IMG/VR virus record: IMGVR_UViG_3300027749_000039
Coordinates: 126,603 to 190,602 of that record
Source: a virus
DNA length: 64,000 nucleotides
Reading direction: 5' to 3' (one strand)
In this document: in pieces, positions 1 through 64,000 of the stretch
How positions within the stretch are numbered: position 1 is the stretch's first letter
Layout of the letters: the number at the start of each line of letters is the position of its first letter
Made by a program: the position numbers and the translations under genes
The notes under the pieces: generated by a model
What the model was told of the DNA's origin: nothing
The model's input: the letters and a program-made list of their open reading frames with translations, nothing else
Database searches by the model: none

Positions 1-2
1 GT

Positions 3-443
3 GTAGTTTCAGAAGAAGAACCTTTTCGGAAGTGCATCCATCAGGGAATGATTCTAAACGAAGGCGAGAAGATGTCCAAATCAAAGGGCAATACTATTAA
101 TCCAGATTCTTATGACCAGGACACCTTAAGATTCTATCTTATGTTTATCGGACATTACTTTGATGGTGGTTCATGGTCTGATCAGAATATAGCTGGTATT
201 AATCGCTTTATTAATCGTTTTAAAGAGTGGATGTCAAGAGAGGGTGATGATGTTATAGATGTGCCATCTTTTAAAACTAAAATATCTAATTATACAGAAT
301 CTTTTAAGTTTAATAAGGTTGTATCTGAATTTATGACATTGGTTAATAAAGAACGGATAAAAAACTTGACCGCAGATTCTAAAGAAGAGTTGATTTCCAT
401 CTTGGAGATTTACATGCCTGGCATAAGAAATAAATTAATTTAA
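3..443 (+). CDS. leuS: Leucyl-tRNA synthetase, C-terminal part (gene starts before the window)
   Basis: Frame open from position 3: EEPFRKCIHQGMIL..GEKMSKSKGN (class I KMSKS), then DTLRFYLMF and a short helical anticodon-binding domain. Confidence 0.85.
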   Translation, partial: VVSEEEPFRKCIHQGMILNEGEKMSKSKGNTINPDSYDQDTLRFYLMFIGHYFDGGSWSDQNIAGINRFINRFKEWMSREGDDVIDVPSFKTKISNYTESFKFNKVVSEFMTLVNKERIKNLTADSKEELISILEIYMPGIRNKLI

Positions 444-444
444 T

Positions 445-753
445 ATGAAACACAAAGCACATAGAGCGAACCCGCAATATTATTTTGGCGAAGAAACACC
501 TTGTCATAAATTAGCAAATGATCTTATGGCTAATTTAGAATATAGCGGAGTGCTATCTGATGCTTTTTTAAGCTATATTTACACTAGTTTATTTAATATG
601 ATATACTATCACGATCATAATGATTTAGCTAATGGTAAGCAGTTATATAGCGATATAAACGATTTTTTAGATAGGTATTCTCTATTCTCTGATAGTTATA
701 AATCAACTGTTAGACGTCCATTTTTATTAATATTAAATTCAATTGAAAATTGA
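445..753 (+). CDS. Hypothetical protein
   Basis: 102 aa ORF tightly packed after leuS; no motif recognised. Confidence 0.6.
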   Translation: MKHKAHRANPQYYFGEETPCHKLANDLMANLEYSGVLSDAFLSYIYTSLFNMIYYHDHNDLANGKQLYSDINDFLDRYSLFSDSYKSTVRRPFLLILNSIEN

Positions 754-956
754 GATTAGATAGAATGCGATGGTTTGGTCCAGCAAGACCCGAAGATAAA
801 CCAGGTGTAGAAGGTTGGCGACATAGCAGATTATTCAAAGTAGTTAGGCATCAGGGTGCTAAAGCTCTTCGTGCTATAAGCAAAAAATTATGTAAGGAAT
901 CTATATCAGATAATGATATAGATTTTCCTACGTCTAAATATACAAGAAATCACTAA
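750..956 (+). CDS. Hypothetical basic protein
   Basis: Overlapping start/stop with neighbours. Confidence 0.5.
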   Translation: MRLDRMRWFGPARPEDKPGVEGWRHSRLFKVVRHQGAKALRAISKKLCKESISDNDIDFPTSKYTRNH

Positions 957-1201
957 TGGATATAAAATTAATAGGCATTTGGAATGACTCAGCAAGTGAT
1001 AAACCATTTTTTTGCGGATTACCACTAATTGGTCAAATATATGAAGGACATTTAGATCCTGATACAAACAATTCTTGGCTTGTAGTGACTACCAGTAATA
1101 AAATTGGATATCGAATATTTCCAAAAGAATTTCTCATGCCACTTGCTGAATGGCGAGATAAACAAATAGATTCAATTTTACAAGATGACGAAGAAAAATA
1201 A
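956..1201 (+). CDS. Small protein with C-terminal LAEWRDKQIDSIL motif
   Basis: Motif shared with several other ORFs in the window. Confidence 0.7.
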   Translation: MDIKLIGIWNDSASDKPFFCGLPLIGQIYEGHLDPDTNNSWLVVTTSNKIGYRIFPKEFLMPLAEWRDKQIDSILQDDEEK

Positions 1202-1361
1202 AAAACCACGAGATATAGTTAAAGAAACTGAAGAATATTTAGTTTTCCTCAAAAAACGCTTAGATTCGGCTAATTATAAAGCGAATGTTTCAAAAGAAGA
1301 ATATGATGAAACAAAGGCAAAATATGATAAGGTTAAATTAAGATTAAAATTATTAAAATAG
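1185..1361 (+). CDS. Hypothetical 58 aa protein (MTKKNKKPRDIVKETEEY...), below the ORF-track cutoff
   Basis: ATG 1185 to TAG 1361 fills the gap between genes. Confidence 0.55.
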   Translation: MTKKNKKPRDIVKETEEYLVFLKKRLDSANYKANVSKEEYDETKAKYDKVKLRLKLLK

Positions 1362-1395
1362 TAGTATTATATATATCATGATGTTGACGATCTTT
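1360..1395 (+). repeat. 36-bp exact direct repeat, copy 1
   Basis: AGTAGTATTATATATATCATGATGTTGACGATCTTT. Confidence 0.85.
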
Positions 1396-1656
1396 AATAA
1401 AAAAACTATGCTGGACATTACCAATAAAGAGGAAATACACATTTCATTTTTAAAAGAATTATTAGAAATGAATGGTTATAAAAAAGATGAATTAGATTTG
1501 ACAACTGACGATATTGAAATCGAAGGTAGATATATCAATCTAAACGTAGATAATACAGATTTTTCTATATCACTAGATGAGTATATTGAATATAGAAATT
1601 GGTGGATTGCATTAGAAAGAGAAGAAAAAATTAATTCTATATTAAATGAAGACTAA
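1378..1656 (+). CDS. Small protein ending REEKINSILNED (motif family)
   Basis: Variant of the shared C-terminal motif. Confidence 0.6.
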   Translation: MMLTIFNKKTMLDITNKEEIHISFLKELLEMNGYKKDELDLTTDDIEIEGRYINLNVDNTDFSISLDEYIEYRNWWIALEREEKINSILNED

Positions 1657-2191
1657 AATGGACTTACAAAAACAAATAGAAGCATTAAAATTGCAGCGCA
1701 TCCAAGAAATAATGGATGACAATAATGTATCAAAGATACAGAAAATAAAATTGTTTGAAAAAGAGCAATTGTTTAACTGTGCGCCTTATATACAACATGA
1801 ATTTCCTGATTGGGAAATAGAAGCTGTTGAATTGGAAAAATTGGAAGCTGAACGTATTTTAAAAGAAGGTTGCGATAATCCGAATGAAATATGTGCTAAA
1901 CAATTTTATCAATCAAAAATGACTGATACTATATTCGACCCATCTACTTTTTATTATGAGAAATATGAAACAGTTTCTTATTCCGATTCTTTACAAAATT
2001 GTTTAGAAAATGCGTTAGAAGATATTTCTGAGGAAGAATATGATGCAGTTGATAAAGATAATCCAATTATTACGGTTATAACAACAAGACATCCACATAC
2101 AGAGTTGAAAAAACCTTATAATGAAATCATAGATAAGGTTTATGAATTTTGTATAACAAATAAAATATGGGGTTTCAAAAATGATTGGTAA
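1646..2191 (+). CDS. Hypothetical acidic protein
   Basis: 181 aa ORF coupled to the upstream gene. Confidence 0.6.
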   Translation: MKTKMDLQKQIEALKLQRIQEIMDDNNVSKIQKIKLFEKEQLFNCAPYIQHEFPDWEIEAVELEKLEAERILKEGCDNPNEICAKQFYQSKMTDTIFDPSTFYYEKYETVSYSDSLQNCLENALEDISEEEYDAVDKDNPIITVITTRHPHTELKKPYNEIIDKVYEFCITNKIWGFKNDW

Positions 2192-2405
2192 AGCTATTTT
2201 CAAATTTAACAGTGGTCTTGCCGCTATTTTATGCTCTAAATGTAGAGTTATTATCAAAATTGGTAAAAATTTTACCGATGAAGAAACCATGGCATTTAAA
2301 GGTGAAATAGAATTAGAAGCGCAATTTTGTAAAAAATGTAAATTACAAAAATAAATATACAATAAAATTTTGTTTATTGAATACTTTTTCGTAATTTTGT
2401 ATCAT

Positions 2406-2630
2406 ATGAATAAAGAGAAATTAGGGCTGATGTTAGCCGAGTCACTAGAATTAAAATATAAAGCTGATAGAGCCGATGCTTTGGCAAGGTTTGCAGTTTA
2501 TATGAATAATCCAGTAGCAATTGGTGAACATCCACAGCATACGGAAGAAATGGATAAATTGGTTAGCCAATTTACAGATGCTAACGATAAATTATCGGCA
2601 TTAAAAGAAATGGTTGAAGCAATCAAATAA
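2406..2630 (+). CDS. Hypothetical phage protein with NPVAIGEHP motif
   Basis: Likely ATG at 2406, downstream of a TAnnTTTG promoter; the motif resembles a small T4-like phage protein from memory. Confidence 0.6.
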   Translation: MNKEKLGLMLAESLELKYKADRADALARFAVYMNNPVAIGEHPQHTEEMDKLVSQFTDANDKLSALKEMVEAIK

Positions 2631-2767
2631 AAAATATACGAAAAAGTTTTTAAAAACTTTGAAAATTAAAAACTTTTTCGTATTTTTGCTTAAAATAATA
2701 ACAAAAAGAAAAAAAAGCACTTTTAGAATATAATATATATAATTATACGAAAAAAACAAAAATAATT

Positions 2768-2798
2768 TTTGTAAATAAAAAACTTTTTCGTATCTTTG
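2768..2798 (+). promoter_or_regulatory. Bacteroidota sigma70-type promoter (TTTG-N19-TATCTTTG) for the Met/His/Trp/Phe/Ser/Lys tRNA-serS unit
   Basis: Matches the -33 TTTG / -7 TAnnTTTG consensus with a 19 nt spacer. Confidence 0.8.
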
Positions 2799-2831
2799 TT
2801 GTATAATAACAAACAATAAGAAATTAAATAT

Positions 2832-2903
2832 AGCGGGATAGAGCAGTGGTAGCTCGCAAGGCTCATAACCTTGAGGTCATTGGTTCGAATCCAGTTCCTG
2901 CTT
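2832..2903 (+). tRNA. tRNA-Met(CAT), initiator-like body
   Basis: Cloverleaf, anticodon arm CAAGG-CTCATAA-CCTTG, fMet-like GAGCAG..GGTAGCTCG D arm; A1:U72 paired. Confidence 0.9.
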
Positions 2904-2918
2904 CAAAAAAAGACATAT

Positions 2919-2990
2919 TGCGGAGTAGAGCAGTGGTAGCTCGCAAGGCTCATAACCTTGAGGTCGTTGGTTCGAATCCAGCCTCCGTTA
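2919..2990 (+). tRNA. tRNA-fMet(CAT), second copy
   Basis: Same D/anticodon arms as copy 1; U1xU72 mismatch, A73. Confidence 0.9.
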
Positions 2991-3029
2991 CTAAAAAATT
3001 AAAAACAATAACAACTTAAAAATTATTTT

Positions 3030-3119
3030 ATGAAACATTTCAGCTCACATAAACATTCGTTTAAATTCTGGTTTAGCAATCAGGGTTCGGTAGAGTTTTG
3101 TTTCAAAAATGCTTCATAA
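3030..3119 (+). CDS. Attenuator leader peptide L1: MKHFSSHKHSFKFWFSNQGSVEFCFKNAS
   Basis: 3 His, 6 Phe, 1 Trp, 6 Ser; directly upstream of a terminator and His/Trp/Phe/Ser tRNAs. Confidence 0.85.
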   Translation: MKHFSSHKHSFKFWFSNQGSVEFCFKNAS

Positions 3120-3138
3120 GAAGTTATTGAAATGAACT

Positions 3139-3179
3139 AAAAATCTCCGAACTTTATATAAAGTTCGGAGATTTTTTTT
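3139..3179 (+). terminator. Intrinsic terminator of attenuator L1
   Basis: AAAAATCTCCGAACTT-TATATA-AAGTTCGGAGATTTTTTTT. Confidence 0.9.
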
Positions 3180-3183
3180 ATAT

Positions 3184-3257
3184 GGTGATATTGGTGTTAG
3201 CGGTTAGCATGGGACCCTGTGAAGGTCTAGGGACGGATTCGAATTCCGTATATCACC
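3184..3257 (+). tRNA. tRNA-His(GTG)
   Basis: GGACC-CTGTGAA-GGTCT; encoded G-1 opposite C73. Confidence 0.9.
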
Positions 3258-3327
3258 CAAGAAAAGGTAGATTAAACAAAGAAATTATTTAATTGAAACT
3301 AGTATAGATTAAATAATCGTATTGATG

Positions 3328-3379
3328 GTAAAGGTAAGCGGTTAAGCGGAAGATAGTGGTTCGAATCCACTCCTTTTCA
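3328..3379 (+). ncRNA. tRNA-like unit lacking an anticodon arm
   Basis: Acceptor GTAAAGG/CCTTTTC, perfect T arm AGTGG-TTCGAAT-CCACT, only 20 nt between them. Confidence 0.5.
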
Positions 3380-3390
3380 CGAAATAATAT

Positions 3391-3464
3391 GGTGATTGTA
3401 GCTCAATTGGTAGAGCGCAGGTTTGTGGAACCTGAGGTAGCGGGGTCGGAGCTCGTCAATCACC
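3391..3464 (+). tRNA. tRNA-His(GTG), second copy
   Basis: CAGGT-TTGTGGA-ACCTG; G-1:C73; atypical T loop GTCGGAG. Confidence 0.85.
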
Positions 3465-3469
3465 CAATA

Positions 3470-3542
3470 AGGTAATCAAGCTAACTTGGTAACGTGGGAG
3501 ATTCCAACCCTCCAGTCGTCGGATCGTAACCGGCTGTTCGTG
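3470..3542 (+). pseudogene. Degenerate tRNA-Trp(CCA)-like unit
   Basis: Anticodon loop TTCCAAC, intact T arm and G73, but the 5' acceptor strand does not pair. Confidence 0.45.
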
Positions 3543-3553
3543 CAAAATAAAAT

Positions 3554-3626
3554 ACGGGTATGGTGAAAATGGCTATCATTTTTGTCTCCAAAACAAAAGT
3601 TCCGGATTCGAATTCTGGTGCCCGTG
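3554..3626 (+). tRNA. tRNA-Trp(CCA)
   Basis: TTTGT-CTCCAAA-ACAAA; ACGGGTA/TGCCCGT; G73. Confidence 0.9.
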
Positions 3627-3633
3627 CTAAAAT

Positions 3634-3705
3634 GGTGTTGTAACATAGAGGTTTATGTGTTGATCTGAAAAATCAAAAATGCCAGATCGTTACTGGCCGA
3701 CACCA
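3634..3705 (+). tRNA. tRNA-Phe(GAA)
   Basis: TTGAT-CTGAAAA-ATCAA; A73; T loop ATCGTTA. Confidence 0.85.
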
Positions 3706-3768
3706 CAAAAATAAATTAAAAAAGGAAGACGCACCCATTTTATATATAAGTAAATAACAAATATAAAA

Positions 3769-4647
3769 ATGGGTGCGAATTCAAAAGAATGGACAGAAAA
3801 GGAAAAAGAAATACTTTTTAAATATTTTCCGAGTATGGGTAGTAATTATTGTTCAGAATTAACAGGAAGAACAAAAAGAGCTTGTCAAGAAATGGCAAAA
3901 AAATTAAAATTGAAGAGAGATTTAGATAAGTATGAAGATAAAGAAAAATTAGAGGAGTTAGTTAAAGGTTGTAAATCATATACAGAATGTGTAATAAAAT
4001 TGGGGTTATCTCCCAGATGTTCTGGTAATTTTCAGACTATCAAAAAATATATCACAATATATAATATAGATATTTCACATTTTGAAAATGGATTTCAAAT
4101 AGGCAACAAACCTCAAAATAAGAAAGAATTATCAGAAGTTTTAATAGAAAACTCTTTTTTTAGCAGAACTCATCTTAAAGAGAGACTATATAAAGAGGAA
4201 TTAAAAAAGAAAGAATGTGAGATATGTGGAATTGGTGAAGATTGGTTTAATGGAACTAAAATAGTCCATATTTTAGACCATATAAATGGTGAGCCTTATG
4301 ATAATCGTCTTGAAAATTTAAGAATCGTTTGTCCTAATTGTAATTCAACATTAGAAACAAATTGTGTTGGGAATAAAGTTAATAAAATATATGATTCTAA
4401 AAAAGATGAATATAAAAGTGAAAAAACACATAAAAAATGTAATTGTGGTAAAATAATTTTGAAAGAAAGTAAATTTTGTTCAGAATGCAATGCCAAAAGT
4501 AAAAGAAAAATTATTAATAGACCAACATTTGAAGAATTAGTTAAGTTAATAGAAGAAAATGGTAATACTGGAACAGGTAAAATATACGGCGTTAGCGAAG
4601 CTGTCATAAGAAAATGGTTAAAACAATATAAAAATAAATTAGTATAG
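3769..4647 (+). mobile_element. HNH homing endonuclease inside tRNA cluster 1
   Basis: CEICG...LDHINGEPYDNRLENLRIVCPNCNS; C-terminal RPTFEEL..YGVSEAVIRKW HTH; N-terminal Myb-like repeat. Confidence 0.9.
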
Positions 4648-4660
4648 AATATACTAAAAT

Positions 4661-4735
4661 ACAGACTAGTCTATGGTAGTCGGCGGAACTCCAAATCCCG
4701 TGTGACTCGAGTCAGTTCAATTCTGGCAGTCTGTG
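4661..4735 (+). tRNA. tRNA-Trp(CCA), second
   Basis: Loop CTCCAAA, acceptor ACAGACT/AGTCTGT, G73; one mismatch in the anticodon stem. Confidence 0.7.
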
Positions 4736-4745
4736 CTAATAAATT

Positions 4746-4829
4746 GGAAAGTCCTAATTAGGAGTAGTTAGCCGTTTTGAAAACGGTGAAGGTGTAATAG
4801 CCGTGGGGGTTCGAGTCCGTCACTTTCCG
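4746..4829 (+). tRNA. tRNA-Ser(TGA)
   Basis: GCCGT-TTTGAAA-ACGGT, long variable arm, G73. Confidence 0.8.
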
Positions 4830-4840
4830 CAAAATAAAAT

Positions 4841-4918
4841 ACGGGTTTCGTCTAATATTTAAGACACCTCCCGGCAAGGGAGTTAATGTTGTAAGGGTGA
4901 AAATCCTACAACCCGTGC
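4841..4918 (+). pseudogene. tRNA-like unit with unassignable anticodon loop
   Basis: Acceptor ACGGGTT/AACCCGT plus G73 (Trp-like), D stem GTCT/AGAC, loop GGCAAG (6 nt), T loop GTGAAAA. Confidence 0.45.
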
Positions 4919-4933
4919 AAAAAGATTAAAATT

Positions 4934-4969
4934 ATGAAACAATATAAACAGATTAAACAAAAACAATAA
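4934..4969 (+). CDS. Lys-rich mini leader peptide MKQYKQIKQKQ
   Basis: 4 AAA codons in 11, directly upstream of three tRNA-Lys genes; followed by two mutually exclusive hairpins. Confidence 0.6.
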   Translation: MKQYKQIKQKQ

Positions 4970-5001
4970 GTTAGGCTCCTATGGATGCTTAACAAATATA
5001 A

Positions 5002-5076
5002 GCATTCGTAACTCAGAGGCAGAGTATTCGGCTTTTAACCGAAGTGGCGAGATTTCAAAATTCTCCGGATGCACCA
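5002..5076 (+). tRNA. tRNA-Lys(TTT), CCA encoded
   Basis: TTCGG-CTTTTAA-CCGAA. Confidence 0.9.
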
Positions 5077-5079
5077 AAA

Positions 5080-5151
5080 CCGCTTGTAGCAAACTGGTGT
5101 AGGCAAGAGTCTTTTAAACTCTGGGGCTGGGTTCGACTCCCGGCAGGCGGA
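5080..5151 (+). tRNA. tRNA-Lys(TTT), second
   Basis: AGAGT-CTTTTAA-ACTCT. Confidence 0.9.
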
Positions 5152-5156
5152 CAATA

Positions 5157-5228
5157 GATTTTATATGTCAATGGTTAGACTAGCAGACTCTTAATCTGCG
5201 GATCTGAGTTCGAGTCTCAGTGAAATCA
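5157..5228 (+). tRNA. tRNA-Lys(CTT)
   Basis: GCAGA-CTCTTAA-TCTGC. Confidence 0.9.
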
Positions 5229-5244
5229 CAAAAAATTTTTAAAA

Positions 5245-6513
5245 ATGTTAGAAATAAAATTATTTAGGCAAAATAAGGACCTAATTATAGAAGGACTTAA
5301 AAAGAAAAATTTTAAGCAACTTAATTTAGTTGATGAAATTATTAAATTGGATGAAGATTTAAGAAAATTAAAACAGGAAACTGAAAATTTAACTTCTGTT
5401 ATTAATAAAAATAATAGCGAAATTGCAAGATATATTAAAACAGATGCAGTTAAGGTAGAAAATATTAAAACTCATAATATTATTTTAAATGAAAAAATTG
5501 AGGAATTAACTAATATACTAAATCAAACTGAAAACGAGTTATTGGATAATTTAATTCAATTACCAAATCTTCCAAATCAAATTGTAGAAATAGACAATGG
5601 TAATGAAGCAACTAATGGTAATGTTATTATAAGAGAAAACTTAACTCAGTGTACACAAGGTAAACCTCATTGGGAAGTAATTAAAGATTTAAATATAGTT
5701 AGTTTTGAACTAGGAACTAAAATTACTGGTGCTGGGTTTCCTGTTTATATCGGAAAAGGCGCAAGATTACAAAGAGCTTTAATTCAATATTTTTTAGATT
5801 ATAATACTAATGCTGGTTATACAGAATATAATATACCATTAATGGTTAATTATGATTCTGCATATGGTACAGGACAACTCCCTGATAAAGAAGGTCAAAT
5901 GTATTATGCTGAAAAGGATAATTTATACTTAATTCCAACAGCAGAAGTTCCTTTAACTAATATCTTTAGAGATGAAATAGTTAATTTGCCCATAAAAATG
6001 ACAGGACATAGTGCTTGTTTTAGAAGAGAAGCTGGCGCACATGGTAAAGAAGTAAGAGGGTTAAATCGAGTTCATCAATTTGAAAAAGTTGAAATAGTTC
6101 AATTAGTTCAACCTGATAAAAGTTATGAAGTATTGGAAGAAATGGTTTTACATGTTGAGAACTTGATAAAAAGCTTAGAATTACCATATAGAATACTTAA
6201 ATTAAGTGGCACAGATATGAGTTTTGCATCTGCTTTAACTTATGACTTTGAAGTATATAGTGCGGCTCAAGACAGATGGTTAGAAGTAAGTTCTGTGAGT
6301 AATTTTGAAACTTTCCAATCTAATCGTATGAAAATTAGATTTAAAGAAGATAAAAAGAACAAATTAGTTCATACTTTAAATGGAAGTTCTTTAGCATTAC
6401 CAAGAATAATGGCTTGCTTATTAGAAAATAATCAAACACATGAAGGTATAAAAATACCAGAAGTATTAATACCGTATTACGGTGACAAATTTTTAACAAA
6501 TGGAAAATTATAA
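5245..6513 (+). CDS. serS: Seryl-tRNA synthetase
   Basis: N-terminal coiled coil, LIPTAEVPL, CFRREAG..RGLNRVHQFEKVE, HTLNGSSLALPR. Confidence 0.97.
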   Translation: MLEIKLFRQNKDLIIEGLKKKNFKQLNLVDEIIKLDEDLRKLKQETENLTSVINKNNSEIARYIKTDAVKVENIKTHNIILNEKIEELTNILNQTENELLDNLIQLPNLPNQIVEIDNGNEATNGNVIIRENLTQCTQGKPHWEVIKDLNIVSFELGTKITGAGFPVYIGKGARLQRALIQYFLDYNTNAGYTEYNIPLMVNYDSAYGTGQLPDKEGQMYYAEKDNLYLIPTAEVPLTNIFRDEIVNLPIKMTGHSACFRREAGAHGKEVRGLNRVHQFEKVEIVQLVQPDKSYEVLEEMVLHVENLIKSLELPYRILKLSGTDMSFASALTYDFEVYSAAQDRWLEVSSVSNFETFQSNRMKIRFKEDKKNKLVHTLNGSSLALPRIMACLLENNQTHEGIKIPEVLIPYYGDKFLTNGKL

Positions 6514-6745
6514 AAAATTAATAGAGAAATATAAAGTTGAAATAGTAGATTATATTATTTCTTCAAAAGACCAATTAGAAGAATACCGTAAAAAGTATTT
6601 AGGCGCAAATGGAATTATAAAACAAGTTTATAATCAATTAAAACAAGTTCCTGCTGAAAAAAGAAAACAAGCAGGAGAATTGTTAAGAGGATTAAAAGAT
6701 TGTGCTGAAAATAAATATGAAAATTCTTTTGTTAATTCAAAATAA
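6500..6745 (+). CDS. Stand-alone PheRS alpha-subunit N-terminal coiled-coil domain
   Basis: LEEYRKKYLGANGIIKQVYNQLKQVPAEKRKQAGELL matches the PheS N-terminal pattern (..RvkYLGkkG..l..lp.eeR..aG..lN); no catalytic domain follows. Confidence 0.7.
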   Translation: MENYKKLIEKYKVEIVDYIISSKDQLEEYRKKYLGANGIIKQVYNQLKQVPAEKRKQAGELLRGLKDCAENKYENSFVNSK

Positions 6746-6758
6746 TTTCGTATCTTTG
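6728..6758 (+). promoter_or_regulatory. Bacteroidota-type promoter for the Ser/Arg tRNA cluster
   Basis: TTTG-N19-TATCTTTG. Confidence 0.8.
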
Positions 6759-6807
6759 TAAAAGAAAATAAACAAAAAAGCATTTTAACAATATAATATA
6801 TACAATT

Positions 6808-6864
6808 ATGAAAACAATATCATCGTCTAGTCGCAGTAGTTTAACTTTGGAAATCCAGAGATGA
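6808..6864 (+). CDS. Attenuator leader peptide L2: MKTISSSSRSSLTLEIQR
   Basis: TCA TCG TCT AGT CGC AGT AGT run upstream of Ser(GCT), Arg(ACG), a Ser-like unit and Ser(GGA). Confidence 0.85.
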   Translation: MKTISSSSRSSLTLEIQR

Positions 6865-6883
6865 TAGTGTATGTATATACTTG

Positions 6884-6915
6884 AAGCCTTGGATTGTAAA
6901 ATTCAAGGCTTTTTT
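6884..6915 (+). terminator. Intrinsic terminator of attenuator L2
   Basis: AAGCCTTGGATT-GTAA-AATTCAAGGCTT-TTTT. Confidence 0.85.
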
Positions 6916-6921
6916 AATTTT

Positions 6922-7012
6922 GGTGAGTTACTCAAGTGGTCAAAGAGGCTTGTTTGCTAAACAAGTAGGACGGTAAAACGTTGCGTGGGTTCGAACCCCA
7001 CACTCACCGCCA
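6922..7012 (+). tRNA. tRNA-Ser(GCT), CCA encoded
   Basis: CTTGT-TTGCTAA-ACAAG, long variable arm, G73. Confidence 0.92.
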
Positions 7013-7062
7013 AAATATACAGATAATTGCGGGTTCGAGACCCGTTCTGGATACAAAAATAT

Positions 7063-7136
7063 GGTCTCATCGTTCAATGGATTTAGGATACTTGGCTACG
7101 AACTAAGAGATTGGGGTTCGAATCCCTATGAGACTA
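7063..7136 (+). tRNA. tRNA-Arg(ACG)
   Basis: CTTGG-CTACGAA-CTAAG. Confidence 0.9.
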
Positions 7137-7142
7137 CTAATA

Positions 7143-7230
7143 GGAAAGTTGGCAGAGCGGTTTAATGCGCTGGCACTGAAGCCGGTGACTGGCAAAAGCC
7201 GGTCCGTGAGTTCGAATCTCATACTTTCTT
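7143..7230 (+). pseudogene. Ser-type tRNA with a 6-nt anticodon loop (ACTGAA) and U73
   Basis: Ser-like body with long variable arm; the loop is one nt short of canonical CTTGAAA. Confidence 0.6.
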
Positions 7231-7234
7231 ATAT

Positions 7235-7324
7235 GGAGAAGTAAAACGAAATTGGTATCGTCCCTGATTGGAAATCAGGTTATCGGGTCAAACTGGTATG
7301 TAGGTTCGAGTCCTATTTTCTCCG
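7235..7324 (+). tRNA. tRNA-Ser(GGA)
   Basis: CCTGA-TTGGAAA-TCAGG, long variable arm, G73. Confidence 0.9.
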
Positions 7325-7368
7325 CAATGTTTCAAAAAAAGAAATATACTTAATAATACACAATTAAA

Positions 7369-8200
7369 ATGGCGAATATAAATGATTACATGATTATAAT
7401 AAAAGAAATTAATAAGGCTTATGATAGTCTTTCGCCTCTTATTGGTCCAAATATCAATGAGGATATACAGACGATTAATAAAAGTATTAAAGCTTTTAAG
7501 TATAATATATTATATGTTAAGTCTAATATACATAAAACGAATAGGATTTTGCGATTAAAAAGGCATAATCGAAAAAAGAAAAATTTTGCAAAGTCAAAAA
7601 AATAGTGTATATTTGCACAATGAGTAAAGTTCAATCATATATAATAACAAATAAAATAAAACTAATCCGTAGAGTTATTGACCACGGATATGATAAAGCT
7701 TTTGGTTATGCTAATGTTGGTGATGATGAAGATTACACTAAATCATTGCAAAATAAACCCAAAGAAGAATTACTAGCAGTAATTAAAGAATTAAAAGATT
7801 CGTTATATACACCTGAAACTTCTAATAGAAAAAAATCTCCTTATGAGCCTAAGTTTTGTATAGGTAAATGTCAAAGAGAATTTATACCAAAAGATTCTAA
7901 TTTAGAAATATATTGTGCATCATGTGATAGAGTAATAGCGGTTAGACCTATTAAACAAGATTTTAAAGACATATGAGTAAGAGAAAAGAATTTGACATAG
8001 AAAGAACGGAATATGATGATAAAGTGGAAGAAATCCGCAAACAAAAAAGAGAATTACGTCATATTCAAGAACCTGGTCTTGTAAAAAAAATTAAAAAAGA
8101 TCTTAAACGTGAGCAAAGAGCTGCTAAACGTGGTGATAAAAATAATTTGAAAAAATACATCAAGGATGAGATAGATAATTACGGTGAGGAAGATGATTAA
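7369..8200 (+). CDS. Run of three hypothetical proteins (7369-7605, 7605-7976 with a CxxxC..CxxC Zn ribbon, 7973-8200)
   Basis: Coupled ORFs from the track. Confidence 0.55.
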
Positions 8201-8429
8201 ATATATTTGTATAATATCGGAATTATTAGATACAAATGACTTTTGTGATGAAATTAATATAATAACGGGTAAAGTATATTTAATTGAATATGTAAATAAA
8301 TATGTATATTATTTATATGATATACATGAGAAATATTTAGGCGAAATATGGGGAACTATAAGCGACCATTTTATAACATTAGCCGATTGGCGTGATCAGC
8401 AAATAGATTCAATTTTAAATAATAAATAA
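8184..8429 (+). CDS. Small protein with C-terminal LADWRDQQIDSILN motif
   Basis: Motif family member. Confidence 0.7.
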   Translation: MRKMIKYICIISELLDTNDFCDEINIITGKVYLIEYVNKYVYYLYDIHEKYLGEIWGTISDHFITLADWRDQQIDSILNNK

Positions 8430-8461
8430 CTCTTTATTATAAATAGGACAAATTTTCATTT

Positions 8462-8472
8462 TAATATATAAT
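8462..8472 (+). promoter_or_regulatory. Example of the recurrent TAATATATA motif (putative phage late promoter)
   Basis: Similar motifs occur within ~10-40 nt upstream of starts at 8490, 12868, 14803, 20518, 20988, 31678, 34698, 45038, 53353 and of minus-strand genes 11643, 12773, 30768, 41067, 53292, 61495. Confidence 0.6.
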
Positions 8473-8489
8473 ATAAAGTATTTAATTAA

Positions 8490-9365
8490 ATGAAATGGAC
8501 AAAAGAAAAATGTAAGGAGATTTCAAATTTATTTGATAATATAAGTGACTTTGAGAAAGAGTATAGAGGGTCTTATATGTCTGCTAGAAGAAATGGTTGG
8601 TTAGAAGAAATAACCAAACATATGAAAAAAAGAGAGACCTTGACCGAGAAAAGGTGTCATGAGATTTCATCAAAATTTGAAACTAAAACAAAATTATGTG
8701 AACATAATAGTTCTGTTTATAAAAAAATTATGAAGAACAAATGGCTATATATGTTTTCTCATATGGAAAATAATAATAGTAGTGAAGATGATAGATGTAT
8801 ATACGCATACGAATTTAATGATAACAGTGTTTATGTAGGATTAACAAAAAATGTTAAAACTAGAAATAATTTGCATATGAAACATGGTAGTGTTTTTGAA
8901 CATATAAGAATATGCAATGATTTTAAGTTAATAATCTTAACAGATTATTTACCAGTTTATGAATCAAAATTAAAGGAAGATGAATATCTTAATTATTATA
9001 AAAATAATGGATGGAAAGTCTTAAACAAGATAAAAACTGGTGGTATAGGTAGTTGCGGATATTTGAATAGGACATCATATTGGATAAAAGAAAAATGTAT
9101 TGAAGAAGCATTAAAATATACAAATAGAAGCGAATTTCAATATAATTCGGGAAGTGCATATCGCTCTGCTCAAAAAAATAAATGGTTAGATGAAATATGT
9201 TCGCATATGCAACCACTCCGAAATTACAAGGGATATTGGACAAAGAAAAAATGTGAAGAAGAATCTTTGAAATATAAAAATAAAAATCAATTTCAAAAAA
9301 ATAATAGTGCCGCATATATGTGTTCATACAAAAATGGTTGGCTAAATGAATTTTATAAAAGTTAA
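8490..9365 (+). mobile_element. GIY-YIG-type homing endonuclease with repeated W(T/I)KEKC...AY..A.KNGWL modules
   Basis: CIYAYEFNDNSVYVGLT core flanked by four ~47 aa repeats. Confidence 0.7.
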
Positions 9366-9371
9366 AGTGAA

Positions 9372-10028
9372 ATGAAAAAATACGATAAGATTCCATATTG
9401 GAATAAAGGATTATTTGACTCTGATTGTATCGGGTTTAATAAAGAAGATGGTTCAAATATGAGATTTGAGTGGTCAAAAAAACGTGGGTTTTATAAGTTT
9501 GGAACTCGTAATGTAATGATTAATGAGAAAGATGAAAACTTTGGAAAAGCTATTCCTTTATTTTTAGAAAAATACGGCGAAGATTTACCAAGAGTATTTG
9601 TTAATAAATATAAAAAAGTAGAAAACTTTGTTGTATTTGGTGAATATGTTGGTGAAAATTCCTTCGCTGGATGGCATGACCCAAATGATAAAATGGATAT
9701 TATTTTATTTGATGTTAATCAATATAAAAAGGGGTTCATTTCTCCATATGAGTTTTTAGATAATTTTGGACATTTATCAATTCCTTCTGTTATTTATCAA
9801 GGTAAATATACACAAGAATTAATAGACAATGTTAGAAAGAATGTTTTTAACTTAAAAGAAGGTTTAATTACTAAAGGAATTACTTATACTAAAAAAGAAG
9901 GTGAAGCAATTTGGCAAGTAAAAGTTAAGACTAACGACTGGCTTAAAAAAGTAAAAGAAAAGCTAGGTGATAAAGCTTTAGCTGATGAATTAAATGGAGA
10001 TAAATCATTAATAGCAGAATACATATAA
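9372..10028 (+). CDS. RNA ligase-like nucleotidyltransferase
   Basis: KEDG motif I, FGTRN, VFGEY, LFDV, EGLI and VKVK motifs. Confidence 0.75.
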   Translation: MKKYDKIPYWNKGLFDSDCIGFNKEDGSNMRFEWSKKRGFYKFGTRNVMINEKDENFGKAIPLFLEKYGEDLPRVFVNKYKKVENFVVFGEYVGENSFAGWHDPNDKMDIILFDVNQYKKGFISPYEFLDNFGHLSIPSVIYQGKYTQELIDNVRKNVFNLKEGLITKGITYTKKEGEAIWQVKVKTNDWLKKVKEKLGDKALADELNGDKSLIAEYI

Positions 10029-10031
10029 CTT

Positions 10032-10736
10032 ATGGAAAGAGAATATAAAAGAACTGATTGGGATATTATATCCTTCAAAACAAAAGAAGGTGAAATAATT
10101 GATGAAACACATGCTGAATTTGAAAAACTATGTAAAATGCATGAAGATTGGGAATTTAGTTGTGATACGGTTTCTGATTGTAGAAACCAATTTTATAAAG
10201 AACAAGTCAAGAGCAATGGATTTCCGGTAATATACTCTGTTAGAAATAATGTATTTTGTCCTACTGGAATTGGTTATCAATCCGAGATACTAACAATCGG
10301 TGATGAATATGGAACAACTTTTCGTGGTTCAAATCCAAAAGAAAGAAGTTGGGGTAAAATACTTGCGTTTTATCAAATAAACGAACAAATGTGTATAGAA
10401 GAAAAAAGAGGTGGTCAGCCAGTATCAAATATGATAGCTAAAATTGATCCCAACATACCATGGAAATATAAAACAATTTTTGAAAAATCACTAACTGATG
10501 ATGTTTTACATGAAATAGCTAAATTATCTGGTGTATTTGAAAATGATGAATACTTTTTTGATACATATGATGGTGGCATTAGAGTTATTGATTCTTTGAG
10601 TGAAGTAGGATATAGATTACAAATGTATCCAAATGGTGCGGTAAATTGTATATCAAAACATGATATGTGCCCGGACGAATATAAAGCTAAAGAACTTTAT
10701 AAATTTATTTTAAAAATTTTTGATGAAAAAAATTAG
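10032..10736 (+). CDS. Hypothetical protein
   Basis: 234 aa ORF between the two ligases. Confidence 0.6.
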   Translation: MEREYKRTDWDIISFKTKEGEIIDETHAEFEKLCKMHEDWEFSCDTVSDCRNQFYKEQVKSNGFPVIYSVRNNVFCPTGIGYQSEILTIGDEYGTTFRGSNPKERSWGKILAFYQINEQMCIEEKRGGQPVSNMIAKIDPNIPWKYKTIFEKSLTDDVLHEIAKLSGVFENDEYFFDTYDGGIRVIDSLSEVGYRLQMYPNGAVNCISKHDMCPDEYKAKELYKFILKIFDEKN

Positions 10737-11424
10737 TAAAAGGCAGGTAGCCCCAGACTACCATAGAATACCACACTTTAATAAGGAAATTTCCAACATG
10801 ACGCACGATGACATCATATTGGAAACAGATATACAATTTCCTATTGAGTGTTGGATTCAAGAAAAACTCGATGGTGCTAATACTGGAATTGGATGGCTAA
10901 ATGATGGTCCTATATTAAGGAATAAAGAACATATTTTAAAGAAAGGATATTCTAAAATTAAAACACCGGCAAAAAAGCAATTTACATCTGCTTGGAATTG
11001 GGTGCATAAACATAAAGAAGATATTGAGTTTATCCAAGAAATGTGTTATTCACAAATTACTATATTTGGTGAGTGGTTATATGCGCAACATTCGTTGCAT
11101 TATGATAAATTACCTGATTTATTTATAGCATATGATATATGGTCAGTAGAGGATAATTCTTATTTAAGTCCAGAAATAGTGGATACATTATTATCACAAA
11201 CTGATATAAAATATATTAAACCTATAAAAACTACTCTTAATTCAATACAAGATATAATTGAATTATCCGAAAAAGAATCAGATTATAGAACTGGCATAAG
11301 AGAAGGTATAGTTATTAAACATGCTGAGGGTAGATTATGTACTCAGATGTATAAAGTGGTAAATAATAAGTTTATTCGCAGAGAAGATTTTAATAAAGAA
11401 TTAATAAAAAACACCGTTAAATAA
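10720..11424 (+). CDS. RNA ligase (Rnl2-like)
   Basis: QEKLDGAN, FGEWL, FIAYDI, REGIVIK, YKVV. Confidence 0.85.
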   Translation: MMKKISKRQVAPDYHRIPHFNKEISNMTHDDIILETDIQFPIECWIQEKLDGANTGIGWLNDGPILRNKEHILKKGYSKIKTPAKKQFTSAWNWVHKHKEDIEFIQEMCYSQITIFGEWLYAQHSLHYDKLPDLFIAYDIWSVEDNSYLSPEIVDTLLSQTDIKYIKPIKTTLNSIQDIIELSEKESDYRTGIREGIVIKHAEGRLCTQMYKVVNNKFIRREDFNKELIKNTVK

Positions 11425-11435
11425 CGGTGTTTTTT
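11408..11435. terminator. Bidirectional terminator between convergent genes
   Basis: AAAAACACCGTTA-AA-TAACGGTGTTTTT. Confidence 0.75.
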
Positions 11436-11643
11436 ATTCGTCTTTATCATTGTCATCATTTTCTTTAGTACATTTTTCCACTTTGTCAAAATATTCTTCT
11501 TGTTTCTTTTTGATGATTTCTTTTTGTTCTTTACTTTGTTTTGATTTGTAATCCTTCACAACTTCAATATCAGTTCCGCTATCTAGTAATTTATTCATAG
11601 CTGATTTTTTAGAATGATCTTCAAATAATTTTATGTATTTCAT
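11434..11643 (-). CDS. Small protein starting MKYIKLFE (capsid-targeting-like N-terminus)
   Basis: N-terminal motif shared with other late-promoter genes. Confidence 0.6.
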   Translation of the reverse strand: MKYIKLFEDHSKKSAMNKLLDSGTDIEVVKDYKSKQSKEQKEIIKKKQEEYFDKVEKCTKENDDNDKDE

Positions 11644-11653
11644 AGTTTATATA

Positions 11654-12382
11654 TTATTTAATAAAATCAGCAAATTTTATTACCGATTCTTTTAGCATCA
11701 TATTAAACTCTTTATCGAAATCTTTTGGATCTTGTTTATATCCAGATTTAGATTCATCTAATGCATCATCAGTCCATTGATAAGACCAGAATAAATCATC
11801 AGGTATTTTGAAGCCAAAAAAAGTTAAAACTTTCTTTTCTAATTTAACTGCTTCTTCGCCATTCCAGTTATGTCCTACTGATATAACACCTACTTCTATA
11901 TCTTTAATTATATTTTTTTCACCAAGAGTAGCCCATCTATTTTCAAGCCAAGTTAATCTCTCAACTAATTTAGCATAAACAGCATTCATTTTACCCCATC
12001 TAATTGAACCAAAAAATATAACAGCATCAGATGTTAATAACTCATTAACTACTTTATATAATTCATCATCTTTATTATTAAAAGAAGCCCAACATCTTAA
12101 TTCTCCTGTTTTATCTTTACCATCTTTTAGTAATGCTTCTTTAACTCCACAATTATTTCCTGTTTTAGAGCTAACATTTCCTTCACATTGATAGATATTT
12201 AATTTAGATACGTCTATTATAGTCACAACACTTTTACCTAATTCTTCTTGCATTTTATAAGCTAGTGCGGAAGATTTAGGTGTTTCATCATGTCCTTCCC
12301 AACGATTAGATGTTAAAAGGAAAAGTATTTTTTCTTTTACTTTTAGCTGTTCTATTGTTTTATCATATTTAACTTTTGACAT
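11654..12382 (-). CDS. Flavodoxin-fold NAD(P)H-dependent FMN reductase family protein
   Basis: LTSNR..PKSSALA, CEGNVS..C, SDAVIFFGSIRWG, GVISVGHNWNG. Confidence 0.75.
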   Translation of the reverse strand: MSKVKYDKTIEQLKVKEKILFLLTSNRWEGHDETPKSSALAYKMQEELGKSVVTIIDVSKLNIYQCEGNVSSKTGNNCGVKEALLKDGKDKTGELRCWASFNNKDDELYKVVNELLTSDAVIFFGSIRWGKMNAVYAKLVERLTWLENRWATLGEKNIIKDIEVGVISVGHNWNGEEAVKLEKKVLTFFGFKIPDDLFWSYQWTDDALDESKSGYKQDPKDFDKEFNMMLKESVIKFADFIK

Positions 12383-12383
12383 A

Positions 12384-12773
12384 TTAATAACCGTAACCTT
12401 TATTTATTGGCATATCTGATACAACTTTAACTTCAAACCCGAAACCAGTGTCATCTAATTGTCTATAATTATTATCATAGTGTCTAACATTTCCTCTATC
12501 AAAAGAATAAGGAGTTGGTTTATTTATTTCTCTCATCCTTTCGAATTCTCTTTGTTGTCTTTCAGCTTTTAATTTATTTTCTTCCATAGCCATCATTTCG
12601 TCAAATGTTAATTCAGCATTTGGATTAACATAAGCAGGTTGTGGTGGAGGTGTATTGTTTGTATTAATTCCGTATTTAAGCATTAGATTATATGCTTCAC
12701 TAGAAGAAATATTTACTTCTTGTGGTTCGGAATATTCTTGTGCCTGTAGGATTCTAACTTCTGGTCTTATCAT
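12384..12773 (-). CDS. Hypothetical protein
   Basis: 129 aa, downstream of a TAATATATA motif on the minus strand. Confidence 0.6.
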   Translation of the reverse strand: MIRPEVRILQAQEYSEPQEVNISSSEAYNLMLKYGINTNNTPPPQPAYVNPNAELTFDEMMAMEENKLKAERQQREFERMREINKPTPYSFDRGNVRHYDNNYRQLDDTGFGFEVKVVSDMPINKGYGY

Positions 12774-12867
12774 AAAAATTAGTATTTTAAGTATATATTA
12801 ACATTTAGATTTTGCTTTTCTAACAAAAATAACGTAATTTTGTCTTTAGAAATTAATATATAATCTT

Positions 12868-13377
12868 ATGAGACTAACAAGAATATCAGAATCTATTGGA
12901 ATGATTCCAAGACAAGAGGATTATCCTTCTAAAGCAGAATTGCTTAAAAAATATGGCTATGACGAAAATAGCAAAAATATGGAAGATTATTTTGACGCTA
13001 AGAGACAATTTGAAGAAGAGTGGTTAAGAAAGTATAGAAAAGAAGAATCAGATAGAAGAAGACAAACTGAGGAAGAAATAGAAACTAAAACTCTTACACA
13101 AGCTGAAAAGTTAGAGAAAGAAAAAGAAGATTTGGAAACTAGGAATAAGCGTCAGCAAGAATTACAATTTTCGGAAGAAGAGGTAAATAAATTGCACATT
13201 GCAGCTAATAGTAAAGCAGTTTCTAGAGTTTCTCAAATATTAGGAAATGCATTAGCGGAAAAAGATGATAGTTTTTTAAGTGATTTAGTTGAATTAATTA
13301 ACAAATATCCTCAATATCATTCCGGATCTTTATTTGAAAAAAATTCTATTGAAAAGTTTTCAGATTTTAGAAAATAA
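12868..13377 (+). CDS. Hypothetical coiled-coil protein
   Basis: Preceded by TAATATATA; charged helical composition. Confidence 0.6.
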   Translation: MRLTRISESIGMIPRQEDYPSKAELLKKYGYDENSKNMEDYFDAKRQFEEEWLRKYRKEESDRRRQTEEEIETKTLTQAEKLEKEKEDLETRNKRQQELQFSEEEVNKLHIAANSKAVSRVSQILGNALAEKDDSFLSDLVELINKYPQYHSGSLFEKNSIEKFSDFRK

Positions 13378-13418
13378 TATTTGTTGCTTTCGATTAATAA
13401 TCGTATATTTGTAAACAA

Positions 13419-14012
13419 ATGAGATTATACAAGACAGCAATTAATAATAATAACGAAGTTTTATCATATGTGATGCCAGAGCAGGTTGAAAAAATATATT
13501 CAATCCGAACTGATGAAACATATGATATTTCATTAGAAGCCTTACTTGAATATATTGAACTAACAGGATATGTTATATTTCCATATTTAAATCCTGTTAA
13601 TGATATAACATCTATTGTATATGTAGATATAGATTACCAATTTACACCTTGGGATAAACAAGCTATATCATATGTCACTGACCAAATACATAAATGCATT
13701 AGACAAAAACTTATAGATGTATTCTTTGAAGATTATGAAGAACCGTTTTTAGGTAAATCTGATTTAGAGCAACATGATTTACTTGGTATAACAGGTGAGG
13801 AAAAGATTTTCAAAAATGAAATAACTTATTTATACCATAAATACAAAGGTGGTATTTGGGAATCCTCAAATAAACACGCTGTAGAAATAGATAGATATAG
13901 TGGTATAATTTCTGGTAATAATATAGGTGAATCCACTATAACGTATCAAGTAGATACTGGAGCTGGAATATTAACATGTTTTAAAACAATAGAAGTAATA
14001 TATGATAAATAA
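13419..14012 (+). CDS. Protein with a C-terminal Ig-like (Big_2-type) domain
   Basis: GGIWESSNKHAVEID..SGIISG..IGESTITY pattern. Confidence 0.55.
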   Translation: MRLYKTAINNNNEVLSYVMPEQVEKIYSIRTDETYDISLEALLEYIELTGYVIFPYLNPVNDITSIVYVDIDYQFTPWDKQAISYVTDQIHKCIRQKLIDVFFEDYEEPFLGKSDLEQHDLLGITGEEKIFKNEITYLYHKYKGGIWESSNKHAVEIDRYSGIISGNNIGESTITYQVDTGAGILTCFKTIEVIYDK

Positions 14013-14155
14013 AAAATGTAAAATATGCGACAATCAGTTTGTCGCATTAACGGAAGAAAAAGTATTCTGTTCTCCGGAATGCCTTATTACATATGTCAAA
14101 TCAGATGAATTTGATAAAGAGATGGAAGACTATTTTAATTCTTCAAATAAGATAG

Positions 14156-14743
14156 ATGAAAAAGGCAATAATATTTGATTTATATGATACTCTGCTAAAA
14201 ATAGAGAAAAAATCAAAACCATATTTGTATTTATTAAATCATGTAGTTCCAATGGATGTATCTCAAAAAGATATTATAAATCATCTTATGACTAATGATT
14301 TACCGGCTATACGCTTTATAACACAAATACAGGATATAGGTTTATTAGATGAACAATTTGAACAACACACATTTTTAAAATATCTTGATGCTGAAGTCGA
14401 GTCTACTAGTGTCATATCCGGAACTTTTAGAGTATTAGATAAATTAAAAAATGCCGGTTATAGATTATTCATTTTATCTAATTTAGCAACTCCATATAAA
14501 TATCCGTATTATAAATACAACCTGGATAAGTGGATTGAAAAAGCTTTTTTCTCTTGTGATTGTAAGGATAAAAAACCAAATGCTTCTTTTTTTCAACAAG
14601 TAGTAGATTATTCTGGGTTAAATAAAGAAGATTTTATAATGATAGGTGATAATCCTATATCAGATGTAAAAGGAGCTGTTGATTTTGGAATGGAAGCTTT
14701 ATTGAAAAATAAAGATTTGTATGTCCTAACCCAATACTTATGA
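14156..14743 (+). CDS. HAD-superfamily hydrolase
   Basis: IFDLYDTL, ILSN, KKPN, MIGDNPISDVKGA. Confidence 0.9.
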   Translation: MKKAIIFDLYDTLLKIEKKSKPYLYLLNHVVPMDVSQKDIINHLMTNDLPAIRFITQIQDIGLLDEQFEQHTFLKYLDAEVESTSVISGTFRVLDKLKNAGYRLFILSNLATPYKYPYYKYNLDKWIEKAFFSCDCKDKKPNASFFQQVVDYSGLNKEDFIMIGDNPISDVKGAVDFGMEALLKNKDLYVLTQYL

Positions 14744-14802
14744 CCGAATAAAAAGTATATATTAATTAATTAATATATACTTTATTAAATAACAAAATTA
14801 AT

Positions 14803-15267
14803 ATGAATTGGCACAAATTGCATGAAGAATCAAGAAATTTCGGACAAAAATTAGCAGATAAGGTTGCATCTGGTATGGGCTCTTGGAGATTTATTATAAT
14901 ACAATCTATTATTGTTATTATATGGATGATATTTAATGTATTGGGAATATGTTATCATTGGGATCCATATCCTTTTATATTACTTAATTTGTTATTCTCA
15001 ACACAAGCGGCTTATGCAGCACCAATAATTATGATGTCTCAAAATAGAGCGGCTGAGAGAGATAGGGCAGAAGCAGAGGCGGATTATAAGGTAAATATAG
15101 ATTCTAAAAAAGAAATAGAGCATATAATTATCCGCTTAAATGCCATTGAAATAGATAAGCTAAATAAAATGATGAAAATTGTTGAAGATATGCAAACACA
15201 TAACCACGAACATTTACATAGTTTAGCCGAAGATATGAAAGAGTTAAAAGAAAATTTAAAAAAATAA
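14803..15267 (+). CDS. DUF1003-type membrane protein
   Basis: GSWRFII..WDPYPFILLNL..STQAAYAAPIIMMSQNR. Confidence 0.85.
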   Translation: MNWHKLHEESRNFGQKLADKVASGMGSWRFIIIQSIIVIIWMIFNVLGICYHWDPYPFILLNLLFSTQAAYAAPIIMMSQNRAAERDRAEAEADYKVNIDSKKEIEHIIIRLNAIEIDKLNKMMKIVEDMQTHNHEHLHSLAEDMKELKENLKK

Positions 15268-15300
15268 CCATCGTAAGATGGTTATTTTTTTATATAGTAT

Positions 15301-15933
15301 ATGAATAAAATAATTGATGAGTTTTTTGAGAATAATAAAACAACATATTTACAATGGCGTGAATATGATTCGGAAAAGTTAAAAACTGCTACTGAACAAA
15401 ATCCTATTTATTCAGATATACACGAAATTACAATAGATAAGAATAATAATACAATAGTATATTGTGTTCATGATATGAAGGGTTCTATAATTAGAAGGTC
15501 AATTGGAACTATTGAAAATTTATAAAAAATTTTTCTAAAAAAATTTTTTTATACAGATTTTTTTTGTATCTTTGTAAAAGAAAATAAAGATAATAAAATG
15601 AATTACGCAGAAATTAGAGCAATAATACAAGAAGTATTTGATGATATAAACCAAATTGGATATTATTTTCAATATCCAACTTATGGTGAAGAAGAAATTA
15701 TAAAAGAACTAACTGAAAAATTAGGTGAGCATGAAAACGTTCATAATGACGGGTTCTATGATGGATATGATTGTCAATCAGTTCTATATTTCAAAGATCA
15801 CGATGTTTATATTCAGGCTGACGGATTTTATACTTCTTATAATGGGACTGAATGGGACAGGATCAATGAAGTTTTTCCTTATCAAAAAACCATAACTTGT
15901 TATTCTCTTAAAAAAGAAGAAAAGGGAGAATAA
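15301..15933 (+). CDS. Two hypothetical proteins (15301-15525, 15598-15933)
   Basis: Track ORFs; the second follows a TATCTTTG promoter. Confidence 0.55.
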
Positions 15934-15981
15934 AAAATTAATATATACTTTATAAAAATACGAAAAAAGCTTAAAATAATT

Positions 15982-16012
15982 TTTGCTATTTCAAAACTTT
16001 ATCGTATATTTG
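15982..16012 (+). promoter_or_regulatory. Bacteroidota-type promoter for the Tyr/Glu/Ala/Gly cluster
   Basis: TTTG-N19-TATATTTG. Confidence 0.8.
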
Positions 16013-16059
16013 CAATACAATAATCAACAAACAAACAAAACATTTTAAATAAAAATTTT

Positions 16060-16158
16060 ATGAAAACTACAATAATCACAACACAAGTAATCGGCGCATA
16101 TGAAGCGGGTTATGCCTATGAGGGAACATCTCATGGAGTTGGTAAGTTATGTAGTTAA
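16060..16158 (+). CDS. Attenuator leader peptide L3: MKTTIITTQVIGAYEAGYAYEGTSHGVGKLCS
   Basis: GAYEAGYAYEG block is composed only of Gly/Ala/Tyr/Glu, the four amino acids of the downstream tRNAs. Confidence 0.88.
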   Translation: MKTTIITTQVIGAYEAGYAYEGTSHGVGKLCS

Positions 16159-16180
16159 TCATAAAAAGATATAATTACTT

Positions 16181-16215
16181 AAAGCATCCAACTCAAAAAG
16201 TTGGATGCTTTTTTT
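16181..16215 (+). terminator. Intrinsic terminator of attenuator L3
   Basis: AAAGCATCCAACT-CAAAA-AGTTGGATGCTTT-TTTT. Confidence 0.9.
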
Positions 16216-16225
16216 ATGTTAAATT

Positions 16226-16309
16226 GGGAGTGTTGGGCAATTGGCTGGCCCGCCTGACTGTAAATCAGGTTCTTCGGACATGGGGGTTCAAATCCCTCCA
16301 CTCTCACCA
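16226..16309 (+). tRNA. tRNA-Tyr(GTA), CCA encoded
   Basis: CCTGA-CTGTAAA-TCAGG, long variable arm, A73. Confidence 0.92.
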
Positions 16310-16313
16310 AATT

Positions 16314-16393
16314 CGTTCAGTTGTCTAGCGGCAATGACTGGGAGCTGTAACCTCCCCTCTTCGGATTCGTAGGTTCGAGTCCTACCTGAACGA
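16314..16393 (+). tRNA. tRNA-Tyr(GTA), second; C1:G72
   Basis: GGGAG-CTGTAAC-CTCCC. Confidence 0.85.
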
Positions 16394-16493
16394 CAAAAAT
16401 ATACTGGTATTATTAACAGCGGGATAGATTACCAAATAGGAGGTGAAAGTCCTTATGACCGTACAGAGAAAGGCTTTGTGTATATTTTTATCT

Positions 16494-16565
16494 GCTACCA
16501 TAGATTAATCGGTAAATCGTGGCTCTTTCACAGCCAAGTAGGGGGATCGTAACCCCTTGGTAGTA
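16494..16565 (+). tRNA. tRNA-Glu(TTC)
   Basis: TGGCT-CTTTCAC-AGCCA. Confidence 0.88.
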
Positions 16566-16572
16566 CAAACAA

Positions 16573-16644
16573 GGCCCAGTAGATTACTGGCTAAATCGTT
16601 GCACTTTCACTGCAAAGAAGACGGATCGAACCCGTTCTGGGCTG
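16573..16644 (+). tRNA. tRNA-Glu(TTC), second
   Basis: TTGCA-CTTTCAC-TGCAA. Confidence 0.88.
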
Positions 16645-16678
16645 CAAGGGTGTTAGTTATTCCGGAATAACTAACTTT

Positions 16679-16746
16679 AGTATAGTAGCTCAATTGGTAG
16701 AGCGGTGGTGATTCACAGGCAGTAGGTTCAAAACCTATCTATACAC
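16679..16746 (+). ncRNA. tRNA-like unit with shrunken anticodon arm
   Basis: Canonical D arm (GCTC-AATTGGTA-GAGC) and T arm; the anticodon arm is only 12 nt (GTGGTGATTCAC). Confidence 0.55.
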
Positions 16747-16757
16747 AAAATTAACAA

Positions 16758-16831
16758 GTCAGGTTTGACAAGCGGCTTAAGTCACCTTCCTCTCAAGAAG
16801 GACATCATGGGTTCGAATCCCATACTTGATT
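16758..16831 (+). tRNA. tRNA-Glu(CTC)
   Basis: CCTTC-CTCTCAA-GAAGG. Confidence 0.85.
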
Positions 16832-16890
16832 CACAGAAAAGGTTATCTGGGTGGATTTTTCAACAGAAAATGAAACTCCGAGCCTTAGAC

Positions 16891-16964
16891 GGGGCGGCAT
16901 GTACCAAGGCTGGCGAAGAACACTTGCAATGTTCCTGTGGTGAGTTCAATTCTCATCCGCTCCA
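16891..16964 (+). tRNA. tRNA-Ala(TGC)
   Basis: GAACA-CTTGCAA-TGTTC; G3:U70. Confidence 0.88.
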
Positions 16965-17013
16965 CGAAGTGAAGGAAAACACGATAAACCCGTCTGCTAG
17001 GACGTAAAATAAC

Positions 17014-17085
17014 GCAGAGATAGTATAACGGTTATTACACTGGCTTGCCAAGCCGGATATGGGAGTTCGATTCTCCTTCTCTGCT
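17014..17085 (+). tRNA. tRNA-Gly(GCC)
   Basis: CTGGC-TTGCCAA-GCCGG; U73. Confidence 0.92.
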
Positions 17086-17143
17086 CTAAAAATGGTTCGA
17101 CCGCTAAATCGAGTTAGTGAAAATCTACATTCGAACCATATGA

Positions 17144-17216
17144 GGGGGATTAGTTGTAATTGGCAAAACGTGGGCTTTGCAAGTCTGAGTTGCCGGATCG
17201 TTGCCGGCATCCTCCA
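17144..17216 (+). tRNA. tRNA-Ala(TGC), second
   Basis: Loop TTTGCAA; G3:U70; T loop ATCGTTG. Confidence 0.85.
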
Positions 17217-17272
17217 CAACAAAATAGTGATAGAGCGGCTTTGAACTTTTATATATAAAAATAAAAGTTCAA

Positions 17273-17908
17273 TTGCATCACACAATTTATAAAATAACCA
17301 ATTTAATAAATGGCAAAATTTATATTGGAAAACACTCAACAAATGATATTAAAGATAACTACTACGGTAGTGGGAAATTAATTAAAAGTGCTATAGAAAA
17401 ATATGGTATTATTAATTTCACAAAAGAAATTTTGTTTAATTTTCAATCAGAGGAAGAAGCTTATGCCAAGGAAAAGGAAATAGTAAATGAAAGTTTCATA
17501 AAAAGAAAAGATGTTTATAACCTTATAATAGGGGGTGATACATTTGAAGCTATTAATTCCAATTTAGAATTAAGAAAAGCTAAAAATAAGAAAGCTGCAT
17601 TAATTATGAATTCTGTAAATTGGAATAATCCAGAATTTAGAAAAAGGCAAACTGATAAAATGATATTACAAAATAAAAAATTGCATAAAGAAGGAATTCT
17701 TAAAAGTGTTGATTGGACCGGAAAGAAACATAAGGATGAAAGCAAAGAGAAAATGAGGGAAAAGGCAAAATTGAGAATAGGTGATAAAAACTCTTCATTT
17801 GGAACTTGTTGGATATATAATGAAAATGAAAGTAAGAAAATAAAAAAAGAAGATTTAGAAAACTACTTATCTATTGGATGGATAAAAGGTAGAAAAATTA
17901 AATTTTAA
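17273..17908 (+). mobile_element. GIY-YIG homing endonuclease (Seg-like, NUMOD3) in tRNA cluster 3; TTG start
   Basis: TIYKITNLINGKIYIGKH..YYGSGKLIKSAIEKYG; TGKKHKDESKEKM. Confidence 0.9.
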
Positions 17909-17911
17909 TAA

Positions 17912-17994
17912 GCGAGTATAGTATAACGGAGGCGAAAGCCGTATTATGCTGGTCTTCCAAACCGGATATGAGAGTTCGATTCTCTCTACTCGCT
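17912..17994 (+). tRNA. tRNA-Gly(TCC) with an extra hairpin inserted in the D loop
   Basis: CTGGT-CTTCCAA-ACCGG; D loop contains GGC-GAAA-GCC. Confidence 0.82.
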
Positions 17995-18001
17995 CTAAAA
18001 T

Positions 18002-18075
18002 GGGTTGTATATTTTAATGATAGAATGCTGCGGGATTATAAAGCGGCGGTGTGAGACCAATTCTCATTATAACCC
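18002..18075 (+). pseudogene. tRNA-like unit with His-type G-1:C73 acceptor and an 11-nt anticodon loop
   Basis: GGTTGTA/TATAACC, GCTGC-GGGATTATAAA-GCGGC, T loop ACCAATT. Confidence 0.45.
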
Positions 18076-18117
18076 CAAATGAAGGAAATTCTTCATTATA
18101 AAAATAAAAATTAAAGT

Positions 18118-18417
18118 ATGTCGGATCGAAGATATTATGTCTTTATGAAAAGCGGTAGAAAGTTCTGCGTAGAAGAATATGGTAAGACATATACTGATTG
18201 GGGTAATTATAACCCAGCTACGAAGAAGATTGAAAAGGTTGCATCTAAATCAAGTGAGATTATTGATGAACATAACACTAAAATAACGAAAGAAAACGGA
18301 TATAAGAATATCTGTATGTTAGAAACTGGTACATCACCAATGGCTTATATTGAAGCTATTGATACAAGTGGTGTAGAAAGATTTGAAGGTGTAGATTTTG
18401 TTACATACGAAGATTAA
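18118..18417 (+). CDS. Hypothetical protein
   Basis: 99 aa ORF within tRNA cluster 3. Confidence 0.65.
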   Translation: MSDRRYYVFMKSGRKFCVEEYGKTYTDWGNYNPATKKIEKVASKSSEIIDEHNTKITKENGYKNICMLETGTSPMAYIEAIDTSGVERFEGVDFVTYED

Positions 18418-18663
18418 TATGGAATTAAATATTCTAATAGAAAAGATTAAATCTAAAATTGATTTAACAGAAGAGGAAGAAATATATTATTTAGTTAATG
18501 GCTTAAAAATGAGCGAAAAAGAAGCTAAAAGAATTGTATACCGACCTAAACCTGTAATAGGAAAATTAATAGATTAATTAGAAATATATTTGTAAAAAGA
18601 TATATTTCTACTACATGCCGGTTCAAGGAACGCACACCCTGGCGAGGGTGCCTACCGGCTCCA

Positions 18664-18736
18664 GGGGGATTAGCTCATTTGGTAGAGCATTTGTATGGCA
18701 TACAAAAGGCGACCGGTTCGATTCCGGTATCCTCCA
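18664..18736 (+). tRNA. tRNA-Ala(GGC)
   Basis: TTTGT-ATGGCAT-ACAAA; G3:U70. Confidence 0.9.
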
Positions 18737-18858
18737 CTAAAAAATATAAAACAAATAAATAGAATGAAAACTAAAAACATGGGCGGAAAGACGCTGGACG
18801 CATTAATGTCGTAGAAGAGTATAAAACTTTCTGCGACGGTAAACAAATAAACTTCAAA

Positions 18859-19638
18859 ATGGACGATAACGTCCGCTCCTATGACGAAACAACTCTGTTT
18901 TGTCCTGCAGGAATGTCCCAATACAAATCCTTATTTAAGGATATTAACCACAAGGGAACAATAAGTAATATACAATCTTGCCTTCGTTTAAACGATATGG
19001 AAGAAATAGGTGATGGGAGCCACCTATTGTATTTTAACATGATTGGATTATTCTCGTTTAGAGAAATGACTATACAAGAAGCTATTGACTTTTGGATGGA
19101 ATTTCTCTATAAAATCAATTGTATTCCTGATTACATTACTATTCATCCTGATAAACCTGAATGGCGAGATTTCTATTCTAATTATAATGTTGAAATACGT
19201 TATGATGAAGGGTGTATATGGAGTGACGGAGGTATCGGTGGCTACTGCACTGAATTTTACAAGGATGATATTGAAATAGGTAATATAGTTAATCCGTTAG
19301 GTACTTGTATTGACGCAGGGTGGGGTTTGGAACGTATAGAAATGGTTTTATATAATGAGAGAAAAACAAAAGAAGAAACCTTAATTAATACAATTATGAA
19401 AATGATTGAAAGCGGATTTACACCTACTTACAATAAACAAGGTTCTCTTTTGCGAAAACTTTTAAGAATTTGTTATTTAGAAAAAATAGAAGTTCCGCAT
19501 CAATTTTACCAAGATGAAATTTTGAGACAACAAAAAATTATAGAAAAATATAATAGAATGAAAGAGAAACCTAAGTTTAAAAATATGTCTAAGGAGTTTT
19601 GGTTTAATACTCTTGGTATTGATATAGATTTAATGTGA
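18859..19638 (+). CDS. alaS: Minimal alanyl-tRNA synthetase (catalytic domain only); true start may lie up to ~28 codons upstream
   Basis: DETTLFCPAGMSQYK, QSCLRLND.EEIGDGSHL.YFNMIGLFSF, IEIGNIV, IDAGWGLERI; no editing or C-Ala domain. Confidence 0.85.
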   Translation: MDDNVRSYDETTLFCPAGMSQYKSLFKDINHKGTISNIQSCLRLNDMEEIGDGSHLLYFNMIGLFSFREMTIQEAIDFWMEFLYKINCIPDYITIHPDKPEWRDFYSNYNVEIRYDEGCIWSDGGIGGYCTEFYKDDIEIGNIVNPLGTCIDAGWGLERIEMVLYNERKTKEETLINTIMKMIESGFTPTYNKQGSLLRKLLRICYLEKIEVPHQFYQDEILRQQKIIEKYNRMKEKPKFKNMSKEFWFNTLGIDIDLM

Positions 19639-19720
19639 TTTAACTGACTTAGATTTATTATTAGATAGTTCAAACTTACTTCTTTTCTCTTATATAAAAA
19701 AGAAAAGAAAAGAATAAATT

Positions 19721-20449
19721 ATGAAAGAAAAAGAGTTATACAAAACCATTGATATAATTGATGATTCTCGTTTGGAAATAATAATTGAAGTTAAAAATGG
19801 TATAGAAGGTATGGTGATACATCCTGATTTGGCTATACATAAGTGTATAGAAATGATATCTAAATATGCCATAATCAAAGTTTTGTCCGGAAAAAATGGA
19901 ATAAAACTTATAGATGGTGAGGAAAATAGATATCCTGATATACCAATAATTGTGGATTTATTTAATAATAAAATTGCTATTGATGTTAAGTCAAGCAATT
20001 CCACTAGTGGTAAAGGATTATCAGGTAATGATGCTTTTTCGTTTATTAATTTCGAAACTTCTAGATATAATATATTTGGAGAAGAATTTATTATAGGTGT
20101 TGTTTATGAAGTTATAAATGGTAGATTATATCCACAAGATGTGATTTTTGATAAATTACATTTTTTAGTGGCTAAAAGGAAAAAAGATGGATTTATGTCT
20201 CATGGTGGTGATAAATTTAATTCTAGGATGTTATCTATTAATAGGTATAATAATGGTGATTATGATTATTTAAGTAGAGAAGAATTATTAGAAGGATGTA
20301 AAAAAACTTACAAATTCTTATTAGAAAATCCTAAATTTCGTAATTTAGTTAATGATGTTAAGATTAAAAAACCAAAGAAAAATAGTAATATATATGATCC
20401 AGTTGGTGATTATACGAAATTGCTATTAGAAAAATTAGAAATGTTATAA
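19721..20449 (+). CDS. PD-(D/E)XK nuclease, restriction-endonuclease-like
   Basis: YPD....IAIDVKS motif. Confidence 0.5.
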   Translation: MKEKELYKTIDIIDDSRLEIIIEVKNGIEGMVIHPDLAIHKCIEMISKYAIIKVLSGKNGIKLIDGEENRYPDIPIIVDLFNNKIAIDVKSSNSTSGKGLSGNDAFSFINFETSRYNIFGEEFIIGVVYEVINGRLYPQDVIFDKLHFLVAKRKKDGFMSHGGDKFNSRMLSINRYNNGDYDYLSREELLEGCKKTYKFLLENPKFRNLVNDVKIKKPKKNSNIYDPVGDYTKLLLEKLEML

Positions 20450-20517
20450 TTTAAATTAGAAACGGAATAGTTATCCGTTTCTTTTTTTTTTATATATAAT
20501 AAAAAATATATATTTTA

Positions 20518-20958
20518 ATGAAATTTGTGAAAACATTTGAAACCTTTAATTATACTCCAAATAATTATGAATATGATTATACCGAAGCTAATGAAGATGA
20601 TATAGAAATTGCGGAACGTGAAGGATATTTAAAATCAATGAGTAATGATTTATTTAAAAGATTAGTAAATGTAGTTTCTTCTAATTCTGGTGATACTGAA
20701 ACTAATAATTATAAATTGGAACATGACGGGTATTATTCATATTTTAATTATAATTTTAGAAAAGATGATATAACTGGTCAAGGTAAAATAAATGATTGGT
20801 ATTTTTCAATCTATCTTATAATGGATGATTCATTTATTTTATCTTATAAAGACGAAGAAACCGATGAAATTAAATGTTTTCACTGCTCTAATTATTTAAG
20901 CTTAATTAAGTGTATGAAGGATAAACAAGATGAAACAAGAGGTATTTATATTAAATAA
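20518..20958 (+). CDS. Protein starting MKFVKTFETF (capsid-targeting-like)
   Basis: Follows a terminator and a TATATAAT motif. Confidence 0.6.
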   Translation: MKFVKTFETFNYTPNNYEYDYTEANEDDIEIAEREGYLKSMSNDLFKRLVNVVSSNSGDTETNNYKLEHDGYYSYFNYNFRKDDITGQGKINDWYFSIYLIMDDSFILSYKDEETDEIKCFHCSNYLSLIKCMKDKQDETRGIYIK

Positions 20959-20987
20959 TTAATATATAATAAAAAATATAATATATT

Positions 20988-21371
20988 ATGAAAAATATAA
21001 AAAACTTTGGTGATTTTGTAAATGAATCTTATTCTATTTTAGAAGGAAAAGACCATAAATTTGCGGATGAAGCATTTAGTAGAAAAATTACTGATAAATT
21101 TTTATCTGATTCTTATGATGTAAGTGATGAATTTTATAATAAAATTATAACATTAGCACATGCTTATTTTAAGAAAAATAGCGATGGAGATGTTGATAAA
21201 TTTATATCTTCGGAAAAAGATAAATTAGATAAATTAATAGCAGGTGAAAAAAAGAAAGGTGAAAAACAAAAAAATAAAGAATTAAAATCATCTAAAAAGA
21301 AGGATTATGAAAATGAAGAAATAACTGATGATGATATGAAAGATTTAGAAGATGACGAAGAAGAAGATTAA
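20988..21371 (+). CDS. Protein starting MKNIKNFGDFVNES (capsid-targeting-like), charged tail
   Basis: Follows a TAATATATA motif. Confidence 0.6.
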   Translation: MKNIKNFGDFVNESYSILEGKDHKFADEAFSRKITDKFLSDSYDVSDEFYNKIITLAHAYFKKNSDGDVDKFISSEKDKLDKLIAGEKKKGEKQKNKELKSSKKKDYENEEITDDDMKDLEDDEEED

Positions 21372-21592
21372 TAAAAAGCGGATAAAATTATCCGCTTTTT
21401 TTATTAAACTTTTTATTTTTTATTCATAAATAACTTATGACTAAAACAATAAGATTAGATTACGATGATAATCCAAATGATGTAGCTGACAAATTTGCTT
21501 ATATATTAGAAAAATTTGGCATCTCGGTTGAATATATTGATAATGATGGTTATCAAGATTATGTAGAATTAGAAATAAAAAAAATATAAAAT

Positions 21593-22814
21593 ATGGGCTG
21601 GAAATCAACAATAGCGGTATCAAGACAACACGCACTTCACTTAATTTATGAACGAGCGGTTAGAGCTTCTAATCAAGAATTAGAAGAATTATTAGAATCA
21701 GTAGGGTATGGTGACGATACTAGTTTATCTTTATACGGTCATAATTTTACCGTTTTGGATTCAAATGATGAAGTAGAAGAGTATAATAAATCGGATTACG
21801 AAGAAGAAGATGAAGAAGATTGTTAAGTTAATTAATTTACACCGTAGGTTAATTAACATTTATAAGTATGATAAATCAGTTGCCATACTTAATACCATAA
21901 TTAGATTAGAAGATAAATTATCTTTACCTTTATTAATAATTTTAGTTTTATTAAATGGAACCGAAAATCGTTATTGGTTAATAGATATGCAGAAAAACAT
22001 AAGTGTGAGCAACCTGAAAGATTCTAAAAAGAATATAAAATTATTCACTTATGACATAGTGGCTGACCCAGGATGAAAGTTAAAGATTTAATAGCTATGC
22101 TTCAAAAACTTAATCCAGAAGCGGAAATTATACTTGAGCCAACTGATGGTATGAAACTAAAACAACAATTTAATTATTATGATGAGGGTTGGAAAGAAGA
22201 AGATATAACAGAAAATGGTGATATAATCTAAACTTTAAAAAAAATATTACTATATAAATTATGAATTTATATGAAGCACAAAAGTTTTTTTGGAATGAAT
22301 TGAAAGATGTTATTAAAAATAATAATATGGAATCTATATATGTAAATGTGTATATAGGAACAGCAATACAAGATTGTTATGATTATGTATGGGAAAAAAG
22401 AACAGAGACAATAAGATTGTCCGACGGACCATTTTTAGACGGCACTTTTGATGGTGCAAAAGTTTTTATTGATGCGAATAAAAAATATAGCGATCAAAAA
22501 TTATATGATAAAGAAGGTAATATAATTCATGATTTCAGTATAAATTTTGGTCATTTATGTTTAATATGAGATGGCAAGAAATAGAAAATGATTTTGATAG
22601 GTTTGATTTAGATAGATCTTTCATTAGCAAAAATCTTTTATCAAGAGAAAAAGTAAGAATAGTCAAATATCCACATTTGGATATTCCAATAGTATATTAC
22701 ATAAAGATGTATAAAATATTTTCTTTTAAAAGTGATTTTAAACCAAAATATCCTATATTAAGTAGATTTTTTACACTACTTGGTATTAGAGATATAAATT
22801 ATAATGAAAAATGA
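21593..22814 (+). CDS. Run of small hypothetical proteins (21593-21826, 21810-22076, 22261-22569, 22557-22814)
   Basis: Track ORFs with coupled stops and starts. Confidence 0.5.
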
Positions 22815-22858
22815 ATATAGAATTTTTTGAGAAAAAATTTAATATAAAATTATAGTTA

Positions 22859-22932
22859 GCAAGATTCGCCTAGTTGGTATGGCATCACACTTCCAATGTG
22901 AAATAGGGCCGGTTCGAGACCGGCATCTTGCT
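22859..22932 (+). tRNA. tRNA-Gly(TCC), isolated copy
   Basis: TCACA-CTTCCAA-TGTGA; U73. Confidence 0.9.
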
Positions 22933-23006
22933 CAACACATATAATACGAAAATCTATTTGTTAATTCAAATAGATTTTCGTATTTTTGCTTATTAAAAGA
23001 AATTCT

Positions 23007-24080
23007 ATGAAATTTAACACATTTCCCGAAAATATAAATCCTTTCCAGAAAAAAGGTATAGTAAAGTTTGGTATCGATCCAACTGGCTCTGAGATGCATT
23101 TAGGACACCTCTTACCTTTGAGAATTGTGAAAAAATTCAAAGCCGAAGGTTTCCCTATACATATTATACTAGGCACATTTACAGCTCAAATTGGAGACGC
23201 TACTGGTAGAGATGCTACCCGTCCAATCTTAACAGAGCTAGAAACTATTGAAAATGGTGAAAAATTACTTCAACAAGTAAAAAGAATACTTGGTGATGAT
23301 ATAATAATTCACAAAAATACAACTTGGCATAATGCAATGCAACTACCAGAGTTTATGAAGGTTATATCTAATTTTTCAGTTCAAAAGCTATTAAATAGAG
23401 ATAATTTTGCTAAACGTATGGAAGCTCATGTGCCTATCGCTATGCACGAGTTGATGGGTCCAATACTACAAGGTATAGATTCATTTCAGTTAAATACTAC
23501 CGTAGAAGTTGGTGGTTCTGATCAATTATTTAATTTTGTAATTACAAGAGAAGTACAAGAATTATTGGGACAAACACCAGAAGTTTGTGTGCTATCTCCT
23601 GTTATTAACGGATTAGATGGACGTAAAATGTCTAAATCATTTGGTAATTGTATTTTTATTAATGATACCCCAGAAGATGTATTTGGTAAAGTTATGTCTA
23701 TTTCAGATGAAACTATGAGAGAGTGGCTTCCTATATTTTTTGACGAAATAGATGCTACAAAACATCCAATGGTTCAAAAGAAAGAATTAGCATTTCGAAT
23801 AACACAGGAAATATGGAGTTTAGAAGCGGCGGAAACGGGTAAAGCACACTTCCAATCTGTTATACAAAGTAGGGAACTACCTGAAAATATGCCTGAATTT
23901 GAAATAGGTAATTTAACTGAAATAGTTAGTAAAATTATTAATGGTTCTAAAACAGAAGCAAGAAGATTATTAACTTCAAATGCTGTTAAAATTAATGGTG
24001 AAAAAGTAGCAGAAGGGTTTGAAGTAAAGTCTGGTGATATAGTTAAAGTAGGTAAAAGAAATTTCGCAAAAATTATATGA
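23007..24080 (+). CDS. tyrS: Tyrosyl-tRNA synthetase
   Basis: GIDPTGSEMHLGH, EVGGSDQLFN, GRKMSKS, C-terminal S4 domain (VKVGKR). Confidence 0.95.
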   Translation: MKFNTFPENINPFQKKGIVKFGIDPTGSEMHLGHLLPLRIVKKFKAEGFPIHIILGTFTAQIGDATGRDATRPILTELETIENGEKLLQQVKRILGDDIIIHKNTTWHNAMQLPEFMKVISNFSVQKLLNRDNFAKRMEAHVPIAMHELMGPILQGIDSFQLNTTVEVGGSDQLFNFVITREVQELLGQTPEVCVLSPVINGLDGRKMSKSFGNCIFINDTPEDVFGKVMSISDETMREWLPIFFDEIDATKHPMVQKKELAFRITQEIWSLEAAETGKAHFQSVIQSRELPENMPEFEIGNLTEIVSKIINGSKTEARRLLTSNAVKINGEKVAEGFEVKSGDIVKVGKRNFAKII

Positions 24081-26991
24081 TGTTAATAAATATAGGAATT
24101 GAAAAAATTGGCACTTTTGAAGTAAAATACTCTTTATACCAAAAAAATTTTGAAGGACATAAACTTTATGACGTTATTGTAGACGATATTTTAGTTGGTG
24201 ATATAAGTGTTAAAGATGATTTAAATAATTGTTTTAATACCTATAAATCTTCTTTTTGTCGCACATTGCAATATGCAATACAAAAGAAGGAAAATATATA
24301 TTTAAATATAACAGGTGGATTAAATGGATATTATGAATAAGAAAATATGAATTTAACAGACTTAATTAAGCAACGAAAAAAGAAGGAAACTCTAAAAGAT
24401 AAATTAGGGCATTGGTGGAGTTATACCAAAACATATAAGATAGAAATACCTTATTATGAGTTTAAGAAAGGTATTTTTAATGTGATTAAATGGGCTAAAG
24501 TTATTTGGAAAGATACTGATTATGGTTATCACGATATAATGAAAATATGGCAATTTAAGCTTGATAAAATAGCTGATAATTTTGATAAAAAATACCAAAA
24601 AGCTAATAAAAATGGTAATTGCTATTATAATGATTTACCAGAACAAGTTAAATATATGCGTATAGCAAGCCGTTTAATTGATAGATTATATGGAGAAGGT
24701 GAATTTTATGACAATACATATGAAGAAGAGTGGCGTAAATATCATAAGAAAGAATATGTATGGAAACCAAGTGAAAAAGATTTAGAAGAAGTTAGAAAAA
24801 TAGCTATTGCTATAAATCGTGAGCGAAGGATTGATTCTATATTAGGAGATACTGATATAGAAGAAATAGATTTAGACGATGATGTAGAATTAGATTTTCT
24901 TGATATAGAGGCAAATAAACCTTATCATTTAGAGGCAAAAATTATTAATGAAAATTTTGACGAGTATTTTATTAAAAATAAATTATCTTTGAAAAAAGCA
25001 ATTAAAAAAACTGGCTCAACTGATAAAGAATTATTAGCACAAGCTATTAGCGAAATGAAACATAAAAAGGCTAAAAAGTTATTTTTTAAAATAATAAAAG
25101 ACAAGTTAGAGACTTGGATTGACTAATATGGCACGAACATCTAAAAAAATTGCCTCAAAGGCATCAAAATTACTAAAAGAATCTACTAGTAAAATAATAA
25201 AGGCTGTTGCCGCATCAGCTTTAAGACAAAGAAAAAAAGGTAAATAATGAAAGCAGTAAAATTAATAAAATTACTACAAGAACAAATAGATAAACACGGT
25301 GAAGATATTGAAGTTTTCATCGAAGCACCAGGTTTTAATAGTGAAGAAACTTTTTCGACAGAAGATTATATCAATGACGAGATTTCCATCGATGAAGATT
25401 TAGATACTTATCCAAAACATCTAATCATGGAAAAACATGGTGATAATAGAGGCATTATTTATGGTGTAGAAATAATTGGTAGTTCTTCTGTTAATTTTAG
25501 CGGATAAAAATAGATAGATGAAAATTAGAAAAAATTATATACTTTTTATGAATCCTATGCTAAAAACTGCTTATTATGGTGGGTATAAATTTAGTAAAAG
25601 GATTTCAAAAGCAACATTAGGGCATATTTATGATTGCTCTTTTAGTGAATTAAAACATAATATTAAAATCCTTGAAAATAGAGGATATACAATATCAAAA
25701 AGAAATTATTAAATATGAGTATAAATGTAAATATAGATATAGATGATATTTTATATTCTATGGGTAGGCGTGATATGGAAAGATTGCTATCCGAATTATT
25801 AGAAGATATGGATTCCTCTTCCATAAGAGCAGCAATAGACCGTATGAAAGATGAGAATAAAAAACTTATTTGTGTTGGTTTAGTTAATACAAAAAATACA
25901 ACTTTTTTGGAGGAAGATTTTAATGATAGTTTAGCAAAATTATCGGCAAATTACATCTCTCTTAAAAAAGAGGATCAAGAAATAATTGAAGCAATAGCAG
26001 AAAAATACTAAATGACAACATTAAAAGAAATAAAAATACATATGATTAATTATCTATCCGAATTTGGATTAGATGATGATGACTATTATGATGAAGATGG
26101 ACATTGTGGTGGACAGCTTTTAGTAGAAATAAAAAGTTTTTGGAAACATTTTTCCACTGATACAGATAAAGATTTTATCTATGTTGTTAGTGGTAAGTAT
26201 ATGAGTGATGATATAGATTTAGATGGTGCTCGTGATTATTTTTTTAGTAGTTCAGGAGTTATTCCTATGTTATTTGATTATCTTACTAATACACTCAAAT
26301 ACTCTTTAGAGGAATATAGAAGTTGTATATGGAATAGTGTTGGATTAACAGATGACATATGGTCAATGTATGATGAACTTGAAGCTAAAGATGAACCAAA
26401 TGTAGAAGATAATACTACTATTAACACTGAAAGTTTTTCTATACTTAAATATCCTAAACATATGAAAGCAGAATTAGACGCTAATCCTCTGTTAAAATTT
26501 GTGGGGTTATCTAAAGTAGATGGTGAAAGTCCTATTTATTCAATTAATATACCACAAGGTTATACAATTGTTCCAGAATTTAAAGAAGCATTAAAATGAT
26601 AGTAAAAAGTAAAATAGAAAAAAAATATACCAATCCTGATTGGAGTCATTTTCCAGAATATAGAATAGATTTTATTTATTCTTCAAATACATATTCTGGA
26701 TATTTAGAAGGTATGCCGTCTATTGAAAATAGACACAATGAAAGGGTCACAGATAGGATGATTAAACAAGCCAAATTATTATATCCACACTTAGAACCTT
26801 TTGTTTATACAGGTAATTTAGATATAACTAAAGTTTATCCATATAGATGTAATATAGCATGGATTAATAATCTGGAAAATCATATGTTAGTTATATGGTT
26901 TGATGAAGGTAAAACGGATATTATAGCAAGTTTAGAAACTATAATTGATGATATAAATTTTGATAAAAATTCCGAAGATTTTGGATTTTAA
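24077..26991 (+). CDS. Run of hypothetical proteins (24077-24340, 24347-25126, 25247-25507, 25518-25712, 25715-26011, 26012-26599, 26596-26991)
   Basis: Tightly packed track ORFs; 24347 carries an internal RERRIDSILG motif. Confidence 0.55.
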
Positions 26992-27000
26992 AAATATAAA

Positions 27001-27480
27001 ATGATAGTAAGAGTATTAAGTAAAGGACATTTTGATACGCTTCTTCCTAGAATGCGTATAGACAATTCCAATGTTGAAGAACATGTGGATAAAGCTTTTA
27101 TTTCTATTACTGATGGTGATAGAGAAGATGCTCATTACTTTGATAAGGATTATTCAAATGTTCTTAACTTAGAATTTGATGATGCTACTGACGAAGAAAA
27201 TGAACGTAGACGAAAATTTGGACAAATAGAATATATTCTATTCACAAAAGAACAAGGTGAAAAAATACTCGAATTTATTGAACAAAATAAACATGTTGAA
27301 ACTTTTTATGTTCATTGTTTAGCAGGCGTTTCTAGAAGCGGAGCTGTAGGTCTCTTTATAAATGATCTACATGGTGAAGAATCTTATTTTGAATTTGCTA
27401 ATAGCAATCCAATAATAAAGCCAAATTATTTTATTTTGGCTATGTTGAGAAGATTACAAAATGGTTTAATAGAAGAATAA
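27001..27480 (+). CDS. Cys-dependent protein tyrosine/dual-specificity phosphatase-like
   Basis: VHCLAGVSRSGAV (CX5R) loop; LEFDD acid loop. Confidence 0.85.
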   Translation: MIVRVLSKGHFDTLLPRMRIDNSNVEEHVDKAFISITDGDREDAHYFDKDYSNVLNLEFDDATDEENERRRKFGQIEYILFTKEQGEKILEFIEQNKHVETFYVHCLAGVSRSGAVGLFINDLHGEESYFEFANSNPIIKPNYFILAMLRRLQNGLIEE

Positions 27481-27507
27481 ATTAAAATTATCTATAATAT
27501 ATAGATA

Positions 27508-27693
27508 ATGGAAAATATATTTAACTTTGAAGAATTTTTAACAGAAGCTTATAATAAGCCAAGAGGTAAGATGAAATCTCGCTGGTCTGTTAAGTATAAA
27601 AAATCTATTAACTGCTCGAATCCCAAAGGTTTTTCTCAAAAGAATTATTGTAAGAGGAAAAAAAGAGGTGGGAAATATAAAACTAAAAGTTAA
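27508..27693 (+). CDS. Small basic protein MENIFNFEEFLTEA...WSVKYKKSINCSNPKGFSQK
   Basis: Capsid-targeting-like N-terminus; late motif upstream. Confidence 0.6.
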   Translation: MENIFNFEEFLTEAYNKPRGKMKSRWSVKYKKSINCSNPKGFSQKNYCKRKKRGGKYKTKS

Positions 27694-27805
27694 TTAACTT
27701 TTAGTTTTATATTTCATATGAAAAAAATAATATGCTTTCTCTACTAACTTTTTTTGTTTTTGTTAGATTATTTTCGTAATTTTGTATAAATTGAAAGATA
27801 AAAAT

Positions 27806-28744
27806 ATGAAAGATTCATTAGGTGATAGGATAAAAGAATACGAATCACAAACATGTGGAACTCGTTTAATGGGCAGACTGCCCGTGATATGCCGGCTCGA
27901 CGGAAAGAATTTTAGCCGCTTTACTAAAGGTTTAAAGCGTCCATATGATGAACGTTTATCTAATCTTATGGTTGAAACTACTAAGTATTTAGTTAAAGAA
28001 ACTAATGCTAATTGTGGCTATCATCAATCAGATGAAATTACTTTAGTATGGTATTCTGACTCATATGAATCTAAAATTTATTTTGATGGACGCTTATTCA
28101 AAATGATTTCTGATTTAGCCGCCATGGCTTCTGTATTTTTCAATAGAGAATTACCAAGCTATTTACCAGAAAAAGCACACTTGATGCCTCGTTTTGATTG
28201 TAGAGTATTTAGCATACCTACAATTCACGAAGCTGCTAACTGCTTTCTGTGGCGCGAATTAGATGCTACTAAGAACTCAATTAGTATGGCTGCACAACAC
28301 TATTATTCTCACAAAGAATTAGAAGGTAAAAATGGTTCGGAAAAACAAGAAATGCTTTTCCAAAAAGGCGTAAATTGGAATGACTACCCAGCCTCATTTA
28401 AAAGAGGAACCTATATTCAAAGGAAAAGAGTTCTAACAAAGTTTTCTACTGAAGAATTAGAGAATTTACCTGTTAAACACCAAGCTAGGCAAAATCCTGA
28501 CTTGATGATTGAGAGATGGGTAATAGATAGGATAGATTTACCGCCTTTGATGACTATACAGAATAGAGAAGAAGTAATTCTTTTTGGAGCTGAGCCAAAT
28601 GACGTGCGTGTAGTAGGTTATACTATTGAAGATATGTTAGAAGCTTTCTATGCAAAAGGTGATAAAGTTGATATGACAGAATTTAAATTCTGGGTAGATT
28701 CAGTATTACCTTTGCTAAAAACAAAAGAAAAAGAATTAATATGA
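27806..28744 (+). CDS. thg1: tRNA(His) guanylyltransferase Thg1 / Thg1-like protein
   Basis: CRLDGKNFSRFT, YHQSDEITL, FDCRVF, WRELDATKNS, GVNWNDYP..KRGT. Confidence 0.95.
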   Translation: MKDSLGDRIKEYESQTCGTRLMGRLPVICRLDGKNFSRFTKGLKRPYDERLSNLMVETTKYLVKETNANCGYHQSDEITLVWYSDSYESKIYFDGRLFKMISDLAAMASVFFNRELPSYLPEKAHLMPRFDCRVFSIPTIHEAANCFLWRELDATKNSISMAAQHYYSHKELEGKNGSEKQEMLFQKGVNWNDYPASFKRGTYIQRKRVLTKFSTEELENLPVKHQARQNPDLMIERWVIDRIDLPPLMTIQNREEVILFGAEPNDVRVVGYTIEDMLEAFYAKGDKVDMTEFKFWVDSVLPLLKTKEKELI

Positions 28745-29243
28745 GTTTAAATTGGTTTCCTAGTTTTGATTACGCAACATTATATTCACCACGTAAATTT
28801 GATTTAGATTTATTTCAAATGAATTGTATATGCATATATATGCCTTTAGGCGGTAGCCAATTTAAAGAAAATGATTTGTGTCATTTTTACTTAGATGGTG
28901 AATGGGTTAGAGTAACTAAAGTAGGTAATAAAAAAATGAGTGCGCCGGAAGTATCTACATATGCATTTTCCGAATTTAAAAAATATTTCAAAGTTAATTA
29001 ATTATGAAAATGATAGTTGAAGAGTGGGGAGACGGGTATGAAAATAGTGGCGTATCTGTAACACTTATTAAATCAGATGGCAAAGAAATGAACGTTACAT
29101 TTAGAGATGGCGAACGTGAGGATATGGTTATAGCTAGGGATTTAAGCGATGCAACATATATAGCATCGCTTATTAAAACTGCATATGATGCTGGTAAAAC
29201 AGGTGAAGAATTGATAATTGAATATAAAGATATAGAAGAATAA
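28741..29243 (+). CDS. Two hypothetical proteins (28741-29001, 29004-29243)
   Basis: Coupled ORFs. Confidence 0.55.
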
Positions 29244-29989
29244 TGAAACAAGTTGTGTATCTAGGCGATATTCACGGCAACTTTGATTGGTTGAAACGTG
29301 AGATAAAAAGAGTTGGCATAGGTGAAAATGAAGAAGTAGCTTATATAATCCAAGTTGGAGATTTTGGAATCGGATTTAATAATAAATCCGATTTAGATAC
29401 TTTAAACTTATTAAATGAGTTTCTTAAATTGAGGAATATAATAATGATTGCTATTCGTGGTAATCATGACGACCCTTCATTTTTTCAAGGTAATCATATT
29501 TATTCTAATTTGATGTTAGTGCCTGATTATACTACTATGGAAATAGATGGTAGAAACCATTTATTCGTGGGTGGTGCTATATCAATAGATAGAAAGTATA
29601 GGCTACATAAAGATCAGATAGCTGCATCTTATGGCTCTTCACAGAAGTCATATTGGTATGATGAACTATTCTTATTAAATGAAGAAAAGTTAAAAGATAT
29701 AACTGGTATTGATGTAGTTATATCACATACTGCTCCTGAGTGGTGCTATCCTGATAATAGAAATGGGTTTGGTCCATTTGTTGATGAATTTGCTTATGAT
29801 GATGATAAGTTATACACTGATTTGGATAAAGAACGTAAAGATGTGACTAAAATGTTCCAAATTTTAGAAAAAAATGGTAATACTATTCAGTATCATGCAT
29901 ATGGTCATTTTCATTCAAGTCAAATAACTATGAATAGATATTGCAATCATTATTTATTAGGTATAAATGAGTTTAGGGAATTATATTAA
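29243..29989 (+). CDS. Calcineurin-like metallophosphoesterase
   Basis: GDIHG, QVGDFG, RGNHD, SHTAP, GHFH. Confidence 0.92.
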   Translation: MKQVVYLGDIHGNFDWLKREIKRVGIGENEEVAYIIQVGDFGIGFNNKSDLDTLNLLNEFLKLRNIIMIAIRGNHDDPSFFQGNHIYSNLMLVPDYTTMEIDGRNHLFVGGAISIDRKYRLHKDQIAASYGSSQKSYWYDELFLLNEEKLKDITGIDVVISHTAPEWCYPDNRNGFGPFVDEFAYDDDKLYTDLDKERKDVTKMFQILEKNGNTIQYHAYGHFHSSQITMNRYCNHYLLGINEFRELY

Positions 29990-30768
29990 TTCCCTAAACT
30001 CATTTTTATTTCTATATATTTGTTATACTTTCTTTTAAGACCAAAAGTAAAGTCGGAATATAACCAATTTAAAAATTTAATAGAATTTTTTCTACCACCT
30101 ATATATAGAATAGAATGTTTATTATTACCATTTATAATTCTTCTGATAGAATATTTAATACCTAAATTAATAGATATATCTTCTAAATATTTCCAATCTT
30201 GTCCGTATGTGCTTGCAAAATATATTTGAGGTGATTTATTACTGAAGTTTATACACCCATCGCCGTCCATTATTCCTCTTAGAAAATATTTAATATCTTC
30301 CTGTTTAATCTTCATTAAATTAAAATCTGGCGAGGCTGTACTTTTATTTTCATAATTAAATGACCTAAATATATTTACAATATCTTTAGAACAGTATTGG
30401 ATACACGCAGATGTTTTTGTTCTGCCCTTTCTTAATCTTTCATTATAATAAAAATTTCCTAATTTTTCAAATATTGGTTTGATATCGTCTAAATCTTCTT
30501 TTAGTATTTCTATACCTATATTATTACCGACTAAATATCCATCAGACCATAATAATCCCATTATATAGGACACATAAGGATTATCAACTTTTTCAAATGT
30601 ATCTAAACTTGGGTAAATATATTTTTTATTATAACTCAATTTTAATTTTTTAGCTTTGTTTTTAACCATATCAATAGTAAAATTACTCAATATTTCATTT
30701 ATTTTAGTTGGTCCAATTTTGTGGTAGTTTTCTACCATGAATTTTATTTCGTGTTCTTTCCATTCCAT
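29986..30768 (-). mobile_element. LAGLIDADG homing endonuclease
   Basis: YIMGLLWSDG and YFLRGIMDGDG double motif. Confidence 0.88.
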
Positions 30769-30879
30769 AATTTATATATTATTTATGATATAGCCCCTAA
30801 TAATGTTTACACGCAAATAAAATAAATATGAAAATAATTTTGTCAATTCAAAACTTTTTCGTACTTTTGTAATCTAATT

Positions 30880-31075
30880 AAGAACATAGAAACTAGCATA
30901 GTGTAATAAACTATGTAAAAACTTTACATGCTCACAGAACGTTAAAATTTTATCATTATAACAGGTTACTTAATCGAAAGAAGATAATTGGTATAATGTA
31001 TATCTATAAGATATAATAAAATTATAACCTTTCAATCCGAAAGGCATAGACTTAGAGTGTAAAGAGTTTCAAAAA
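30880..31075 (+). ncRNA. Candidate structured ncRNA (~190 nt) with its own host-type promoter
   Basis: No ORF; nested helices AAACTTTACA/TGTAAAG-AGTTT, AGGTTA/TAACCT, CATAGT/ACTATG; two GAAA tetraloop hairpins. Confidence 0.45.
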
Positions 31076-31091
31076 TAAATCTGAAAATAAT

Positions 31092-31122
31092 TTTGCAAAT
31101 TAAAAACTTTATTGTATCTTTG
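31092..31122 (+). promoter_or_regulatory. Bacteroidota-type promoter for tRNA cluster 4
   Basis: TTTG-N19-TATCTTTG. Confidence 0.8.
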
Positions 31123-31206
31123 CAATACAATAATCAATAAAGAAACAAATAACGATAAAAAGTCCATAGAGGAAAAAAGTAGTTTAAAAATTAAATATAT
31201 AATATA

Positions 31207-31308
31207 ATGAAAAACATTAATAGAAATAATAATACCATAAATTTAGTCATAAATAACGTGAATACGTTATGCGTGATTAGAGGAGTTATGGGGTTAAGTC
31301 TATTATGA
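31207..31308 (+). CDS. Attenuator leader peptide L4: MKNINRNNNTINLVINNVNTLCVIRGVMGLSLL
   Basis: Residues 3-25 are all N/I/R/T/L/V/C, exactly the downstream tRNA set. Confidence 0.88.
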   Translation: MKNINRNNNTINLVINNVNTLCVIRGVMGLSLL

Positions 31309-31335
31309 TAATATTTCAAATATATTATAATATTT

Positions 31336-31369
31336 AATCTCAAACTCAAAAAGTTTGAGATTTTTTTTT
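31336..31369 (+). terminator. Intrinsic terminator of attenuator L4
   Basis: AATCTCAAACT-CAAAA-AGTTTGAGATT-TTTTTTT. Confidence 0.9.
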
Positions 31370-31379
31370 ATGTTAAAAT

Positions 31380-31467
31380 GGCGCAGTGATGAAACTGGTT
31401 AGTACATGCAGGACTTAAAATCCTGTGGACAGAAATGTCCGTGTCGGTTCGACTCCGACCTGCGCTA
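31380..31467 (+). tRNA. tRNA-Leu(TAA), long variable arm
   Basis: CAGGA-CTTAAAA-TCCTG; A73. Confidence 0.92.
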
Positions 31468-31474
31468 CAAAACT

Positions 31475-31548
31475 CGGCGGGTAGCTTAGACGGTAAAAGC
31501 ACGAATCTTATAAATTCGAGATAGTGGGATCGTTACCCACCCCTCCGA
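31475..31548 (+). tRNA. tRNA-Ile(TAT)
   Basis: CGAAT-CTTATAA-ATTCG. Confidence 0.85.
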
Positions 31549-31553
31549 CAAAT

Positions 31554-31626
31554 GGTTCTATCGTACAATGGATTAGTACAAGGCTCTTCTAAAGCCTTTA
31601 TGTGGGTTCGAATCCCGCTGGAACTA
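31554..31626 (+). tRNA. tRNA-Arg(TCT)
   Basis: AGGCT-CTTCTAA-AGCCT. Confidence 0.9.
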
Positions 31627-31677
31627 CAATCGTTATTAATTTTTATTAGGGAGTTCGGTTTATATAATATATAATTT

Positions 31678-32484
31678 ATGAGACATAAACAAACAGAACA
31701 AACTAAAAAGAAGTTATCAGAAATAAGAAAAAAATGGTTAGCAGATAATCCAGAAAAACATCCATGGAAAAGAAAAGATAAATTCTTATCTAAGCCTTGT
31801 GAATTTTTCAAAAAGAAATTATTGGAAAATAATTTAACTTTTTCGGAAGAACAAAACTTACTTGAAGGAAGAGCATATTCGGTAGATGTAGTTTTTTATG
31901 ATAAAATGATTGGATTTAAAATAAATGGAAATCAACATTATAATTCAGATAAAACTCTTAAAGATTATTATAAAAAAAGGAAAGAAGAGATTGAAATTTT
32001 AGGATGGAAATTATATGATATACATTATACAAAAGTTTATAATGAAAAATTTATAGAGGAAATAATAAAATTCATAAAAGAGCAAAAGGAAATTCCAAAT
32101 TTTAATTTTGAATTTTTTATAAAAAAGGTTAAAAAAATATGTAAAGATTGTGGTAAAGAAATATCATATAATAGCATAGAAAGATGTTTAAAATGTCATA
32201 ATATATCCAGAAGAACAGAAAAATATGAAGTTAATTTAAAATATAAAATAGGTGCTAATAAAAAAGAAAAATTTATAAAAAATTGTAATTGTGGTGAAAT
32301 AATATCCATAAATTCAAATAATTGTAAGGAATGTTTTGATAAAATACAAAGAAAAATAGTTGATAGACCAAGTTTAGAAATTTTATTAGAAGAGGTTAAA
32401 GATATAGGATATAGTGCGGTTGGTAGAAAATATGGAGTTAGTGATAATTCTATAAGAAAGTGGATAAAAAATTATCAAAAATAA
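31678..32484 (+). mobile_element. DUF559/Vsr-like homing endonuclease with C-terminal HTH, in tRNA cluster 4
   Basis: YSVDVVF..IGFKINGNQHY..R....EILGW; RPSLEILLEEV..VGRKYGVSDNSIRKW. Confidence 0.7.
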
Positions 32485-32488
32485 AAAT

Positions 32489-32560
32489 TGTCGTATAGCT
32501 TAGTGGGGAAGCGTCAGCAGAAGTAGCTGAAGGGCATAGGTTCAATTCCTGTTGCGACTA
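32489..32560 (+). pseudogene. tRNA-like unit, anticodon loop AGAAGTA (AAG, G33)
   Basis: TCAGC/GCTGA stem, normal D and T arms, U1xU72. Confidence 0.5.
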
Positions 32561-32567
32561 CAAATAA

Positions 32568-32639
32568 GGTTCCTTAACTCAGAGGCAGAGTGCTACTTTT
32601 ACATGGTAGAAGTCGGGATTTCAAAATTCCCAGGAACCA
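32568..32639 (+). tRNA. tRNA-Val(TAC)
   Basis: CTACT-TTTACAT-GGTAG. Confidence 0.88.
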
Positions 32640-32646
32640 CAAAAAT

Positions 32647-32718
32647 TGGAATGTAGCTCAGAGGCAGAGCAGGATCCTGTTAAGATCAAGGTCGAGATAT
32701 CGTAATTCTCCATTCCAG
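32647..32718 (+). tRNA. tRNA-Asn(GTT)
   Basis: GATC-CTGTTAA-GATC; G73. Confidence 0.85.
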
Positions 32719-32723
32719 CAAAT

Positions 32724-32795
32724 AGTCTTATAGCTCAAAGGCAGAGTGCCTGTTCGACATACAGGAGGTTGCGATATCGTAATTCGCTAAGACTA
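32724..32795 (+). tRNA. tRNA-Val(GAC), C33
   Basis: CCTGT-TCGACAT-ACAGG. Confidence 0.82.
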
Positions 32796-32804
32796 CAAAT
32801 AAAG

Positions 32805-32878
32805 GGGCGTATGGTGAAATTGGTTTATCACGTCTGACTGTTAATCAGTTATTATAGGTTCGAGTCCTATTGTGCCCG
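32805..32878 (+). tRNA. tRNA-Asn(GTT), second
   Basis: CTGA-CTGTTAA-TCAG; G73. Confidence 0.88.
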
Positions 32879-32905
32879 CTAATTAAATAAAAAAAGTAAA
32901 TAATA

Positions 32906-32984
32906 CGGAACGTACCGAGTCACACTGATAATGTGGATATTCGTAAAGGTGTTGAAAATGAGATTTCAAGATTCTCCGTTCCGA
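32906..32984 (+). ncRNA. D-armless tRNA-Ile(GAT)-like RNA with long variable region
   Basis: Perfect acceptor CGGAACG/CGTTCCG, A73, TCACA-CTGATAA-TGTGG, only 7 nt where the D arm should be. Confidence 0.6.
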
Positions 32985-32990
32985 CAAAAT

Positions 32991-33066
32991 GCCAAATTAG
33001 TATAGCGGCGATTATACCAACCTTGTAAGTTGCGAGACACCAGTTCGAGTCTGGTATTTGGCTCCA
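32991..33066 (+). tRNA. tRNA-Thr(TGT), CCA encoded
   Basis: CAAC-CTTGTAA-GTTG; GCC/GGC acceptor. Confidence 0.88.
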
Positions 33067-33100
33067 CTACTGATCAGAATCCAGTGATTCAGATCTAAAA

Positions 33101-33176
33101 CGGACTATAGCTCATTATTGGTTAGAGCGTCACGCTGATAACGTGAAGGTGGTTGGATCGAAGCCAGCTAGTCCGA
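33101..33176 (+). tRNA. tRNA-Ile(GAT)
   Basis: TCACG-CTGATAA-CGTGA. Confidence 0.9.
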
Positions 33177-33182
33177 CAAAAT

Positions 33183-33255
33183 GCTAAAGTGTCTGAATGG
33201 TTGAGGAACTTTCTTGGTATGAAAGATAATATCGGTTCGAATCCGTTCTTTAGCT
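33183..33255 (+). tRNA. tRNA-Thr(GGT)
   Basis: CTTTC-TTGGTAT-GAAAG. Confidence 0.9.
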
Positions 33256-33261
33256 CTTAAT

Positions 33262-33334
33262 GGCGCCTTGGTCGAGTGGTTATAGGCGCAGGTCTGCAAA
33301 ACCTGATACATTGGTTCAATTCCAGTAGGCGCCT
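33262..33334 (+). tRNA. tRNA-Cys(GCA)
   Basis: CAGGT-CTGCAAA-ACCTG; U73. Confidence 0.92.
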
Positions 33335-33347
33335 CAAATTAAATAAA

Positions 33348-33623
33348 ATGAAACCGATTAAAAAAACATTTCTCTTTCTTCGCCAATTAACAAAAAATAA
33401 AGGCTTAGAGATACAACTAACTTTAGGTAAATTTATGTTTGGTGGAAGACCAAACTGGTTTGTAGTAGCATTTGAAACACGTTCAAAATGTGACCATGCT
33501 GGTGTTGAGTTTCGTTTAGAATTATTAAAAATATTTTATTTTCATATTAATATCTACGATTTTAGACATTGGAATTATACAACAGATACTTATTGTGATC
33601 ACGGTGATATATCCTATAGTTAG
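33348..33623 (+). CDS. Hypothetical protein (start at 33348; the track start overlaps tRNA-Cys)
   Basis: In-frame ATG after the tRNA. Confidence 0.6.
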   Translation: MKPIKKTFLFLRQLTKNKGLEIQLTLGKFMFGGRPNWFVVAFETRSKCDHAGVEFRLELLKIFYFHINIYDFRHWNYTTDTYCDHGDISYS

Positions 33624-33640
33624 TATTTAATATATACTAA

Positions 33641-34342
33641 ATGAAATGGATAAAATCATTTAGTGAAAGTTCAAAATATAAAGAGAAGGAAAGAACTGAT
33701 TACGCTTATAAATTAAAGAAAAAATTATTACAATTTAATTTAAATTGGCAAGAACTTATTTTCTTTTTGGAAGATAATGGATTTGATACATCAAAATTAG
33801 AAGAACTAAATGTTCCATCAAATTCATTTTTAAATAAAGGTTCATTTGGTATGGTTTTTTCTTATGGTAATGATAAAGTAATTAAAGTTAGTTTTAATAA
33901 ATTTGATTATGAATTTGCTAGAAAATTAATTGGGAAAGATAATGAACACTTACCAAATGTTTATGATATAAAAAGTATTTCTAATAATGTTTTAACTATG
34001 TTTATTATAGTTATGGAAAAATGTAAACCATTGCCTCAAAGTATAAAGACATATATAAATATCGAATATAAAAATATAGGTGAGTTTTTTAGAACACAAG
34101 ATCCAGAGTATCTAATACCTACAGAAGAAGAAGATTTGGAAACTTATAGAAAATATGATTTAGGAAATCAATTTTTAAGTATGATGGAGGAGATAAGAGA
34201 ATTATTTGGATTAAATAAAGACTTAGATATACATTCAGCAAATTTTATGATGAAAGAAAATAACCTTTGTTTTATAGATATTTTTGTTCCAAAGTATCTT
34301 ACAAAATTAGAACTTTCTAAAAGAAAATCAAAAACAAAATAA
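33641..34342 (+). CDS. Protein-kinase-like fold protein with capsid-targeting-like N-terminus
   Basis: KGSFGMVF..KVIK, DLDIHSANFM catalytic loop, FID; starts MKWIKSFSES. Confidence 0.7.
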   Translation: MKWIKSFSESSKYKEKERTDYAYKLKKKLLQFNLNWQELIFFLEDNGFDTSKLEELNVPSNSFLNKGSFGMVFSYGNDKVIKVSFNKFDYEFARKLIGKDNEHLPNVYDIKSISNNVLTMFIIVMEKCKPLPQSIKTYINIEYKNIGEFFRTQDPEYLIPTEEEDLETYRKYDLGNQFLSMMEEIRELFGLNKDLDIHSANFMMKENNLCFIDIFVPKYLTKLELSKRKSKTK

Positions 34343-34348
34343 ATATTT

Positions 34349-34379
34349 TTTGTAGTTTCAAAACTTTATTGTATCTTTG
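34349..34379 (+). promoter_or_regulatory. Bacteroidota-type promoter for the Leu/Met tRNA-asnS unit
   Basis: TTTG-N19-TATCTTTG. Confidence 0.8.
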
Positions 34380-34431
34380 TGTTATAATTAAAAATAGAAA
34401 ACAGACAAACAGAATTTAATATATAAATAAT

Positions 34432-34500
34432 ATGAAAAACATCAATCTAAATATGAATTTGCTTAATCTAATGGAAACATTGGACAGGATTCTTATATAG
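34432..34500 (+). CDS. Attenuator leader peptide L5: MKNINLNMNLLNLMETLDRILI
   Basis: Leu codons CTA x2, TTG x2, CTT x2; Met x3; Asn x5. Confidence 0.88.
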   Translation: MKNINLNMNLLNLMETLDRILI

Positions 34501-34524
34501 ATAACTTTATCATAAAGTTTTTAT

Positions 34525-34558
34525 AAAATCCTGTTCACAATCTGAACAGGATTTTTTT
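34525..34558 (+). terminator. Intrinsic terminator of attenuator L5
   Basis: AAAATCCTGTTCA-CAATC-TGAACAGGATTTT-TTT. Confidence 0.9.
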
Positions 34559-34561
34559 ATT

Positions 34562-34637
34562 GGCACTCTATCCCAACAAGAGCAGAGGACTCAGCTTTAG
34601 AACCTGAGAGTTGTGGGTTCAAATCCCACGAGTGTCA
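34562..34637 (+). tRNA. tRNA-Leu(TAG) with short variable arm
   Basis: TCAGC-TTTAGAA-CCTGA (C31xC39), 5-nt variable loop, A73. Confidence 0.7.
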
Positions 34638-34697
34638 CACAACTCGAACTCTGGTAGATAAAAAATAAGGGACTGTTATGTATATAATATATACATA

Positions 34698-35531
34698 ATG
34701 GAAAATAAAAAATTTATTGAAATATGCCAAACAGCCGTAAGTATGGCTGAGGCAGCTAGAATTATAGGAATTGGATTTAATTCTTTTAAGAAAAAAGCAT
34801 TAATATTAAATTGTTATAAAACTAATCAAAATTGGAGAAAAGGTAAAACTGTTTTAAATGATGATAGAATAGAAAGTAAACATACTTTATTTTGTGAAAA
34901 TTCTTCCGCAAGAAGAGAATATATTAAAGGTTTAATTATTAAACATAATTTAATTGAATATAAATGTTTTGATTGTGGATTAAAAAATGAATGGAATGGG
35001 AAAATTTTAAACTTACAGTTAGACCATATAAATGGTGTAAAAAATGATAATAGACTTGAAAATTTAAGATTTATGTGCCCTAATTGTCATTCACAAACAG
35101 AAACATGGTGTAAAAGTAAAGGTAATTCAATAAATAATTTAGATATAGAAATCTTAATTAATACTATAAATAAGTCATTTTCTATGACTAAATTAATTGA
35201 TAAATTAGGAATCTATGATACACAAAATAATAGAAAGAAAATCAAAAAAATAATGATAGAAAATAATCTATCTTTTGAATTTGATAAACAGGAAAAGAAT
35301 AAAATAAATAGTTGTAAGTGTGGTAAATCTATTAAAAAATCAAGTAAAATGTGTTCTAAATGTTGGCAGATAGAACAAAGAAAAGTTAATAGACCTACAT
35401 ATGAGCAGTTAAAAAAAGAAGTAGAAGAAATTGGATATTCAGCAACAGGTAGAAAATATAATGTTTCTGATAATTGCATAAGAAAATGGTTAAAAGCATA
35501 TGTACCCCAATTGGCAGAGGGACACCGTTAA
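34698..35531 (+). mobile_element. HNH homing endonuclease in tRNA cluster 5
   Basis: LQLDHINGVKNDNRLENLRFMCPNCHSQT; C-terminal TGRKYNVSDNCIRKW HTH; 3' end overlaps tRNA-Leu(AAG). Confidence 0.9.
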
Positions 35532-35570
35532 GAGCGGTGATAGGTGTCGGATCGTTGCCGACTATATGCA
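35496..35570 (+). tRNA. tRNA-Leu(AAG) with short variable arm
   Basis: CACCG-TTAAGAG-CGGTG; GCATATG/TATATGC; A73. Confidence 0.75.
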
Positions 35571-35638
35571 CAAAGATTGCGCTGATGAGAATTGTAGGTG
35601 CAATTTCTAGTTGTAGAGTATTTCACAATACTCTCTCT

Positions 35639-35712
35639 ACCGAAGTGATGTAATTGGTAAACATCTTATTTTCAAAAAATAAGTTTTGAGGGATCGTAGC
35701 CCTTCTTCGGTA
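35639..35712 (+). tRNA. tRNA-Leu(CAA) with short variable arm
   Basis: TTATT-TTCAAAA-AATAA; ACCGAAG/CTTCGGT; A73. Confidence 0.75.
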
Positions 35713-35770
35713 CTATCATTGAAATAGTTGTATATTATGATAAATGGTATAGTTATGATATAATTAATAA

Positions 35771-35855
35771 GCCGCTATGAGCAGATGTGGTAATTGCGAC
35801 GGACTCATAATCCGTTTTCTGTAAGATAGTGTTGGTTCGAGTCCAACTAGCGGTA
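35771..35855 (+). tRNA. tRNA-Met(CAT), elongator-type, long variable arm (Ile2 not excluded)
   Basis: ACGGA-CTCATAA-TCCGT. Confidence 0.82.
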
Positions 35856-35910
35856 CAGACATAATAAATATAAAAAGTTATTATGATCACATAAAAGAAA
35901 ATTTATTAAA

Positions 35911-36171
35911 ATGGAAAATTTGAAAGATGTAAAGGTCGCAGACCTTGTTAGAAACGCTAAGGCAAAAATTGCTTATGTTCAAAGTGGTATAATTTATTAC
36001 CAAATTGAAAATGATACGCATGTAACTATGCTTCCGATTGATCTTAATAATGAAGATATTAAACAAGATATAGGAACTTCAAGATTAGATGCGGAATATA
36101 GTGGTATTACTTTAATGCGTTATATTAACAAAGCAATAAAATTAGGTACATTAGCGTATTATAAAAAGTAA
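35911..36171 (+). CDS. Hypothetical protein
   Basis: 86 aa track ORF. Confidence 0.6.
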   Translation: MENLKDVKVADLVRNAKAKIAYVQSGIIYYQIENDTHVTMLPIDLNNEDIKQDIGTSRLDAEYSGITLMRYINKAIKLGTLAYYKK

Positions 36172-36305
36172 ATAAAATGGAAACTATAAAAATAAAAACT
36201 GCGGGCGTCTATGGTGCAGTAATTGCACCATTCGCCTTCTATAATTAGTAATTTTTAATCGAATAAAAATTAAAAATACTAATTATAAAAATAAAAGCAG
36301 TTAAA

Positions 36306-37496
36306 ATGAAAAAAAAACAAGGATGGATTAAATCCATAAGACAATCCAAAGGATTAATATTTGTAGCAGTTACAGACGGAGCAAAAGATTTCCAAGTAAC
36401 AATAGTAGAAGCCGAATGTAAAATATACGGCGAACTAAAAGTAGGAGCTTCTTTTGAAGCACAAGGTAAAGATTCAACAACCCCAAAAGGATTATTTGAA
36501 TTTAAAGCATCTGAGTTTAAGATAATAGGTAGTTCCGATGACAGCTACCCTATACAGCCCAAGTCCCATGGTATGGATTTTCTACGTTCTATTTTAGAAT
36601 ATAGAGGAAAAACTAAACAATTTCAAGCAATTTGGAAAATTAGGCATCATTTAACACAGGCTATACATCAATTTTTTGATAGTGAAGGATTTTATCTCTA
36701 CCAAATTCCTATCATTATAGACAGCGATTGTGAGGGTGCCGGTGAAACTTTCCAAGTAAAAACTGAATGGTTAGATAGAGTTTTAACCGTATCAGGTCAG
36801 CTACATGGTGAAGTGGGTGCCATGAGTCTTGGTAAAATTTATTCATTTAGTCCATCTTTTAGAGCAGAAAAATCAGCCACCAAAAAACACTTAAGTGAGT
36901 TTTGGCATCTTGAACCAGAAATAGGATGGTATAGCATGGAAGATACTATGAGATTAGCAGAAAAATCTATAAAATTCTTTATCACATATGTATTAGAAAA
37001 ATGTGAATATGAATTTAAACAATTAGGTATAACTACTGAACATCTAACAGATGTTATAGAAAAAGAATGGAAAACTATTAAATACGAAGAAATAGTTAAA
37101 CTATTTGGTGTTAAATATGGTGAGGATATAAACTCGGAAACAGAACAGAAAATTGTAACACATTTTGGTTGCCCTGTGTTTATAACACATTATCCTGAAT
37201 CATTAAAGCCCTTTTACATGAAGAAAATAGGAGGTGTTGCTTTTTGTTTTGATTTGATTTTTGAATCAATAGGGGAATTAATTGGAGGTTCTGAGCGAGA
37301 AGATTCTTATGATAAATTAAAACAGTCTATGATAGATTCTGGTTTAGATTTAGATAAAATGGATTGGTATTTAAACACCAGAAAACACGGTTCAATTCCA
37401 CATAGTGGATATGGAATGGGATTTGAACGTCTGTTGATGTTTATTACAAAAGTTCCAAAAATACATGATGTTATACCTTTTCCTGTATCTTATTAA
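36306..37496 (+). CDS. asnS: Asparaginyl-tRNA synthetase
   Basis: OB fold, SDCEGAGETF, LTVSGQL, FRAEKS.T.KHLSEFWHLEPE, GGSERE, PHSGYGMGFER. Confidence 0.95.
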   Translation: MKKKQGWIKSIRQSKGLIFVAVTDGAKDFQVTIVEAECKIYGELKVGASFEAQGKDSTTPKGLFEFKASEFKIIGSSDDSYPIQPKSHGMDFLRSILEYRGKTKQFQAIWKIRHHLTQAIHQFFDSEGFYLYQIPIIIDSDCEGAGETFQVKTEWLDRVLTVSGQLHGEVGAMSLGKIYSFSPSFRAEKSATKKHLSEFWHLEPEIGWYSMEDTMRLAEKSIKFFITYVLEKCEYEFKQLGITTEHLTDVIEKEWKTIKYEEIVKLFGVKYGEDINSETEQKIVTHFGCPVFITHYPESLKPFYMKKIGGVAFCFDLIFESIGELIGGSEREDSYDKLKQSMIDSGLDLDKMDWYLNTRKHGSIPHSGYGMGFERLLMFITKVPKIHDVIPFPVSY

Positions 37497-37510
37497 AAAA
37501 TGGAGCGTAT

Positions 37511-38176
37511 TTAGATACGCTCCATTTTTTTTGCATATTTTTTTGTTATCAAATCAGATAAATTCCTATTTTTTAACCTCTTGGTTAAGGTAGTATAACA
37601 AATACCTAATTTTTTCGCAGTGGTTCCTATTGAATAATTATTACACATTTCAACTAATTTATCATTTTCGGGCCAATCTATTTTTGTATTTTTATCCATT
37701 AGAGTTTTATTACCATATCTATCATCTTTAAACTTATCTAACGACTTTGTTATCAATTTATGAGGACAAATACCATTATTTTGTGCTTTGCCACAATTAC
37801 AATTAAAACACATAACTTGTAAATCTTCTCTTATTGGATTTTTTCGTAAAACATAATAAAATGATTTGTTTTTATCTTCGTCTTTATAACCATCGTTGTT
37901 TATATGGTCTATGGTTAAAAACATAATTTCTTTTTCGCCGCAGCAAGAACATTGTCCACCATATTTTTTAATAACTTCGTGTTTAAGTGAAAATTGATAT
38001 TGACTTCTTTTTTCTTTTGCGAAAGGCATACTCTTATTATAATATTTCTTTTTATCTAAGCAAACACGACATCCTTTTTTATTTTCTTCTGGTTCTATAT
38101 TACCACAATAAATACATAAGCCATTTTCTTCTCTTATTTTCTTCTTTTTATTTCTTGTTTCGTTAGGGCTATACAT
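37511..38176 (-). mobile_element. HNH-type endonuclease
   Basis: CSCCG..FLTIDHINNDG..LQVMCFNCN. Confidence 0.82.
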
Positions 38177-38367
38177 AATTTCTTTTTTATTCTTTGTTTA
38201 TATTTTAATTCATTTCTTTTACACTTGATACAGCAGAACTTTTTGTTAGGTCGTCCTGTTATTTCATTTAAGCAGTTACGATAATTACATTTTCTCATAA
38301 GGTATATATTAAAAATCTGTCCTTCCTTTTAAAGATAATTTTGTAATGTCAAAACTTTATCGTATCT

Positions 38368-38793
38368 TTGTTCTATAAGTTTTTAATTATGATGTGTATA
38401 TGTTGCGATAAGAAGATTTCTCTATTATATCCAGAGATAGATTTACCTAATGGTAAATTAGAAGAAGATGTAGTTTTCAATACTAAAGAGAAAATACAAA
38501 TTGATGGCTCTCATGACGAAGAAATAACATTAGACGCTGGTTCAAAAATGTGGAATAACGGGATTGTTAATAAAGTATCAGCTGGATATGGTAGCTGTCA
38601 TGATGGTGATGAGTTTATTATCGCAATATGTGATGATTGTATTACTACAAAGAAGAGAACAGGCAATATAGCTTATATTAATAATTATATGGGTTACTCT
38701 TTACCAGGTGATGAAGATTATGAAAAATCAAGAATTGCTTGGAGACGATATAATAGGATAGACGATATATTAAATGATGAAGAAACCCAGTAA
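38368..38793 (+). CDS. Hypothetical protein ending RYNRIDDILND
   Basis: Motif family variant. Confidence 0.6.
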   Translation: MFYKFLIMMCICCDKKISLLYPEIDLPNGKLEEDVVFNTKEKIQIDGSHDEEITLDAGSKMWNNGIVNKVSAGYGSCHDGDEFIIAICDDCITTKKRTGNIAYINNYMGYSLPGDEDYEKSRIAWRRYNRIDDILNDEETQ

Positions 38794-38808
38794 AAACTGG
38801 GTTTCTTT

Positions 38809-41067
38809 TTATTTATCTAAACCGGTTCCTCTTCTAATTTTACTAAAATCTACTTTACTATCTGGATTAAATGGTAAATTAGCATCTTGATTTGCATTAT
38901 CAGTAAATATAATATATTTATAATCTGTTCCTATAATTGATAGGTTAAGTATTTTATTATGTTCTTTTTCAGGTATTATATTATTGAATAATCTAATATT
39001 AGTTATCTTAATATCTGAAGCAGGTATTGATGCATGTGTTTTTGGAGCTATATCAATAATAGTTGGTTGTATCGGTAATTCTATTTTGTATAACTGGTTT
39101 AATTTAGAAGATGTTAATTCTTCTGCATCTTCTTCGTATTCCACATTTCTCTTATAAAGATAAGCTGTTAATTTATGTAAGCGTTGATCAATATTTATAA
39201 CTAAACTATACCAAACATTTTCGGATAGAACATTTGATGTTTTGTTAGATAATTCTAATTGATATGTAGTTTCATTTATTATTGCAAATAAAGTATTACC
39301 TATCATATAAAAAACGAACCCATTATTAATATCATCAATATAATTAAAGAAAATATATGGTTCATTCATTGATATATTATTTATACTAAACCAACAATAA
39401 AATCCCATATTATCAGATGTTTTGTAGAAGAATTTAAAATTCCTATAAACAACACCTGGTGAATTAAATTGAACACTTGACATATCATAATGTGTTTTAG
39501 CTACCGTCACACTAGCATTTTCTATATTTTCTTTTTCTATATTAGCATATAATTCAACTCTTAGTGTTTCTTGTGCTTTATTAGCTACTCTTAATTGTTC
39601 TTGGTTAGCAGTAGATTTCTTATCTTGCATATTTTCAAGACCCATTAATTCTTCTAATGTAGTATTCTTAGTAAGATTATCAATAACATCTTGTATTTCT
39701 TGATTTGCGCCAATGATATTTGCTTTTTTGTTGAATTTCTTAAGTATTATTTTATAATAAACAGAATAGTTATTAAAATTTCTAATTGCCTGTGAATGCT
39801 CTATTGTATATAATTTATTTATATTACAAAACCAAATTACGTCATTTAAACCTGGTCTGCTTTGCACACCAAATGCTGATTTGAATGCATCTTTAGTTAT
39901 ATTAATTTCAAAAGATTCAAATAAGGTTAAGTCAAAATTATTTAATGAACCTGTATTATCTGGAAATTGATTATTATCCACACTAGCTTTTATTTTAGCA
40001 TCACATATATAATTTTGTACTTGATGTTCGTGGAATGTATAATCTATACCCTTTTGATCAGCGTCAGTTAATACATAAATAATATCATGTCCAAACAAAT
40101 TCGATACATCATTACTCATTTTATTAAATAAAGTTAAAGCTTGTGCTTGTTGATATGGTTGATAAAATTTAGCAATAGAATCGGCATTTGATATAGGTAA
40201 ATTAGTTGATTCAGTCGAATAATTTGGCATCAACATACTTGATTGTCCACCAGGTGGCATATTTTCTAAAGTTGTTGTATCTCCTATTATGTTTAACAAA
40301 AGGCAATTACAATTTTCTCTAACACCATATAAATTAGACTTTTGTCCATCTAATGATACATTTTGAAAATCACCAATTAAATTAATATCAAATATAGAAA
40401 CACCAGTTGACCCATTATATTTTACATAATATTCAATTTGGAAAAACCGAATTGGATTAATTCTTTCACCTATTACATTTGCTTTGGTAAATTCGGTCCA
40501 GTTATTAATTGTTCTACCATAATCTTGTGAATAACGATAGTAAATAGTTGTATTCTCAATATCGCCTTTACTTAATATTTCTATATCAGTTAATTTGAAT
40601 ACTTTATAAATATAAGGCGGTTTTATTACAACTTCGGTATTAGTTGACGATAATTTAATTGTGCTTAACCCATCGCTTATATTCCTATCTAAACTACCTT
40701 CTAGATTATAATCTAATAAAGTAATAACACCTGTATTTGAATCACCTTCTCTTATCCATTTTATATCAATGAACATTTTATATTTTGGATCAAACGGTAT
40801 AAAATTGTCAATTTCATTGTTAAGTTCTAACCAGTCTGTCCATTTTATAGCGTCTTTAGAAACTCTATATTGTGTTGTTAAATATCTATAATTATCAGAT
40901 CCGGTTATGCTGTAAGTAAATGATTTAAAGTATTTAACATTTTCCAAATTAATAAAAGATAATGAATATGAATCACCTATTTTATTAAATATAGGCGCAT
41001 TAGTTGTATTATAATTATCTGTTATGGTAATACTTCCAAGTATAGAATCTGATGATATAGTAAACAT
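38809..41067 (-). CDS. Virion protein: T4 gp14-like neck domain plus C-terminal LamG/ConA-like domain
   Basis: LFGHDIIY..FESFEINI..RPGLNDVIWF..NKLYTI resembles the neck-protein pattern; WYSLVINID..ITNIRLFN is LamG-like. Confidence 0.5.
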   Translation of the reverse strand: MFTISSDSILGSITITDNYNTTNAPIFNKIGDSYSLSFINLENVKYFKSFTYSITGSDNYRYLTTQYRVSKDAIKWTDWLELNNEIDNFIPFDPKYKMFIDIKWIREGDSNTGVITLLDYNLEGSLDRNISDGLSTIKLSSTNTEVVIKPPYIYKVFKLTDIEILSKGDIENTTIYYRYSQDYGRTINNWTEFTKANVIGERINPIRFFQIEYYVKYNGSTGVSIFDINLIGDFQNVSLDGQKSNLYGVRENCNCLLLNIIGDTTTLENMPPGGQSSMLMPNYSTESTNLPISNADSIAKFYQPYQQAQALTLFNKMSNDVSNLFGHDIIYVLTDADQKGIDYTFHEHQVQNYICDAKIKASVDNNQFPDNTGSLNNFDLTLFESFEINITKDAFKSAFGVQSRPGLNDVIWFCNINKLYTIEHSQAIRNFNNYSVYYKIILKKFNKKANIIGANQEIQDVIDNLTKNTTLEELMGLENMQDKKSTANQEQLRVANKAQETLRVELYANIEKENIENASVTVAKTHYDMSSVQFNSPGVVYRNFKFFYKTSDNMGFYCWFSINNISMNEPYIFFNYIDDINNGFVFYMIGNTLFAIINETTYQLELSNKTSNVLSENVWYSLVINIDQRLHKLTAYLYKRNVEYEEDAEELTSSKLNQLYKIELPIQPTIIDIAPKTHASIPASDIKITNIRLFNNIIPEKEHNKILNLSIIGTDYKYIIFTDNANQDANLPFNPDSKVDFSKIRRGTGLDK

Positions 41068-41158
41068 ATCATATATATTAAAAACTTATGTTTGAAACTT
41101 TTAACAAAAATTTTGCATTTTAACAAAAATTTAGTATCTTTGTATAAATAAAGTATAA

Positions 41159-42391
41159 ATGAACGTTAAAGAAAAATTCTTAGAACTTACAAGTAGAACC
41201 TATCCTCACGAAACAGAACATGAGTTATATCCTCTACTACCAGATAATTTATTGACAGATGATTTTGGTAATAAATATATCCAAATAGGTGATACAACTA
41301 CAATGTTTACATCACACCTAGATACCGCCACCAAAGCTAACACTAATATAACACACGTTATAGACGGTGATATTATTAAGACTGATGGTAAAACAATTCT
41401 CGGTGCCGATGACAAAGCAGGTGTTGTTATCATGCTTAACATGATTGAGAATAACGTTCCTGGTTTATATTACTTCTTTCTTGGTGAAGAAGTTGGATGT
41501 ATTGGTAGCTCAAAATTAGCAGAAAGCTTTAAAAAATCACAAAAATTAGAACACATAAACAAAGTTATATCTTTTGATAGGCGAGATACAGATTCTATAA
41601 TTACGCATCAATCTTCTGCTAGAAGTTGCTCTGACGCTTTTGCGGAAGCATTAGCTGAACAGTTAAATCGTTTCTCTAAAGAAGTATATGATAATGATAC
41701 AGTATTTGAATACAAGAAAGACCATACTGGTATATGCACTGACTCAATTCAATTTACTTCACTTTATTCGGAATGCACCAATATATCTGTTGGCTATTAT
41801 GAAGAACATACTTTTAGAGAAAGACAGAATATTAAACACTTAGATAAATTAGCTAAAACTTGTTGCTTACTTGATTGGGAGTCATTACCAGTTGAAAGAG
41901 ATTTTACTAAGAAAGAATATTATAGTTATGGGCAAAGCTATCAGAGTCACTATGGTAGTAGATGGAGTGAAGAAGATTATGAATATAGTAATAGAAGTTA
42001 TAGTAGATATGGAAGCTCTTATAACAACTACAGCACTGCGTTAAAAGATGAGAAAAAATATTTTATTGATAGATCATTTGGTTCAGCATATTCTTCTTCA
42101 ATAACTGTTGAAAATGGAAGTAATAAAGTAAAAGCAGTTAATTTATCTTATGATAGATTAAATTATGAAAAATCTTTAATAGAAGAATTATTCTATTATT
42201 TAGAAGTTCAATATAAAGCATTGACTTGGTCAGGTGAGAAAGCTATTGTATGTTATGATAATAGTCATGTATTTACTAATGTAAGTAGAGATGAGTTATC
42301 GGAATTTCTACCAGAATTAAACTTCTGGGAAATTGAATATGAAAGACAAATTCATGAAGACTTATGGGATTCTCCAGATTGGATGTGGTAA
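41159..42391 (+). CDS. M28-family zinc peptidase
   Basis: SHLDT, LGADDKAG, GEEVGCIGS, ISFDRR. Confidence 0.85.
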   Translation: MNVKEKFLELTSRTYPHETEHELYPLLPDNLLTDDFGNKYIQIGDTTTMFTSHLDTATKANTNITHVIDGDIIKTDGKTILGADDKAGVVIMLNMIENNVPGLYYFFLGEEVGCIGSSKLAESFKKSQKLEHINKVISFDRRDTDSIITHQSSARSCSDAFAEALAEQLNRFSKEVYDNDTVFEYKKDHTGICTDSIQFTSLYSECTNISVGYYEEHTFRERQNIKHLDKLAKTCCLLDWESLPVERDFTKKEYYSYGQSYQSHYGSRWSEEDYEYSNRSYSRYGSSYNNYSTALKDEKKYFIDRSFGSAYSSSITVENGSNKVKAVNLSYDRLNYEKSLIEELFYYLEVQYKALTWSGEKAIVCYDNSHVFTNVSRDELSEFLPELNFWEIEYERQIHEDLWDSPDWMW

Positions 42392-42406
42392 TAAAAATAA
42401 ATAATT

Positions 42407-42871
42407 ATGAAACAAAAAATAGGTATTTTTGCAGGATCTTTTAATCCATTTACAATTGCACATAAAAACATTTTAGAAAAAGCCGAAAGAATACTTGGTA
42501 TTGGAAACGTTGTAGTTGCGATTGGTTGTAATCCAGCCAAAGGTTCTATTGCCGATAAAAGTCGGGAAGCTAATTCGTTAGCTTCCCGACTAGAAACACC
42601 AGTTATATCTTATACAACTTTTCTACATGAATTGATTCTTCAAAAAGAAGAAGAAGGTTATGATGTTGTATTAGTTCGTGGATTAAGAAATGGCGAAGAT
42701 TTAGCTTATGAAGAAAATCAATTAAAATTCATAAGAGAGTTCTTACCAGAAGACTATTTACTTAATACAATATTCTTAATTTCAGATGAAGAATATAAAC
42801 ATATTAGTTCATCAGCGGTAAGACAATTAGAATCATTCAGAGAGGGTAGTGCTAAACAATATGTAATATGA
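42407..42871 (+). CDS. coaD: Phosphopantetheine adenylyltransferase
   Basis: FAGSFNPFTIAH, VRGLRN..DLAYE, HISSSAVR. Confidence 0.85.
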   Translation: MKQKIGIFAGSFNPFTIAHKNILEKAERILGIGNVVVAIGCNPAKGSIADKSREANSLASRLETPVISYTTFLHELILQKEEEGYDVVLVRGLRNGEDLAYEENQLKFIREFLPEDYLLNTIFLISDEEYKHISSSAVRQLESFREGSAKQYVI

Positions 42872-42962
42872 TTATAATAGATAAGCGTTATACAATAAAA
42901 TTCAGTAAAAATGGTATACTTCAATATGCCGACTTTAGTGAGAAAGATGGTGAAGAAATCCA

Positions 42963-44007
42963 ATGACAAATATGAAAAATTTTACACAAAAAAAGACTAA
43001 CTTAAATACCAAAGTGGATTTTAGTAAAGAAAAATTAGAAGAACCATTTATAGCAATGGAACCAAAACATGTGCCTGTTGATAACCAAACAACTTTTGAA
43101 AAAATGTTTAATCGCACCATTGACCAGAAGTATATCTGCACCTGCGAGTATTATGGTTCCTATTTTGTAGGCTCAATTAAAGAAATTGAACTATGGATAC
43201 ATCAAGAAGGTATCAAACCCGATGAGGATACTATAGAAATATATGAATTGAAGTCAGATAAACCATTGTCGTTCAACATAAAAACTACTATTGAGATAAT
43301 CTAATGAAAGCAAATTTTAATTTTAATTTATCAGATATTGATGGTAATCAAATAATTGATTATCTTAATAAAAACTATGATGGCAGCATCGAACTTGTAA
43401 GACAAGAAATTATCAAAAAGCCAAACGGTACATTTTATCGTTTATTCTTTTCAAGAGAATGGTATCGTGGTGATATTTACTATGAAAATTATCTAGCAAT
43501 AGATAAGGATGGTATTAATGTATATTCTGATGAGCCATGGGAGGGCAATGAAGATGACGAGGAAATGGAAACTTTATTATCTGAATGGTTAAAAACTTAT
43601 ACTTTTGAAAAAATTGATTATAAATCAAAATTTTATCTTTTAATGTTAGATGTTGAGGCTGATATTTCTGGAATCATTAATGAACCTAAACAGGAAACTA
43701 TTGATGCTATGATTGAAAAGCTAAAATTAGCTAAAACTTATTTATGAGAAAATTAAAAAGAACTCATAAAAATTTAATGATAATTGAAGCAGGATTTATT
43801 TATTGCAAACGGAATAATATAGAATTTGATGCGGATTATTTTATAGATAATATCTTTATGACGGATGAATTTCATGACGACAACAATAATAAATTTGATT
43901 CTATTTGTGAAGATTTAAGATGCTACCGCTATTATGAGAAGTATAAATTAAAAGAAATTACCGAAGAAGAATACGAAACATGTGTTGATATGTTCGGTGA
44001 GATATAA
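42963..44007 (+). CDS. Three hypothetical proteins (42963-43304, 43304-43747, 43744-44007)
   Basis: Coupled ORFs. Confidence 0.55.
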
Positions 44008-44036
44008 ACTTTAATCCAATTTATCATATAAGTTAT

Positions 44037-44360
44037 ATGATAAATTGGATTAAAAAATTATTTAAGAAAAAAGAAGAAATCCCTGCTTCTGTGTCGTCCA
44101 TCACAGAATGGGTCGATGAAAAAGGTGTTCCGCACAAAAAATTTGTAATAGCAGTTGGTAATTCTTCAAAAGAAAAAGCCGAAGAACAAATTGGAAAATT
44201 AATTGCTTCTTATAAAGAAGATGTAGAATGGGATGATTCTATAGGCGAACTAAAAATCAATGGTGAAAAAAACTTACCTTATAACAAAACTATTTGGTTT
44301 CCTTCACCTGATACCGATAGTGGTGTAAAAATTGAAGAAATTAAATCAGATAAAAAATAA
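44037..44360 (+). CDS. Small protein resembling an internal segment of T4 gp20-like portal proteins
   Basis: KKFVIAVGNSSKEKAEEQIGKLIASYKEDVEWDDSIGELKINGEKNLPYNKTIWFPS parallels the gp20 F.IDVGNLPK.KAEQYL..IM..Y...YD..TGE...FWLP segment (recalled). Confidence 0.55.
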   Translation: MINWIKKLFKKKEEIPASVSSITEWVDEKGVPHKKFVIAVGNSSKEKAEEQIGKLIASYKEDVEWDDSIGELKINGEKNLPYNKTIWFPSPDTDSGVKIEEIKSDKK

Positions 44361-44378
44361 AAATATCTGTAAAATTAT

Positions 44379-44409
44379 TTTGTATAATCACAAATACTTC
44401 GTATCTTTG
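44379..44409 (+). promoter_or_regulatory. Bacteroidota-type promoter for the Asp/Pro/Gln tRNA-glnS unit
   Basis: TTTG-N19-TATCTTTG. Confidence 0.8.
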
Positions 44410-44483
44410 TGTAACAAAAGCAAAGAATAAATACTTAATTAAAGACAACAAAAAAGCATTTTTAAAATACAATATATACTATT

Positions 44484-44579
44484 ATGAAAAACATTCTAAA
44501 CATACAAAACCCTCAACAACCGCAAGTTGATGTCGATCAGGATCCTGATACGATGAGGACTAACCATGTTAGAATGTAA
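44484..44579 (+). CDS. Attenuator leader peptide L6: MKNILNIQNPQQPQVDVDQDPDTMRTNHVRM
   Basis: 5 Gln, 3 Pro, 4 Asp in codons 8-22. Confidence 0.88.
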   Translation: MKNILNIQNPQQPQVDVDQDPDTMRTNHVRM

Positions 44580-44602
44580 ATGAATTATATTACATTTTTA
44601 AT

Positions 44603-44635
44603 AGCCAGTTAGTCGAAAGATTAACTGGTTTTTTT
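44603..44635 (+). terminator. Intrinsic terminator of attenuator L6
   Basis: AGCCAGTTAGTC-GAAA-GATTAACTGGTT-TTTTT. Confidence 0.9.
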
Positions 44636-44659
44636 GTTTTATATAGCGAGAATTAGTAA

Positions 44660-44748
44660 GGTTACGGCGAATAATGGCTGGTTCGCTACTCTGTCACAGT
44701 AGTAAGTAGGTTAAAACCGAAAAGAGGGTTCGATTCCCTTCGTAACCG
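44660..44748 (+). tRNA. tRNA-Asp(GTC) with long variable arm
   Basis: CTACT-CTGTCAC-AGTAG; G73. Confidence 0.75.
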
Positions 44749-44753
44749 CAAAA

Positions 44754-44827
44754 GGCACCATATATCAATTGGTTAGATTTTCCGCCTGTCACATGGAAGG
44801 CTACGGGTTCGAGCCCCGTTGGTGTCG
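44754..44827 (+). tRNA. tRNA-Asp(GTC), second
   Basis: Loop CTGTCAC, imperfect stem; G73. Confidence 0.8.
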
Positions 44828-44832
44828 CAAAA

Positions 44833-44906
44833 GGTCTGTTAGTAGAAATGGATACAATATCTCCCTGTCACGGAGAAGGTTGCCGGATCGTACCCGGTAC
44901 AGACCG
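44833..44906 (+). tRNA. tRNA-Asp(GTC), third
   Basis: TCTCC-CTGTCAC-GGAGA; G73. Confidence 0.9.
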
Positions 44907-44911
44907 CTAAA

Positions 44912-44984
44912 CGAGTATGAAGTGTAACCAGGTTGCACACGAATTTTGGGAATTCGTAGAGACGTTCGAATCGTACATGCTCGA
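44912..44984 (+). tRNA. tRNA-Pro(TGG)
   Basis: CGAAT-TTTGGGA-ATTCG; C1:G72, A73; weak T stem. Confidence 0.8.
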
Positions 44985-45037
44985 CAAAAAATCACTGCTT
45001 CGATTAAACTTTCTCCGACAATTTTAATATATATCTT

Positions 45038-45967
45038 ATGGATATAATTAAAATTATAAATGAAAGTTTTTCCATTAATGATTTAGCCAAAAAATTATAT
45101 GGTTATTCTAATGGCAAGAGCAATAAAAAAGCAATAGAAGTTTTAAAACAAAACGGATTTGATATATCTTTTTTTGACGGAAAAAGTAAAAATAGAAAAT
45201 ATCAAAAAATAAAAATTATTTGTCCTATTTGTTTTGTGGAATTTGAAACAACTGAAAATGGTAAAAAAACATGTTCTTCTTCATGTTCTAATTCTTATTT
45301 TCAACACGGGAAAAATAATCCTGATTTTGATCAAGAAAAATATGAGGAAAGATATAAAAAAGTATCTAATACATTAAAAACTAATATTCCTTGGAATAAA
45401 GGCAAAAATGATAAGGCAAAAATAAAAACATGTCTAAATTGTAAAATTGAATTTGAACCTAAAACACACACACAGAAATATTGTTGCAAAAAATGCCAAT
45501 TTTCATGTAAAGAGTATAGAAAATTATTAAGTGACAATGTTAAAGAAAGAATAAAAAATGGAACACATAAAGGTTGGCAATCAAGAAATATTGAGAGTTA
45601 TCCTGAAAAATTCTTTAAAAAAGTATTAAAAAATAATGGTATTGAATATATACCAAATAAAACAATAATAAAAAAAGACTATAATATAGAAGGCAATGGT
45701 AATTATTTTTTAGATTTTTATATAAAAGAAGGAAATATAGATTTAGAAATAGACGGCAAGCAACATGATTATAGGGTCGAACATGATAATGAACGAGATA
45801 ACAATTTATCAAAGCATTTCAACATTTATAGAATAAAATGGCAGTCAATAAATAGCGAAACAGGAAAACAATATATAAAAAAAGAAATTAAAAAATTTAT
45901 AAAATATTATAACAAAATGAAAAACTTAACTTTACAACAACAGCAACAAATGATTAAACTAGATTGA
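45038..45967 (+). mobile_element. DUF559/Vsr-like homing endonuclease with Zn fingers; last 16 codons are the Gln leader
   Basis: YFLDFY...LEIDGKQHD..R....YRIKW; CPIC, CxxxC motifs. Confidence 0.8.
45917..45967 (+). CDS. Attenuator leader peptide L7: MKNLTLQQQQQMIKLD (in frame with the endonuclease ORF)
   Basis: CAA CAA CAG CAA CAA run, typical MKN start; terminator and three tRNA-Gln follow. Confidence 0.85.
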   Translation: MKNLTLQQQQQMIKLD

Positions 45968-45988
45968 TGGTATTGTATAGTTATGTAT

Positions 45989-46020
45989 AAACCTATCAGT
46001 CTAAACTGATAGGTTTTTTT
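45989..46020 (+). terminator. Intrinsic terminator of attenuator L7
   Basis: AAACCTATCAGT-CTAA-ACTGATAGGTTT-TTTT. Confidence 0.9.
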
Positions 46021-46022
46021 AT

Positions 46023-46108
46023 GCTCCTCTGGTGTAATTGGTTAACATACTTGATTTTGAGTCAAGGGACAGGTAATGCAAGTCAGGGTTCGAATCCTTG
46101 GAGGAGTA
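46023..46108 (+). tRNA. tRNA-Gln(TTG) with long variable arm
   Basis: CTTGA-TTTTGAG-TCAAG; A73. Confidence 0.75.
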
Positions 46109-46113
46109 CAAAT

Positions 46114-46185
46114 AGTCCAATAGTGTAACGGTTAGCACAACTCTCTTTGACAGAGTTAGTCTTGGTTCGAATCCAGGTTGAACTA
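46114..46185 (+). tRNA. tRNA-Gln(TTG), second
   Basis: ACTCT-CTTTGAC-AGAGT. Confidence 0.85.
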
Positions 46186-46191
46186 CTACAA

Positions 46192-46262
46192 TGTTCTATG
46201 ATGTAATGGTAGCATAAGAGCTTCTGATTCTCTTTGTATTGGTTCGAGTCCAATTAGAACAA
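46192..46262 (+). tRNA. tRNA-Gln(CTG)
   Basis: AGAG-C-TTCTGAT-T-CTCT. Confidence 0.82.
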
Positions 46263-46279
46263 CTAAAAATAATAATTTT

Positions 46280-47869
46280 ATGAATTTTATAGAAGAAAAA
46301 ATTATTGAAAAAGTAAATCGTGGAATTAAGCCGGTGCTTCGCTTTCCGCCCGAACCAAACGGAAAATCATTGCACTTGGGGCATGCCAAGTCAATGTGTT
46401 TAAATTTTGGATTGGCAGAGAAATATAATGGTGAATGTAATTTAAGGTTTGATGATACAAATCCTTCTGCTGAAAAAGCGGAATATGTAGATGCAATCAT
46501 TAATGATATAAAGTGGCTTGGATTTACTCCAACACGTATAGAACACACATCTAATTATTTTGAAATAATATTTGAATATGCGGTTAGATTAATTGAAAAA
46601 GGGTTAGCATATGTTGATGATTCTACATCAGAAGAAATTGCTAGTATGAAAGGAACTCTTAATGCACCTGGTATTGATTCACCATATAAATCAAGAACTA
46701 TTTCCGAAAACTTAGATTTATTTTATCGTATGAGAAATGGTGAATTTAATAATGGTAAAAAAACATTAAGATTAAATATTGACATGACTTCACCTAATAT
46801 GATATTAAGAGATCCAGTTATATATCGGATTATGCATGAAACACATCATAATACAGGTGATAAATGGTGTATATATCCTTTATATGATTTTGCGCATCCG
46901 ATATCTGATTATATTGAAAGTATATCTGATTCATTATGTACCTTGGAGTTTGAAGTTCATAGACCATTGTATAATTGGATATTAGAAAATTTAGATTTAA
47001 AATATCCGTTACCTGAGGAAACTGAGTTTGCTCGTTTAAATGTTTCTTATAATGTAATGAGTAAGAGGAAGTTAAAAACATTAGTAGATGAAAATTATGT
47101 AACAGATTGGGATGATCCAAGATTATTAACATTATCTGGATTAAGAAGAAAAGGATATACACCGACATCAATTAAATCATTTTGTGAAACAGTTGGTTAC
47201 ACTAAAAGAGATTCTTTGATTGATTTTAGACTATTAGAAGAGTGTTTACGTTCTGACTTAAATAAGTTAGCATTAAGATATATGGTCGTTTTAAATCCAC
47301 TTAAAATTACTATTATTAATTATAGTGGTGAAGAAAAATGTGTTATTGAAAATAATCCTGAAAATGTAGAAGATGGAATAAGAGAAGTTATTTTTACTAA
47401 GGAATTATTTATTGAAGCAGATGATTTTAGAGAAATCGCTAATAACAAATATCATAGATTAAAAATAGGTGGTGAAGTTAGATTAAAGGGAGCTTATATT
47501 ATAAAAGCAGAAGAAGTAGTAAAAGATGAATTAGGTAATATAATTGAAGTTAAATGTATTTATGATCCTACTACTAAATCAGGTGAATCTGATAGAAAAG
47601 TAAAGGGCACTATACATTGGGTATCTACTTCTTATAATAAAGAAATTATTGTAAATGAGTATGAAAATTTATTTACAGAAGAAATACCAGAAACTTTTGA
47701 TATTATCAAAAGTTTAATAATAAGTAAACCTGCAATAGCAGAATTAGCAATAGAAAATACTGTTATTAACAAAGCAGTTCAATTTATGAGGAATGGCTAC
47801 TTTACTTTAGATAAAGATGGTAGTTTTATAAAAACAGTGTCATTAAAAGATGGATTTAAAGAAAAATAA
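46280..47869 (+). CDS. glnS: Glutaminyl-tRNA synthetase
   Basis: RFPPEPNG.SLHLGHAKS, LRFDDTNP, SLCTLEF, VMSKRKL, beta-barrel KVKGTIHWVS. Confidence 0.96.
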   Translation: MNFIEEKIIEKVNRGIKPVLRFPPEPNGKSLHLGHAKSMCLNFGLAEKYNGECNLRFDDTNPSAEKAEYVDAIINDIKWLGFTPTRIEHTSNYFEIIFEYAVRLIEKGLAYVDDSTSEEIASMKGTLNAPGIDSPYKSRTISENLDLFYRMRNGEFNNGKKTLRLNIDMTSPNMILRDPVIYRIMHETHHNTGDKWCIYPLYDFAHPISDYIESISDSLCTLEFEVHRPLYNWILENLDLKYPLPEETEFARLNVSYNVMSKRKLKTLVDENYVTDWDDPRLLTLSGLRRKGYTPTSIKSFCETVGYTKRDSLIDFRLLEECLRSDLNKLALRYMVVLNPLKITIINYSGEEKCVIENNPENVEDGIREVIFTKELFIEADDFREIANNKYHRLKIGGEVRLKGAYIIKAEEVVKDELGNIIEVKCIYDPTTKSGESDRKVKGTIHWVSTSYNKEIIVNEYENLFTEEIPETFDIIKSLIISKPAIAELAIENTVINKAVQFMRNGYFTLDKDGSFIKTVSLKDGFKEK

Positions 47870-47881
47870 AACAATTAAATT

Positions 47882-48509
47882 ATGAGAGAGTATAGAAATG
47901 GAAATGTATATAAGTTGCACGATTCTATGTTTATAATAACTGGAGAAAGAACTATTAATGGTAAAAAAATAACTGATTGGGTTTCATTTGAACATGAAGC
48001 TATGAGTGGATGCACACCAAATGAAACAGAATTAGTAAGTGAAATGTGTTGGGAGTGTGATACTAACGATTCTGAATATCCTGATTATGAGTGTGAGAAT
48101 TGTAAAGGCACTGGATATTATAAGAAAGAGAGATTGGGAATGGATAGGGCAACTTATTTAGCATCTAGTGTTAAAAAGTATATTATAGATAAGATGTTGG
48201 GTAATTTTGACTTTAATGTATATTTGTCTATGTAATATATACATTATGGCAAGAAAGAAAAAAATACCGGCAAAAAATGATAAAAAACTTAGAGTAGGTA
48301 TGAGAGTTCTTTTGAAAAAAAACTATAAATTAGCTGTAGTAGAAAAAATTCATCCAAAATATTCGGATGAATTTGTTGTTTCTTATTATGGTGATCATAA
48401 TAGATTATGTTATGATATAATTACTGAACGTGATGTATTACCTGCCGCTGATTATGAGATAATAAAAAATCGAAATAATCGGATTAATGATATTTTTAGA
48501 GACGATTAA
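47882..48509 (+). CDS. Two hypothetical proteins (47882-48235 with CxxC Zn ribbon; 48207-48509 KOW-like, ending RNNRINDIF)
   Basis: Track ORFs. Confidence 0.55.
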
Positions 48510-48814
48510 TCGTCATAACCATAATTATCATCTTCATGTGGTAAAAATGCTAAAGGTATAATATCATCTCTCATTTCTTCTCTACGTTTAAATATATCTT
48601 CTCCAGGAAATTTTTGTTTCATATATGCAAAATACTGACCTTCTGTTATTTCTTGTAATGTTGATTTCCCACATGCTAGACACGCATCAGCAGTTCCAAC
48701 AACTGGGAATGCTTCTTTACAACTTTTACATACATAATATTTTGCGAATAAATGTGCTGGTGCTAACGGTGCGGTTGGTCCGGCAAAAGCTTCAAAATGT
48801 TTTAGATATTTCAT
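48506..48814 (-). CDS. Zn-ribbon protein starting MKYLKHFEAF (capsid-targeting-like)
   Basis: Internal ATG after a TATATA motif; CKSC/CLAC. Confidence 0.6.
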   Translation of the reverse strand: MKYLKHFEAFAGPTAPLAPAHLFAKYYVCKSCKEAFPVVGTADACLACGKSTLQEITEGQYFAYMKQKFPGEDIFKRREEMRDDIIPLAFLPHEDDNYGYDD

Positions 48815-48866
48815 AAAGTATATATTTAAATATATAAACAAAATTTTACTTTAGAATAAAAAGTCT

Positions 48867-49025
48867 ATGACTGATTTTATATTTATACAAATTGAAGCAT
48901 TAAAATATAATAGCAAAACAGAATTTAGAAAAAATTGTGGTGGTGCTTATATGGCATCGTTAAGAAATGGATGGCTAAATGAAATAACAAACCATATGAA
49001 AAAATATTCAAAAAATGAAGATTAA
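48867..49025 (+). pseudogene. Remnant of the repeat module of the 8490 endonuclease
   Basis: EALKYNSKTEFRKNCGGAYMASLRNGWLNEITNHM aligns with EALKYTNRSEFQYNSGSAYRSAQKNKWLDEICSHM. Confidence 0.65.
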
Positions 49026-50121
49026 TAAATCGGGAGCAAAATTTAGCTCTATAGTTAGTATAGGTGAGAAAATTAAGAAAATAGAAAAAGAAACAGGTGA
49101 AGAATACCTCTATTTGAATAGAGGCGTTACTGATGTTTGTCAAATGGATTTAACAAATATTGTATCTAAAATTGATTTTAATAGCAAAGAAATACAACAT
49201 TATCCACCTAATTTAGGTATTAATTCGTTAAGGGAAAATATATCAAAAGAATATTTCCCTAATATAATTGATGTAGAAAAAAATATAAGTATAATTAACG
49301 GTGGTATGCCATCATTAGATTTATGTATCCAAATTTTGGATACTAAAAAAATATGGTTTCCAAAATTTTACTGGGGTAGCTATCAAAAAATGGCTCAGAT
49401 TCGTAAAAAATCTTATGATTTTTATGAATCATTATCCGATTTTAATTTATCCTTATTGAGTGAAGATGATTGTATATTCATTTGCTCACCATCAAATCCA
49501 ACAGGGTTATTAATAGAAAATGATTATTTATTAGAGATGATTAAAAAAATAACTGATACTGGTGCTATAATAATTTTTGATTCACCATACTATAAGTTAT
49601 TTTACAATGATAATTTTTTTGAAAGAGCATTACAAACAGGTGGCGATAATATTATATTATGTGAAAGTTTTTCTAAATGTTATGGATTAAGTGGTATTAG
49701 ATTAGGATTTATATGTTCTTTGCATAAGGAATTTAATGAGGAATTAAATATAAGGATGTTATATGAATTTAATGGGATATCAACAATACCACAATTATTA
49801 ATTAATAATTTAATTTCTACTGATGAAGGTAAAAAAATAATTAATAATTTTCAATCAGAAACAAAAAAACACATATTTGAAAATATAAATTATTTAAAAG
49901 AAAATAATTTATTAGCAGATGAAATATATAATGGTGAAATTCCGGTTGGTATATTTGCTATTATAAATAAAACGGAATTAGAACTTCTAAATAAAAAAAT
50001 AGGCTCCATTGGATTAGACAAGTTCGTTTATCACGACAAAGATACATGGTCATCTTATAGTAGAATATGTGTATCGGTAAATCATGATAGATTCGTAGCA
50101 TTTATGTTAGGTATTTTATAA
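49015..50121 (+). CDS. PLP-dependent aminotransferase class I/II
   Basis: CSPSNPTG, IFDSPY, SFSKCYGLSGIRLG. Confidence 0.9.
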   Translation: MKINKSGAKFSSIVSIGEKIKKIEKETGEEYLYLNRGVTDVCQMDLTNIVSKIDFNSKEIQHYPPNLGINSLRENISKEYFPNIIDVEKNISIINGGMPSLDLCIQILDTKKIWFPKFYWGSYQKMAQIRKKSYDFYESLSDFNLSLLSEDDCIFICSPSNPTGLLIENDYLLEMIKKITDTGAIIIFDSPYYKLFYNDNFFERALQTGGDNIILCESFSKCYGLSGIRLGFICSLHKEFNEELNIRMLYEFNGISTIPQLLINNLISTDEGKKIINNFQSETKKHIFENINYLKENNLLADEIYNGEIPVGIFAIINKTELELLNKKIGSIGLDKFVYHDKDTWSSYSRICVSVNHDRFVAFMLGIL

Positions 50122-50838
50122 TGAAAGTAGTTTGTATTAAAGAATATAAAGTAGCTGGTGAAATAAAAATTAATAAAGAAAATGTTTATACTTTGAAATA
50201 TAGTGTAAACACAGTAGCCGGAACCATCTATAGAATAGAAGGTGTTTGGTTTACTGAAGAAAATGATGGAAGTAATGAATACTTCTATGATTATTTTATA
50301 CCATTATCCGAATGGAGAGATAAACAGATAGATAGTATATTAAATGAGTAAAATGATGGTGTGTATAAGGAGTTTACGTTCCGAAGAACATAAAATAATT
50401 TATGAAGAAACCCATTTTTATAAAGAAGATGAGATATTGTTTGTAACTACTCGTCTTGAAAATGGTTCTGGTATATTCACCGCACAGTATTTTAATGAAA
50501 GTTTTATTTCATTATCGGAATGGAGAGAAAGACAAATTGATGATATACTAAATTAAACATTATTGGATTTCATATCTAAAATAGATATGAAATTAGTATT
50601 TGTTAATCCTGTATGGACAGATAGTGAAAAAAAATTCACATTAAATAAAATATATGATATATTTCTCGAAGGTAATGTTTGGAAAATAACTTGCGATAAT
50701 GGTGAAACAGCTATATATGGCGTCAATAAAACAATTGAAGATATTATACAACGAATAAGAACAAAAAAAAATCCACCATTTATTACACTTGCGGAATGGA
50801 GAGAAAAACAAATAGATAATATATTAAGCGATGAGTAA
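50121..50838 (+). CDS. Three tandem small proteins with the L(A/S)EWR(D/E)xQID motif (50121-50351, 50344-50556, 50563-50838)
   Basis: Shared C-terminal motif. Confidence 0.7.
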
Positions 50839-51670
50839 TTTAATTAAATGGTCGGGAAGCAAAAGTTCACAAGCTAAAAATATAATCAGTTTTTTTCCAA
50901 AAGAATTTAAAGTATATTACGAGCCTTTTGCTGGTGGTGGTTCTATTTTTATGGAATTATTACAAAGTGATATAAAGATAGAGCGTTATATTATTAGTGA
51001 TGTGAATAAAGAGTTAATTGAGGTTTATTTAACGATAAAGGAAAACCCTTATTATCTTATTCATACTTATAAGAAACACTACGATAATTTCAATAGTGGT
51101 GATATTCAGTATAGGAAAGATTACTTTGACAAAGTAAGAAATGAGTTTAATATATCAAAAAAACCAGAAGACTTTTATTGGATAATGAGAACTACCACAA
51201 ATGGTATGCCACGTTATAATAAAAAAGGTGAATTTAATAATTCTTGCCATTTTTCAAGACCTGGTATGAATCCAACTGAAGTTGAAAATAATGTAATGAA
51301 GTGGAGTCAAATTTTTTTTGAAAAAAGTGTTGAGTTTTATAACATAAGTTATGAACTATTATCATCTGGATTTTTAGTTGATAATGAAATTAGACAAGAT
51401 GATTTAATATATTGCGATCCACCATATGAAAATACCAAAGGTATGTATTTTGGTAATTTTAATAATCAAGACTTTATAAAATGGTTAAATACTATAAAAT
51501 CTAAATGGATATTATCTTATGATGGTAAAGTAAATGAAGATAAGGTAAACCATATAGCACCAAATTACAAAAGACATGAGTATTTAATATCGGGTAATTC
51601 TTCATTTAGAAGAGTTATTGGTAATAGTAATGATTCGATAATAAGTGAATCATTATATTTAAATTTCTAA
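50831..51670 (+). CDS. Dam-like (D12 class) DNA adenine methyltransferase
   Basis: IKWSGSKS, YEPFAGGGS, YCDPPY. Confidence 0.92.
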   Translation: MSNLIKWSGSKSSQAKNIISFFPKEFKVYYEPFAGGGSIFMELLQSDIKIERYIISDVNKELIEVYLTIKENPYYLIHTYKKHYDNFNSGDIQYRKDYFDKVRNEFNISKKPEDFYWIMRTTTNGMPRYNKKGEFNNSCHFSRPGMNPTEVENNVMKWSQIFFEKSVEFYNISYELLSSGFLVDNEIRQDDLIYCDPPYENTKGMYFGNFNNQDFIKWLNTIKSKWILSYDGKVNEDKVNHIAPNYKRHEYLISGNSSFRRVIGNSNDSIISESLYLNF

Positions 51671-51672
51671 CT

Positions 51673-51981
51673 ATGAAAAAAGGACAAAAAGTTATAGCTA
51701 AAACTAATATAGATATTAAAAATTGTTGGTTCATGGAAGATTGTTTAATCAAAAAAGATAACTTCTACATAATAGAAAATATATATTCTTCTGATATCTT
51801 AGATAAAGGTGAAGGTATTTTTTATTTAGGTAAAAAAATGGATATAATTAGAATTAATGGTTGTAATTTTCCACATGGAAAGAAACAAATAAATGAAAAG
51901 GATATTACAATTTTTTTTGAAGATTATTTTATATCATTAGCCGAGTGGCGTGATATACAAATAAACTCTATATTAGATTAA
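51673..51981 (+). CDS. Small protein with LAEWRDIQINSILD motif
   Basis: Motif family member. Confidence 0.7.
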   Translation: MKKGQKVIAKTNIDIKNCWFMEDCLIKKDNFYIIENIYSSDILDKGEGIFYLGKKMDIIRINGCNFPHGKKQINEKDITIFFEDYFISLAEWRDIQINSILD

Positions 51982-52129
51982 TTTGTTAATTTCAATTTTT
52001 ATTCTTATCTTTACAAAAAAATATTATGAAATTAATTTTCTTCATTTTAGTTGCTATATTTGCTGGTATTAAAACAGCTCTTATTTGTTTATTTATTTAT
52101 TGGATTTTGCGTTTTTTTAGAATTATCTA

Positions 52130-52684
52130 ATGATTTTATATACCTTACAAGAGGAATTTAAGTTTCTTGAGTTTCAAGAAACAGGTGTGTTAAAAGCACA
52201 TCCTGACATTATATGCGATGATAGTTTCAATAGAGCCTATGAGTGGATAGAAAGTAAGATGAATACATTACTACCTGTATCTGACATGTTATGTAAACAT
52301 CCTATGTGGGCATGGTATAAATATGGTGGTAAAAGAAAACCAGATTTACGAAAAAAACACCTTAACAAATGTGATATATTCTATCGAATTGAGATTGAAA
52401 TTGATGATAGCAAAGTTCTTTTAACAGATTTTGATAATTGGCATTTAGTTTTAAATGCTGATAAAAGGGATATTAAAGAAGAACATACTATATTTGATAT
52501 AGAAGAAGGTGATGATATATCATCTTATATTAAGGAAGGTTTCTTTGTCGAAGACAATAAATTAAAGTATGATTGGAATAATATAATTTTAGATAAAAAT
52601 TCTAATAAGAAATATATTCAAGCTACATTTTGGTATGTTACATTTGATCAAGTAAAATCTTATACAAAACATAAAAGCCGCTAA
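52130..52684 (+). CDS. DUF3841-like protein
   Basis: AYEW..KM...HPMWAW..KPDLR..VLLTDFDNWHLVLN..IQATFW. Confidence 0.7.
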   Translation: MILYTLQEEFKFLEFQETGVLKAHPDIICDDSFNRAYEWIESKMNTLLPVSDMLCKHPMWAWYKYGGKRKPDLRKKHLNKCDIFYRIEIEIDDSKVLLTDFDNWHLVLNADKRDIKEEHTIFDIEEGDDISSYIKEGFFVEDNKLKYDWNNIILDKNSNKKYIQATFWYVTFDQVKSYTKHKSR

Positions 52685-52701
52685 AATTAGCGGCTTTTAT
52701 G

Positions 52702-53292
52702 TTATATTCTAACGTTTGCTGTGACTGTTGAACTAACACCTACTCCATTTGAAGCATTAACGCTTACTGAGTAAGTTGAACCGGGTGAACAGTTTGCTAA
52801 TGTTAATGTATATGTGTTATTTAAAGTTCTTATATTAGTATTTTGATAAGGATTATATTGATTACTTCCAGCATCTTGCGTATTATATATTGGTGAACTA
52901 TCTTTAGTAGACGTTACGTTATATCTCGAAGAACCAGTAGCTGCTGTCCATGTGTAAGTTATATTAAAAGAACCAACTCCATTCGATGCTGATATGCCTG
53001 TAATTGTTATATTGGAAGGTGTTGCAAAATAAAAACTTCTATTAGTCCAAGAAGATTCAAATGCACCCGGTATGTTATTTGACCAATCAACATATTGGAC
53101 ATTACCTATATAATACTGTTTTTTTATTGAAAAAGCATTTGTAGTATCGGAAGTTCCGGGTGTAGAATATCCATAATACGATATTGTAGTTCCGATTCCC
53201 AATGAACCACCAGCACCTGCGGCAGTACCAGACGCATCGTATCTGGTATATAGTGTATTTAAATCAAAATAAATTTGTGTTTGTGAAGGCAT
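52702..53292 (-). CDS. Putative virion protein with C-terminal fibronectin type III-like domain
   Basis: Ser/Thr-rich; TPSNIT..TWT..YNV..PGSTYSVSVNASNGVG. Confidence 0.6.
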   Translation of the reverse strand: MPSQTQIYFDLNTLYTRYDASGTAAGAGGSLGIGTTISYYGYSTPGTSDTTNAFSIKKQYYIGNVQYVDWSNNIPGAFESSWTNRSFYFATPSNITITGISASNGVGSFNITYTWTAATGSSRYNVTSTKDSSPIYNTQDAGSNQYNPYQNTNIRTLNNTYTLTLANCSPGSTYSVSVNASNGVGVSSTVTANVRI

Positions 53293-53352
53293 ATATAATA
53301 TGTTTTTATTATATATTAAATTGTTATAAATAATTTTTTTAATATATAATTT

Positions 53353-53799
53353 ATGCTAAATAACTCCTTATCTGTTTACAAAATATCTTTTAAAAATTCA
53401 TACCAAGTAGTTTCGGATTTAGACCTAGACAAGATTTCTAATTTAGATATAGAATCATCCTTTGATTATAAAGTGGGTGATTCTTTCTATTTTTATGTAA
53501 TTACTACAAAAATAGAAATTAATAAATATATAAAAATACTAGAAAAAAACTTAATAGCTTTTACCTTTGAGGATTTGTCAGATTCTATTATTAATTACCA
53601 ACATGATTTATCTTATAGTAAACAATATCTAGATGACGAGAATACATATATTTACGAAATATTCATGGAAGATTTAAATAGATGGATTTATAGTAAGTTA
53701 GATTTAGATATAGTATTAGATATAATTTCTACAAAAGGTATTGAATCATTAAGAGAGGTTGATAAAAAATTCTTAAAGGACAATTATGAAACAAAATAA
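53353..53799 (+). CDS. Hypothetical protein
   Basis: Follows an AATATATAAT motif. Confidence 0.6.
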   Translation: MLNNSLSVYKISFKNSYQVVSDLDLDKISNLDIESSFDYKVGDSFYFYVITTKIEINKYIKILEKNLIAFTFEDLSDSIINYQHDLSYSKQYLDDENTYIYEIFMEDLNRWIYSKLDLDIVLDIISTKGIESLREVDKKFLKDNYETK

Positions 53800-53853
53800 A
53801 AAATATACGCTATTATTTTGTAAATTCGCTGATAAGTCGTATATTTGTAGTGT

Positions 53854-54369
53854 ATGAAAAACAAATTCCTTTTAAAAACACTTAAAGAACCTTTTGTATT
53901 ATTAATGGTTGGTCCACCATTGACTGGGAAATCCACTGCTATTAAATCTTGGTTAGAAAACTATAATGGTAAAGTTGAAGTTATTTCACGTGATGCAATT
54001 TTATTAGAAGAACATGGTTCGGATGACTATTCAGCGGCGTTTAATGCGCCTGGTATACAGAAAAAAGCTGATAAGATACTTATTTCTAAATTAGAAGATG
54101 CAAATGCCAACAGAAGTAATGTAATAATTGATATGACTAATCTTAATCCAAAAAGAAGAGGGTATAACTTATCTTTTTTTGATGAAGATTATTATAAAGT
54201 TGCGGTTTTATTTCCTATATTATCTTGGGATGAATTTTCCGCTAGAAATGAAAAAAGAAAAATAGAAGAAAATAAGTTTATACCTGAGCATGTTATAAAA
54301 AATATGGTTAATTCTTATTCCTCTATAAAAGATGACGAAGAAATTGATAAGGTTATAAGTTATGATTGA
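53854..54369 (+). CDS. P-loop kinase (polynucleotide-kinase-like, AAA_33 type)
   Basis: MVGPPLTGKST, ISRD, IIDMTNL...RR. Confidence 0.8.
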   Translation: MKNKFLLKTLKEPFVLLMVGPPLTGKSTAIKSWLENYNGKVEVISRDAILLEEHGSDDYSAAFNAPGIQKKADKILISKLEDANANRSNVIIDMTNLNPKRRGYNLSFFDEDYYKVAVLFPILSWDEFSARNEKRKIEENKFIPEHVIKNMVNSYSSIKDDEEIDKVISYD

Positions 54370-54583
54370 TAATTTTCCATTCCCATTTAAGGGATTATGC
54401 AAAAGTTTAGCAATAAAACGGTTTAGTCAGCAACATTTCAAAACTGCTATTAGATTGAGTGCTAAATTATCCGCAAAAGAATTTGCCACTAAAGAAGAAA
54501 GAACTAGAGTAGAGCATCTTATATTTGTGCATCTTAATGCCGCTAGAAGAGCTTTTAAATTAAAAAAGAAAAAGAAAAAATGA
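54362..54583 (+). CDS. Hypothetical basic protein
   Basis: Coupled ORF. Confidence 0.5.
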   Translation: MIDNFPFPFKGLCKSLAIKRFSQQHFKTAIRLSAKLSAKEFATKEERTRVEHLIFVHLNAARRAFKLKKKKKK

Positions 54584-55116
54584 TAACACTAATAGCTGCC
54601 TGTTCTAAAAATAGAGTTATAGGCAAAGATAATACTTTAATTTGGAAAGTCCCAGGTGACTTAAAAAGATTCAAAGAAATAACTACCGGACATACCGTTC
54701 TTATGGGTAGAAAGACTTTTGAATCTATAGGTAAACCTTTACCTAATAGAAGAAATGTGATCTTATCAAGAGTTCATAATCTTAAAATAGAAGGATGTTT
54801 AGTGTATTCCAATCTAAAAGAAGTATTAGAATTATTTGGTAATGACCTATTTATAATAGGTGGTGAGGAAATCTATAGGCAAACTATAGGCTATGCTGAT
54901 TATATTGATTTAACTTTTATTCATAAAGAATATGAAGGTGACGCTTATTTTCCAGAAATACCTTCCCATTTTTTGGAGATTAAATCAAAGAGACAAAATT
55001 TGGAATGCGAGGATTTTAAGTATTCATTTATTACTTATGAACACATTAAGCACCTAAACCACAGACTAAATACAATAGATTTAACACATTTTCCAGATAC
55101 GTTATTTGACAATTAA
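54580..55116 (+). CDS. folA: Dihydrofolate reductase
   Basis: IAACSKNRVIG..LIW..DLKRFK..MGRKTFESIGKPLPNRRN, IIGGEEIY. Confidence 0.95.
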   Translation: MITLIAACSKNRVIGKDNTLIWKVPGDLKRFKEITTGHTVLMGRKTFESIGKPLPNRRNVILSRVHNLKIEGCLVYSNLKEVLELFGNDLFIIGGEEIYRQTIGYADYIDLTFIHKEYEGDAYFPEIPSHFLEIKSKRQNLECEDFKYSFITYEHIKHLNHRLNTIDLTHFPDTLFDN

Positions 55117-55131
55117 TAATTATAGTATATA

Positions 55132-55167
55132 AGTAGTATTATATATATCATGATGTTGACGATCTTT
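55132..55167 (+). repeat. 36-bp exact direct repeat, copy 2
   Basis: Identical to 1360-1395. Confidence 0.85.
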
Positions 55168-55210
55168 TAGAATATCTAGTTATAATCAACCTAACGATAG
55201 ATTCTTCTTA

Positions 55211-55263
55211 AAAAAGAACCTTTATTAACGAAACACTTGTTAATAAAGGTTCTTTTGTTTTTT
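55211..55263. terminator. Long inverted repeat / terminator
   Basis: AAAAGAACCTTTATTAAC..GTTAATAAAGGTTCTTTT. Confidence 0.75.
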
Positions 55264-55448
55264 CTTACTACCACTAAAAATATTTTAAAAATATTTTAAA
55301 AATATGTAAACTTTTGCATAAAAACTGCTTAAAAGATATATCAATATGAATTACAGAAGATTTTAAGAATAAAAAAATCTTAAAATTTTTGAAAAAACTT
55401 TAAAACTTTTGATTTAGATTGAATATAAATTAAAAAAGAAAAAATCGT

Positions 55449-55739
55449 ATGAACAAAGCAGATTTAATCAACCACGTATCCGCTAAGGTGGATTTAACAA
55501 AAACAAAGACTTCCGAAGTAATTGACGCTATCGTTGAAGCAGTAAAAGCATCTTTGAATGCAGGTGAAAAAGTAACTCTTGTAGGTTTTGGTACATTCCA
55601 AACTGCACAAAGAGCTGAAAGAAAGGGTCGTAACCCAAAGAACGGTGCTGAAATACTTATCCCAGCTAAGACTGTTGCTAAGTTTAAGCCAGGTTCTTCT
55701 TTACAAGCTTCTGTAAATGGTGAAACTGAAAACGCTTAA
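55449..55739 (+). CDS. hup: HU family DNA-binding protein
   Basis: MNKADLI..GEKVTLVGFGTF..RKGRNPKNG..IPAKTV.KFKPG. Confidence 0.96.
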   Translation: MNKADLINHVSAKVDLTKTKTSEVIDAIVEAVKASLNAGEKVTLVGFGTFQTAQRAERKGRNPKNGAEILIPAKTVAKFKPGSSLQASVNGETENA

Positions 55740-55879
55740 TTCACTTTAAGTTTTTAAACTATAAGACTTACTAAGAAATTAGTAAGTCTTTTTTTATTAA
55801 CCATATGTTATTATTTATAATGTGTTAATTTTTTTAACAAAATTTTTGTTTTGTTAAAATTTTGTTGTATCTTTATAAC

Positions 55880-56404
55880 ATGAAAAAAGAGATAGAAAGA
55901 AGATTTTTACTACGAGATATTCCTATTGTAACTGAAGGTTATTCTTTATTAGAAATAGAAAATATTAATCAATACTATTATCTAGTAGATGGTGTTTGGA
56001 AAAGAATTAGAAAGATTGAATCTAATTTATTTGGCGAACAATATTTACATACAATTAAAACTTATAAAGACGGTATAACTTATGAAGATGAAAAATTCTT
56101 ATCATTTGAAGAGTTTAAAACATTAATTGATGATATACATGGTGGTAAATACGAAACAAAGTATATTTCAAAAACGAGATATAAGTTTCCGACAGGAGAA
56201 GATGCTGACTTTGAAGGTGAAATAAGAAATATAAAATGGGAGGTAGATGTATTTAACTTTCATCTTATTATTGCTGAAATAGAAATACCTGATTTAAAAT
56301 ACGAATTTGAAATACCTGACTTTATAAAAACTCAAATAATTTGTGAAGTCACAAATATACAAGAATTATCAAACCGTAGTTTAGCAAGACCATTACCATT
56401 TTAA
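55880..56404 (+). CDS. CYTH-domain protein
   Basis: EIERRFL, KTRY, WEVDVF..IAEIE. Confidence 0.85.
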   Translation: MKKEIERRFLLRDIPIVTEGYSLLEIENINQYYYLVDGVWKRIRKIESNLFGEQYLHTIKTYKDGITYEDEKFLSFEEFKTLIDDIHGGKYETKYISKTRYKFPTGEDADFEGEIRNIKWEVDVFNFHLIIAEIEIPDLKYEFEIPDFIKTQIICEVTNIQELSNRSLARPLPF

Positions 56405-56459
56405 ATATTTTTAAACTTTCAATTTTTTAAAACTATATTAATTATTAAAACAAATAAAT

Positions 56460-58625
56460 ATGAATAAAAACCCAAACATTGATTCTGCTACGCAGGTAAA
56501 AGTAATGGCATCATTAGATGATTACGATGATGATGAGGATTCAAAGCCTTTCAAAGGGAAGAAAGAAAATAAGTCTTCTAGAACACCAGTTTTAGACTCT
56601 TTTAGTAAAGATTTAACTAAAATGGCTGAAGAAGGTAAGATTGATCCTATTGTTGGACGTGAAAAAGAAATACTCCGTGTATCTCAAATCCTTTCTCGTA
56701 GAAAGAAGAATAATCCTATCTTAATTGGTGAGCCTGGTGTTGGTAAATCTTCTATTGCTGAAGGTCTTGCATTGCGTATAGTTCAGAGGAAAGTTAGTCG
56801 TGTTCTTTTTAATAAAAGAATTGTTACTTTAGATTTAGCTTCTATGGTTGCCGGTACAAAGTACCGTGGACAATTTGAAGAAAGAATCAAAGCTTTAATG
56901 GCTGAACTTGAAAAAGAACCAAATGTAATTCTTTTCATCGATGAAATACATACTATGATTGGTGCTGGTGGTGCTTCTGGTTCATTAGACGCTTCTAATA
57001 TGTTTAAACCCGCTTTATCAAGAGGTGAATTGCAAATTATAGGTGCAACAACATTAGACGAATATCGTAAGCATATTGAAAAAGATGGTGCATTAGAAAG
57101 AAGATTCCAAAAAGTATTGGTTGAACCAGCTACCGAAGAAGAATCTATACAAATCCTTAATAATATTAAGGATAACTATGAAAATCACCACTCGGTTACA
57201 TATACACCAGAAGCTATTAAAGCTTGTGTTGAATTGACGGCTAGATATGTTCAGGACAGGTTTTTGCCTGACAAGGCTATTGATGCATTAGACGAAGCTG
57301 GTTCTTACGTGCATATATCTAACATTAATGTTCCAAAAGAAATATTGGACATAGAAGCTGAGATTGCTAAGGTTAAGGAAGAAAAACAATCAGTAGTAAA
57401 GAGCCAGCGTTATGAAGATGCAGCTAAACTTAGAGATAAGGAAAAGCAACTTAATGATGCTTTAGATAAAGCTAGATTGATTTGGGAAGCTGATCAGAAA
57501 AAACATAGACAAACTGTGACAGAAGAAAATATTGCACAAGTTGTATCTATGATAACTGGTATTCCTTTACAAAAGATAAATACTAATGAAAATTCTAAAT
57601 TGGCTAAAATGGGTCCTGCATTAAAAGGTTCTGTTATAGGTCAAGACGAAGCAGTAAATAAAGTAGTTCGTTCTATACAAAGAAGTCGTATTGGCTTAGC
57701 AGATCCAAATAAGCCAATATTTGTAGGTATGTTAATTGGTAATTCTGGTGTTGGTAAAACAGAATTTGCTAAACAATTAACGAAGTATATGTTTGAGTCC
57801 GAAGATTCACTTATTCGTTTGGATATGAGTGAGTATATGGATAAAATATCTTCTACTAAATTAATTGGTTCTTCTGCTGGTTATGTTGGTTACGAAGAAG
57901 GTTCTGCTTTCTTAAATAAAGTAAGAACAAAGCCATATTCTGTTATACTTTTAGATGAAATAGAAAAAGCACACGCAGATATATATAATATGTTCTTACA
58001 AGTATTTGATGATGGACATATGACTGATTCTCATGGTAGAAAAGTGAGCTTTAAGAATACGGTTATTCTAATGACATCTAATGTTGGTACTAAAGAAGTA
58101 AAAGATTTTGGTTCTGGTGTTGGATTTAATACAAAGAATAAAGAAGATAAGAAAGCTGATAATATCAAGGATAAACTTGAAAAGGAATTAAAGAAGAAAT
58201 TTCCACCAGAATTCATCAACCGTATTGACGATATTATCTACTTCAAGGATTTGGGCAAAGAAGAAATCTTACAAATCATCGATTTGGAATTAGTTAAAAT
58301 TATCGGTAGAGTTAAGACTATTGGCTTTGAAATTACTGTTGATAGTAAATTGAAAGAACATTTAGTAACAGTTGGATACGATCCTCAATATGGCGCAAGA
58401 CCTATGAAGAGAGCTATTCAAAGATGGATTGATGATTATTTAACAGATTACATTTTGGAAAATGCACCTGTGGAAGGTACAAAACTTGATTTAAGTTATG
58501 ATTCGGATAAAGAAGTAACGACAATTAGTGATACTAAACCAGAGGTTACGACTGAAATTAAAACAGATATTGAAATTGAGGTTGAAGAAAAACCAAAAAA
58601 ATCAAGAAAGAAAAAATCAGAATAA
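56460..58625 (+). CDS. clpC: ClpC-type AAA+ chaperone lacking the N-terminal Clp repeat domain
   Basis: Two Walker A motifs ([16 protein letters not shown]), UVR-like M domain [17 protein letters not shown]. Confidence 0.9.
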
Positions 58626-58655
58626 AAAAAAGCCACTCATTGAGTGGCTTTTTTT
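58625..58655. terminator. Bidirectional terminator
   Basis: AAAAAAGCCACTCA-T-TGAGTGGCTTTTTT. Confidence 0.8.
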
Positions 58656-61495
58656 TATTGTATATAACTTAATGACCAGTCAGTTACATTTATAAATCCG
58701 GTATTACCATCGCAATCTAAATAAACTTCCCAAGTATCATTATTTACTGCGGTTATTGTTGTGCCTGTTATTTTCTCCCATGCTCCATTTGAAGCTGAAG
58801 TAGTAGTTGTAAGCACAGTATCTGAAGTTATATTTAATGATGAATTTTGTGCTAATATTAATCTAATTTCAGCACCGTTATAAGTTGCTGAATCACCTGT
58901 GCTAGATTTTCTAACCCATACGGATATAATGGTTCTTTTGCCAATTGCTGCTGGTATATATTTATACATACCAGCAAATTTTGTTGTTGGAAATAATGAA
59001 TATGTTATAACTTGTGGAACGATAGCTGTTGAATAACTAGCGGATAAATAATAATTACTATCACGATATGTATATCCATTTTTATAATAGCTACTATAAG
59101 TTAATCCATTTAAATAGTTAAACTTAATAGCCGAATCTAATGTTAATCTATTAGCACCAGATATTAAATTTAGATTATTTGTTTTACAATTGTTAAAATT
59201 CCAATTACAAAAATAATTTAGATATTGAGAAGTACCACCTGATAATAAAAAACTATCAAATGGAATTAAGCTATAAGTGCTATTATTAATAAAATTAACA
59301 TTATCAAAAATAATATGACTATAATCTGCGGGTGATGCACTAAGCATAGTTTCATATGAATAAAAAATTGGCGATAAAGCAGTATTTGATATAGTTGAAT
59401 TTATTATTTTAATGTTAAATGTTTTATTAATGATAAGTGTATTACCAGTGCTACTACTCGTAGCACTTTTGCCGGTATTATAAATATTTAAATTTTCAAA
59501 TACGCTGTCATACGAAGTTATTGATAATCCAACATTATTATTCCATATGTTTATATTTTTAAATGTTTTGCCGTTTTTAAATTGTTTTCCTCTAAAATTC
59601 ACTCCATCAACGCCTGAAGAATAACATGAGTGAAATATTAAATTATTTATATCACCTATTATATAATTTGATGTGTTAATATTAAATCCAAAATAAGGAC
59701 TACCATAAAGACCCGCAAAATTATTATTAATAAATGCAAAGTTGGATAAAAAGAAATCGGAACTATTAGAACAATAAACAAATAAACTATTGGAAAATGT
59801 TCCACTATTTGAGGTATAAGAATATGGTTGATAAACCGGCCAGCTATTATTTGTAAATCCAGGTTCAAATAATTGAACAGGTGAAGCTAATGGTACATTA
59901 AATATAACATTATTGTCCATCAATATATTATTTAATTGATGCGCAGTATATGCGCCATAACCTGACGTACTTCTAAGGGCGGTCAGCTTATTATTAAAAT
60001 AATTATTAATTTTATTAAAACTACAACCAATAAAACTTCTACTTTTACTATATGTAAGTCCAGTACTACCCGGATTAATTGCACAAATTGTATTTGTTTC
60101 TAATCCAGAACTGAATTCGGTGTTTAATCCTATACCATATGGGTTTATCCAATTTCCATTTGACGAAAGCACAGGACCACTGCCGGGATTTGAATTGGCA
60201 CCTATATTTTTAAACTCTACATATTGTATATTTGCCTGCCCACCACGCATTTCGATATACATATTATTAGTTGGATCACCAATTATTTTAATATTTCTAC
60301 TTAAATTGGCAATTTCTCCAATATAAGGACTATCACCCGAATGCAAATAAGTTAAAGGTGTTGTTGCGGTTATATTAGTGCCAGAAATAGAAGAAATAGT
60401 AGCTAAATCATATTCCGAATATGAAAATCCAGTTGGTGTTAATAATATAGAATCACCACTTTTCCAACCAGTAGCTATTGATGTTGTGATAGAAATTGAT
60501 CCAGTAGCACTTGTGTTTGATAAATAAGTCCAAGGTGTCACAGTTGCACCAATTATTTCAATAACTCCATATGAATTTACAAAAATTCCAGAGCCAACAC
60601 TGATAGAAGCTCCAAAAGCTAATGTGGCTGTTGAACTAGTTGCAAATCTATTTGCTAAACTACCTATTGAAAAATATCCACCACTATTAACAACTAGATC
60701 GCCTGATAGTTTAAGATAATAATCAGTATTAGAAGCTGTACCAAAGACTAAAGAACCACCATATGATATTTCTATACCATTAGAAGCTGTCGCTGATGAA
60801 GTTCCAAGCATAGATATAGTGCATGAATTATATGTATTTTGGCTCCATACTCCTGCTTGATTTACTATTTCACCTTGAATAAATATTTGATCATTTGATG
60901 TTGCTGTTTGTGTTGCGGATGTAATAAATGCTTTCATTATATTAGAAAGTGCATATTGGGAGCTAGATACCGTAAAAATATTACTATCATAATTGCTACT
61001 TGAACAAATATAAGCAACGGCACCGCTAACATTTGAAGCTTTTAAAGATACCGCATATGTAGCTGTTGTTGAAAATGTAACTGGATTAACAAACTTGAAA
61101 AACTCCCAACTATAGTGTTGTGAATAATATGTGCTGCCCGCAACATCAACTGGATATAAATTATATGAACCTGCTGTACTAAATGTTATGGTTGTACCAG
61201 CAACATCCATTGAATTTGTAATATCACTAATTTTTATAGATATGGTTGCTGTTTGTAGCCAACGATTAACTTTTAATCCAATATGTGTAATTGAGCCTGT
61301 TGTACCAAAATTAAATCCAGCTGATGTTGTTGATAATACGGTTCCAACTGCGGTTGGAAACCATAACCTACTAGCTATATTATTAAATAGATTATATCCA
61401 TTAAGACCAGTATGATATAACGAAGCAGATTGATAATCTATTATATTATAGGTTTGTGAAAAATTACCTGAAGTTATTGTTGCTAAATATGCCAT
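58655..61495 (-). CDS. Large Ser/Asn-rich virion fibre/spike protein with G8-like and beta-helix regions
   Basis: GEIANLSRNIKI motif; repetitive N/S/I beta-helix pattern. Confidence 0.6.
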   Translation of the reverse strand: MAYLATITSGNFSQTYNIIDYQSASLYHTGLNGYNLFNNIASRLWFPTAVGTVLSTTSAGFNFGTTGSITHIGLKVNRWLQTATISIKISDITNSMDVAGTTITFSTAGSYNLYPVDVAGSTYYSQHYSWEFFKFVNPVTFSTTATYAVSLKASNVSGAVAYICSSSNYDSNIFTVSSSQYALSNIMKAFITSATQTATSNDQIFIQGEIVNQAGVWSQNTYNSCTISMLGTSSATASNGIEISYGGSLVFGTASNTDYYLKLSGDLVVNSGGYFSIGSLANRFATSSTATLAFGASISVGSGIFVNSYGVIEIIGATVTPWTYLSNTSATGSISITTSIATGWKSGDSILLTPTGFSYSEYDLATISSISGTNITATTPLTYLHSGDSPYIGEIANLSRNIKIIGDPTNNMYIEMRGGQANIQYVEFKNIGANSNPGSGPVLSSNGNWINPYGIGLNTEFSSGLETNTICAINPGSTGLTYSKSRSFIGCSFNKINNYFNNKLTALRSTSGYGAYTAHQLNNILMDNNVIFNVPLASPVQLFEPGFTNNSWPVYQPYSYTSNSGTFSNSLFVYCSNSSDFFLSNFAFINNNFAGLYGSPYFGFNINTSNYIIGDINNLIFHSCYSSGVDGVNFRGKQFKNGKTFKNINIWNNNVGLSITSYDSVFENLNIYNTGKSATSSSTGNTLIINKTFNIKIINSTISNTALSPIFYSYETMLSASPADYSHIIFDNVNFINNSTYSLIPFDSFLLSGGTSQYLNYFCNWNFNNCKTNNLNLISGANRLTLDSAIKFNYLNGLTYSSYYKNGYTYRDSNYYLSASYSTAIVPQVITYSLFPTTKFAGMYKYIPAAIGKRTIISVWVRKSSTGDSATYNGAEIRLILAQNSSLNITSDTVLTTTTSASNGAWEKITGTTITAVNNDTWEVYLDCDGNTGFINVTDWSLSYIQ

Positions 61496-61498
61496 ATA

Positions 61499-64000
61499 CT
61501 ATATATAATTTATAGCCCACTCATTAACATTAATCCATCCTGTTGTGCCATTACATTCAATCCATACTTCTGCTACACCATCATTTATAAATGAATATGT
61601 TGCTGATATAAACTCAAATATACCATTATTTAAGTTTCCAGTTGTTAATAATGTATCATAAGTTATACCTATCATACTATTTGCGCCAATCATTAAACGT
61701 GGTTGTGTTCCATTATAATTAGCACCATCGGATGTTTTTGATTTTCTAACATATACACCAACTTGTAAAACTTTATTTTGTAAAACTGGTATTATTTTTC
61801 TAGAAGCTTCTAAATATACACCTGATGATGTTGAACTAATAGGTAGTGTTCCGACATTAACATAAGTCACTAATTGTGTAGAAGGAGACGCCTTTATGCT
61901 ATTTACCCCAAATGATGTATCCTTTTCAACTATACCACTTCCATACCATGATTTAAAACTACCTGTTACACCATTTAGATTTTTTGTTTTAATATATGAG
62001 TGACTATTGAACATATAACTATGTGTTAAAAATACACCAGAAGTAGATTTACAGTTATCTAAAAATATTCTAAATGTTGAACTATTTGGAGAGACAAAAT
62101 TCGTTGAATATGCATTAGCAGCATTCTTTTGAAATGCAAAGTCACCAGATGTTGAATTAAAAAAGCAATTTATAAATTTTAAATTAATTAAATCCTGTGT
62201 TAAATTAAAATTAAAATTAGTATTACTAAATGTACTATTAATAAATTTAATAGGACCAGAATTATTAAATATTTGTGTGGCAATAATTTGCTGACTTCCT
62301 AAATCAACATTAGCTAAGGTACTACTATTACTAGTATTGTTATACAGTAAATTAAAATTATATAAAGTTATATCACTACCACGTATAGTTGTAATACCCG
62401 GTAAATATGTTTTAATAATATTAAAATTTGATATTTGATATTTTGATAGACTAGAAGCGGCACCATTATTAAGAGCTAATCCACTATAATTAGCTCTTAA
62501 TGTGTTATTATCTATTGTATTTTGGTAAGCTATATATTCTAATGAACTCCCTACTTCCATTATTAGTACGCTAGACTTAGGGCTGCTACATCCTAGCATT
62601 CCGGTAAATAAATTATTTGTTAGTAATATATCTTGTTGAAGAATTCCTATTGTCGCACCTGAACCATTAATTGCGGCTGCCGCAACATTAGTGCCCCCAA
62701 CTATTATATTATTAGTAAAGCTATTAACTATATTACTAGTATAACCATTTATTGACCAATAAGATTTAGCGGTGGTTAGTGAGCTAGGGGCAACTTGTTC
62801 TCCAATAATCATAGGAAAGCGCAATTTATAAACTATTGTATTATTAATTGTAAAATTACATACGTTATAACCTTTATCTGTTGGTATATATGAGCCGCCT
62901 ATACTACTCACGTAATTTGAAGAAATTCCAGTAGTAGTATTTTTAACAGAACAATTATCTATATTAGTTGAGCTATAACTAGCTGATATATTTGATGTAA
63001 AAAATATACCACCTCTTAAAGTTGAATAAGTAAATGTTGTAGCAGTTGTAATAACATCTGGCGCTCTAAAACCTAAGCTATATAATTCTGTTGAATTTAA
63101 ATTTAATATGCCATATAAATTAAGTATATAAGAACCATAATTATCATCAATTGAGCCTATTTTTATATTACGACTCAAATTAACAATTTCGCCGGTATAT
63201 GAAGCTGTCGAGCTATGTGTATAGCTAGCGGCACTTGGTAATGAAACGGTTAAACCAGATGAGTTTTGAGTTAATGTGAAAACTTCATCATAATTATAAG
63301 TTTCTGTTGGAGGTAAAGCTACTATATCACCTGTACTCCAATTTATCGGAGTTGCCAATGAAGCAGTTTTTGAACCTACATTTACCGTTTTACTTAAATT
63401 AGCTTTATAAGATATTGTTGCACCACTATATGAATTTAGCTGACCACCCATTCTTATAATTATACCATCACTTAATCTAACATAATTAGACGAATCCCAA
63501 TAAGAATATGTAGAACTAAAATCAATTCTAGCAGTTGAGTTATATGGAATTGGACTACCAGATAATCCTATATTTACTATAGCATTTGCTCCTATATCTA
63601 ACATACCTCTTAATTTTAAATATGGATTATATGCGGATTGTGTTACAAATGTTAAAATACCATTTGAGCCTATAAACATATTAGAAAATGTTGCAGCAGA
63701 AGCAGTTGCATCCATAGTCATAGTCCAAGTATTAGATGACGTTCTGCCATAATATTCACCAGCTATTATAGCATTATCATTATAATTTCTACTTTGAGTT
63801 GCTGTAGTTACTAATAATGAATTTAATGCATATGAACCAGTATTATATGTAGAAACTAGTTGCATATAATACGGTGAGTTTAATGTTGATCCAGTGTATG
63901 TGTATAATATTGTATATACAGAACTAGCATTTAGTGCCGCTACTTGTGGTAATTTAAATATTAACCAAGTATTATAACTATAATAAGTAAATCTATCACC
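61499..64000 (-). CDS. Paralogous G8/beta-helix virion protein (5' end beyond the window)
   Basis: GEIVNLSRNIKI and a C-terminal domain shared with 58655; the frame stays open from 64000 into the track ATG at 63865. Confidence 0.65.
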   Translation of the reverse strand, partial: GDRFTYYSYNTWLIFKLPQVAALNASSVYTILYTYTGSTLNSPYYMQLVSTYNTGSYALNSLLVTTATQSRNYNDNAIIAGEYYGRTSSNTWTMTMDATASAATFSNMFIGSNGILTFVTQSAYNPYLKLRGMLDIGANAIVNIGLSGSPIPYNSTARIDFSSTYSYWDSSNYVRLSDGIIIRMGGQLNSYSGATISYKANLSKTVNVGSKTASLATPINWSTGDIVALPPTETYNYDEVFTLTQNSSGLTVSLPSAASYTHSSTASYTGEIVNLSRNIKIGSIDDNYGSYILNLYGILNLNSTELYSLGFRAPDVITTATTFTYSTLRGGIFFTSNISASYSSTNIDNCSVKNTTTGISSNYVSSIGGSYIPTDKGYNVCNFTINNTIVYKLRFPMIIGEQVAPSSLTTAKSYWSINGYTSNIVNSFTNNIIVGGTNVAAAAINGSGATIGILQQDILLTNNLFTGMLGCSSPKSSVLIMEVGSSLEYIAYQNTIDNNTLRANYSGLALNNGAASSLSKYQISNFNIIKTYLPGITTIRGSDITLYNFNLLYNNTSNSSTLANVDLGSQQIIATQIFNNSGPIKFINSTFSNTNFNFNLTQDLINLKFINCFFNSTSGDFAFQKNAANAYSTNFVSPNSSTFRIFLDNCKSTSGVFLTHSYMFNSHSYIKTKNLNGVTGSFKSWYGSGIVEKDTSFGVNSIKASPSTQLVTYVNVGTLPISSTSSGVYLEASRKIIPVLQNKVLQVGVYVRKSKTSDGANYNGTQPRLMIGANSMIGITYDTLLTTGNLNNGIFEFISATYSFINDGVAEVWIECNGTTGWINVNEWAINYI

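Follow-up and report, generated by a model that had tools for sequence, protein, structure and literature searches.

Ribosome-mediated attenuation is, as a class, textbook knowledge (PMC1183508). In the enterobacterial leaders trpL, hisL, pheL, leuL and thrL and in that of ilvGMEDA, regulatory codons are clustered in a short translated ORF ahead of a Rho-independent terminator, and the position of the ribosome picks the alternative pairing in which the 3' portion of the leader binds the terminator's 5' arm. The multivalent leader of ilvGMEDA samples more than one amino acid. Classically, the genes under such control are those of amino-acid biosynthesis or synthetases. The E. coli pheST attenuator (pheM leader) acts on a component of the translation apparatus via the decoding of cognate codons, its target being a synthetase protein gene and its input a single amino acid. 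T-box riboswitches gate a terminator by the charging of a specific tRNA upstream of translation-supply genes, for which they bind the tRNA directly and are not translated. Transcription of tRNA genes is usually described as promoter-controlled by growth rate and the stringent response. To our knowledge, there is no case in which tRNA genes are themselves gated by a ribosome that stalls at their cognate codons, and literature searches revealed no attenuation control of tRNA genes by leader codons.

The locus described here, L2, has in common with the enterobacterial leaders a short ORF containing consecutive regulatory codons and a Rho-independent terminator, and similarly to ilvGMEDA it samples more than one amino acid. 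An alternative pairing governed by the ribosome is proposed for L2 as well. While the enterobacterial attenuators regulate biosynthetic enzymes, L2 would regulate four tRNAs with codons matched to the individual anticodons. It also differs from them in belonging to a phage, in its Bacteroidota-type promoter, and in having neither a Shine-Dalgarno sequence nor a match to an Rfam leader family. Compared to pheST, the putative targets are tRNA genes, joined by synthetase genes in other cassettes of the same DNA; compared to T-boxes, L2 has neither a T-box match nor a T-box architecture. L2 is thus best read as trp-style ribosome-mediated attenuation applied to tRNA genes. The control class is known, and the novelty of L2 would lie in its target, because the regulated genes are tRNAs, outside the classical scope.

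L2 is located in the final 64 kb of a 190.6-kb virus contig found in freshwater metagenomes. This whole stretch of 64,000 nucleotides is referred to as the window. It has a G+C content of 26–34% and harbours at least 45 tRNA genes, all of them on the plus strand and largely grouped by amino acid. The L2 region consists of the following features:

6728–6758, plus strand: Bacteroidota-type promoter, TTTG-N19-TATCTTTG (-33 and -7 elements)
6808–6864, plus strand: leader ORF L2, MKTISSSSRSSLTLEIQR, 18 codons and TGA (ATG at 6808, TGA at 6862–6864)
6820–6840, plus strand: regulatory codon block TCA TCG TCT AGT CGC AGT AGT, codons 5–11 of L2
6845–6850, plus strand: segment 1, CUUUGG, pairing with CCAGAG at 6855–6860 in the centroid of 6808–6899
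6852–6858, plus strand: segment 2, putative antiterminator strand AAUCCAG, forming the best duplex of the leader with the terminator 5' arm
6883–6915, plus strand: intrinsic terminator (5' arm 6883–6895, GUAA loop 6896–6899, 3' arm 6900–6912, T6 run 6910–6915)
6889–6895, plus strand: segment 3, UUGGAUU, in the terminator 5' arm
6922–7012, plus strand: tRNA-Ser(GCT), reading AGT and AGC (ARAGORN; Rfam 57.6 bits)
7063–7137, plus strand: tRNA-Arg(ACG), reading CGT, CGC and CGA if A34 is converted to inosine (ARAGORN; Rfam 52 bits)
7142–7231, plus strand: class II Ser-like tRNA containing UGA, with an abnormal anticodon loop (37.1 bits)
7238–7325, plus strand: tRNA-Ser(GGA), reading TCT and TCC (ARAGORN; Rfam 37.1 bits)

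The promoter motif TTTG-N18-21-TAnnTTTG was detected 22 times in the window against an expectation of 3.5 ± 1.9, a number reached in none of 100 shuffles. Copies of it are located upstream of leaders L2, L3, L4, L5 and L6 and of the Met tRNAs. The sequence at 6728–6758 is of the type of Bacteroides and Flavobacterium promoters. Two Met tRNAs are preceded by a tandem pair of such promoters (2658–2830) and have neither leader nor terminator, which fits the need for Met-tRNA at the start of every leader. The first of these promoters is followed by a 5'-UTR-like stretch resembling that of L2 and L6, in which ATACG replaces the ATG. Two truncated synthetase-like ORFs were also observed in the window: an 81-aa stand-alone ORF (6500–6745) that corresponds to the N-terminal domain of PheRS alpha only, and a 259-aa ORF (18859–19638) matching just the first part of the catalytic domain of AlaRS.

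The first-pass annotation had proposed that seven consecutive codons, ahead of Ser and Arg tRNAs, sample both Ser codon boxes and CGC, and that the locus is an attenuator. All seven codons were found in place (6820–6840) within the 18-codon ORF, and the four tRNAs, Ser(GCT), Arg(ACG), Ser-like and Ser(GGA), were all located behind it (6922–7325). The attenuator reading gains support from the leader ORF, the matched codons, the terminator in place and the recurrence of the design. Applying standard wobble rules (G34 reading C/U, U34 reading A/G, A34 as inosine reading U/C/A), each codon of the block is readable by one of the four downstream tRNAs, and the block contains at least one test codon for each of them. 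Reading of CGC by tRNA-Arg(ACG) through inosine at position 34 is established bacterial biology and is presumed for the phage tRNA.

The significance of this run was evaluated against the codon usage of the phage. The nine codons read by the four tRNAs make up 8.0% of the codons in its long ORFs, giving a probability of about 1e-6 for a run of seven array-readable codons within 17 codons. A survey of the 2,564 ATG-started ORFs of 10–45 codons on both strands of the 190.6-kb contig revealed a run of five or more such codons in L2 only, the runner-up having four. The block includes two of the rarest codons of the genome, CGC with a share of 0.10% and TCG with 0.30%. The match between codons and tRNAs is confined to the ATG frame of L2. 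Chance is excluded as the origin of the codon run. Leader and terminator are identical on contigs from two other freshwater runs, so that L2 is not an assembly artefact, and four freshwater DNA runs displayed no variation there. No RNA run was listed as containing this DNA. Because no Shine-Dalgarno sequence was found at the leader, we infer its translation from the sequence; such an absence is expected in Bacteroidota.

One of the four tRNAs deserves separate mention. The anticodon loop of the Ser-like tRNA (7142–7231) has 6 nt according to Infernal (ACUGAA, between the stem strands CUGGC and GCCGG, i.e. one base short) and 8 nt with a four-base anticodon CUGA according to ARAGORN. Related phages have a normal Ser(TGA) in their Ser/Arg arrays, as compared with it by eye. 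The Ser-like tRNA might thus be a copy in decay or else decode in an unusual way, and this member of the L2 array may not take part in decoding. Other tRNA-like remnants or odd tRNAs lie between annotated tRNAs at 7013–7062, 3261–3380, 3466–3550 and 4838–4920. ARAGORN at default settings misses a Gly(UCC) tRNA at 17912–17994, whose D region contains an insert of 14 nt.

The terminator of L2 is a 13-bp stem of -16.8 kcal/mol (z = -5.2), a stability equalled in none of 200 shuffles. It begins 18 nt after the stop codon of the leader, and 9 nt separate its stem from tRNA-Ser(GCT). Across the seven sequences of the L2 family this stem is 100% paired, with two compensatory columns.

The antiterminator is the weakest point of the L2 case. 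The pairing of AATCCAG with TTGGATT, noted in the initial reading of the sequence, is present: it amounts to 7 bp including one G-U pair (-6.6 kcal/mol) and is the best duplex between the L2 leader and the 5' arm. Its energy is no better than that obtained with shuffled leaders (fraction 0.55), and it is the weakest antiterminator among the seven cassettes of the window. In its favour are the position, the way the ribosome-masked RNA folds, and compensatory changes in the orthologues. AATCCAG is located 4–12 nt before the stop codon. When the RNA 5' of 6845 is removed, which mimics a ribosome stalled on the codon block, the pairing of 6852–6858 with 6889–6895 becomes both the MFE and the centroid structure (-10.5 kcal/mol, z = -1.4). 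The orthologues carry an equivalent 7-bp helix in the versions GGTTCGA/TCGAACT, GATTCGA/TCGAATC or AGTTCGA/TCGAACT. Over the family, pairing in this helix reaches 95.8%, while slid controls do not exceed 54%, and two columns display A-U/G-C exchanges. A further hairpin of the L2 family links the AGT-CGC-TCN codons to the segment immediately 5' of the antiterminator and has 94% pairing. These covariation scores derive from a small sample of seven sequences and were reached by 7–13 of 500 shuffles (10 of 500 for the antiterminator). The register of the antiterminator between the window and the orthologues depends on the alignment, A1 being in register and A2 (MAFFT) out of it. Since A2 misregisters, the share of the window in the covariation argument rests on A1 and on the pairing tables; in the direct pairing table the version of the window pairs at 7 of 7 positions.

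As a whole, the free L2 leader has an ill-defined fold (MFE frequency 0.005, z = +0.97), and therefore the helices of the full-length MFE structure were discounted as evidence. In the centroid of the free RNA, CUUUGG pairs with CCAGAG and so occupies part of the antiterminator strand, which completes the classical four-segment layout. According to this model, the segment 1 hairpin is a possible anti-antiterminator or pause hairpin.

Taken together, L2 is probably a ribosome-mediated transcription attenuator gating a four-gene Ser/Arg tRNA array in a freshwater huge phage of a Bacteroidota-type host. From this layout we infer which of the alternative folds is chosen and in which direction L2 responds. 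Transcription would begin at the promoter at 6728–6758, and a ribosome would translate the 18-codon leader. With fast decoding of the seven Ser/Arg codons, the ribosome would reach the UGA (6862–6864) and mask AAUCCAG; alternatively, once the ribosome is gone, CUUUGG would pair with CCAGAG. With AAUCCAG either masked or tied up, the 13-bp terminator could form, and RNA polymerase would halt at the T run, leaving tRNA-Ser(GCT), which starts 9 nt further on, untranscribed. With a shortage of charged Ser or Arg tRNAs for these codons, the ribosome would stall within 6820–6840 with its footprint masking CUUUGG; AAUCCAG would then be able to pair with UUGGAUU, the terminator would be prevented and the four tRNA genes transcribed. 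Such a switch must be kinetic, as the terminator (-16.8 kcal/mol) is far more stable than the antiterminator. The net effect would be a negative feedback on decoding capacity, the tRNA set being made when decoding of its codons is slow.

L2 is not alone in the window, where seven cassettes with a common order were identified: a short leader starting with MK, a U-tailed hairpin 18–27 nt past its stop codon, and tRNAs 6–29 nt past the hairpin. In addition to L2, these are:

L1, 3030: leader with H, F, S, K, W; then His, His, Trp, Phe, Ser(TGA) and Lys tRNAs and SerRS
L3, 16060: leader GAYEAGYAYEG; then Tyr, Glu, Ala and Gly tRNAs
L4, 31207: leader with N, I, R, T, L, V, C; then tRNAs for exactly these
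L5, 34432: leader with L, M, N; then three Leu tRNAs, one Met tRNA and an Asn/Asp-type synthetase
L6, 44484: leader with P, Q, D; then three Asp tRNAs and Pro(TGG)
L7, 45917: leader QQQQQ; then three Gln tRNAs and GlnRS

Synthetase genes belonging to cassettes are located at 5245–6513 (SerRS), 36306–37496 (Asn/Asp-type) and 46280–47869 (GlnRS).

A few peculiarities of these cassettes were recorded. L7 (ATG at 45917) coincides, in the same frame, with the final 16 codons of an ORF of 309 aa (45038–45967) that has a DUF559 endonuclease-like domain; L7 has no promoter motif of its own, and the inserted mobile gene reads into the leader. Further ORFs interrupt tRNA arrays at 3769–4647, 17273–17908 and 34698–35531, where they separate a leader from some of its tRNAs. 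Pfam gave weak HNH hits below threshold for 3769–4647 and a weak GIY-YIG hit for 17273–17908. An annotation gap was noticed inside a tRNA array at about 31650–32480. L5 ends in TAG, and a tRNA with the amber-reading anticodon CUA was detected by ARAGORN outside the window (contig positions 54412–54485); given this tRNA, a reassignment of the stop codon late in infection could alter the reading of L5. A Lys/Gln-rich mini-ORF (MKQYKQIKQKQ, 4934–5001) lies directly ahead of three Lys tRNAs, and the hairpin behind it lacks a U tail. A like arrangement, with MKTKRKYKR, was observed in phage LR756502. The Lys mini-ORF may work differently from the terminated cassettes.

Considered together, the cassettes would form a bank of codon-speed meters, a proposal that we regard as somewhat favoured: each mini-ORF would gauge the decoding of one codon set and turn on only the matching tRNA array and, in some cassettes, the matching synthetase, providing tRNA homeostasis on demand at the level of isoacceptors during infection, with L2 as the Ser/Arg channel. 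Such a supply on demand would possibly make up for host tRNAs lost to degradation or cleavage by the defences of the host. If true, the classic principle of attenuation would be widened from amino-acid supply to decoding capacity, and a reason would be given for the sorting of tRNAs by amino acid in these huge phages. A 2026 review on giant viruses and large phages calls the role of large-phage tRNAs, in translation versus immune evasion, 'unknown', and mentions neither attenuation nor leaders (PMC13359090). The cassettes would make that question testable, since each of them would be a compact and portable sensor for which both the input, one codon class, and the output are predicted.

The same device could also report on amino-acid starvation, synthetase status or infection stage instead of tRNA abundance, and would then be a classical starvation attenuator that merely stands in front of tRNA genes. 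A stalled ribosome reports on charged tRNA, which depends on amino acid, synthetase and tRNA alike, and the presence of synthetase genes in several cassettes fits this signal. We nevertheless hold it to be unlikely, considering that extra tRNA gives no relief of amino-acid starvation and that a match at the level of anticodons, including the rare CGC and TCG, fits isoacceptor supply better. The two signals are not mutually exclusive.

The spacing within the cassettes bears on whether the response could be inverse. In a pyrBI-like scheme, a ribosome following closely behind RNA polymerase would block the terminator, and fast decoding would turn the tRNA genes on. Suppression of terminators by coupled translation is a known mechanism (see also PMC5021804). 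In all seven cassettes, however, the stop codon precedes the hairpin by 18–27 nt, and because of this gap a ribosome at or before the stop codon cannot cover the stem. The scheme would also leave the conserved complementarity between the 3' end of the leader and the 5' arm without a role, and it would yield a runaway positive feedback; it is therefore very improbable. That complementarity is specific to each cassette: when the 3' parts of the leaders in the window were paired with the 5' arms of the terminators, the cognate duplexes were matched or beaten in 2 of 5,040 permutations, and the best duplex always ends within a range from 33 nt ahead of the end of the stop codon to 6 nt beyond it.

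The correspondence of leader and array was examined by scoring the fraction of the codons in each leader that is readable by each array. Among the 40,320 permutations of the eight leaders of the window and their arrays, the true pairing was the single best one. Frames +1 and +2 carried no such signal, with 19,434 and 31,166 of the 40,320 permutations doing equally well.

The system is also present in three uncultured phages of 634–642 kb (LR756502, LR745206 and LR756504) and in four IMG/VR contigs, with the same design as in the window, i.e. promoter, leader starting with MK, U-tailed hairpin and tRNAs sorted by amino acid. The true pairing of leaders and arrays was again the best of all permutations in LR756502 (1 of 40,320) and in LR756504 (1 of 120), and the cognate duplexes of leader and arm in the relatives ranked at 1 of 120 and 106 of 5,040 permutations.

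Among the relatives, the strongest point is the covariation of leader composition with the grouping of tRNAs, as judged from these sequences. In LR756502, the Gly and Ala tRNAs are found with Ile, away from Tyr and Glu, and the leaders are split likewise into ISVGVIAIGAGSV and GYTGYEGAYSE. In LR756504, the leader IAMIIRMRIIR is located ahead of an array of Arg, Ile and Met tRNAs, KKQQYKQYQPQYK ahead of one with Tyr, Gln and Lys, and IAIVEIAVIGGAEEGV ahead of one with Glu, Ala, Ile, Val and Gly. For the Leu/Ser/Cys array of the same phage, a leader made of L, S and C was predicted before the sequence was read, and MKAMILSLCLSLSLSLQKL... (LSLCLSLSLSL) was found.

Orthologues of L2 itself were identified in LR756502, LR745206 and the four IMG/VR contigs (n = 6). 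Their leaders, MKTTIKNTSSRSRSSKSGEVRLYS, MKTINNTSKSSSRSSSMSEIRLYS, MKTTIKNTSSSSSRSSKLSEVRLYS, MKNINTSKSSSSRSSRMSEIRLYS, MKTINNTSKSSSRSSMTSEIRLYS and MKTTIKNTSSSSSRSSKSSEVRLYS, are Ser-rich with at least one Arg codon, and in every case a terminator comes next, with Arg(ACG) and Ser tRNAs behind it. The codons AGT CGC are invariant in all seven members of the family. LR756502 encodes two Arg tRNAs (ACG, TCG) and has three CGN codons in its leader, compared to one and one for L2 of the window.

The search for relatives also produced candidates that were set aside. From 11 IMG/VR matches to the L2-family pattern, four are the true orthologues and seven are chance matches inside an unrelated gene. 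The neighbouring SerRS protein, used as query in IMG/VR, and the exact T-arm pattern of tRNA-Arg retrieved no relatives, and a looser tRNA-Arg pattern retrieved four unrelated phages with mostly unsorted tRNAs. Matches of Lak-B phages to 6691–6819 reflect promoter similarity only. In two tRNA regions of Prevotella phage Lak-B2, which have similar promoters and unsorted tRNAs, the same pipeline revealed no such leaders or sorted arrays, showing that it does not find leaders everywhere.

These comparisons weigh on the idea that the hairpin merely terminates or insulates neighbouring operons, or serves as a signal for tRNA processing, next to a short untranslated ORF present by coincidence. Between the SerRS operon upstream and L2 there is no terminator, so that the L2 hairpin could also end the SerRS transcript, and the antiterminator of L2 is not significant on its own. 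A coincidence has to be reconciled, though, with a frame-specific codon run that is unique among 2,564 short ORFs, with permutation tests that hold in three phages, with leader compositions that track the grouping of tRNAs, and with a dedicated promoter between the upstream gene and the leader, which makes it extremely improbable. A direct, T-box-like RNA sensor of tRNA in place of a translated leader is hardly credible: T-box leaders likewise gate terminators by tRNA charging, but neither a T-box nor any other cis-regulatory family was detected at L2, permissive thresholds included, the leader, with about 110 nt between its ATG and the tRNA, falls far short of the length of a T-box, and the signal consists of an in-frame codon run after an ATG. 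The Rfam searches behind this gave no match to the Trp, His, Leu, Thr and Phe leader families at L2, either at gathering thresholds or at E <= 1, and none to the T-box model anywhere in the window. A Phe_leader match at 52610–52703 (30.5 bits against a cut-off of 55) was rejected as a terminator at the end of a gene.

A comparable arrangement was noticed in an unrelated phage with 43% G+C (L015, IMGVR_UViG_3300011444_000060). At 3385–3571, a short ORF ending in ...MQNKSLSLLSLSYSLEEDWGY and a terminator precede Leu, Leu, Leu, Tyr and Glu tRNAs. On the basis of this case, the leader design may extend beyond AT-rich huge phages.

Follow-up and report, generated by a model that had tools for sequence, protein, structure and literature searches.

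Ribosome-mediated attenuators are best known from the amino-acid operons of enterobacteria, among them those with the leaders trpL, hisL, leuL and pheL and the multivalent systems of ilvGMEDA (Ile, Leu and Val codons) and of the thr operon (Thr and Ile codons). In these systems an intrinsic terminator follows a short translated leader that carries its regulatory codons, specifying several amino acids, in one block, and the position of the ribosome sets a competing antiterminator, so that slow decoding leads to read-through. The pheM leader of E. coli acts on the translation apparatus itself, namely on pheST, the genes of phenylalanyl-tRNA synthetase. Another conditional choice between terminator and antiterminator is made by the T-box riboswitches of Firmicutes, which report the status of tRNAs to aminoacyl-tRNA synthetase (aaRS) genes and are recognised by a Stem I with a specifier loop and by a conserved T-box sequence in the antiterminator bulge. 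All described leader-peptide attenuators that we are aware of regulate amino-acid biosynthesis or aaRS genes. The tRNA genes of phages are usually regarded as fixed aids to codon usage or as spares for host tRNAs that are cleaved; to our knowledge, little has been described of how their expression is controlled.

The locus described here lies in a phage window of 64,000 nucleotides (the whole stretch that was analysed, positions 126,603 to 190,602 of IMG/VR record IMGVR_UViG_3300027749_000039). It comprises a leader ORF, L3, followed by a tRNA array and a gene for an AlaRS-like protein (Table 1). Judged from the sequence, L3 is probably a classical ribosome-mediated (leader-peptide) transcription attenuator with the tRNA genes and the AlaRS-like gene as its targets. 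The original prediction of an attenuator is supported by four elements: a promoter-like box, a short ORF matched to the array, an antiterminator overlapping the terminator, and a terminator that abuts the first tRNA.

With the enterobacterial attenuators of amino-acid operons L3 shares the short leader with its multi-amino-acid codon block, the intrinsic terminator behind it and, as proposed, an antiterminator that depends on the ribosome and gives read-through upon slow decoding. However, L3 would regulate tRNA genes and an aaRS-like gene instead of biosynthetic enzymes, and its block is the roster of a mixed tRNA array, whereas the enterobacterial blocks name the end products of one pathway. 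Because the genes regulated are tRNAs, the sensed molecule and the product are of the same class. A further difference is the setting in a phage with Bacteroidota-type promoters and without a Shine-Dalgarno sequence. With pheM-pheST it shares leader-peptide attenuation of the translation apparatus, the alaS-like gene here and glnS of the Gln unit being placed after such leaders; pheM, however, controls the synthetase of one amino acid, and L3 would control ten tRNA genes that serve four. T-box elements resemble L3 in their conditional terminator but bind uncharged tRNA directly via the specifier codon without translation, whereas the signal of L3 is an in-frame run of codons in an ORF from ATG to stop. 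The point of difference from the described attenuators is that the first regulated genes are tRNAs, the AlaRS-like gene coming after them.

Table 1 Features of the L3 transcription unit (positions refer to the window)
Feature	Position	Strand	Basis or remark
Promoter-like box ATCGTATATTTG	16001..16012	+	Bacteroidota-type -7 motif TAnnTTTG; motif search
L3 leader ORF	16060..16158	+	32 codons and TAA
Regulatory block	16093..16125	+	11 consecutive Gly/Ala/Tyr/Glu codons
Predicted hairpin	16114..16139	+	last four block codons, 16114-16123 with 16129-16139; minimum-energy fold of 16080-16220
Antiterminator	16136..16194	+	predicted fold
Intrinsic terminator	16181..16218	+	13-bp stem, 5-nt loop, T-run; −17.5 kcal/mol
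tRNA-Tyr(GTA) x2	16226..16394	+	ARAGORN; starts 16226, 16314
tRNA-Glu(TTC) x2	starts 16494, 16573	+	ARAGORN
tRNA-like element	16679-16746	+	truncated anticodon arm
tRNA-Glu(CTC)	start 16758; last of the group 16494..16832	+	ARAGORN
tRNA-Ala(UGC)-like, non-canonical	16890-16965	+	low-threshold ARAGORN
tRNA-Gly(GCC)	17014-17086	+	ARAGORN
tRNA-Ala(TGC)	17144-17217	+	ARAGORN
GIY-YIG homing endonuclease	17273..17908	+	phrog_314, E 1e-39; inside array
tRNA-Gly(UCC)	17912-17994	+	Rfam tRNA, 52.5 bits
Weak tRNA-like element	18003-18075	+	Rfam, 29.1 bits
tRNA-Ala(GGC)	18664..18737	+	ARAGORN
AlaRS-like gene	18859..19638	+	259 aa, class II catalytic-core fragment; Pfam tRNA-synt_2c, E 1e-17
Unit-end terminator	20458..20490	+	after ORF 19721-20449

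The leader reads MKTTIITTQVIGAYEAGYAYEGTSHGVGKLCS up to its stop codon, and its first bases, ATG AAA AC, are common to seven leaders in the window. The run of 11 codons noticed originally was found again on re-reading: codons 12-22 are GGC GCA TAT GAA GCG GGT TAT GCC TAT GAG GGA. Since Gly, Ala, Tyr and Glu together account for 21.6 % of the codons in the long ORFs of the genome, a run of this length has a probability of about 5e-8 per position. The second-longest run of these four anywhere in the 190,602-bp genome, all six frames considered, comprises 6 codons. The match to the array is specific to frame 0, in which 13 of 31 codons are cognate with a longest run of 11; the other two frames have 4 and 3 cognate codons in runs of 1. 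From the motifs, the leader is presumably translated from this ATG. A Shine-Dalgarno sequence is absent at its start, as expected for Bacteroidota-type hosts. The box upstream of the ORF would act as promoter, to judge from its motif, which occurs 30 times against 9.2 expected matches and precedes the Met, Ser, L3, LIR, Leu and Asp units. The motif search gave no further promoter motif on the + strand from 16012 to 22977, and between the terminator and tRNA-Tyr, only 7 nt apart, there is no room left for a promoter.

Each block codon had been claimed to have a cognate anticodon downstream. This holds for Tyr (two genes), Glu (three), Gly (two), Ala-TGC and Ala-GGC; the second Ala-TGC gene counted at first is the non-canonical element at 16890-16965, which has G3:U70 in its acceptor stem and UGC in its loop, is called by ARAGORN at a lowered threshold only and scores under the Rfam tRNA cut-off. 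With the threshold lowered and introns allowed, most ARAGORN calls were false positives, and they were used only where Rfam or conservation agreed. tRNA-Gly(UCC), missed by ARAGORN, has a 14-nt insert in the D-loop and the anticodon loop CUUCCAA. Between 16218 and 20458 neither a promoter motif nor a strong terminator was found, and the alaS-like gene lies in the same predicted unit as the tRNAs, a unit that the terminator after the next ORF probably closes.

The arrangement is not restricted to L3. Six further cassettes of this layout bring the total in the window to seven, with leaders for His/Phe/Trp/Ser, Ser/Arg, Asn/Ile/Leu/Val/Thr/Cys/Arg, Leu/Met, Asp/Pro and Gln ahead of matching arrays, and the true pairing of leaders and arrays is the best of 40,320 permutations. 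In other phage contigs, unrelated ones among them, nine cassettes have the same layout; one of these contigs is the published 642-kb huge phage LR756502 (LR756502.1), whose cassette consists, as that of L3, of a promoter, an MK/MN-type mini-ORF spelling the amino acids of the array, an antiterminator, a terminator and a tRNA array. For these contigs the true pairing is among the best 2 of 40,320, and the composition of the leader tracks that of the array in both sets. The homologues of the L3 leader (in L002, L027, L066/68 and L001, the latter being LR756502.1) contain ATA codons in the block and a tRNA-Ile(TAT) in the array, and L3 of the window has neither. In L003 the leader gains Pro, Asp and Met and loses Glu and the array changes identically; leader and array composition likewise change together in L004, L058 and L060.

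This co-variation bears on the rival view that the leader is there for the synthetase gene (alaS in this unit, glnS or serS-type genes elsewhere), which it would regulate chiefly according to amino-acid or charging status in the manner of pheM and pheST, with the tRNAs as co-transcribed passengers. Leaders of this kind read charged and not total tRNA, and aaRS genes indeed stand at the distal end of several units: besides the alaS-like gene at 18859 the window contains a GlnRS gene at 46280, directly 3' of the Gln tRNAs, and an Asn/AspRS gene at 36306. However, the block of L3 names four amino acids and its unit holds only an AlaRS-like gene, no aaRS lies directly behind the Ser/Arg, Asp/Pro and Asn/Ile/Leu units, and in the relatives the block follows the tRNA content, including the Ile-ATA codons with tRNA-Ile(TAT), for which no IleRS was seen nearby. 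Control of a synthetase with the tRNAs as mere passengers is therefore improbable.

Two competing RNA folds are predicted at the end of the leader. The pairing of AGTTGG (16137-16142) with CCAACT (16188-16193) proposed originally is real and extends to 7 bp (16136-16142 with 16188-16194) as the outer helix of a larger fold, which further consists of a middle helix (16147-16149 with 16180-16182) and an inner hairpin (16151-16178) holding the leader stop codon at 16156-16158. By means of 16180-16182 and 16188-16194 the antiterminator ties up the 5' arm of the terminator. Folding of 16126-16197, i.e. before the 3' arm of the terminator exists, yields −17.3 kcal/mol (z −4.46; none of 200 shuffles as good), about the stability of the terminator itself. 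The bare antiterminator duplex against the strict 13-nt terminator arm (−7.7 kcal/mol, P = 0.26) was no better than shuffles; what supports the antiterminator of L3 is the full, nested pre-terminator fold together with a cross-pair control. In this control 10 of 14 leaders have their own terminator arm as the best partner of the 3' end (for L3 the own arm ranks 1 of 14), and the diagonal sum for the 14 leaders was matched in none of 100,000 permutations. The pre-terminator fold joins the terminator arm to the leader 3' end in all 15 canonical cases. The terminator stem of L3 differs from those of its homologues, and its antiterminator has changed to match. A further predicted hairpin, which includes the last four block codons, overlaps the 5' strand of the antiterminator by only 4 nt; comparable hairpins occur in L002, L027 and L066. 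In the fold model it would act as region 1:2, and an overlap of 4 nt falls short of establishing a strict four-region switch. Stalling at the last block codon would leave 16136-16142 partly under the ribosome.

The same hairpins might be read as processing or stability elements, the mini-ORF being translated and codon-matched but acting via Rho access, RNase processing or stabilisation of the transcript. The terminating role of the hairpin is a prediction, precursors of tRNAs undergo extensive processing, and the RNase P site is 7-14 nt away from the hairpin. Yet 15 of 16 hairpins are U-run intrinsic terminators of textbook form, and the complementarity between the leader 3' end and its own terminator arm is predicted by the antiterminator model and is not needed for processing, which makes such a role improbable. 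Very improbable and already disfavoured is an ordinary small phage gene with a constitutive leaky terminator and a coincidental likeness to the array, or a translation-independent RNA sensor of the T-box type: AT-rich phage DNA commonly contains small ORFs as well as terminators, but the run of L3 is unique in the genome, chance is rejected by the permutation tests in window and relatives, the match is frame-specific, and Rfam gave neither a T-box nor another known leader family at threshold and no T-box match even at E up to 1-10.

If L3 is an attenuator, transcription would begin at the Bacteroidota-type promoter near 16001-16012, and a ribosome would translate the 32-codon leader as the RNA polymerase advances. 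Coupling of transcription and translation is assumed for the host of this phage, and the direction and size of the response are inferred as well. At low levels of charged Gly, Ala, Tyr or Glu tRNA the ribosome would stall in the block and leave 16136-16149 free, which together with the nested hairpin 16151-16178 could pair with 16180-16194. With its 5' arm locked up the terminator could not form, and the polymerase would read through into the genes for Tyr (two), Glu (three), Gly (two) and Ala (three) tRNAs and alaS. Fast decoding, on the other hand, would bring the ribosome to the TAA codon, inside the antiterminator, which would be melted, so that the hairpin 16181-16211 and the U-run would halt transcription 7 nt before the first tRNA. 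As the leader of four amino acids is combined with a switchable stop, the tRNAs are probably made only when ribosomes read those codons slowly. The net effect would be negative feedback, the supply of tRNAs being set by the slowness with which their own codons are read.

Sensing at the level of isoacceptors, which had been suggested by the synonymous codons of L3, is partly supported: the match has support across the class, but L3 by itself does not establish it. In all leaders taken together the codon choice fits the anticodons of the arrays better than synonymous resampling (P = 0.0066 and P = 0.0015 in two tests). The 'readable' test lacks power when applied to L3 alone, since its array reads all Gly and Ala synonyms. 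In the 'coverage' test, which asks whether all 7 anticodons are represented, L3 gave P = 0.18 under wobble rules and P = 0.049 with Watson-Crick cognates only.

Tentatively, and with considerable doubt, one may imagine a phage-borne bank of codon-resolved sensors of decoding capacity, of which the window would contain seven. Each might switch on just the tRNA set (and synthetase) whose codons are read slowly, down to single isoacceptors, and answer the loss of host tRNAs in the course of infection (by host shut-off or by anticodon nucleases of the defence) with matched replacement, as a self-tuning counter-measure instead of a constitutive tRNA supply. Since the leaders sense charged tRNA, amino-acid starvation would also give read-through, where extra tRNA is no help. 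A full-text literature search, in which subscription journals were mostly outside coverage and absence is not proof, turned up no description of tRNA genes controlled by a leader peptide. If the cassettes work as proposed, the tRNA supply of large phages would be under direct, demand-driven feedback by the oldest known RNA switch logic, and the leader sequence alone would predict which tRNAs share a regulatory unit. It would then become testable under which conditions, and for what reason, phages depend on tRNAs of their own, the leader codons would help to annotate odd, non-canonical phage tRNAs, and synthetic biology would gain compact, portable sensors that report how available a single tRNA is.

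Two candidates were set aside. A Lys mini-ORF at 4934-4969 was not counted as an eighth attenuator because its hairpin has no U-run, and an Rfam match to Phe_leader at 52610-52703 was sub-threshold (E 0.46). The serS protein had no relatives among the viral contigs searched. The AlaRS-like protein has homologues in 69 IMG/VR contigs, and the endonuclease gene inside the array gave blastn matches to phage homing endonucleases.

The L3 locus is best read as a ribosome-mediated attenuator which gates a tRNA array together with an AlaRS-like gene. The block of 11 codons on which the original prediction was built reads exactly as claimed, and from the content of the L3 tRNA unit it follows that each codon has a cognate anticodon downstream. 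Gly, Ala, Tyr and Glu account for 21.6% of the codons in the long ORFs of the genome, so that a run of 11 has a probability of about 5e-8 per position. Genome-wide, the second-longest run of these codons in any of the six frames comprises six, and the match between block and array is confined to the frame of the L3 ORF.

Features of the L3 unit and of further leader cassettes (window positions)
Feature	Position	Strand	Remarks
Promoter-like box	16001-16012	+	followed by an A-rich 47-nt stretch before the leader ORF
L3 leader ORF	16060-16158	+	32 codons, TAA stop
L3 block, codons 12-22	16093-16125	+	GGC GCA TAT GAA GCG GGT TAT GCC TAT GAG GGA
Antiterminator outer helix (predicted)	16136-16142 with 16188-16194		7 bp
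Antiterminator middle helix (predicted)	16147-16149 with 16180-16182
Antiterminator inner hairpin (predicted)	16151-16178		stop codon inside
L3 intrinsic terminator	16181-16218	+	13-bp hairpin and T-run; ends 7 nt upstream of tRNA-Tyr
tRNA-Tyr-GTA x2	first in unit, 7 nt after terminator	+
tRNA-Glu-TTC x2	after Tyr-GTA pair	+
tRNA-like element, truncated anticodon arm	16679-16746, between Glu-TTC x2 and Glu-CTC		only 4 nt for 9 model positions
tRNA-Glu-CTC	before Ala(UGC)-like gene	+
Non-canonical tRNA-Ala(UGC)-like gene	16890-16965		G3:U70 acceptor stem, aberrant D arm; under Rfam tRNA cut-off
tRNA-Gly-GCC, then tRNA-Ala-TGC	after Ala(UGC)-like gene	+
GIY-YIG homing endonuclease	between Ala-TGC and Gly-UCC	+
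tRNA-Gly(UCC)	17912-17994		14-nt D-loop insert
Weak tRNA-like element	18003-18075, after Gly-UCC		abnormal anticodon arm
Two small ORFs, then tRNA-Ala-GGC	between weak tRNA-like element and AlaRS-like gene	+
AlaRS-like gene	18859-19638		259 aa, catalytic-core fragment only
ORF after AlaRS-like gene	19721-20449		no Pfam or PHROG match
Terminator probably closing L3 unit	20458	+
Leader, array His x2, Trp, Phe, Ser	3030		H, F, S, W
Leader, array Ser, Arg, Ser, Ser	6808		SSSSRSS
Leader, array Leu, Ile, Arg, Val, Asn, Thr, Cys	31207		23 consecutive N/I/R/T/L/V/C codons
Leader, array Leu-TAG, Leu-CAA, Leu-AAG, Met	34432		CTA, TTG, CTT, ATG
Leader, array Asp x3, Pro	44484		D, P
Leader, array Gln x3, then GlnRS	45917		QQQQQ

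When the terminator 3' arm is left out, the segment 16126-16197 is predicted to fold into a nested stem of -17.3 kcal/mol (z -4.46; 0/200 shuffles as stable), close in stability to the terminator (-17.5 kcal/mol). This fold takes up 9 of the 13 nt of the terminator 5' arm, and the pairing of AGTTGG with CCAACT proposed earlier recurs in it, lengthened to the outer helix. In the full-length fold the terminator is formed, as well as a hairpin between 16114-16123, which holds the last four block codons, and 16129-16139. The modelled geometry fits classical attenuation: a ribosome stalled in the block would leave the antiterminator free to form, and a ribosome at the stop codon, which lies inside the antiterminator, would melt it.

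A simple duplex test of the L3 antiterminator against the strict terminator arm was not significant; support for it therefore comes from the nested fold and from a comparison of own and foreign arms, in which, for 14 leaders, the 3' segment was combined in turn with all terminator 5' arms and the duplex energy calculated. The own arm ranks first for 10 of them, including L3 (-11.6 vs a mean of -7.1), and the sum for leaders with their own arms was reached in 0/100,000 permutations. In the pre-terminator fold of all canonical cassettes (15/15), the terminator arm is base-paired to the closing part of the leader ORF. Within the L3 family the terminator stem of the window is unlike that of its homologues, and the leader 3' region has changed to match.

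Six further cassettes in the window have the same layout of a mini-ORF starting with MK, a terminator and an array, and the true pairing of window leaders with arrays is the single best among 40,320 permutations. Relatives were collected as 69 IMG/VR phage loci, with the AlaRS-like protein as anchor, and one locus (L001) of the published 642-kb phage LR756502.1; among the loci fetched, each array present is headed by the same cassette. The L3 homologues (loci L002, L027, L066/68 and L001) have the N-terminus and the Y/E/A/G core in common; their blocks include ATA codons as well, and their arrays a tRNA-Ile(TAT), both of which are absent from L3 of the window. In L002 the Gly and Ala block codons are solely GGA/GGG and GCA/GCG, and the corresponding tRNAs solely Gly-UCC and Ala-UGC. 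Other relatives combine an A/P/G/Y/D/M-rich leader with Pro x3, Gly x4, Tyr x2, Asp x2, Ala x3 and Met (L003, 52% G+C), an F/D/E/A leader with Asp, Ala, Phe and Glu (L004/5/39), an I/L/G/T/E leader with Gly, Thr, Glu, Ile and Leu (L060) or an A/P leader with Ala and Pro (L058). For eight non-redundant relatives the true pairing is in the top 2 of 40,320. The contig L002 (1-7038) is an inverted duplication of itself with the same six tRNAs mirrored on both strands, probably an assembly artefact.

Sensing at the level of isoacceptors, also proposed for L3, is partly borne out, by codon choice across the class. By synonymous resampling with the codon usage of the genome, window leaders cover 35/36 array anticodons vs 30.5 expected (P 0.0066), and 191 codons of 15 leaders are readable by their own array vs 180.2 +/- 3.5 expected (P 0.0015), most of the excess coming from the Leu leader (6/6 vs 2.0) and the related locus L028. 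L3 alone covers 7/7 anticodons (P 0.18) and has 6/7 Watson-Crick cognates (P 0.049); the readable-codon test is powerless here. Codon-level tuning is thus a property of the class, at most hinted at by the sequence of L3 itself.

The block/array match, the RNA folds and the repeats in the window and in relatives all back the attenuator interpretation. Read-through into the array would follow when Gly, Ala, Tyr or Glu codons are decoded slowly, giving a negative feedback on the supply of these tRNAs. What we infer for L3 is that the leader is translated, that the upstream box is a promoter, that transcription and translation are coupled in the host, and that read-through responds in this way. 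Control centred on the aminoacyl-tRNA synthetase, a role of the hairpin other than termination, and coincidence or a T-box-like RNA are, even taken jointly, an unlikely explanation. L3 is not a T-box, as judged by an Rfam search that gave no match to this family. An attenuator at L3 would resemble the multivalent ilv and thr leaders as well as pheM-pheST in mode of action. At the sequence level it has the features of this family, the hairpin over the last block codons being a candidate for region 1:2, with the difference that tRNA genes are what it would control. A full-text literature search, in which few subscription journals were covered, brought up no account of tRNA genes governed by a leader peptide.

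The AlaRS-like protein is conserved (47-70% identity) among 69 phage contigs of IMG/VR, many of which have no tRNAs close to it. An element similar to the Ala(UGC)-like gene adjoins the AlaRS-like gene in L002 (2575-2646), which suggests a dedicated pair of tRNA and mini-AlaRS; the ORF at 19721-20449 of the window could be a partner of the AlaRS-like protein. A small ORF starting with MKT (18767-18817, 16 codons) separates tRNA-Ala(GGC) from the AlaRS-like gene and is followed by an imperfect hairpin without U-run.

The window makes up the final 64 kb of one contig (190,602 bp, G+C 27.9%), which has 45 of its 46 ARAGORN tRNA genes inside the window, clustered and all on the + strand, interspersed with homing endonucleases and aminoacyl-tRNA synthetase genes (SerRS, AlaRS-like, TyrRS, Asn/AspRS, GlnRS). 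A motif with the Bacteroidota-type -7 box TAnnTTTG is enriched (30 matches vs 9.2 expected) and is found upstream of tRNA units. A Thg1-like tRNA-His guanylyltransferase (27782-28744; phrog_4717, E 8e-81) is located within the translation-related region. The sole tRNA beyond the window has a CUA anticodon of the amber suppressor type (genome C1 54412-54485); the Leu leader (34432-34500) terminates in TAG, and read-through would be possible if amber were suppressed late in infection.

A tRNA-Pro(UGG) at 44912-44985 (Rfam 34.5 bits), which ARAGORN does not call at default settings, explains the three Pro codons of the Asp leader. A 309-aa ORF (45038-45967) resembles a homing endonuclease that has entered between the Asp/Pro array and the Gln unit; its last 16 codons are, in the same frame, the Gln leader (45917-45967, MKNLTLQQQQQMIKLD), which may be translated from its internal ATG or as a fusion tail. 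Two tRNA-Met(CAT) genes (2787-2991) directly follow a promoter box without leader or terminator, the His/Phe/Trp leader lying downstream of both. The Lys/Gln mini-ORF MKQYKQIKQKQ ahead of three tRNA-Lys genes (4934-5001 with its hairpin) may stand for a form of control that is degenerate or of another type, since the hairpin lacks a U-run. A type-II tRNA called by ARAGORN at 7142-7231 with a 4-base anticodon (ctga) may be a miscall, or else a Ser(UGA/CGA) whose loop has 8 nt.

Follow-up and report, generated by a model that had tools for sequence, protein, structure and literature searches.

How phages regulate their often large sets of tRNA genes is, to our knowledge, not understood. The window analysed here, a stretch of 64,000 nucleotides from a virus (IMG/VR record IMGVR_UViG_3300027749_000039, positions 126,603 to 190,602), raises this question in a concrete form: a short ORF and a hairpin followed by a run of T stand immediately before an array of tRNA genes, and an earlier note had read this locus, L4, as an attenuator sensing seven amino acids. 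The coordinates and sequences that it gave for L4 were all correct when rechecked against the sequence. The leader comprises the following elements.

31092..31122, plus strand: Bacteroidota-type promoter, TTTG, a 19-nt spacer and TAnnTTTG (-7 box at 31115-31122)
31207..31308, plus strand: leader ORF of 33 codons plus TGA, encoding 33 amino acids, with a gene-like start context
31213..31281, plus strand: sensor block (codons 3-25), every codon of which is readable by the downstream tRNA array
31230..31240, plus strand: region 1, the partner of region 2 when the full leader adopts its minimum-energy fold
31283..31299, plus strand: region 2, the antiterminator strand, within the tail of the leader ORF
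31302..31331, plus strand: AU-rich extension of the antiterminator hairpin, in which 31302-31310 pairs with 31323-31331
31332..31347, plus strand: region 3, the terminator 5' arm (31336-31346) with flank, whose partner is region 2 or region 4
31352..31369, plus strand: region 4, the terminator 3' arm (31352-31362), with nine T (31361-31369)

We put at about 0.8 the probability that L4 is a multivalent, ribosome-mediated leader-peptide transcription attenuator controlling a phage tRNA operon, a reading that is built from sequence analysis and draws on the architecture of the locus, the match between codons and array, a reading frame under constraint and two helices that both co-vary.

The promoter motif

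The promoter motif precedes the leader ORF. Its general form, TTTG-N18-21-TAnnTTTG, occurs 22 times in the window where 3.5 are expected (none of 100 shuffles reached this), and it is also found 5' of the leaders at 6808, 16060, 34432 and 44484 and of Met tRNAs. At L4 the T-run ends ~10 nt before the first tRNA, and across the family of related modules described below the first tRNA begins 6-32 nt past the T-run in about 72 of 85 homologues. Because this gap leaves no space for a separate tRNA promoter, we rejected the possibility of one between the terminator and the first tRNA.

The tRNA array

31380..31627, plus strand: tRNA-Leu(TAA), tRNA-Ile(TAT) and tRNA-Arg(TCT) (ARAGORN and Rfam)
31678..32484, plus strand: homing-endonuclease-like ORF of 268 aa, inserted in the array
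32489..32561, plus strand: atypical 73-nt tRNA gene (Leu-AAG by ARAGORN; 47.8 bits with the Rfam tRNA model)
32568..32879, plus strand: tRNA-Val(TAC), Asn(GTT), Val(GAC) and Asn(GTT) (ARAGORN and Rfam)
32905..32985, plus strand: conserved tRNA-like element with a GAT anticodon-like loop (sequence inspection)
32991..33335, plus strand: tRNA-Thr(TGT), Ile(GAT), Thr(GGT) and Cys(GCA) (ARAGORN and Rfam)

At 31380-33335 ARAGORN detects tRNAs for Leu-TAA, Ile-TAT, Arg-TCT, Val-TAC, Asn-GTT (two copies), Val-GAC, Thr-TGT, Ile-GAT, Thr-GGT and Cys-GCA, in full agreement with the cluster content claimed earlier. It also detects one further tRNA that had gone unmentioned (32489-32561), an atypical one with a short variable arm and a G at position 33 despite its Leu-AAG call. 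The inserted 268-aa ORF has weak Pfam matches to a restriction-endonuclease-like domain, to zinc ribbons and to a C-terminal HTH, and its blastn matches are hypothetical and HNH genes of T4-like phages; when compared by blastn with GenBank phages, the locus gave matches to the tRNAs and to the endonuclease gene, and none at the level of the leader. Neither ARAGORN nor Rfam calls a tRNA in the element at 32905..32985, the 25-nt core of which recurs unchanged in LR745206, LR756502 and three IMG/VR contigs.

Codon content of the sensor block

Residues 3-25 of the leader peptide consist only of Asn (AAT/AAC), Ile (ATT, ATA), Arg (AGA), Thr (ACC, ACG), Leu (TTA), Val (GTC, GTG) and Cys (TGC), so that the claim that this segment is limited to array-served codons is borne out: all 23 codons are readable by detected tRNAs. 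No other run of this length exists in any of the six frames of the 190.6-kb contig, where the next longest is 13 codons and runs in long ORFs do not exceed 11; array-readable codons make up 38% of the codons in those ORFs. When base composition is controlled for, the run still stands out, being expected ~9e-5 times over both strands and all frames, and in view of this expectation (~1e-4 per contig) we rejected chance or composition as its source. The choice among synonymous codons is also unusual. ACC, ACG, GTC, GTG and TGC are each rare in the long ORFs (2-5 per thousand), and only 1.5% of simulations gave a synonymous choice as unusual as that of the block. The block samples all ten anticodons, which given the run has p = 0.12 and is mildly unlikely, with no significance on its own.

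Among long-ORF starts, the start context of the leader scores at the 61st percentile; scored against every ATG of the contig, it reaches the 98th.

Mutually exclusive helices

The minimum-energy fold of the full leader has -40.8 kcal/mol (z = -5.9). The leader region contains an intrinsic terminator (31336-31369) of 11 pairs with a loop of 5, followed by nine T, the hairpin of which has -11.6 kcal/mol. The earlier note had described an 11-pair helix between a 12-mer at 31284-31295 and the terminator 5' arm at 31336-31346; the positions are right, the pairing was confirmed and the helix is real, and only its extent was understated, as the antiterminator is longer and joins 31283-31299 to 31332-31347 together with the AU-rich extension (-21.8 kcal/mol, z = -4.0, by folding). 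Paired with its own 5' arm, region 2 gives -11.8 kcal/mol against a shuffled mean of -5.9, and one of 500 shuffles was as good. Antiterminator and terminator compete for the same 5' arm and are mutually exclusive. Within the family, the window copy ranks last for the strength of either helix (-11.6 and -11.8 kcal/mol), with three G:U pairs and a bulge.

Searches with Rfam matched the tRNAs and nothing else in the window at gathering score; at E up to 10, the interval 30760-31400 gave five chance-level matches to unrelated families, and the L4 leader matched neither the T-box nor the curated Rfam Thr, Leu, His and Trp leader models.

A family of related modules

L4 is a member of a widespread family from a lake-metagenome huge-phage lineage: we found 116 modules (88 distinct) of the same type, on contigs of 55-508 kb (huge-phage) and in lake metagenomes. 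The leader pattern gave seven matches in 185,579 prokaryote genomes, none of them a real module, and hence no clue to the host.

Both helices are conserved by compensation. In the family terminator, 94.5% of cells are paired and compensatory change is seen in 6 of 12 pairs, a level reached by none of 500 shuffles; in the antiterminator, compensatory change is seen in 11 of 14 pairs (108 cells), again with 0/500 shuffles as high and with all slid controls lower. The antiterminator count understates the pairing, as the MAFFT register shifts the outer antiterminator pairs in some subfamilies, and we therefore turned to a matrix of duplex energies. For ten stem classes, this gave a mean of -18.1 kcal/mol for the cognate duplex of region 2 and 5' arm, compared with about -9 between classes, and in 80 of the 88 modules no region 2 from another class does as well as the module's own. 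Terminator and antiterminator thus co-vary across ten different stem sequences. In 84 of the 88 homologues, region 2 also has a pairing partner further upstream, within the sensor block. A small conserved hairpin lies within the sensor block.

The reading frame is constrained as well. The leader ORF is intact in all 116 modules, and the two alternative frames of the block contain stops in 76/76 variants. The sensor block keeps to the eight residues N, L, M, T, V, I, C and R at 99.4% of 1591 positions, as compared with 31.7% in the leader tail and, for neutral single-base mutants, 53%. Since the search pattern that yielded the homologues already fixes part of the block, the conservation of that part is not independent evidence. 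CTN codons are missing in three of 61 blocks (W, L096 and L131), and this loss is limited to the subfamily in which the CTN-Leu and Met tRNAs have been relocated behind a second leader (L5). In the relatives a mean of 84% of block codons are readable by the downstream tRNAs that ARAGORN detects. Where blocks contain Cys codons, a Cys tRNA is found in 31 of 52 modules; for Met codons, a Met tRNA is found in the array in 24/49, and we dropped this pair as evidence of co-variation. The Met and Cys mismatches arise in part because ARAGORN misses odd tRNAs.

Sister leaders in the window

Each of seven leaders in the window (at 3030, 6808, 16060, 31207, 34432, 44484 and 45917) shows an enrichment for the codons read by the array behind it. 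The compositions of the other six differ from that of L4: Ser/Arg; Gly/Ala/Tyr/Glu; Asp; Gln; Leu-CTN/Met; and His/Phe/Trp. Among all 5040 permutations of seven leaders over seven arrays, the true pairing scores best, and for six of the seven leaders the best match is their own array.

Ribosome position and the predicted switch

We modelled the effect of the ribosome by masking its footprint during folding, a crude approach in which the truncated transcript, with region 4 not yet made, is more informative than the full terminator. With the ribosome in the sensor block and region 4 absent, the 5' arm is sequestered at 0.8-0.99; with the ribosome over region 2, sequestration in the relatives falls to 0.15-0.5, from 0.8-0.97, so that the model fits them. 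The modelled contrast for the window copy is small (0.99 in the sensor block, 0.68 over region 2). Once the terminator is complete it wins at any ribosome position in most relatives under equilibrium folding, so that the switch would have to be kinetic, a behaviour that the attenuator reading assumes. With neither a ribosome nor region 4, pairing of regions 2 and 3 already dominates in most relatives, and termination may need an actively translating ribosome.

The model suggests that stalls at codons 2-19 would best sequester the terminator arm. Codons 20-25, which include the sole Cys codon (codon 22), lie near region 2 and are borderline; this Cys codon and the last three codons may sense only weakly. 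The seven-amino-acid OR gate proposed in the earlier note is plausible in this light, though probably not with equal strength for each amino acid, as codons near region 2 are predicted to be weaker.

The attenuator reading predicts the following course of events. Transcription would start at the Bacteroidota-type promoter near 31092-31122, and the 33-codon leader would be translated as RNA polymerase proceeds. If matching aminoacyl-tRNA were scarce, decoding of Asn, Ile, Arg, Thr, Leu, Val and perhaps Cys codons would slow, and the ribosome would stall in the sensor block (31213-31281), leaving region 2 (31283-31299) free to pair with the terminator 5' arm (31332-31347); with the terminator blocked, the polymerase would continue into the tRNA genes. 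If decoding were fast, the ribosome would cover region 2 on its way to the stop codon, the 5' arm would pair with the 3' arm (31352-31362), and transcription would stop at the T-run ~10 nt before the first tRNA. The net effect would be a negative-feedback supply loop in which the tRNA set is made when its codons limit decoding; we infer translation of the leader, its kinetic coupling to the movement of the polymerase, a dependence on tRNA supply and the feedback itself from the arrangement just described. Plain amino-acid starvation would also stall the ribosome, a condition under which extra tRNA would be of no help.

Alternative explanations

L4 might instead be a general sensor of translation competence or coupling. 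The switch would then still depend on translation of the leader, but it would respond to how active ribosomes are in general, or to the state of the host, and not to the supply of specific tRNAs; the codon content would be due to shared ancestry and AT-rich bias. Asn and Ile do dominate the block, both being favoured at about 28% GC, for the Met and Cys codons of relatives the detected array often has no matching tRNA, and the region 2:3 helix is favoured in relatives even with no ribosome, so that ribosome passage may be the main variable. Such a sensor is nonetheless improbable in our judgement: seven differently composed leaders fit their own arrays better than in any other permutation, each isoacceptor is covered through the use of rare synonymous codons, the block alphabet is kept almost throughout (99.4%), and CTN codons are gone only where the CTN-reading tRNAs have left the array. 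Slightly lower still we place an RNA-only switch, in which a protein, a small RNA or a tRNA would bind the leader RNA in a T-box- or PyrR-like manner and the ORF would be incidental. The strong co-variation of both helices, which does not require translation, and the conserved small hairpin within the block are what one would expect of it, but at E up to 10 the leader matches nothing in Rfam beyond chance level, the T-box model included, every module (116/116) keeps an intact ORF with a gene-like start and the other frames closed, and the alphabet constraint follows the reading frame and extends beyond the paired bases.

The least probable explanation, to which we give very little weight, is a constitutive terminator or insulator beside a chance or unrelated small ORF, with the tRNAs transcribed in some other way or the hairpin serving as a processing signal. 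Hairpins with T-runs are indeed common in the AT-rich window (10 found in 12 kb against 3.1 expected), as are short ORFs. Against this, a codon run expected ~1e-4 times per contig occurs exactly here, the whole family leaves no promoter space between the T-run and the first tRNA, and region 2 co-varies with the terminator arm in ten stem classes, which a plain terminator does not need. The attenuator interpretation put forward in the earlier note, by comparison, is supported by the promoter, the leader ORF, the matched block, the apparently switchable helices and the six sister modules.

Relation to known attenuators

Enterobacterial multivalent leaders include those of ilvGMEDA (Leu/Val/Ile) and thr (Thr/Ile). 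L4 resembles them in having a short leader ORF, presumably translated, with codons for several amino acids, and an intrinsic terminator with an overlapping antiterminator, the choice between which would be made by a stalled ribosome; as in those leaders, lack of any one amino acid is predicted to de-repress. L4 differs in that it would control tRNAs rather than biosynthetic enzymes, samples seven amino acids and ten anticodons with synonymous codons apparently picked per isoacceptor, and is phage-encoded with a Bacteroidota-type promoter and no sequence or Rfam relationship to those leaders; if its leader is not translated, the outcome may be read-through and not termination. In the E. coli pheST attenuator, the leader peptide pheM controls phenylalanyl-tRNA synthetase, and L4 would likewise be a case of leader-peptide attenuation of a translation component for the sensed amino acid; whereas pheST concerns a synthetase and one amino acid, the product of L4 would be the tRNA set itself, a direct feedback on decoding capacity. 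T-box riboswitches, too, report tRNA status through a competing terminator and antiterminator upstream of translation-related genes, but they bind uncharged tRNA directly via a specifier codon and the T-box motif and have no ORF, whereas the sensor of L4 would be a constrained reading frame. We know of no leader-peptide attenuation of tRNA genes, and a full-text literature search found no description of it.

A possible homeostat of the tRNA pool

The six other leader/array pairs in the window would play the same role for other amino acids. We regard it as an even proposition that the window's putative attenuators, at least seven in number, work together as a homeostat by which the phage adjusts the tRNA pool with codon resolution, and in which a block of tRNA genes is switched on only when the host decodes its codons too slowly. 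Likely causes of slow decoding are decay of host tRNA, cleavage by anticodon-nuclease defences and a mismatch between the AT-rich codon usage of the phage and the host tRNAs.

The signature of a mini-ORF and a terminator before a tRNA array could be used in annotation; pipelines currently miss it because the leader ORFs fall below gene-calling cut-offs. Such leaders may also be of use as compact natural sensors of isoacceptor availability. If the homeostat proposal is true, this would be the first known direct feedback of decoding speed on the transcription of tRNA genes, and the bank of attenuators would amount to a regulated counter-defence. If L4 works as read here, a classical bacterial mechanism would have been reused to gauge decoding codon by codon and to top up the tRNAs that run short. 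The attenuator reading also yields predictions as to why and when huge phages use their tRNAs, whether as compensation for codon usage or as replacement of host tRNAs lost to infection or to defence nucleases.

Codon content of the L4 leader and of the tRNA array behind it

The window, 64 kb in length, is the terminal part of an IMG/VR contig of 190.6 kb with a completeness rating of 31%, and has a GC content of ~28%; its closest GenBank relatives are the genomes LR745206 (635 kb) and LR756502 (642 kb), both from uncultured phages. ARAGORN detects 45 tRNA genes in it, all 45 on the + strand and clustered by amino acid, with homing-endonuclease-like genes interspersed among them. Those in or adjoining the arrays are a restriction-endonuclease-like/zinc-ribbon/HTH ORF (31678-32484), an HNH ORF (34698-35531) and, on the - strand, a LAGLIDADG ORF (29986-30768); the first two have a similar C-terminal HTH segment in common. 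A tRNA of the Ser/Arg array (7142-7231), given the four-base anticodon ctga by ARAGORN, probably has Ser-TGA identity and an unusual loop.

The main features of the putative attenuator L4 are as follows.

31092-31122, + strand: promoter fitting the Bacteroidota consensus (TTTG, 18-21 nt, TAnnTTTG)
31207-31308: leader ORF of 33 residues
31336-31369, + strand: terminator hairpin of 11 bp, followed by nine T
31380-33335, + strand: tRNA array, by ARAGORN Leu-TAA, Ile-TAT, Arg-TCT, Val-TAC, Asn-GTT (two), Val-GAC, Thr-TGT, Ile-GAT, Thr-GGT, Cys-GCA

Codons 3-25 of the leader, the sensor block (NINRNNNTINLVINNVNTLCVIR), use AAT/AAC, ATT, ATA, AGA, ACC, ACG, TTA, GTC, GTG and TGC. That all 23 are served by the tRNA cluster downstream had been proposed in an earlier note, and this is borne out: under standard wobble rules the array can read each of the 23 codons, and all ten of its anticodons are sampled by the block. 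Array-readable codons make up 38% of the codons in the contig's long ORFs, and a run of 23 is expected ~9e-5 times on both strands and in all frames of the contig, where the L4 block is the only run of more than 13. The match thus withstands a control for composition, which does not explain the run. The block also favours rare codons (ACC, ACG, GTC, GTG and TGC, each 2-5 per thousand), and an equally unusual synonymous choice arose in 1.5% of simulations.

Two elements within the array are atypical. The 73-nt tRNA at 32489-32561, directly 3' of the endonuclease gene, is called Leu-AAG by ARAGORN, whereas CTT is absent from the L4 block; it has a short variable arm and a G in place of the expected U33. 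The element at 32905-32985 is tRNA-like: it has a GAT anticodon-like loop, lacks an obvious D arm and is called by neither ARAGORN nor Rfam. LR745206, LR756502 and three IMG/VR contigs share its 25-nt core without a single difference, in every case within the same array.

Promoter, terminator and alternative folds

The window contains 22 copies of the promoter motif where 3.5 would be expected, with copies also upstream of other leaders, and the start context of L4 is like that of genuine gene starts of the phage. As tRNA-Leu begins at 31380, the array can be transcribed solely through terminator read-through. A second promoter motif (30839-30869) lies ~250 nt 5' of the first and is followed by ~220 nt (30870-31090) with a hairpin at 31027-31045 and no convincing ORF; this stretch could be a small RNA or reflect a tandem promoter.

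Folding of the full leader gives -40.8 kcal/mol (z = -5.9), with the terminator formed and 31286-31296 paired back to 31230-31240 (region 1) within the sensor block. With the 3' arm removed, region 2 (31283-31299) instead pairs with 31332-31347 (region 3, the terminator 5' arm plus flank), and the helix gains an AU-rich extension (-21.8 kcal/mol, z = -4.0). The 11-pair helix with the terminator arm noted earlier is real as the core of a longer antiterminator.

Relatives and co-variation of the two helices

Relatives retrieved with a pattern from the conserved block end comprise LR745206, LR756502, ten IMG/VR contigs (55-508 kb) and at least 119 metagenome contigs. In all, 116 L4 modules were obtained, 88 of them distinct, with 69 different peptides. 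Among 185,579 prokaryote genomes the pattern had seven matches, all spurious. The first tRNA begins 6-32 nt past the T-run in ~72 of 85 modules. Every array includes tRNAs for Asn, Ile, Leu, Val and Thr together with Arg-TCT, and most also have Cys and Met; the order of the genes differs from array to array.

In an alignment of the 88 sequences, 94.5% of terminator cells are paired and 6 of its 12 pairs show compensatory change; in the antiterminator such changes affect 11 of 14 pairs (108 cells), values reached by none of 500 shuffles and exceeding all slid controls. Ten different terminator stem sequences occur among the modules. Mean duplex energies are -18.1 kcal/mol for region 2 and the 5' arm of the same module and about -9 for region 2 and arms of other classes; in 80 of 88 modules the module's own region 2 outdoes every other-class region 2. 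The window copy belongs to a small subfamily, with contigs L054, L096 and L131, whose terminator is different throughout. Region 2 of L054 and L096 is fully Watson-Crick complementary to the subfamily arm; three such pairs are G:U in the window.

Predicted effect of a translating ribosome

The steps of the mechanism we infer from a crude model of the ribosome, in which the bases around each A-site codon were forced unpaired. With the whole terminator present, the terminator was favoured at equilibrium nearly everywhere in most relatives, and the expected switch appeared only in the window's subfamily; such dominance would be expected of a kinetic device. When the transcript was cut before region 4 (31352-31369, the 3' arm and T-run), the 5' arm was sequestered with a probability of 0.8-0.99 for a ribosome anywhere in the sensor block, and in relatives this fell to 0.15-0.5 with the ribosome over region 2, at positions between the last Arg codon and some ten codons past it. 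The contrast is smaller in the window (0.99 at codons 2-19 versus 0.68), where codons 20-25, including the sole Cys codon, are borderline. In most relatives the region 2:3 helix already dominates the cut transcript without a ribosome, and the off state would probably need an actively translating ribosome, not the region 1:2 helix alone.

Constraint on the reading frame

The 76 distinct leaders have 1591 sensor-block residues, of which 99.4% belong to the set N, L, M, T, V, I, C and R, compared with 31.7% in the tail. Only 53% of the mutants one base away from the block codons would remain within this set, and in no variant is either of the other two frames free of stops. The final few block codons were set by the search pattern, and conservation there is not independent evidence. 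Because block order and length are quite variable, the pattern reflects selection on codon identity, beyond mere sequence conservation.

In the relatives the match is less complete: ARAGORN-detected downstream tRNAs can read a mean of 84% of block codons. Met tRNAs accompany Met block codons in only 24 of 49 arrays and Cys tRNAs accompany Cys codons in 31 of 52; odd Cys tRNAs missed by ARAGORN are visible in LR745206 and LR756502. Most relatives have CTN-reading Leu tRNAs within the L4 array, and CTN codons occur in 58 of 61 distinct blocks. The other three are those of the window, L096 and L131, in whose subfamily Leu-TAG/AAG/CAA are now carried behind a second, L5-type leader with its own terminator, found 3' of the L4 array in the window, L054 and L096 and not in the stretch of L131 examined. 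The L054 block, which keeps one CTT and one ATG, looks like an intermediate state. As codon loss and tRNA relocation were probably a single evolutionary event, they can only suggest that leader codon content follows array content.

Sister leaders in the window

Six other arrays are preceded by a layout like that of L4.

Leaders preceding the other arrays, by position
3030: His/Phe/Trp/Lys-rich; before His, Trp, Phe and Lys tRNAs
6808: SSSSRSS; before Ser and Arg-ACG tRNAs
16060: GAYEAGYAYEG; before Tyr, Glu, Gly and Ala tRNAs
34432 (L5): CTA, TTG, CTT and ATG codons; before Leu-TAG/AAG/CAA and Met tRNAs
44484: four Asp codons; before three Asp tRNAs
45917: QQQQQ; before three Gln tRNAs

Every leader was scored against every array by binomial enrichment over contig codon usage. 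No other of the 5040 permutations scores as well as the true assignment, and for six of seven leaders the top match is the leader's own array. The exception, the Asp leader (44484-44579), scores highest against the Gln array and includes, besides its Asp codons, five for Gln and three for Pro; together with a mixed Gln/Pro/Asp/Gln array in the related contig L010, this suggests that the Asp and Gln arrays were formerly a single unit. None of the tRNAs found in the window is for Pro.

Ahead of two Met tRNAs, 2658-2831 holds two promoter motifs and a conserved leader 5' region, with ATA at the position of the leader ATG and no terminator downstream, and looks like a decayed leader. Leader 3030, located 3' of these Met tRNAs, lacks its own promoter. 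Two tRNA-like sequences (4740-4930), uncalled by ARAGORN, stand between tRNA-Trp and the Lys genes, and after them an 11-codon Lys/Gln-rich mini-ORF (4934-4969) lies directly 5' of the three Lys tRNAs without a T-run terminator.

Relationship to known attenuators

An Rfam search excluded a T-box, and L4 is homologous to none of the Rfam leader families. No account of tRNA genes under leader-peptide control emerged from full-text searches of PubMed Central and bioRxiv; a 'tRNA operon' match in a paper on pheL was unrelated. L4 is like the multivalent ilv and thr leader-peptide attenuators in logic and layout, and it has the sequence-level features of this type. The attenuator reading put forward in the earlier note is thus supported by the sequence evidence, with L4 as a putative multivalent leader-peptide attenuator of tRNA genes. 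It differs from the ilv/thr type in being phage-borne and in sampling ten isoacceptors for seven amino acids. Moreover, whereas ilv and thr attenuators control biosynthetic enzymes, the predicted output of L4 is tRNA genes, so that the sensed quantity and the product would form a direct feedback loop.

Follow-up and report, generated by a model that had tools for sequence, protein, structure and literature searches.

The locus analysed here raises the question of how a virus may control the transcription of the tRNA genes and of the aminoacyl-tRNA synthetase gene that it carries. Within the window, i.e., the whole stretch of 64,000 nucleotides of viral DNA submitted to analysis, a short open reading frame (ORF) rich in Leu, Met and Asn codons and an intrinsic terminator precede three Leu tRNA genes, a tRNA-Met gene and, at the distal end, asnS, the gene of asparaginyl-tRNA synthetase (AsnRS) (Table 1). 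tRNA genes are usually thought to be under growth-rate and stringent control, and the tRNA arrays of phages under simple temporal promoters. The initial annotation regarded the short ORF as the leader of an attenuator, a reading supported by the architecture of the locus, the codon statistics, the recurrence of the same cassette and a conservation accompanied by compensatory changes. Judging from the sequence, it is reasonably probable that the locus consists of a ribosome-mediated attenuator of the trp/ilv type, occurring in an uncultured, huge, Bacteroidetes-infecting lake phage and governing the Leu and Met tRNAs together with asnS.

Table 1. Features of the tRNA/asnS unit (positions counted from the first nucleotide of the window).
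Feature	Position	Strand	Basis or remark
Promoter, Bacteroidetes-type (TTTG, 19 nt, GTAnnTTTG)	34349..34379	+	motif
TAATATATA motif	34417..34425	+	directly 5' of leader start codon
Leader ORF, 22 codons, TAG stop	34432..34500	+	conserved in relatives L015-L019
Control block, leader codons 3-14	34438..34473	+
Region 1, predicted partner of region 2 in untranslated RNA (anti-antiterminator)	34455..34472	+	MFE, full leader
Region 2, antiterminator 5' strand, within codons 17-20	34481..34491	+	ends 6 nt 5' of stop codon
Region 3, terminator 5' arm, common to both helices	34526..34537	+
Region 4, terminator 3' arm (34543-34554) and U-tract	34543..34560	+
tRNA-Leu(TAG), reads CTA	34562..34638	+	ARAGORN; Rfam tRNA 41.4 bits
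HNH homing-endonuclease gene, inserted in array	34698..35531	+	weak Pfam HNH and HNH_3 matches
tRNA-Leu(AAG), reads CTT	35496..35571	+	ARAGORN; Rfam 32.1 bits, barely above cut-off
tRNA-Leu(CAA), reads TTG	35639..35713	+	ARAGORN, Rfam
tRNA-Met(CAT), long variable arm	35771..35856	+	ARAGORN, Rfam
86-codon ORF, adjoins asnS in relatives too	35911..36171	+	DNA homology in L015-L019
Conserved 23-codon ORF with covarying hairpin (36204-36236)	36177..36248	+	possibly a second asnS control element
asnS, asparaginyl-tRNA synthetase	36306..37496	+	NF003037, TIGR00457
Unit-ending terminator, first after attenuator	37498..37527		faces convergent gene

The Bacteroidetes-type promoter pattern occurs 17 times in the window, always on the + strand, where 0.32 matches are expected, and copies of this motif also precede the other tRNA cassettes. 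The TAATATATA motif, which is invariant across six orthologous leaders, may be an initiation signal or an additional promoter of the phage type; a related motif is found at most 35 nt upstream of 63 of the 222 long ORFs, with a sharp spacing peak and against a background of 1.7%. Taking into account that the upstream gene ends at 34342 and that short ORFs are abundant in AT-rich DNA, the hairpin could be viewed as an ordinary gene-end terminator or insulator accompanied by a chance ORF, the tRNAs then depending on a different promoter or on constitutive leakage. However, the strong promoter motif separates the upstream gene from the ORF, and tRNA-Leu(TAG) starts at 34562, just one base beyond the U-tract ending at 34560. 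No room is left for a second promoter between the terminator and this gene and, owing to the one-base gap, the tRNA genes should be transcribed only by read-through. No other terminator occurs on the + strand between 34555 and 37497.

The codon content of the leader closely follows the genes located downstream. As proposed in the initial annotation, CTA (codons 6 and 13), TTG (codons 10 and 17) and CTT (codons 11 and 21) occur twice each and match the anticodons TAG, CAA and AAG, the reading of the ORF and the ARAGORN and Rfam predictions being in full agreement, and the two internal ATG (codons 8 and 14) similarly correspond to tRNA-Met(CAT) (35771-35856). Asn (codons 3, 5, 7, 9 and 12) is the sole type of control codon devoid of a tRNA gene in the unit, where neither ARAGORN nor Rfam identifies a tRNA-Asn. 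The AsnRS gene said to occur at the end of the unit is recognized, with 417.9 bits for NF003037, the NCBIfam asparagine--tRNA ligase equivalog (cut-off 414), and 386.7 bits for TIGR00457 (cut-off 342.6). Codons 5-14 consist solely of Asn, Leu (CTA, TTG, CTT, CTA) and Met. TTA, which accounts for 67% of the Leu codons of the phage, is used for none of the six Leu residues of the leader (P = 1.3e-3), and 8 of the 21 leader codons are readable by the four downstream tRNAs, compared to an expected 4% (P = 1.6e-6). Together with the permutation tests reported below, these statistics oppose the idea of an ORF occurring by chance. Since the antiterminator strand is overlapped by the second TTG and immediately followed by the second CTT, a sensor role is possible only for codons 3-14.

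None of the three Leu tRNAs in the window has the long variable arm and, accordingly, their assignment to Leu is based on the anticodon. The 5' end of tRNA-Leu(AAG) overlaps the 3' end of the HNH ORF, a gene whose Pfam HNH and HNH_3 scores are both slightly under the curated cut-offs, which shares DNA similarity with annotated HNH genes of other phages, and which is missing from the array of L016. Profile searches yielded no family match for the 86-codon ORF. A recoding of TAG was dropped and the standard genetic code kept, because reading TAG as sense raises the ORF cover by only 4%. A tRNA with anticodon CTA is present elsewhere on the contig.

The antiterminator results from the pairing of 34481-34491 with 34527-34537 over 11 bp, ten of them Watson-Crick and one G-U. 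Described at first as the clearest antiterminator in the window, it indeed ranks first among the seven helices of this kind scored there, with -14.8 kcal/mol (z = -4.8 versus dinucleotide shuffles, p = 0.002). Its 3' strand, 34527-34537, belongs to the 5' arm of the terminator 34526-34554, made of a stem of 12-13 bp and a loop of 5 nt (-14.4 kcal/mol) and followed by the U-tract. Upon ribosome-masked folding, the leader of the window forms the antiterminator when codons 11-13 occupy the A site, and the terminator with the free RNA or with a ribosome at the stop codon. In a proxy of the nascent RNA, a ribosome at any of codons 2-14 leaves the 5' arm captured, whereas from codon 15 onward this arm is free. 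The minimum free energy (MFE) structure of the free leader associates 34455-34472 with 34477-34491 and retains the terminator; in the nascent-RNA proxy, the antiterminator still forms. Equilibrium masked folding yields a clean switch in four of the six orthologues (the window and three relatives) and fails to do so in L016 and L019; with the proxy of the nascent RNA, only the window is clean and the AU-rich relatives are ambiguous. Both the masked-ribosome MFE and the nascent-RNA proxy provide crude support only for the predicted switch.

According to the proposed mechanism, the host RNA polymerase would start at 34349-34379 and then transcribe the 22-codon leader. When the control block is read fast, the leading ribosome would proceed to the stop codon and mask 34481-34491, allowing the terminator 34526-34554 to form, and termination would then fall one base 5' of tRNA-Leu(TAG). 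When the decoding aminoacyl-tRNAs are scarce, the ribosome would stall in the block, 34481-34491 would pair with the 5' arm of the terminator, and read-through would extend to tRNA-Leu(TAG), tRNA-Leu(AAG), tRNA-Leu(CAA), tRNA-Met, the 86-codon ORF and asnS. The Leu and Met codons would signal a shortage of the isoacceptors encoded by the unit, and the Asn codons a low level of charged tRNA-Asn, to which the answer of the unit would be AsnRS. The translation of the leader and the direction of the switch are inferred, and the combination of a codon-matched leader with a switchable terminator probably means that the genes are made only when these codons are read slowly. The opposite polarity would characterize a coupled attenuator of the pyrBI/pyrE type, in which a ribosome close behind the polymerase blocks the terminator hairpin, fast translation leading to read-through and stalling to termination. 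However, the leader ends 25 nt short of the hairpin (19-33 nt in all 15 units), a gap that prevents a terminating ribosome from reaching it. In addition, significant antiterminators occur in 15 of the 15 terminator-bearing units (Fisher p = 2.4e-8), where they covary and end no more than 26 nt upstream or 8 nt downstream of the stop codon, and there is no evident logic in supplying tRNAs only when tRNAs are already plentiful. Such a polarity is therefore very unlikely.

Relatives were obtained by protein search and contig look-ups; an exact AsnRS peptide search of viral contigs yielded no close relatives. Five metagenomic relatives (L015-L019), with AsnRS 66-70% identical to that of the window, retain this leader. 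In four of them, 37-39 of the 42 nt of the control block are identical (88-93%) compared to 69-74% for asnS, a difference hardly expected from a chance ORF, and the fifth exhibits a one-codon insertion. The antiterminators of the five relatives are all significant (p = 0.002-0.017), i.e., six out of six orthologues with that of the window, and their terminators are retained with compensatory changes. In L018, a T-to-C replacement affecting the arm common to both helices is offset by changes in each partner strand and, in L019, an A-to-G replacement is compensated in the terminator. Because two rows of the MAFFT alignment are off by one column, helix pairing was assessed manually on the anchored arms instead of column by column. 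The fourth codon of the leader is AGG in these five relatives, all of which possess a tRNA-Arg(CCT), whereas the window, devoid of that tRNA, has ATC. Four relatives contain one leader TTA codon each, although their arrays are devoid of tRNA-Leu(TAA). The locus is also present, with variants, in DNA contigs of four lake metagenomes, and one contig displays single-base gaps in both terminator arms. Among the public sequencing runs listed for this DNA, none is of RNA.

The first 14 residues of the leader peptide are conserved, as would be those of a functional micro-protein unrelated to the control of the array. Yet rare synonymous codons are conserved as well, the C-terminal half diverges and varies freely provided the RNA pairing is kept, and the paralogous leaders of the same genome differ entirely in composition, each following its own array, which makes the probability of a micro-protein next to negligible. 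In this respect, seven further tRNA arrays of the window are preceded by the same cassette, with leaders that spell His/Phe/Trp, Lys, Ser/Arg, Tyr/Glu/Gly/Ala, Leu/Ile/Arg/Val/Asn/Thr/Cys, Asp/Pro and Gln, respectively, in accordance with their own arrays (p = 1.5e-4 by permutation within the window). Two distant phages of 630-640 kb share the cassette, LR745206 with a permutation p of 5e-5 and LR756502 with the same pattern. Along the 190-kb contig, six + strand terminators directly precede a tRNA and have the 120 nt upstream of them clear of long ORFs; all six carry such short ORFs, as does the Gln terminator, even though most of its preceding 120 nt is covered by the end of a long ORF. This recurrence further weakens the interpretation as a gene-end terminator with a fortuitous ORF, which was already disfavoured and is considered extremely unlikely.

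With regard to asnS, the coupling of its expression to the Asn codons of the leader is plausible but unproven. We infer its co-transcription over 1.8 kb only from the absence of terminators and of recognisable promoters. In the window, 34561-36305 contains neither a terminator nor a known promoter motif, and the same holds for the array-to-asnS stretch of the five relatives. Neither of the two promoter motifs occurs upstream of asnS or of the 86-codon ORF. In all six genomes, asnS closes a co-directional, terminator-free block. Against the coupling, the distance to asnS ranges from 1.8 kb in the window to 3.8 kb in L017, and the intervening HNH gene has an upstream motif of its own. It is possible, although markedly less probable than control of the whole unit, that the same attenuator governs the tRNA array only, asnS being controlled separately, either from its own unrecognised promoter or under the small ORF and hairpin at 36177-36290. 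The Asn codons would then represent the legacy of an ancestral Asn+Leu leader or serve the RNA structure of region 1, which overlaps them in the predicted 1:2 pairing. The Asn codons could indeed be inherited from such an older leader, since a Met-Asn-Leu-Asn-Met start is common to this leader and to the leaders of the big arrays of LR745206 and LR756502, in which tRNA-Asn genes occur. Similarly, the conserved small ORF and its covarying hairpin lie immediately 5' of asnS in five genomes, and a different gene is found 5' of asnS in the closest relative (AsnRS 90% identical). Against such a separate control, the five Asn codons are all invariant in the six genomes, in contrast to the diverging second half of the leader. 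Asn accounts for 24% of this leader and 18.7% of six Asn-linked leaders, compared to 8.6%, the proteome background, in the 20 leaders with no Asn gene in their unit. Moreover, where asnS sits apart from the array, as in LR745206 and L021, it is directly preceded by a dedicated Asn-rich leader with its terminator; in LR756502, the AspRS gene is likewise preceded by an Asp-rich leader. Among the genomes compared, none possesses this leader with asnS located elsewhere than downstream.

Multivalent attenuators are well known from enterobacteria, e.g., ilvGMEDA (Ile/Val/Leu) and thr (Thr/Ile), together with the trp, his, leu and pheA leaders (Rfam RF00512, RF00513, RF00514, RF00506 and RF01859). 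Like the ilvGMEDA, thr and trp-type leaders, the phage cassette associates a promoter, an intrinsic terminator and a short ORF in which sensor codons are abundant, the end of this ORF contributing to an antiterminator that excludes the terminator; several kinds of codons occur per leader, and a 1:2 pairing may also form. It differs by its phage-borne nature, by a putative discrimination among synonymous codons and their isoacceptors, with three rare Leu codons used and the common TTA avoided, and by its targets, which are tRNA genes and a synthetase gene instead of biosynthetic enzymes. With four tRNAs, an HNH endonuclease, an unknown ORF and asnS as targets, it would keep the function of the attenuator family and vary the target. 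At E <= 1, Rfam gave no Leu_leader, His_leader, Trp_leader, Thr_leader or Phe_leader match in 30000-40000. The sole Phe_leader match of the window (52610-52703, 30.5 bits for a gathering score of 55) corresponds to a gene-end terminator.

In Escherichia coli, the Phe-rich leader of pheM-pheST controls phenylalanyl-tRNA synthetase by attenuation. The asnS leaders of LR745206 and L021 and the AspRS leader of LR756502 are its direct analogues, consisting of a leader peptide with cognate codons in front of a synthetase gene, whereas the synthetase gene of the window follows four tRNA genes and two ORFs at a distance of 1.8 kb and would share its sensor with them. T-box riboswitches, which precede the aminoacyl-tRNA synthetase genes of Firmicutes, bind uncharged tRNA directly and need no translation. 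They resemble the proposed phage element in sensing the state of a specific tRNA through a terminator/antiterminator switch placed before genes of the translation apparatus, but differ from it by the putative translated ORF of the phage leader, and Rfam scans of the window gave no T-box (RF00230) match. The tRNA arrays of large phages such as T4 and T5 form clusters interspersed with homing endonucleases. Huge phages of more than 600 kb with predicted Bacteroidetes hosts encode tRNA synthetases (Al-Shayeb et al. 2020, PMC7162821), and the text of that paper contains neither 'attenuat' nor 'leader'. Unlike the reported tRNA arrays of large phages, for which no regulatory leader is reported, the array of the window would possess one. 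Leader attenuators for E. coli pheU and pheV are not supported, these being monocistronic with leaders of 3-4 nt (PMC7049720), and the full-text literature searched did not yield any account of tRNA genes controlled by leader-peptide attenuation.

Tentatively, and with slightly less than even confidence, the unit may be regarded as one node of a phage-wide, codon-resolved network supplying tRNA arrays and several synthetase genes on demand. In such a network, every array would be transcribed only while ribosomes slow on the codons that it serves, and the present node would merge a shortage of Leu isoacceptors for three rare codons and of tRNA-Met with a shortage of charged tRNA-Asn. The huge phage would thereby keep translating in spite of a host tRNA pool that misfits its AT-rich codon usage, and would also benefit under host defences that deplete or cleave tRNAs. 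Any change of the tRNA cargo would be followed by a rewriting of the leader, as suggested by the AGG codon and tRNA-Arg(CCT). The novelty would consist of a classic attenuation aimed at the decoding apparatus itself, codon demand setting, in a virus, the supply of tRNAs and of a charging enzyme. Should this hold, it would represent a feedback mechanism of tRNA homeostasis in infection, offer a reason for the near-complete tRNA sets of huge phages, and provide compact codon-specific sensors usable in synthetic biology. The tRNA cargo, including tRNAs missed by tRNA finders, would also become predictable from the leader sequence. The Pro codons of the Asp leader of the window pointed to a tRNA-Pro(TGG), missed by ARAGORN and confirmed by Rfam at 44913-44983.

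The leader ORF proposed to attenuate the tRNA array contains six Leu codons (CTA, TTG and CTT, twice each), two internal ATG codons and five Asn codons. It is followed by tRNA-Leu(TAG), tRNA-Leu(AAG), tRNA-Leu(CAA) and tRNA-Met(CAT), with no tRNA-Asn in the unit, and further on by an asnS gene scoring above the NCBIfam equivalog cut-offs. All features listed in the initial annotation were recovered at their given coordinates by sequence, ORF, tRNA and family searches, including the antiterminator, whose partner segment is the 5' arm of a canonical terminator. Over 102 long ORFs, Leu codon usage in the contig is 67% TTA and 9-11% each for CTA, TTG and CTT, and the occurrence of zero TTA among six leader Leu codons has a P of 1.3e-3 under this usage. 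The four downstream tRNAs decode 8 of the 21 post-start leader codons, where genome usage would predict 4% (binomial P = 1.6e-6), and the antiterminator duplex, at -14.8 kcal/mol, yields a z of -4.8 against dinucleotide-shuffled leader sequences.

Among the thousands of AsnRS relatives retrieved by protein search, those from five metagenomic contigs (L015-L019), 66-70% identical, accompany the same leader, followed by a terminator, Leu(TAG), Leu(AAG), Leu(CAA) and sometimes a second Leu(TAG). A tRNA-Met follows the array in three of the five, detected only at a relaxed ARAGORN threshold, and the order continues with tRNA-Arg(CCT), a homologue of the 86-codon ORF located upstream of asnS in the window, and asnS. 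Leader codons 1-14 are identical to the window at 37-39 of 42 nucleotides in four of these contigs, for 69-74% in asnS, and where the residue is the same, the codon is identical in nine cases out of ten, versus 54-66% in asnS. All five Asn codons, the CTT at codon 11 and the CTA at codon 13 are invariant, and the second half of the peptide is variable. In each orthologue the antiterminator is significant (p = 0.002-0.017), and 3-10 nt separate its end from the stop codon downstream. In L018, the common 5' arm has C for T, and its two partners, the antiterminator strand and the 3' arm, each have G for A; in L019, an A of the 5' arm has become G, with C for T in the 3' arm and a G-U pair accepted in the antiterminator; two inner terminator positions are altered on both sides in L015 and L019, where the antiterminator has moved outward by four pairs. 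As read from these alignments, the antiterminator and terminator helices covary. Codon 4 is ATC in the window, whose unit is devoid of tRNA-Arg(CCT), and AGG in the five relatives, where this tRNA is always present; judged from this comparison, the leader follows its tRNA cargo.

Seven other tRNA arrays of the window are preceded by the same succession of a promoter, a short ORF starting with Met-Lys and a terminator, the gap to the tRNA being 6-30 nt in the cassettes that possess a terminator, and each of the seven leaders is enriched in the amino acids served by its array. Upon permutation of the leaders, the match between leader and array gives p = 1.5e-4 for the window and, for the eight units of LR745206, 5e-5; a third genome, LR756502, displays the same pattern. 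None of the tRNAs called by ARAGORN corresponds to the Pro codons of the Asp leader; Rfam disclosed a tRNA with anticodon TGG downstream, as the model had predicted from these codons. In a blind scan, the 190-kb contig yielded 37 terminators on the + strand, and the six which have 120 upstream nt free of long ORFs and a tRNA directly next all belong to leader cassettes; the Gln cassette provides a seventh tRNA-preceding terminator, although a long ORF extends over most of its upstream 120 nt before ending. Complementarity between a leader segment and the terminator 5' arm occurs in 15 of 15 terminator-bearing units, seven in the window and eight in LR745206 (Fisher combined p = 2.4e-8), the segment ending from 26 nt before to 8 nt after the stop codon, with 19-33 nt between stop codon and hairpin. 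The window leaders at 31207-31308 and 34432-34500 resemble the two halves of a single long leader (L010 47701-47817, L024 29159-29263), which heads an undivided array of 15-19 tRNAs in LR745206 and LR756502. This resemblance suggests that splitting of the array was accompanied by duplication and re-tuning of the cassette.

Coordinates of the features, in the window unless another locus is named
Feature	Position	Remark
Leader Leu/Met/Asn	34432-34500	22 codons
Antiterminator	34481-34491 with 34527-34537	11 bp, one of them G-U
Terminator	34526-34554	plus U-tract; 5' arm 34527-34537
asnS	36306-37496	
Small ORF	36177-36290	span of the 23-25-codon ORF plus the following hairpin; just before asnS
Hairpin in small ORF	36204-36236	
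Leader His/Phe/Trp	3030-3119	
Leader Lys	4934-4969	without clear terminator
Leader Ser/Arg	6808-6864	
Leader Tyr/Glu/Gly/Ala	16060-16158	
Leader Leu-TTA/Ile/Arg/Val/Asn/Thr/Cys	31207-31308	
Leader Asp/Pro/Gln	44484-44579	
Leader Gln	45917-45967	
Asn-rich leader and terminator	L009 3885-3986 (LR745206)	directly before AsnRS
Asn-rich leader and terminator	L021 8861-8970	directly before AsnRS
Asp-rich leader and terminator	L012 19795-19911 (LR756502)	directly before non-discriminating AspRS
tRNA genes found by Rfam, missed by ARAGORN	44913-44983	Pro(TGG)
	16679-16746	
	17912-17994	resembles Gly(TCC) with insertion
	18003-18075	
	3261-3379	long insertion
tRNA with four-base anticodon (ARAGORN)	7142-7231	
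tRNA-like structures	4745-4829, about 4840-4925	between tRNA-Trp and Lys leader
HNH-type homing-endonuclease genes	34698-35531, 31678-32484, about 3770-4650	within tRNA arrays
TAATATATA-like motif, examples	34417-34425, 34685-34693, 31665-31673, 33628-33636, 45025-45033	

In the predicted fold of the free RNA (34388-34561), segment 34455-34472 pairs with 34477-34491 and the terminator is formed. Masking a ribosome footprint with A-site codons 11-13 replaces the terminator by the antiterminator in the window, and masking a ribosome at the stop codon restores the terminator. Before synthesis of the 3' arm, the 5' arm is predicted to be captured with the ribosome at codons 2-14 and free from codon 15, hence the sensors would be codons 3-14; in the relatives, both kinds of computation give less clean results. 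The second TTG would not count among them, since it overlaps the antiterminator strand, nor would the second CTT, located just past that strand. According to the classical attenuation picture, a stall within the sensor block would favour the antiterminator and a ribosome reaching the stop codon the terminator, a polarity deduced from the fact that the ORF never reaches the hairpin; a pyrBI-type device is disfavoured by the same geometry, the leader ORF ending short of the hairpin. The switch itself is of a known kind, with the multivalent leaders of ilv and thr as closest analogues, and pheM-pheST as closest analogue for the synthetase part of the unit. The Rfam leader and T-box models gave zero matches to the leader locus, and full-text literature searches brought up no account of tRNA genes, either phage or cellular, under leader-peptide attenuation.

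The window, of 64 kb, forms the 3' end of an IMG/VR virus contig of 190.6 kb and 31% estimated completeness, with a G+C content of about 28% and 45 tRNA genes according to ARAGORN, to which Rfam adds several more. DNA of this phage is present in metagenomes from freshwater and lakes. Its nearest GenBank record, LR745206.1 ("uncultured phage", 634 kb), belongs to a set of genomes >634 kb with Bacteroidetes as predicted hosts (Al-Shayeb et al. 2020, PMC7162821). The Bacteroidetes promoter pattern (TTTG, 18-20 nt, GTAnnTTTG) occurs in 17 copies, all on the + strand, versus 0.32 expected, in agreement with such a host. In addition, a TAATATATA-like motif lies at most 35 nt upstream of 63 of the 222 long ORFs of the contig, versus a background of 1.7%, and ends 4 nt 5' of the ATG in 31 of these 63; it may represent either a phage-specific promoter, associated with near-leaderless mRNAs, or a translation-initiation signal. 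The orthologous leader of L015 possesses this motif, without a Bacteroidetes-type promoter.

Given a real attenuator, asnS is rather likely to be under the control of the leader, as initially proposed. Every type of sensor codon except Asn has its tRNA gene within the unit, and the five Asn codons are unchanged in six genomes, both counted in favour of this link. In all six, asnS is the last gene of a co-directional, terminator-free block, and a search for both promoter motifs found none before asnS or the preceding ORF, other genes here carrying them. Asn accounts for 24% of the residues of this leader, versus 18.7% in the leaders of six units possessing tRNA-Asn or asnS and 8.6%, as in the proteome, in those of 20 units without an Asn gene. 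In relatives where asnS lies apart from the arrays (LR745206 and contig L021), it has its own promoter, Asn-rich leader and terminator, and LR756502 has a like arrangement for AspRS, with an Asp-rich leader. Alternatively, asnS may not be governed by the leader, the Asn codons having been inherited from the Asn+Leu leader which heads the undivided array in LR745206 and LR756502; the large distance between leader and asnS, the homing-endonuclease gene in between, the conserved 23-codon ORF with its covarying hairpin immediately 5' of asnS, and the different gene upstream of asnS in the closest relative all speak for this reading. The small ORF, with a C-terminal Tyr-Asn, also occurs in L013, L016, L017 and L018; its hairpin displays three compensatory pairs and precedes an A/U-only hairpin devoid of a U-tract. 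Together they may form a second, different control element of asnS.

Other observations concern the leader's end and the tRNA genes. The contig encodes a tRNA with anticodon CTA, of the amber suppressor type (54412-54485 of the contig, outside the window); TAG ends 9 of 186 long ORFs, and reading it as sense increases the ORF cover by only 4%. The leader itself ends in TAG and, if this were suppressed, would extend by four codons to 34515. One of the two tRNA-like structures preceding the Lys leader weakly matches the tRNA-Sec model (25 bits, under the cut-off). In the unit, the 36 5'-terminal nt of tRNA-Leu(AAG) lie within the HNH gene, which is missing from the orthologous L016 array. A contig from a lake-metagenome run (X9), with 99% similarity to the window, lacks single bases in the loop and in each arm of the terminator (34534-34552), and may be a natural variant which retains the hairpin. 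Finally, the three Leu tRNAs of the unit are atypical, at 75-77 nt and without a long variable arm, some orthologues in the L015-L019 arrays measuring 81-91 nt, and the tRNA-Met of the unit carries a long variable arm.
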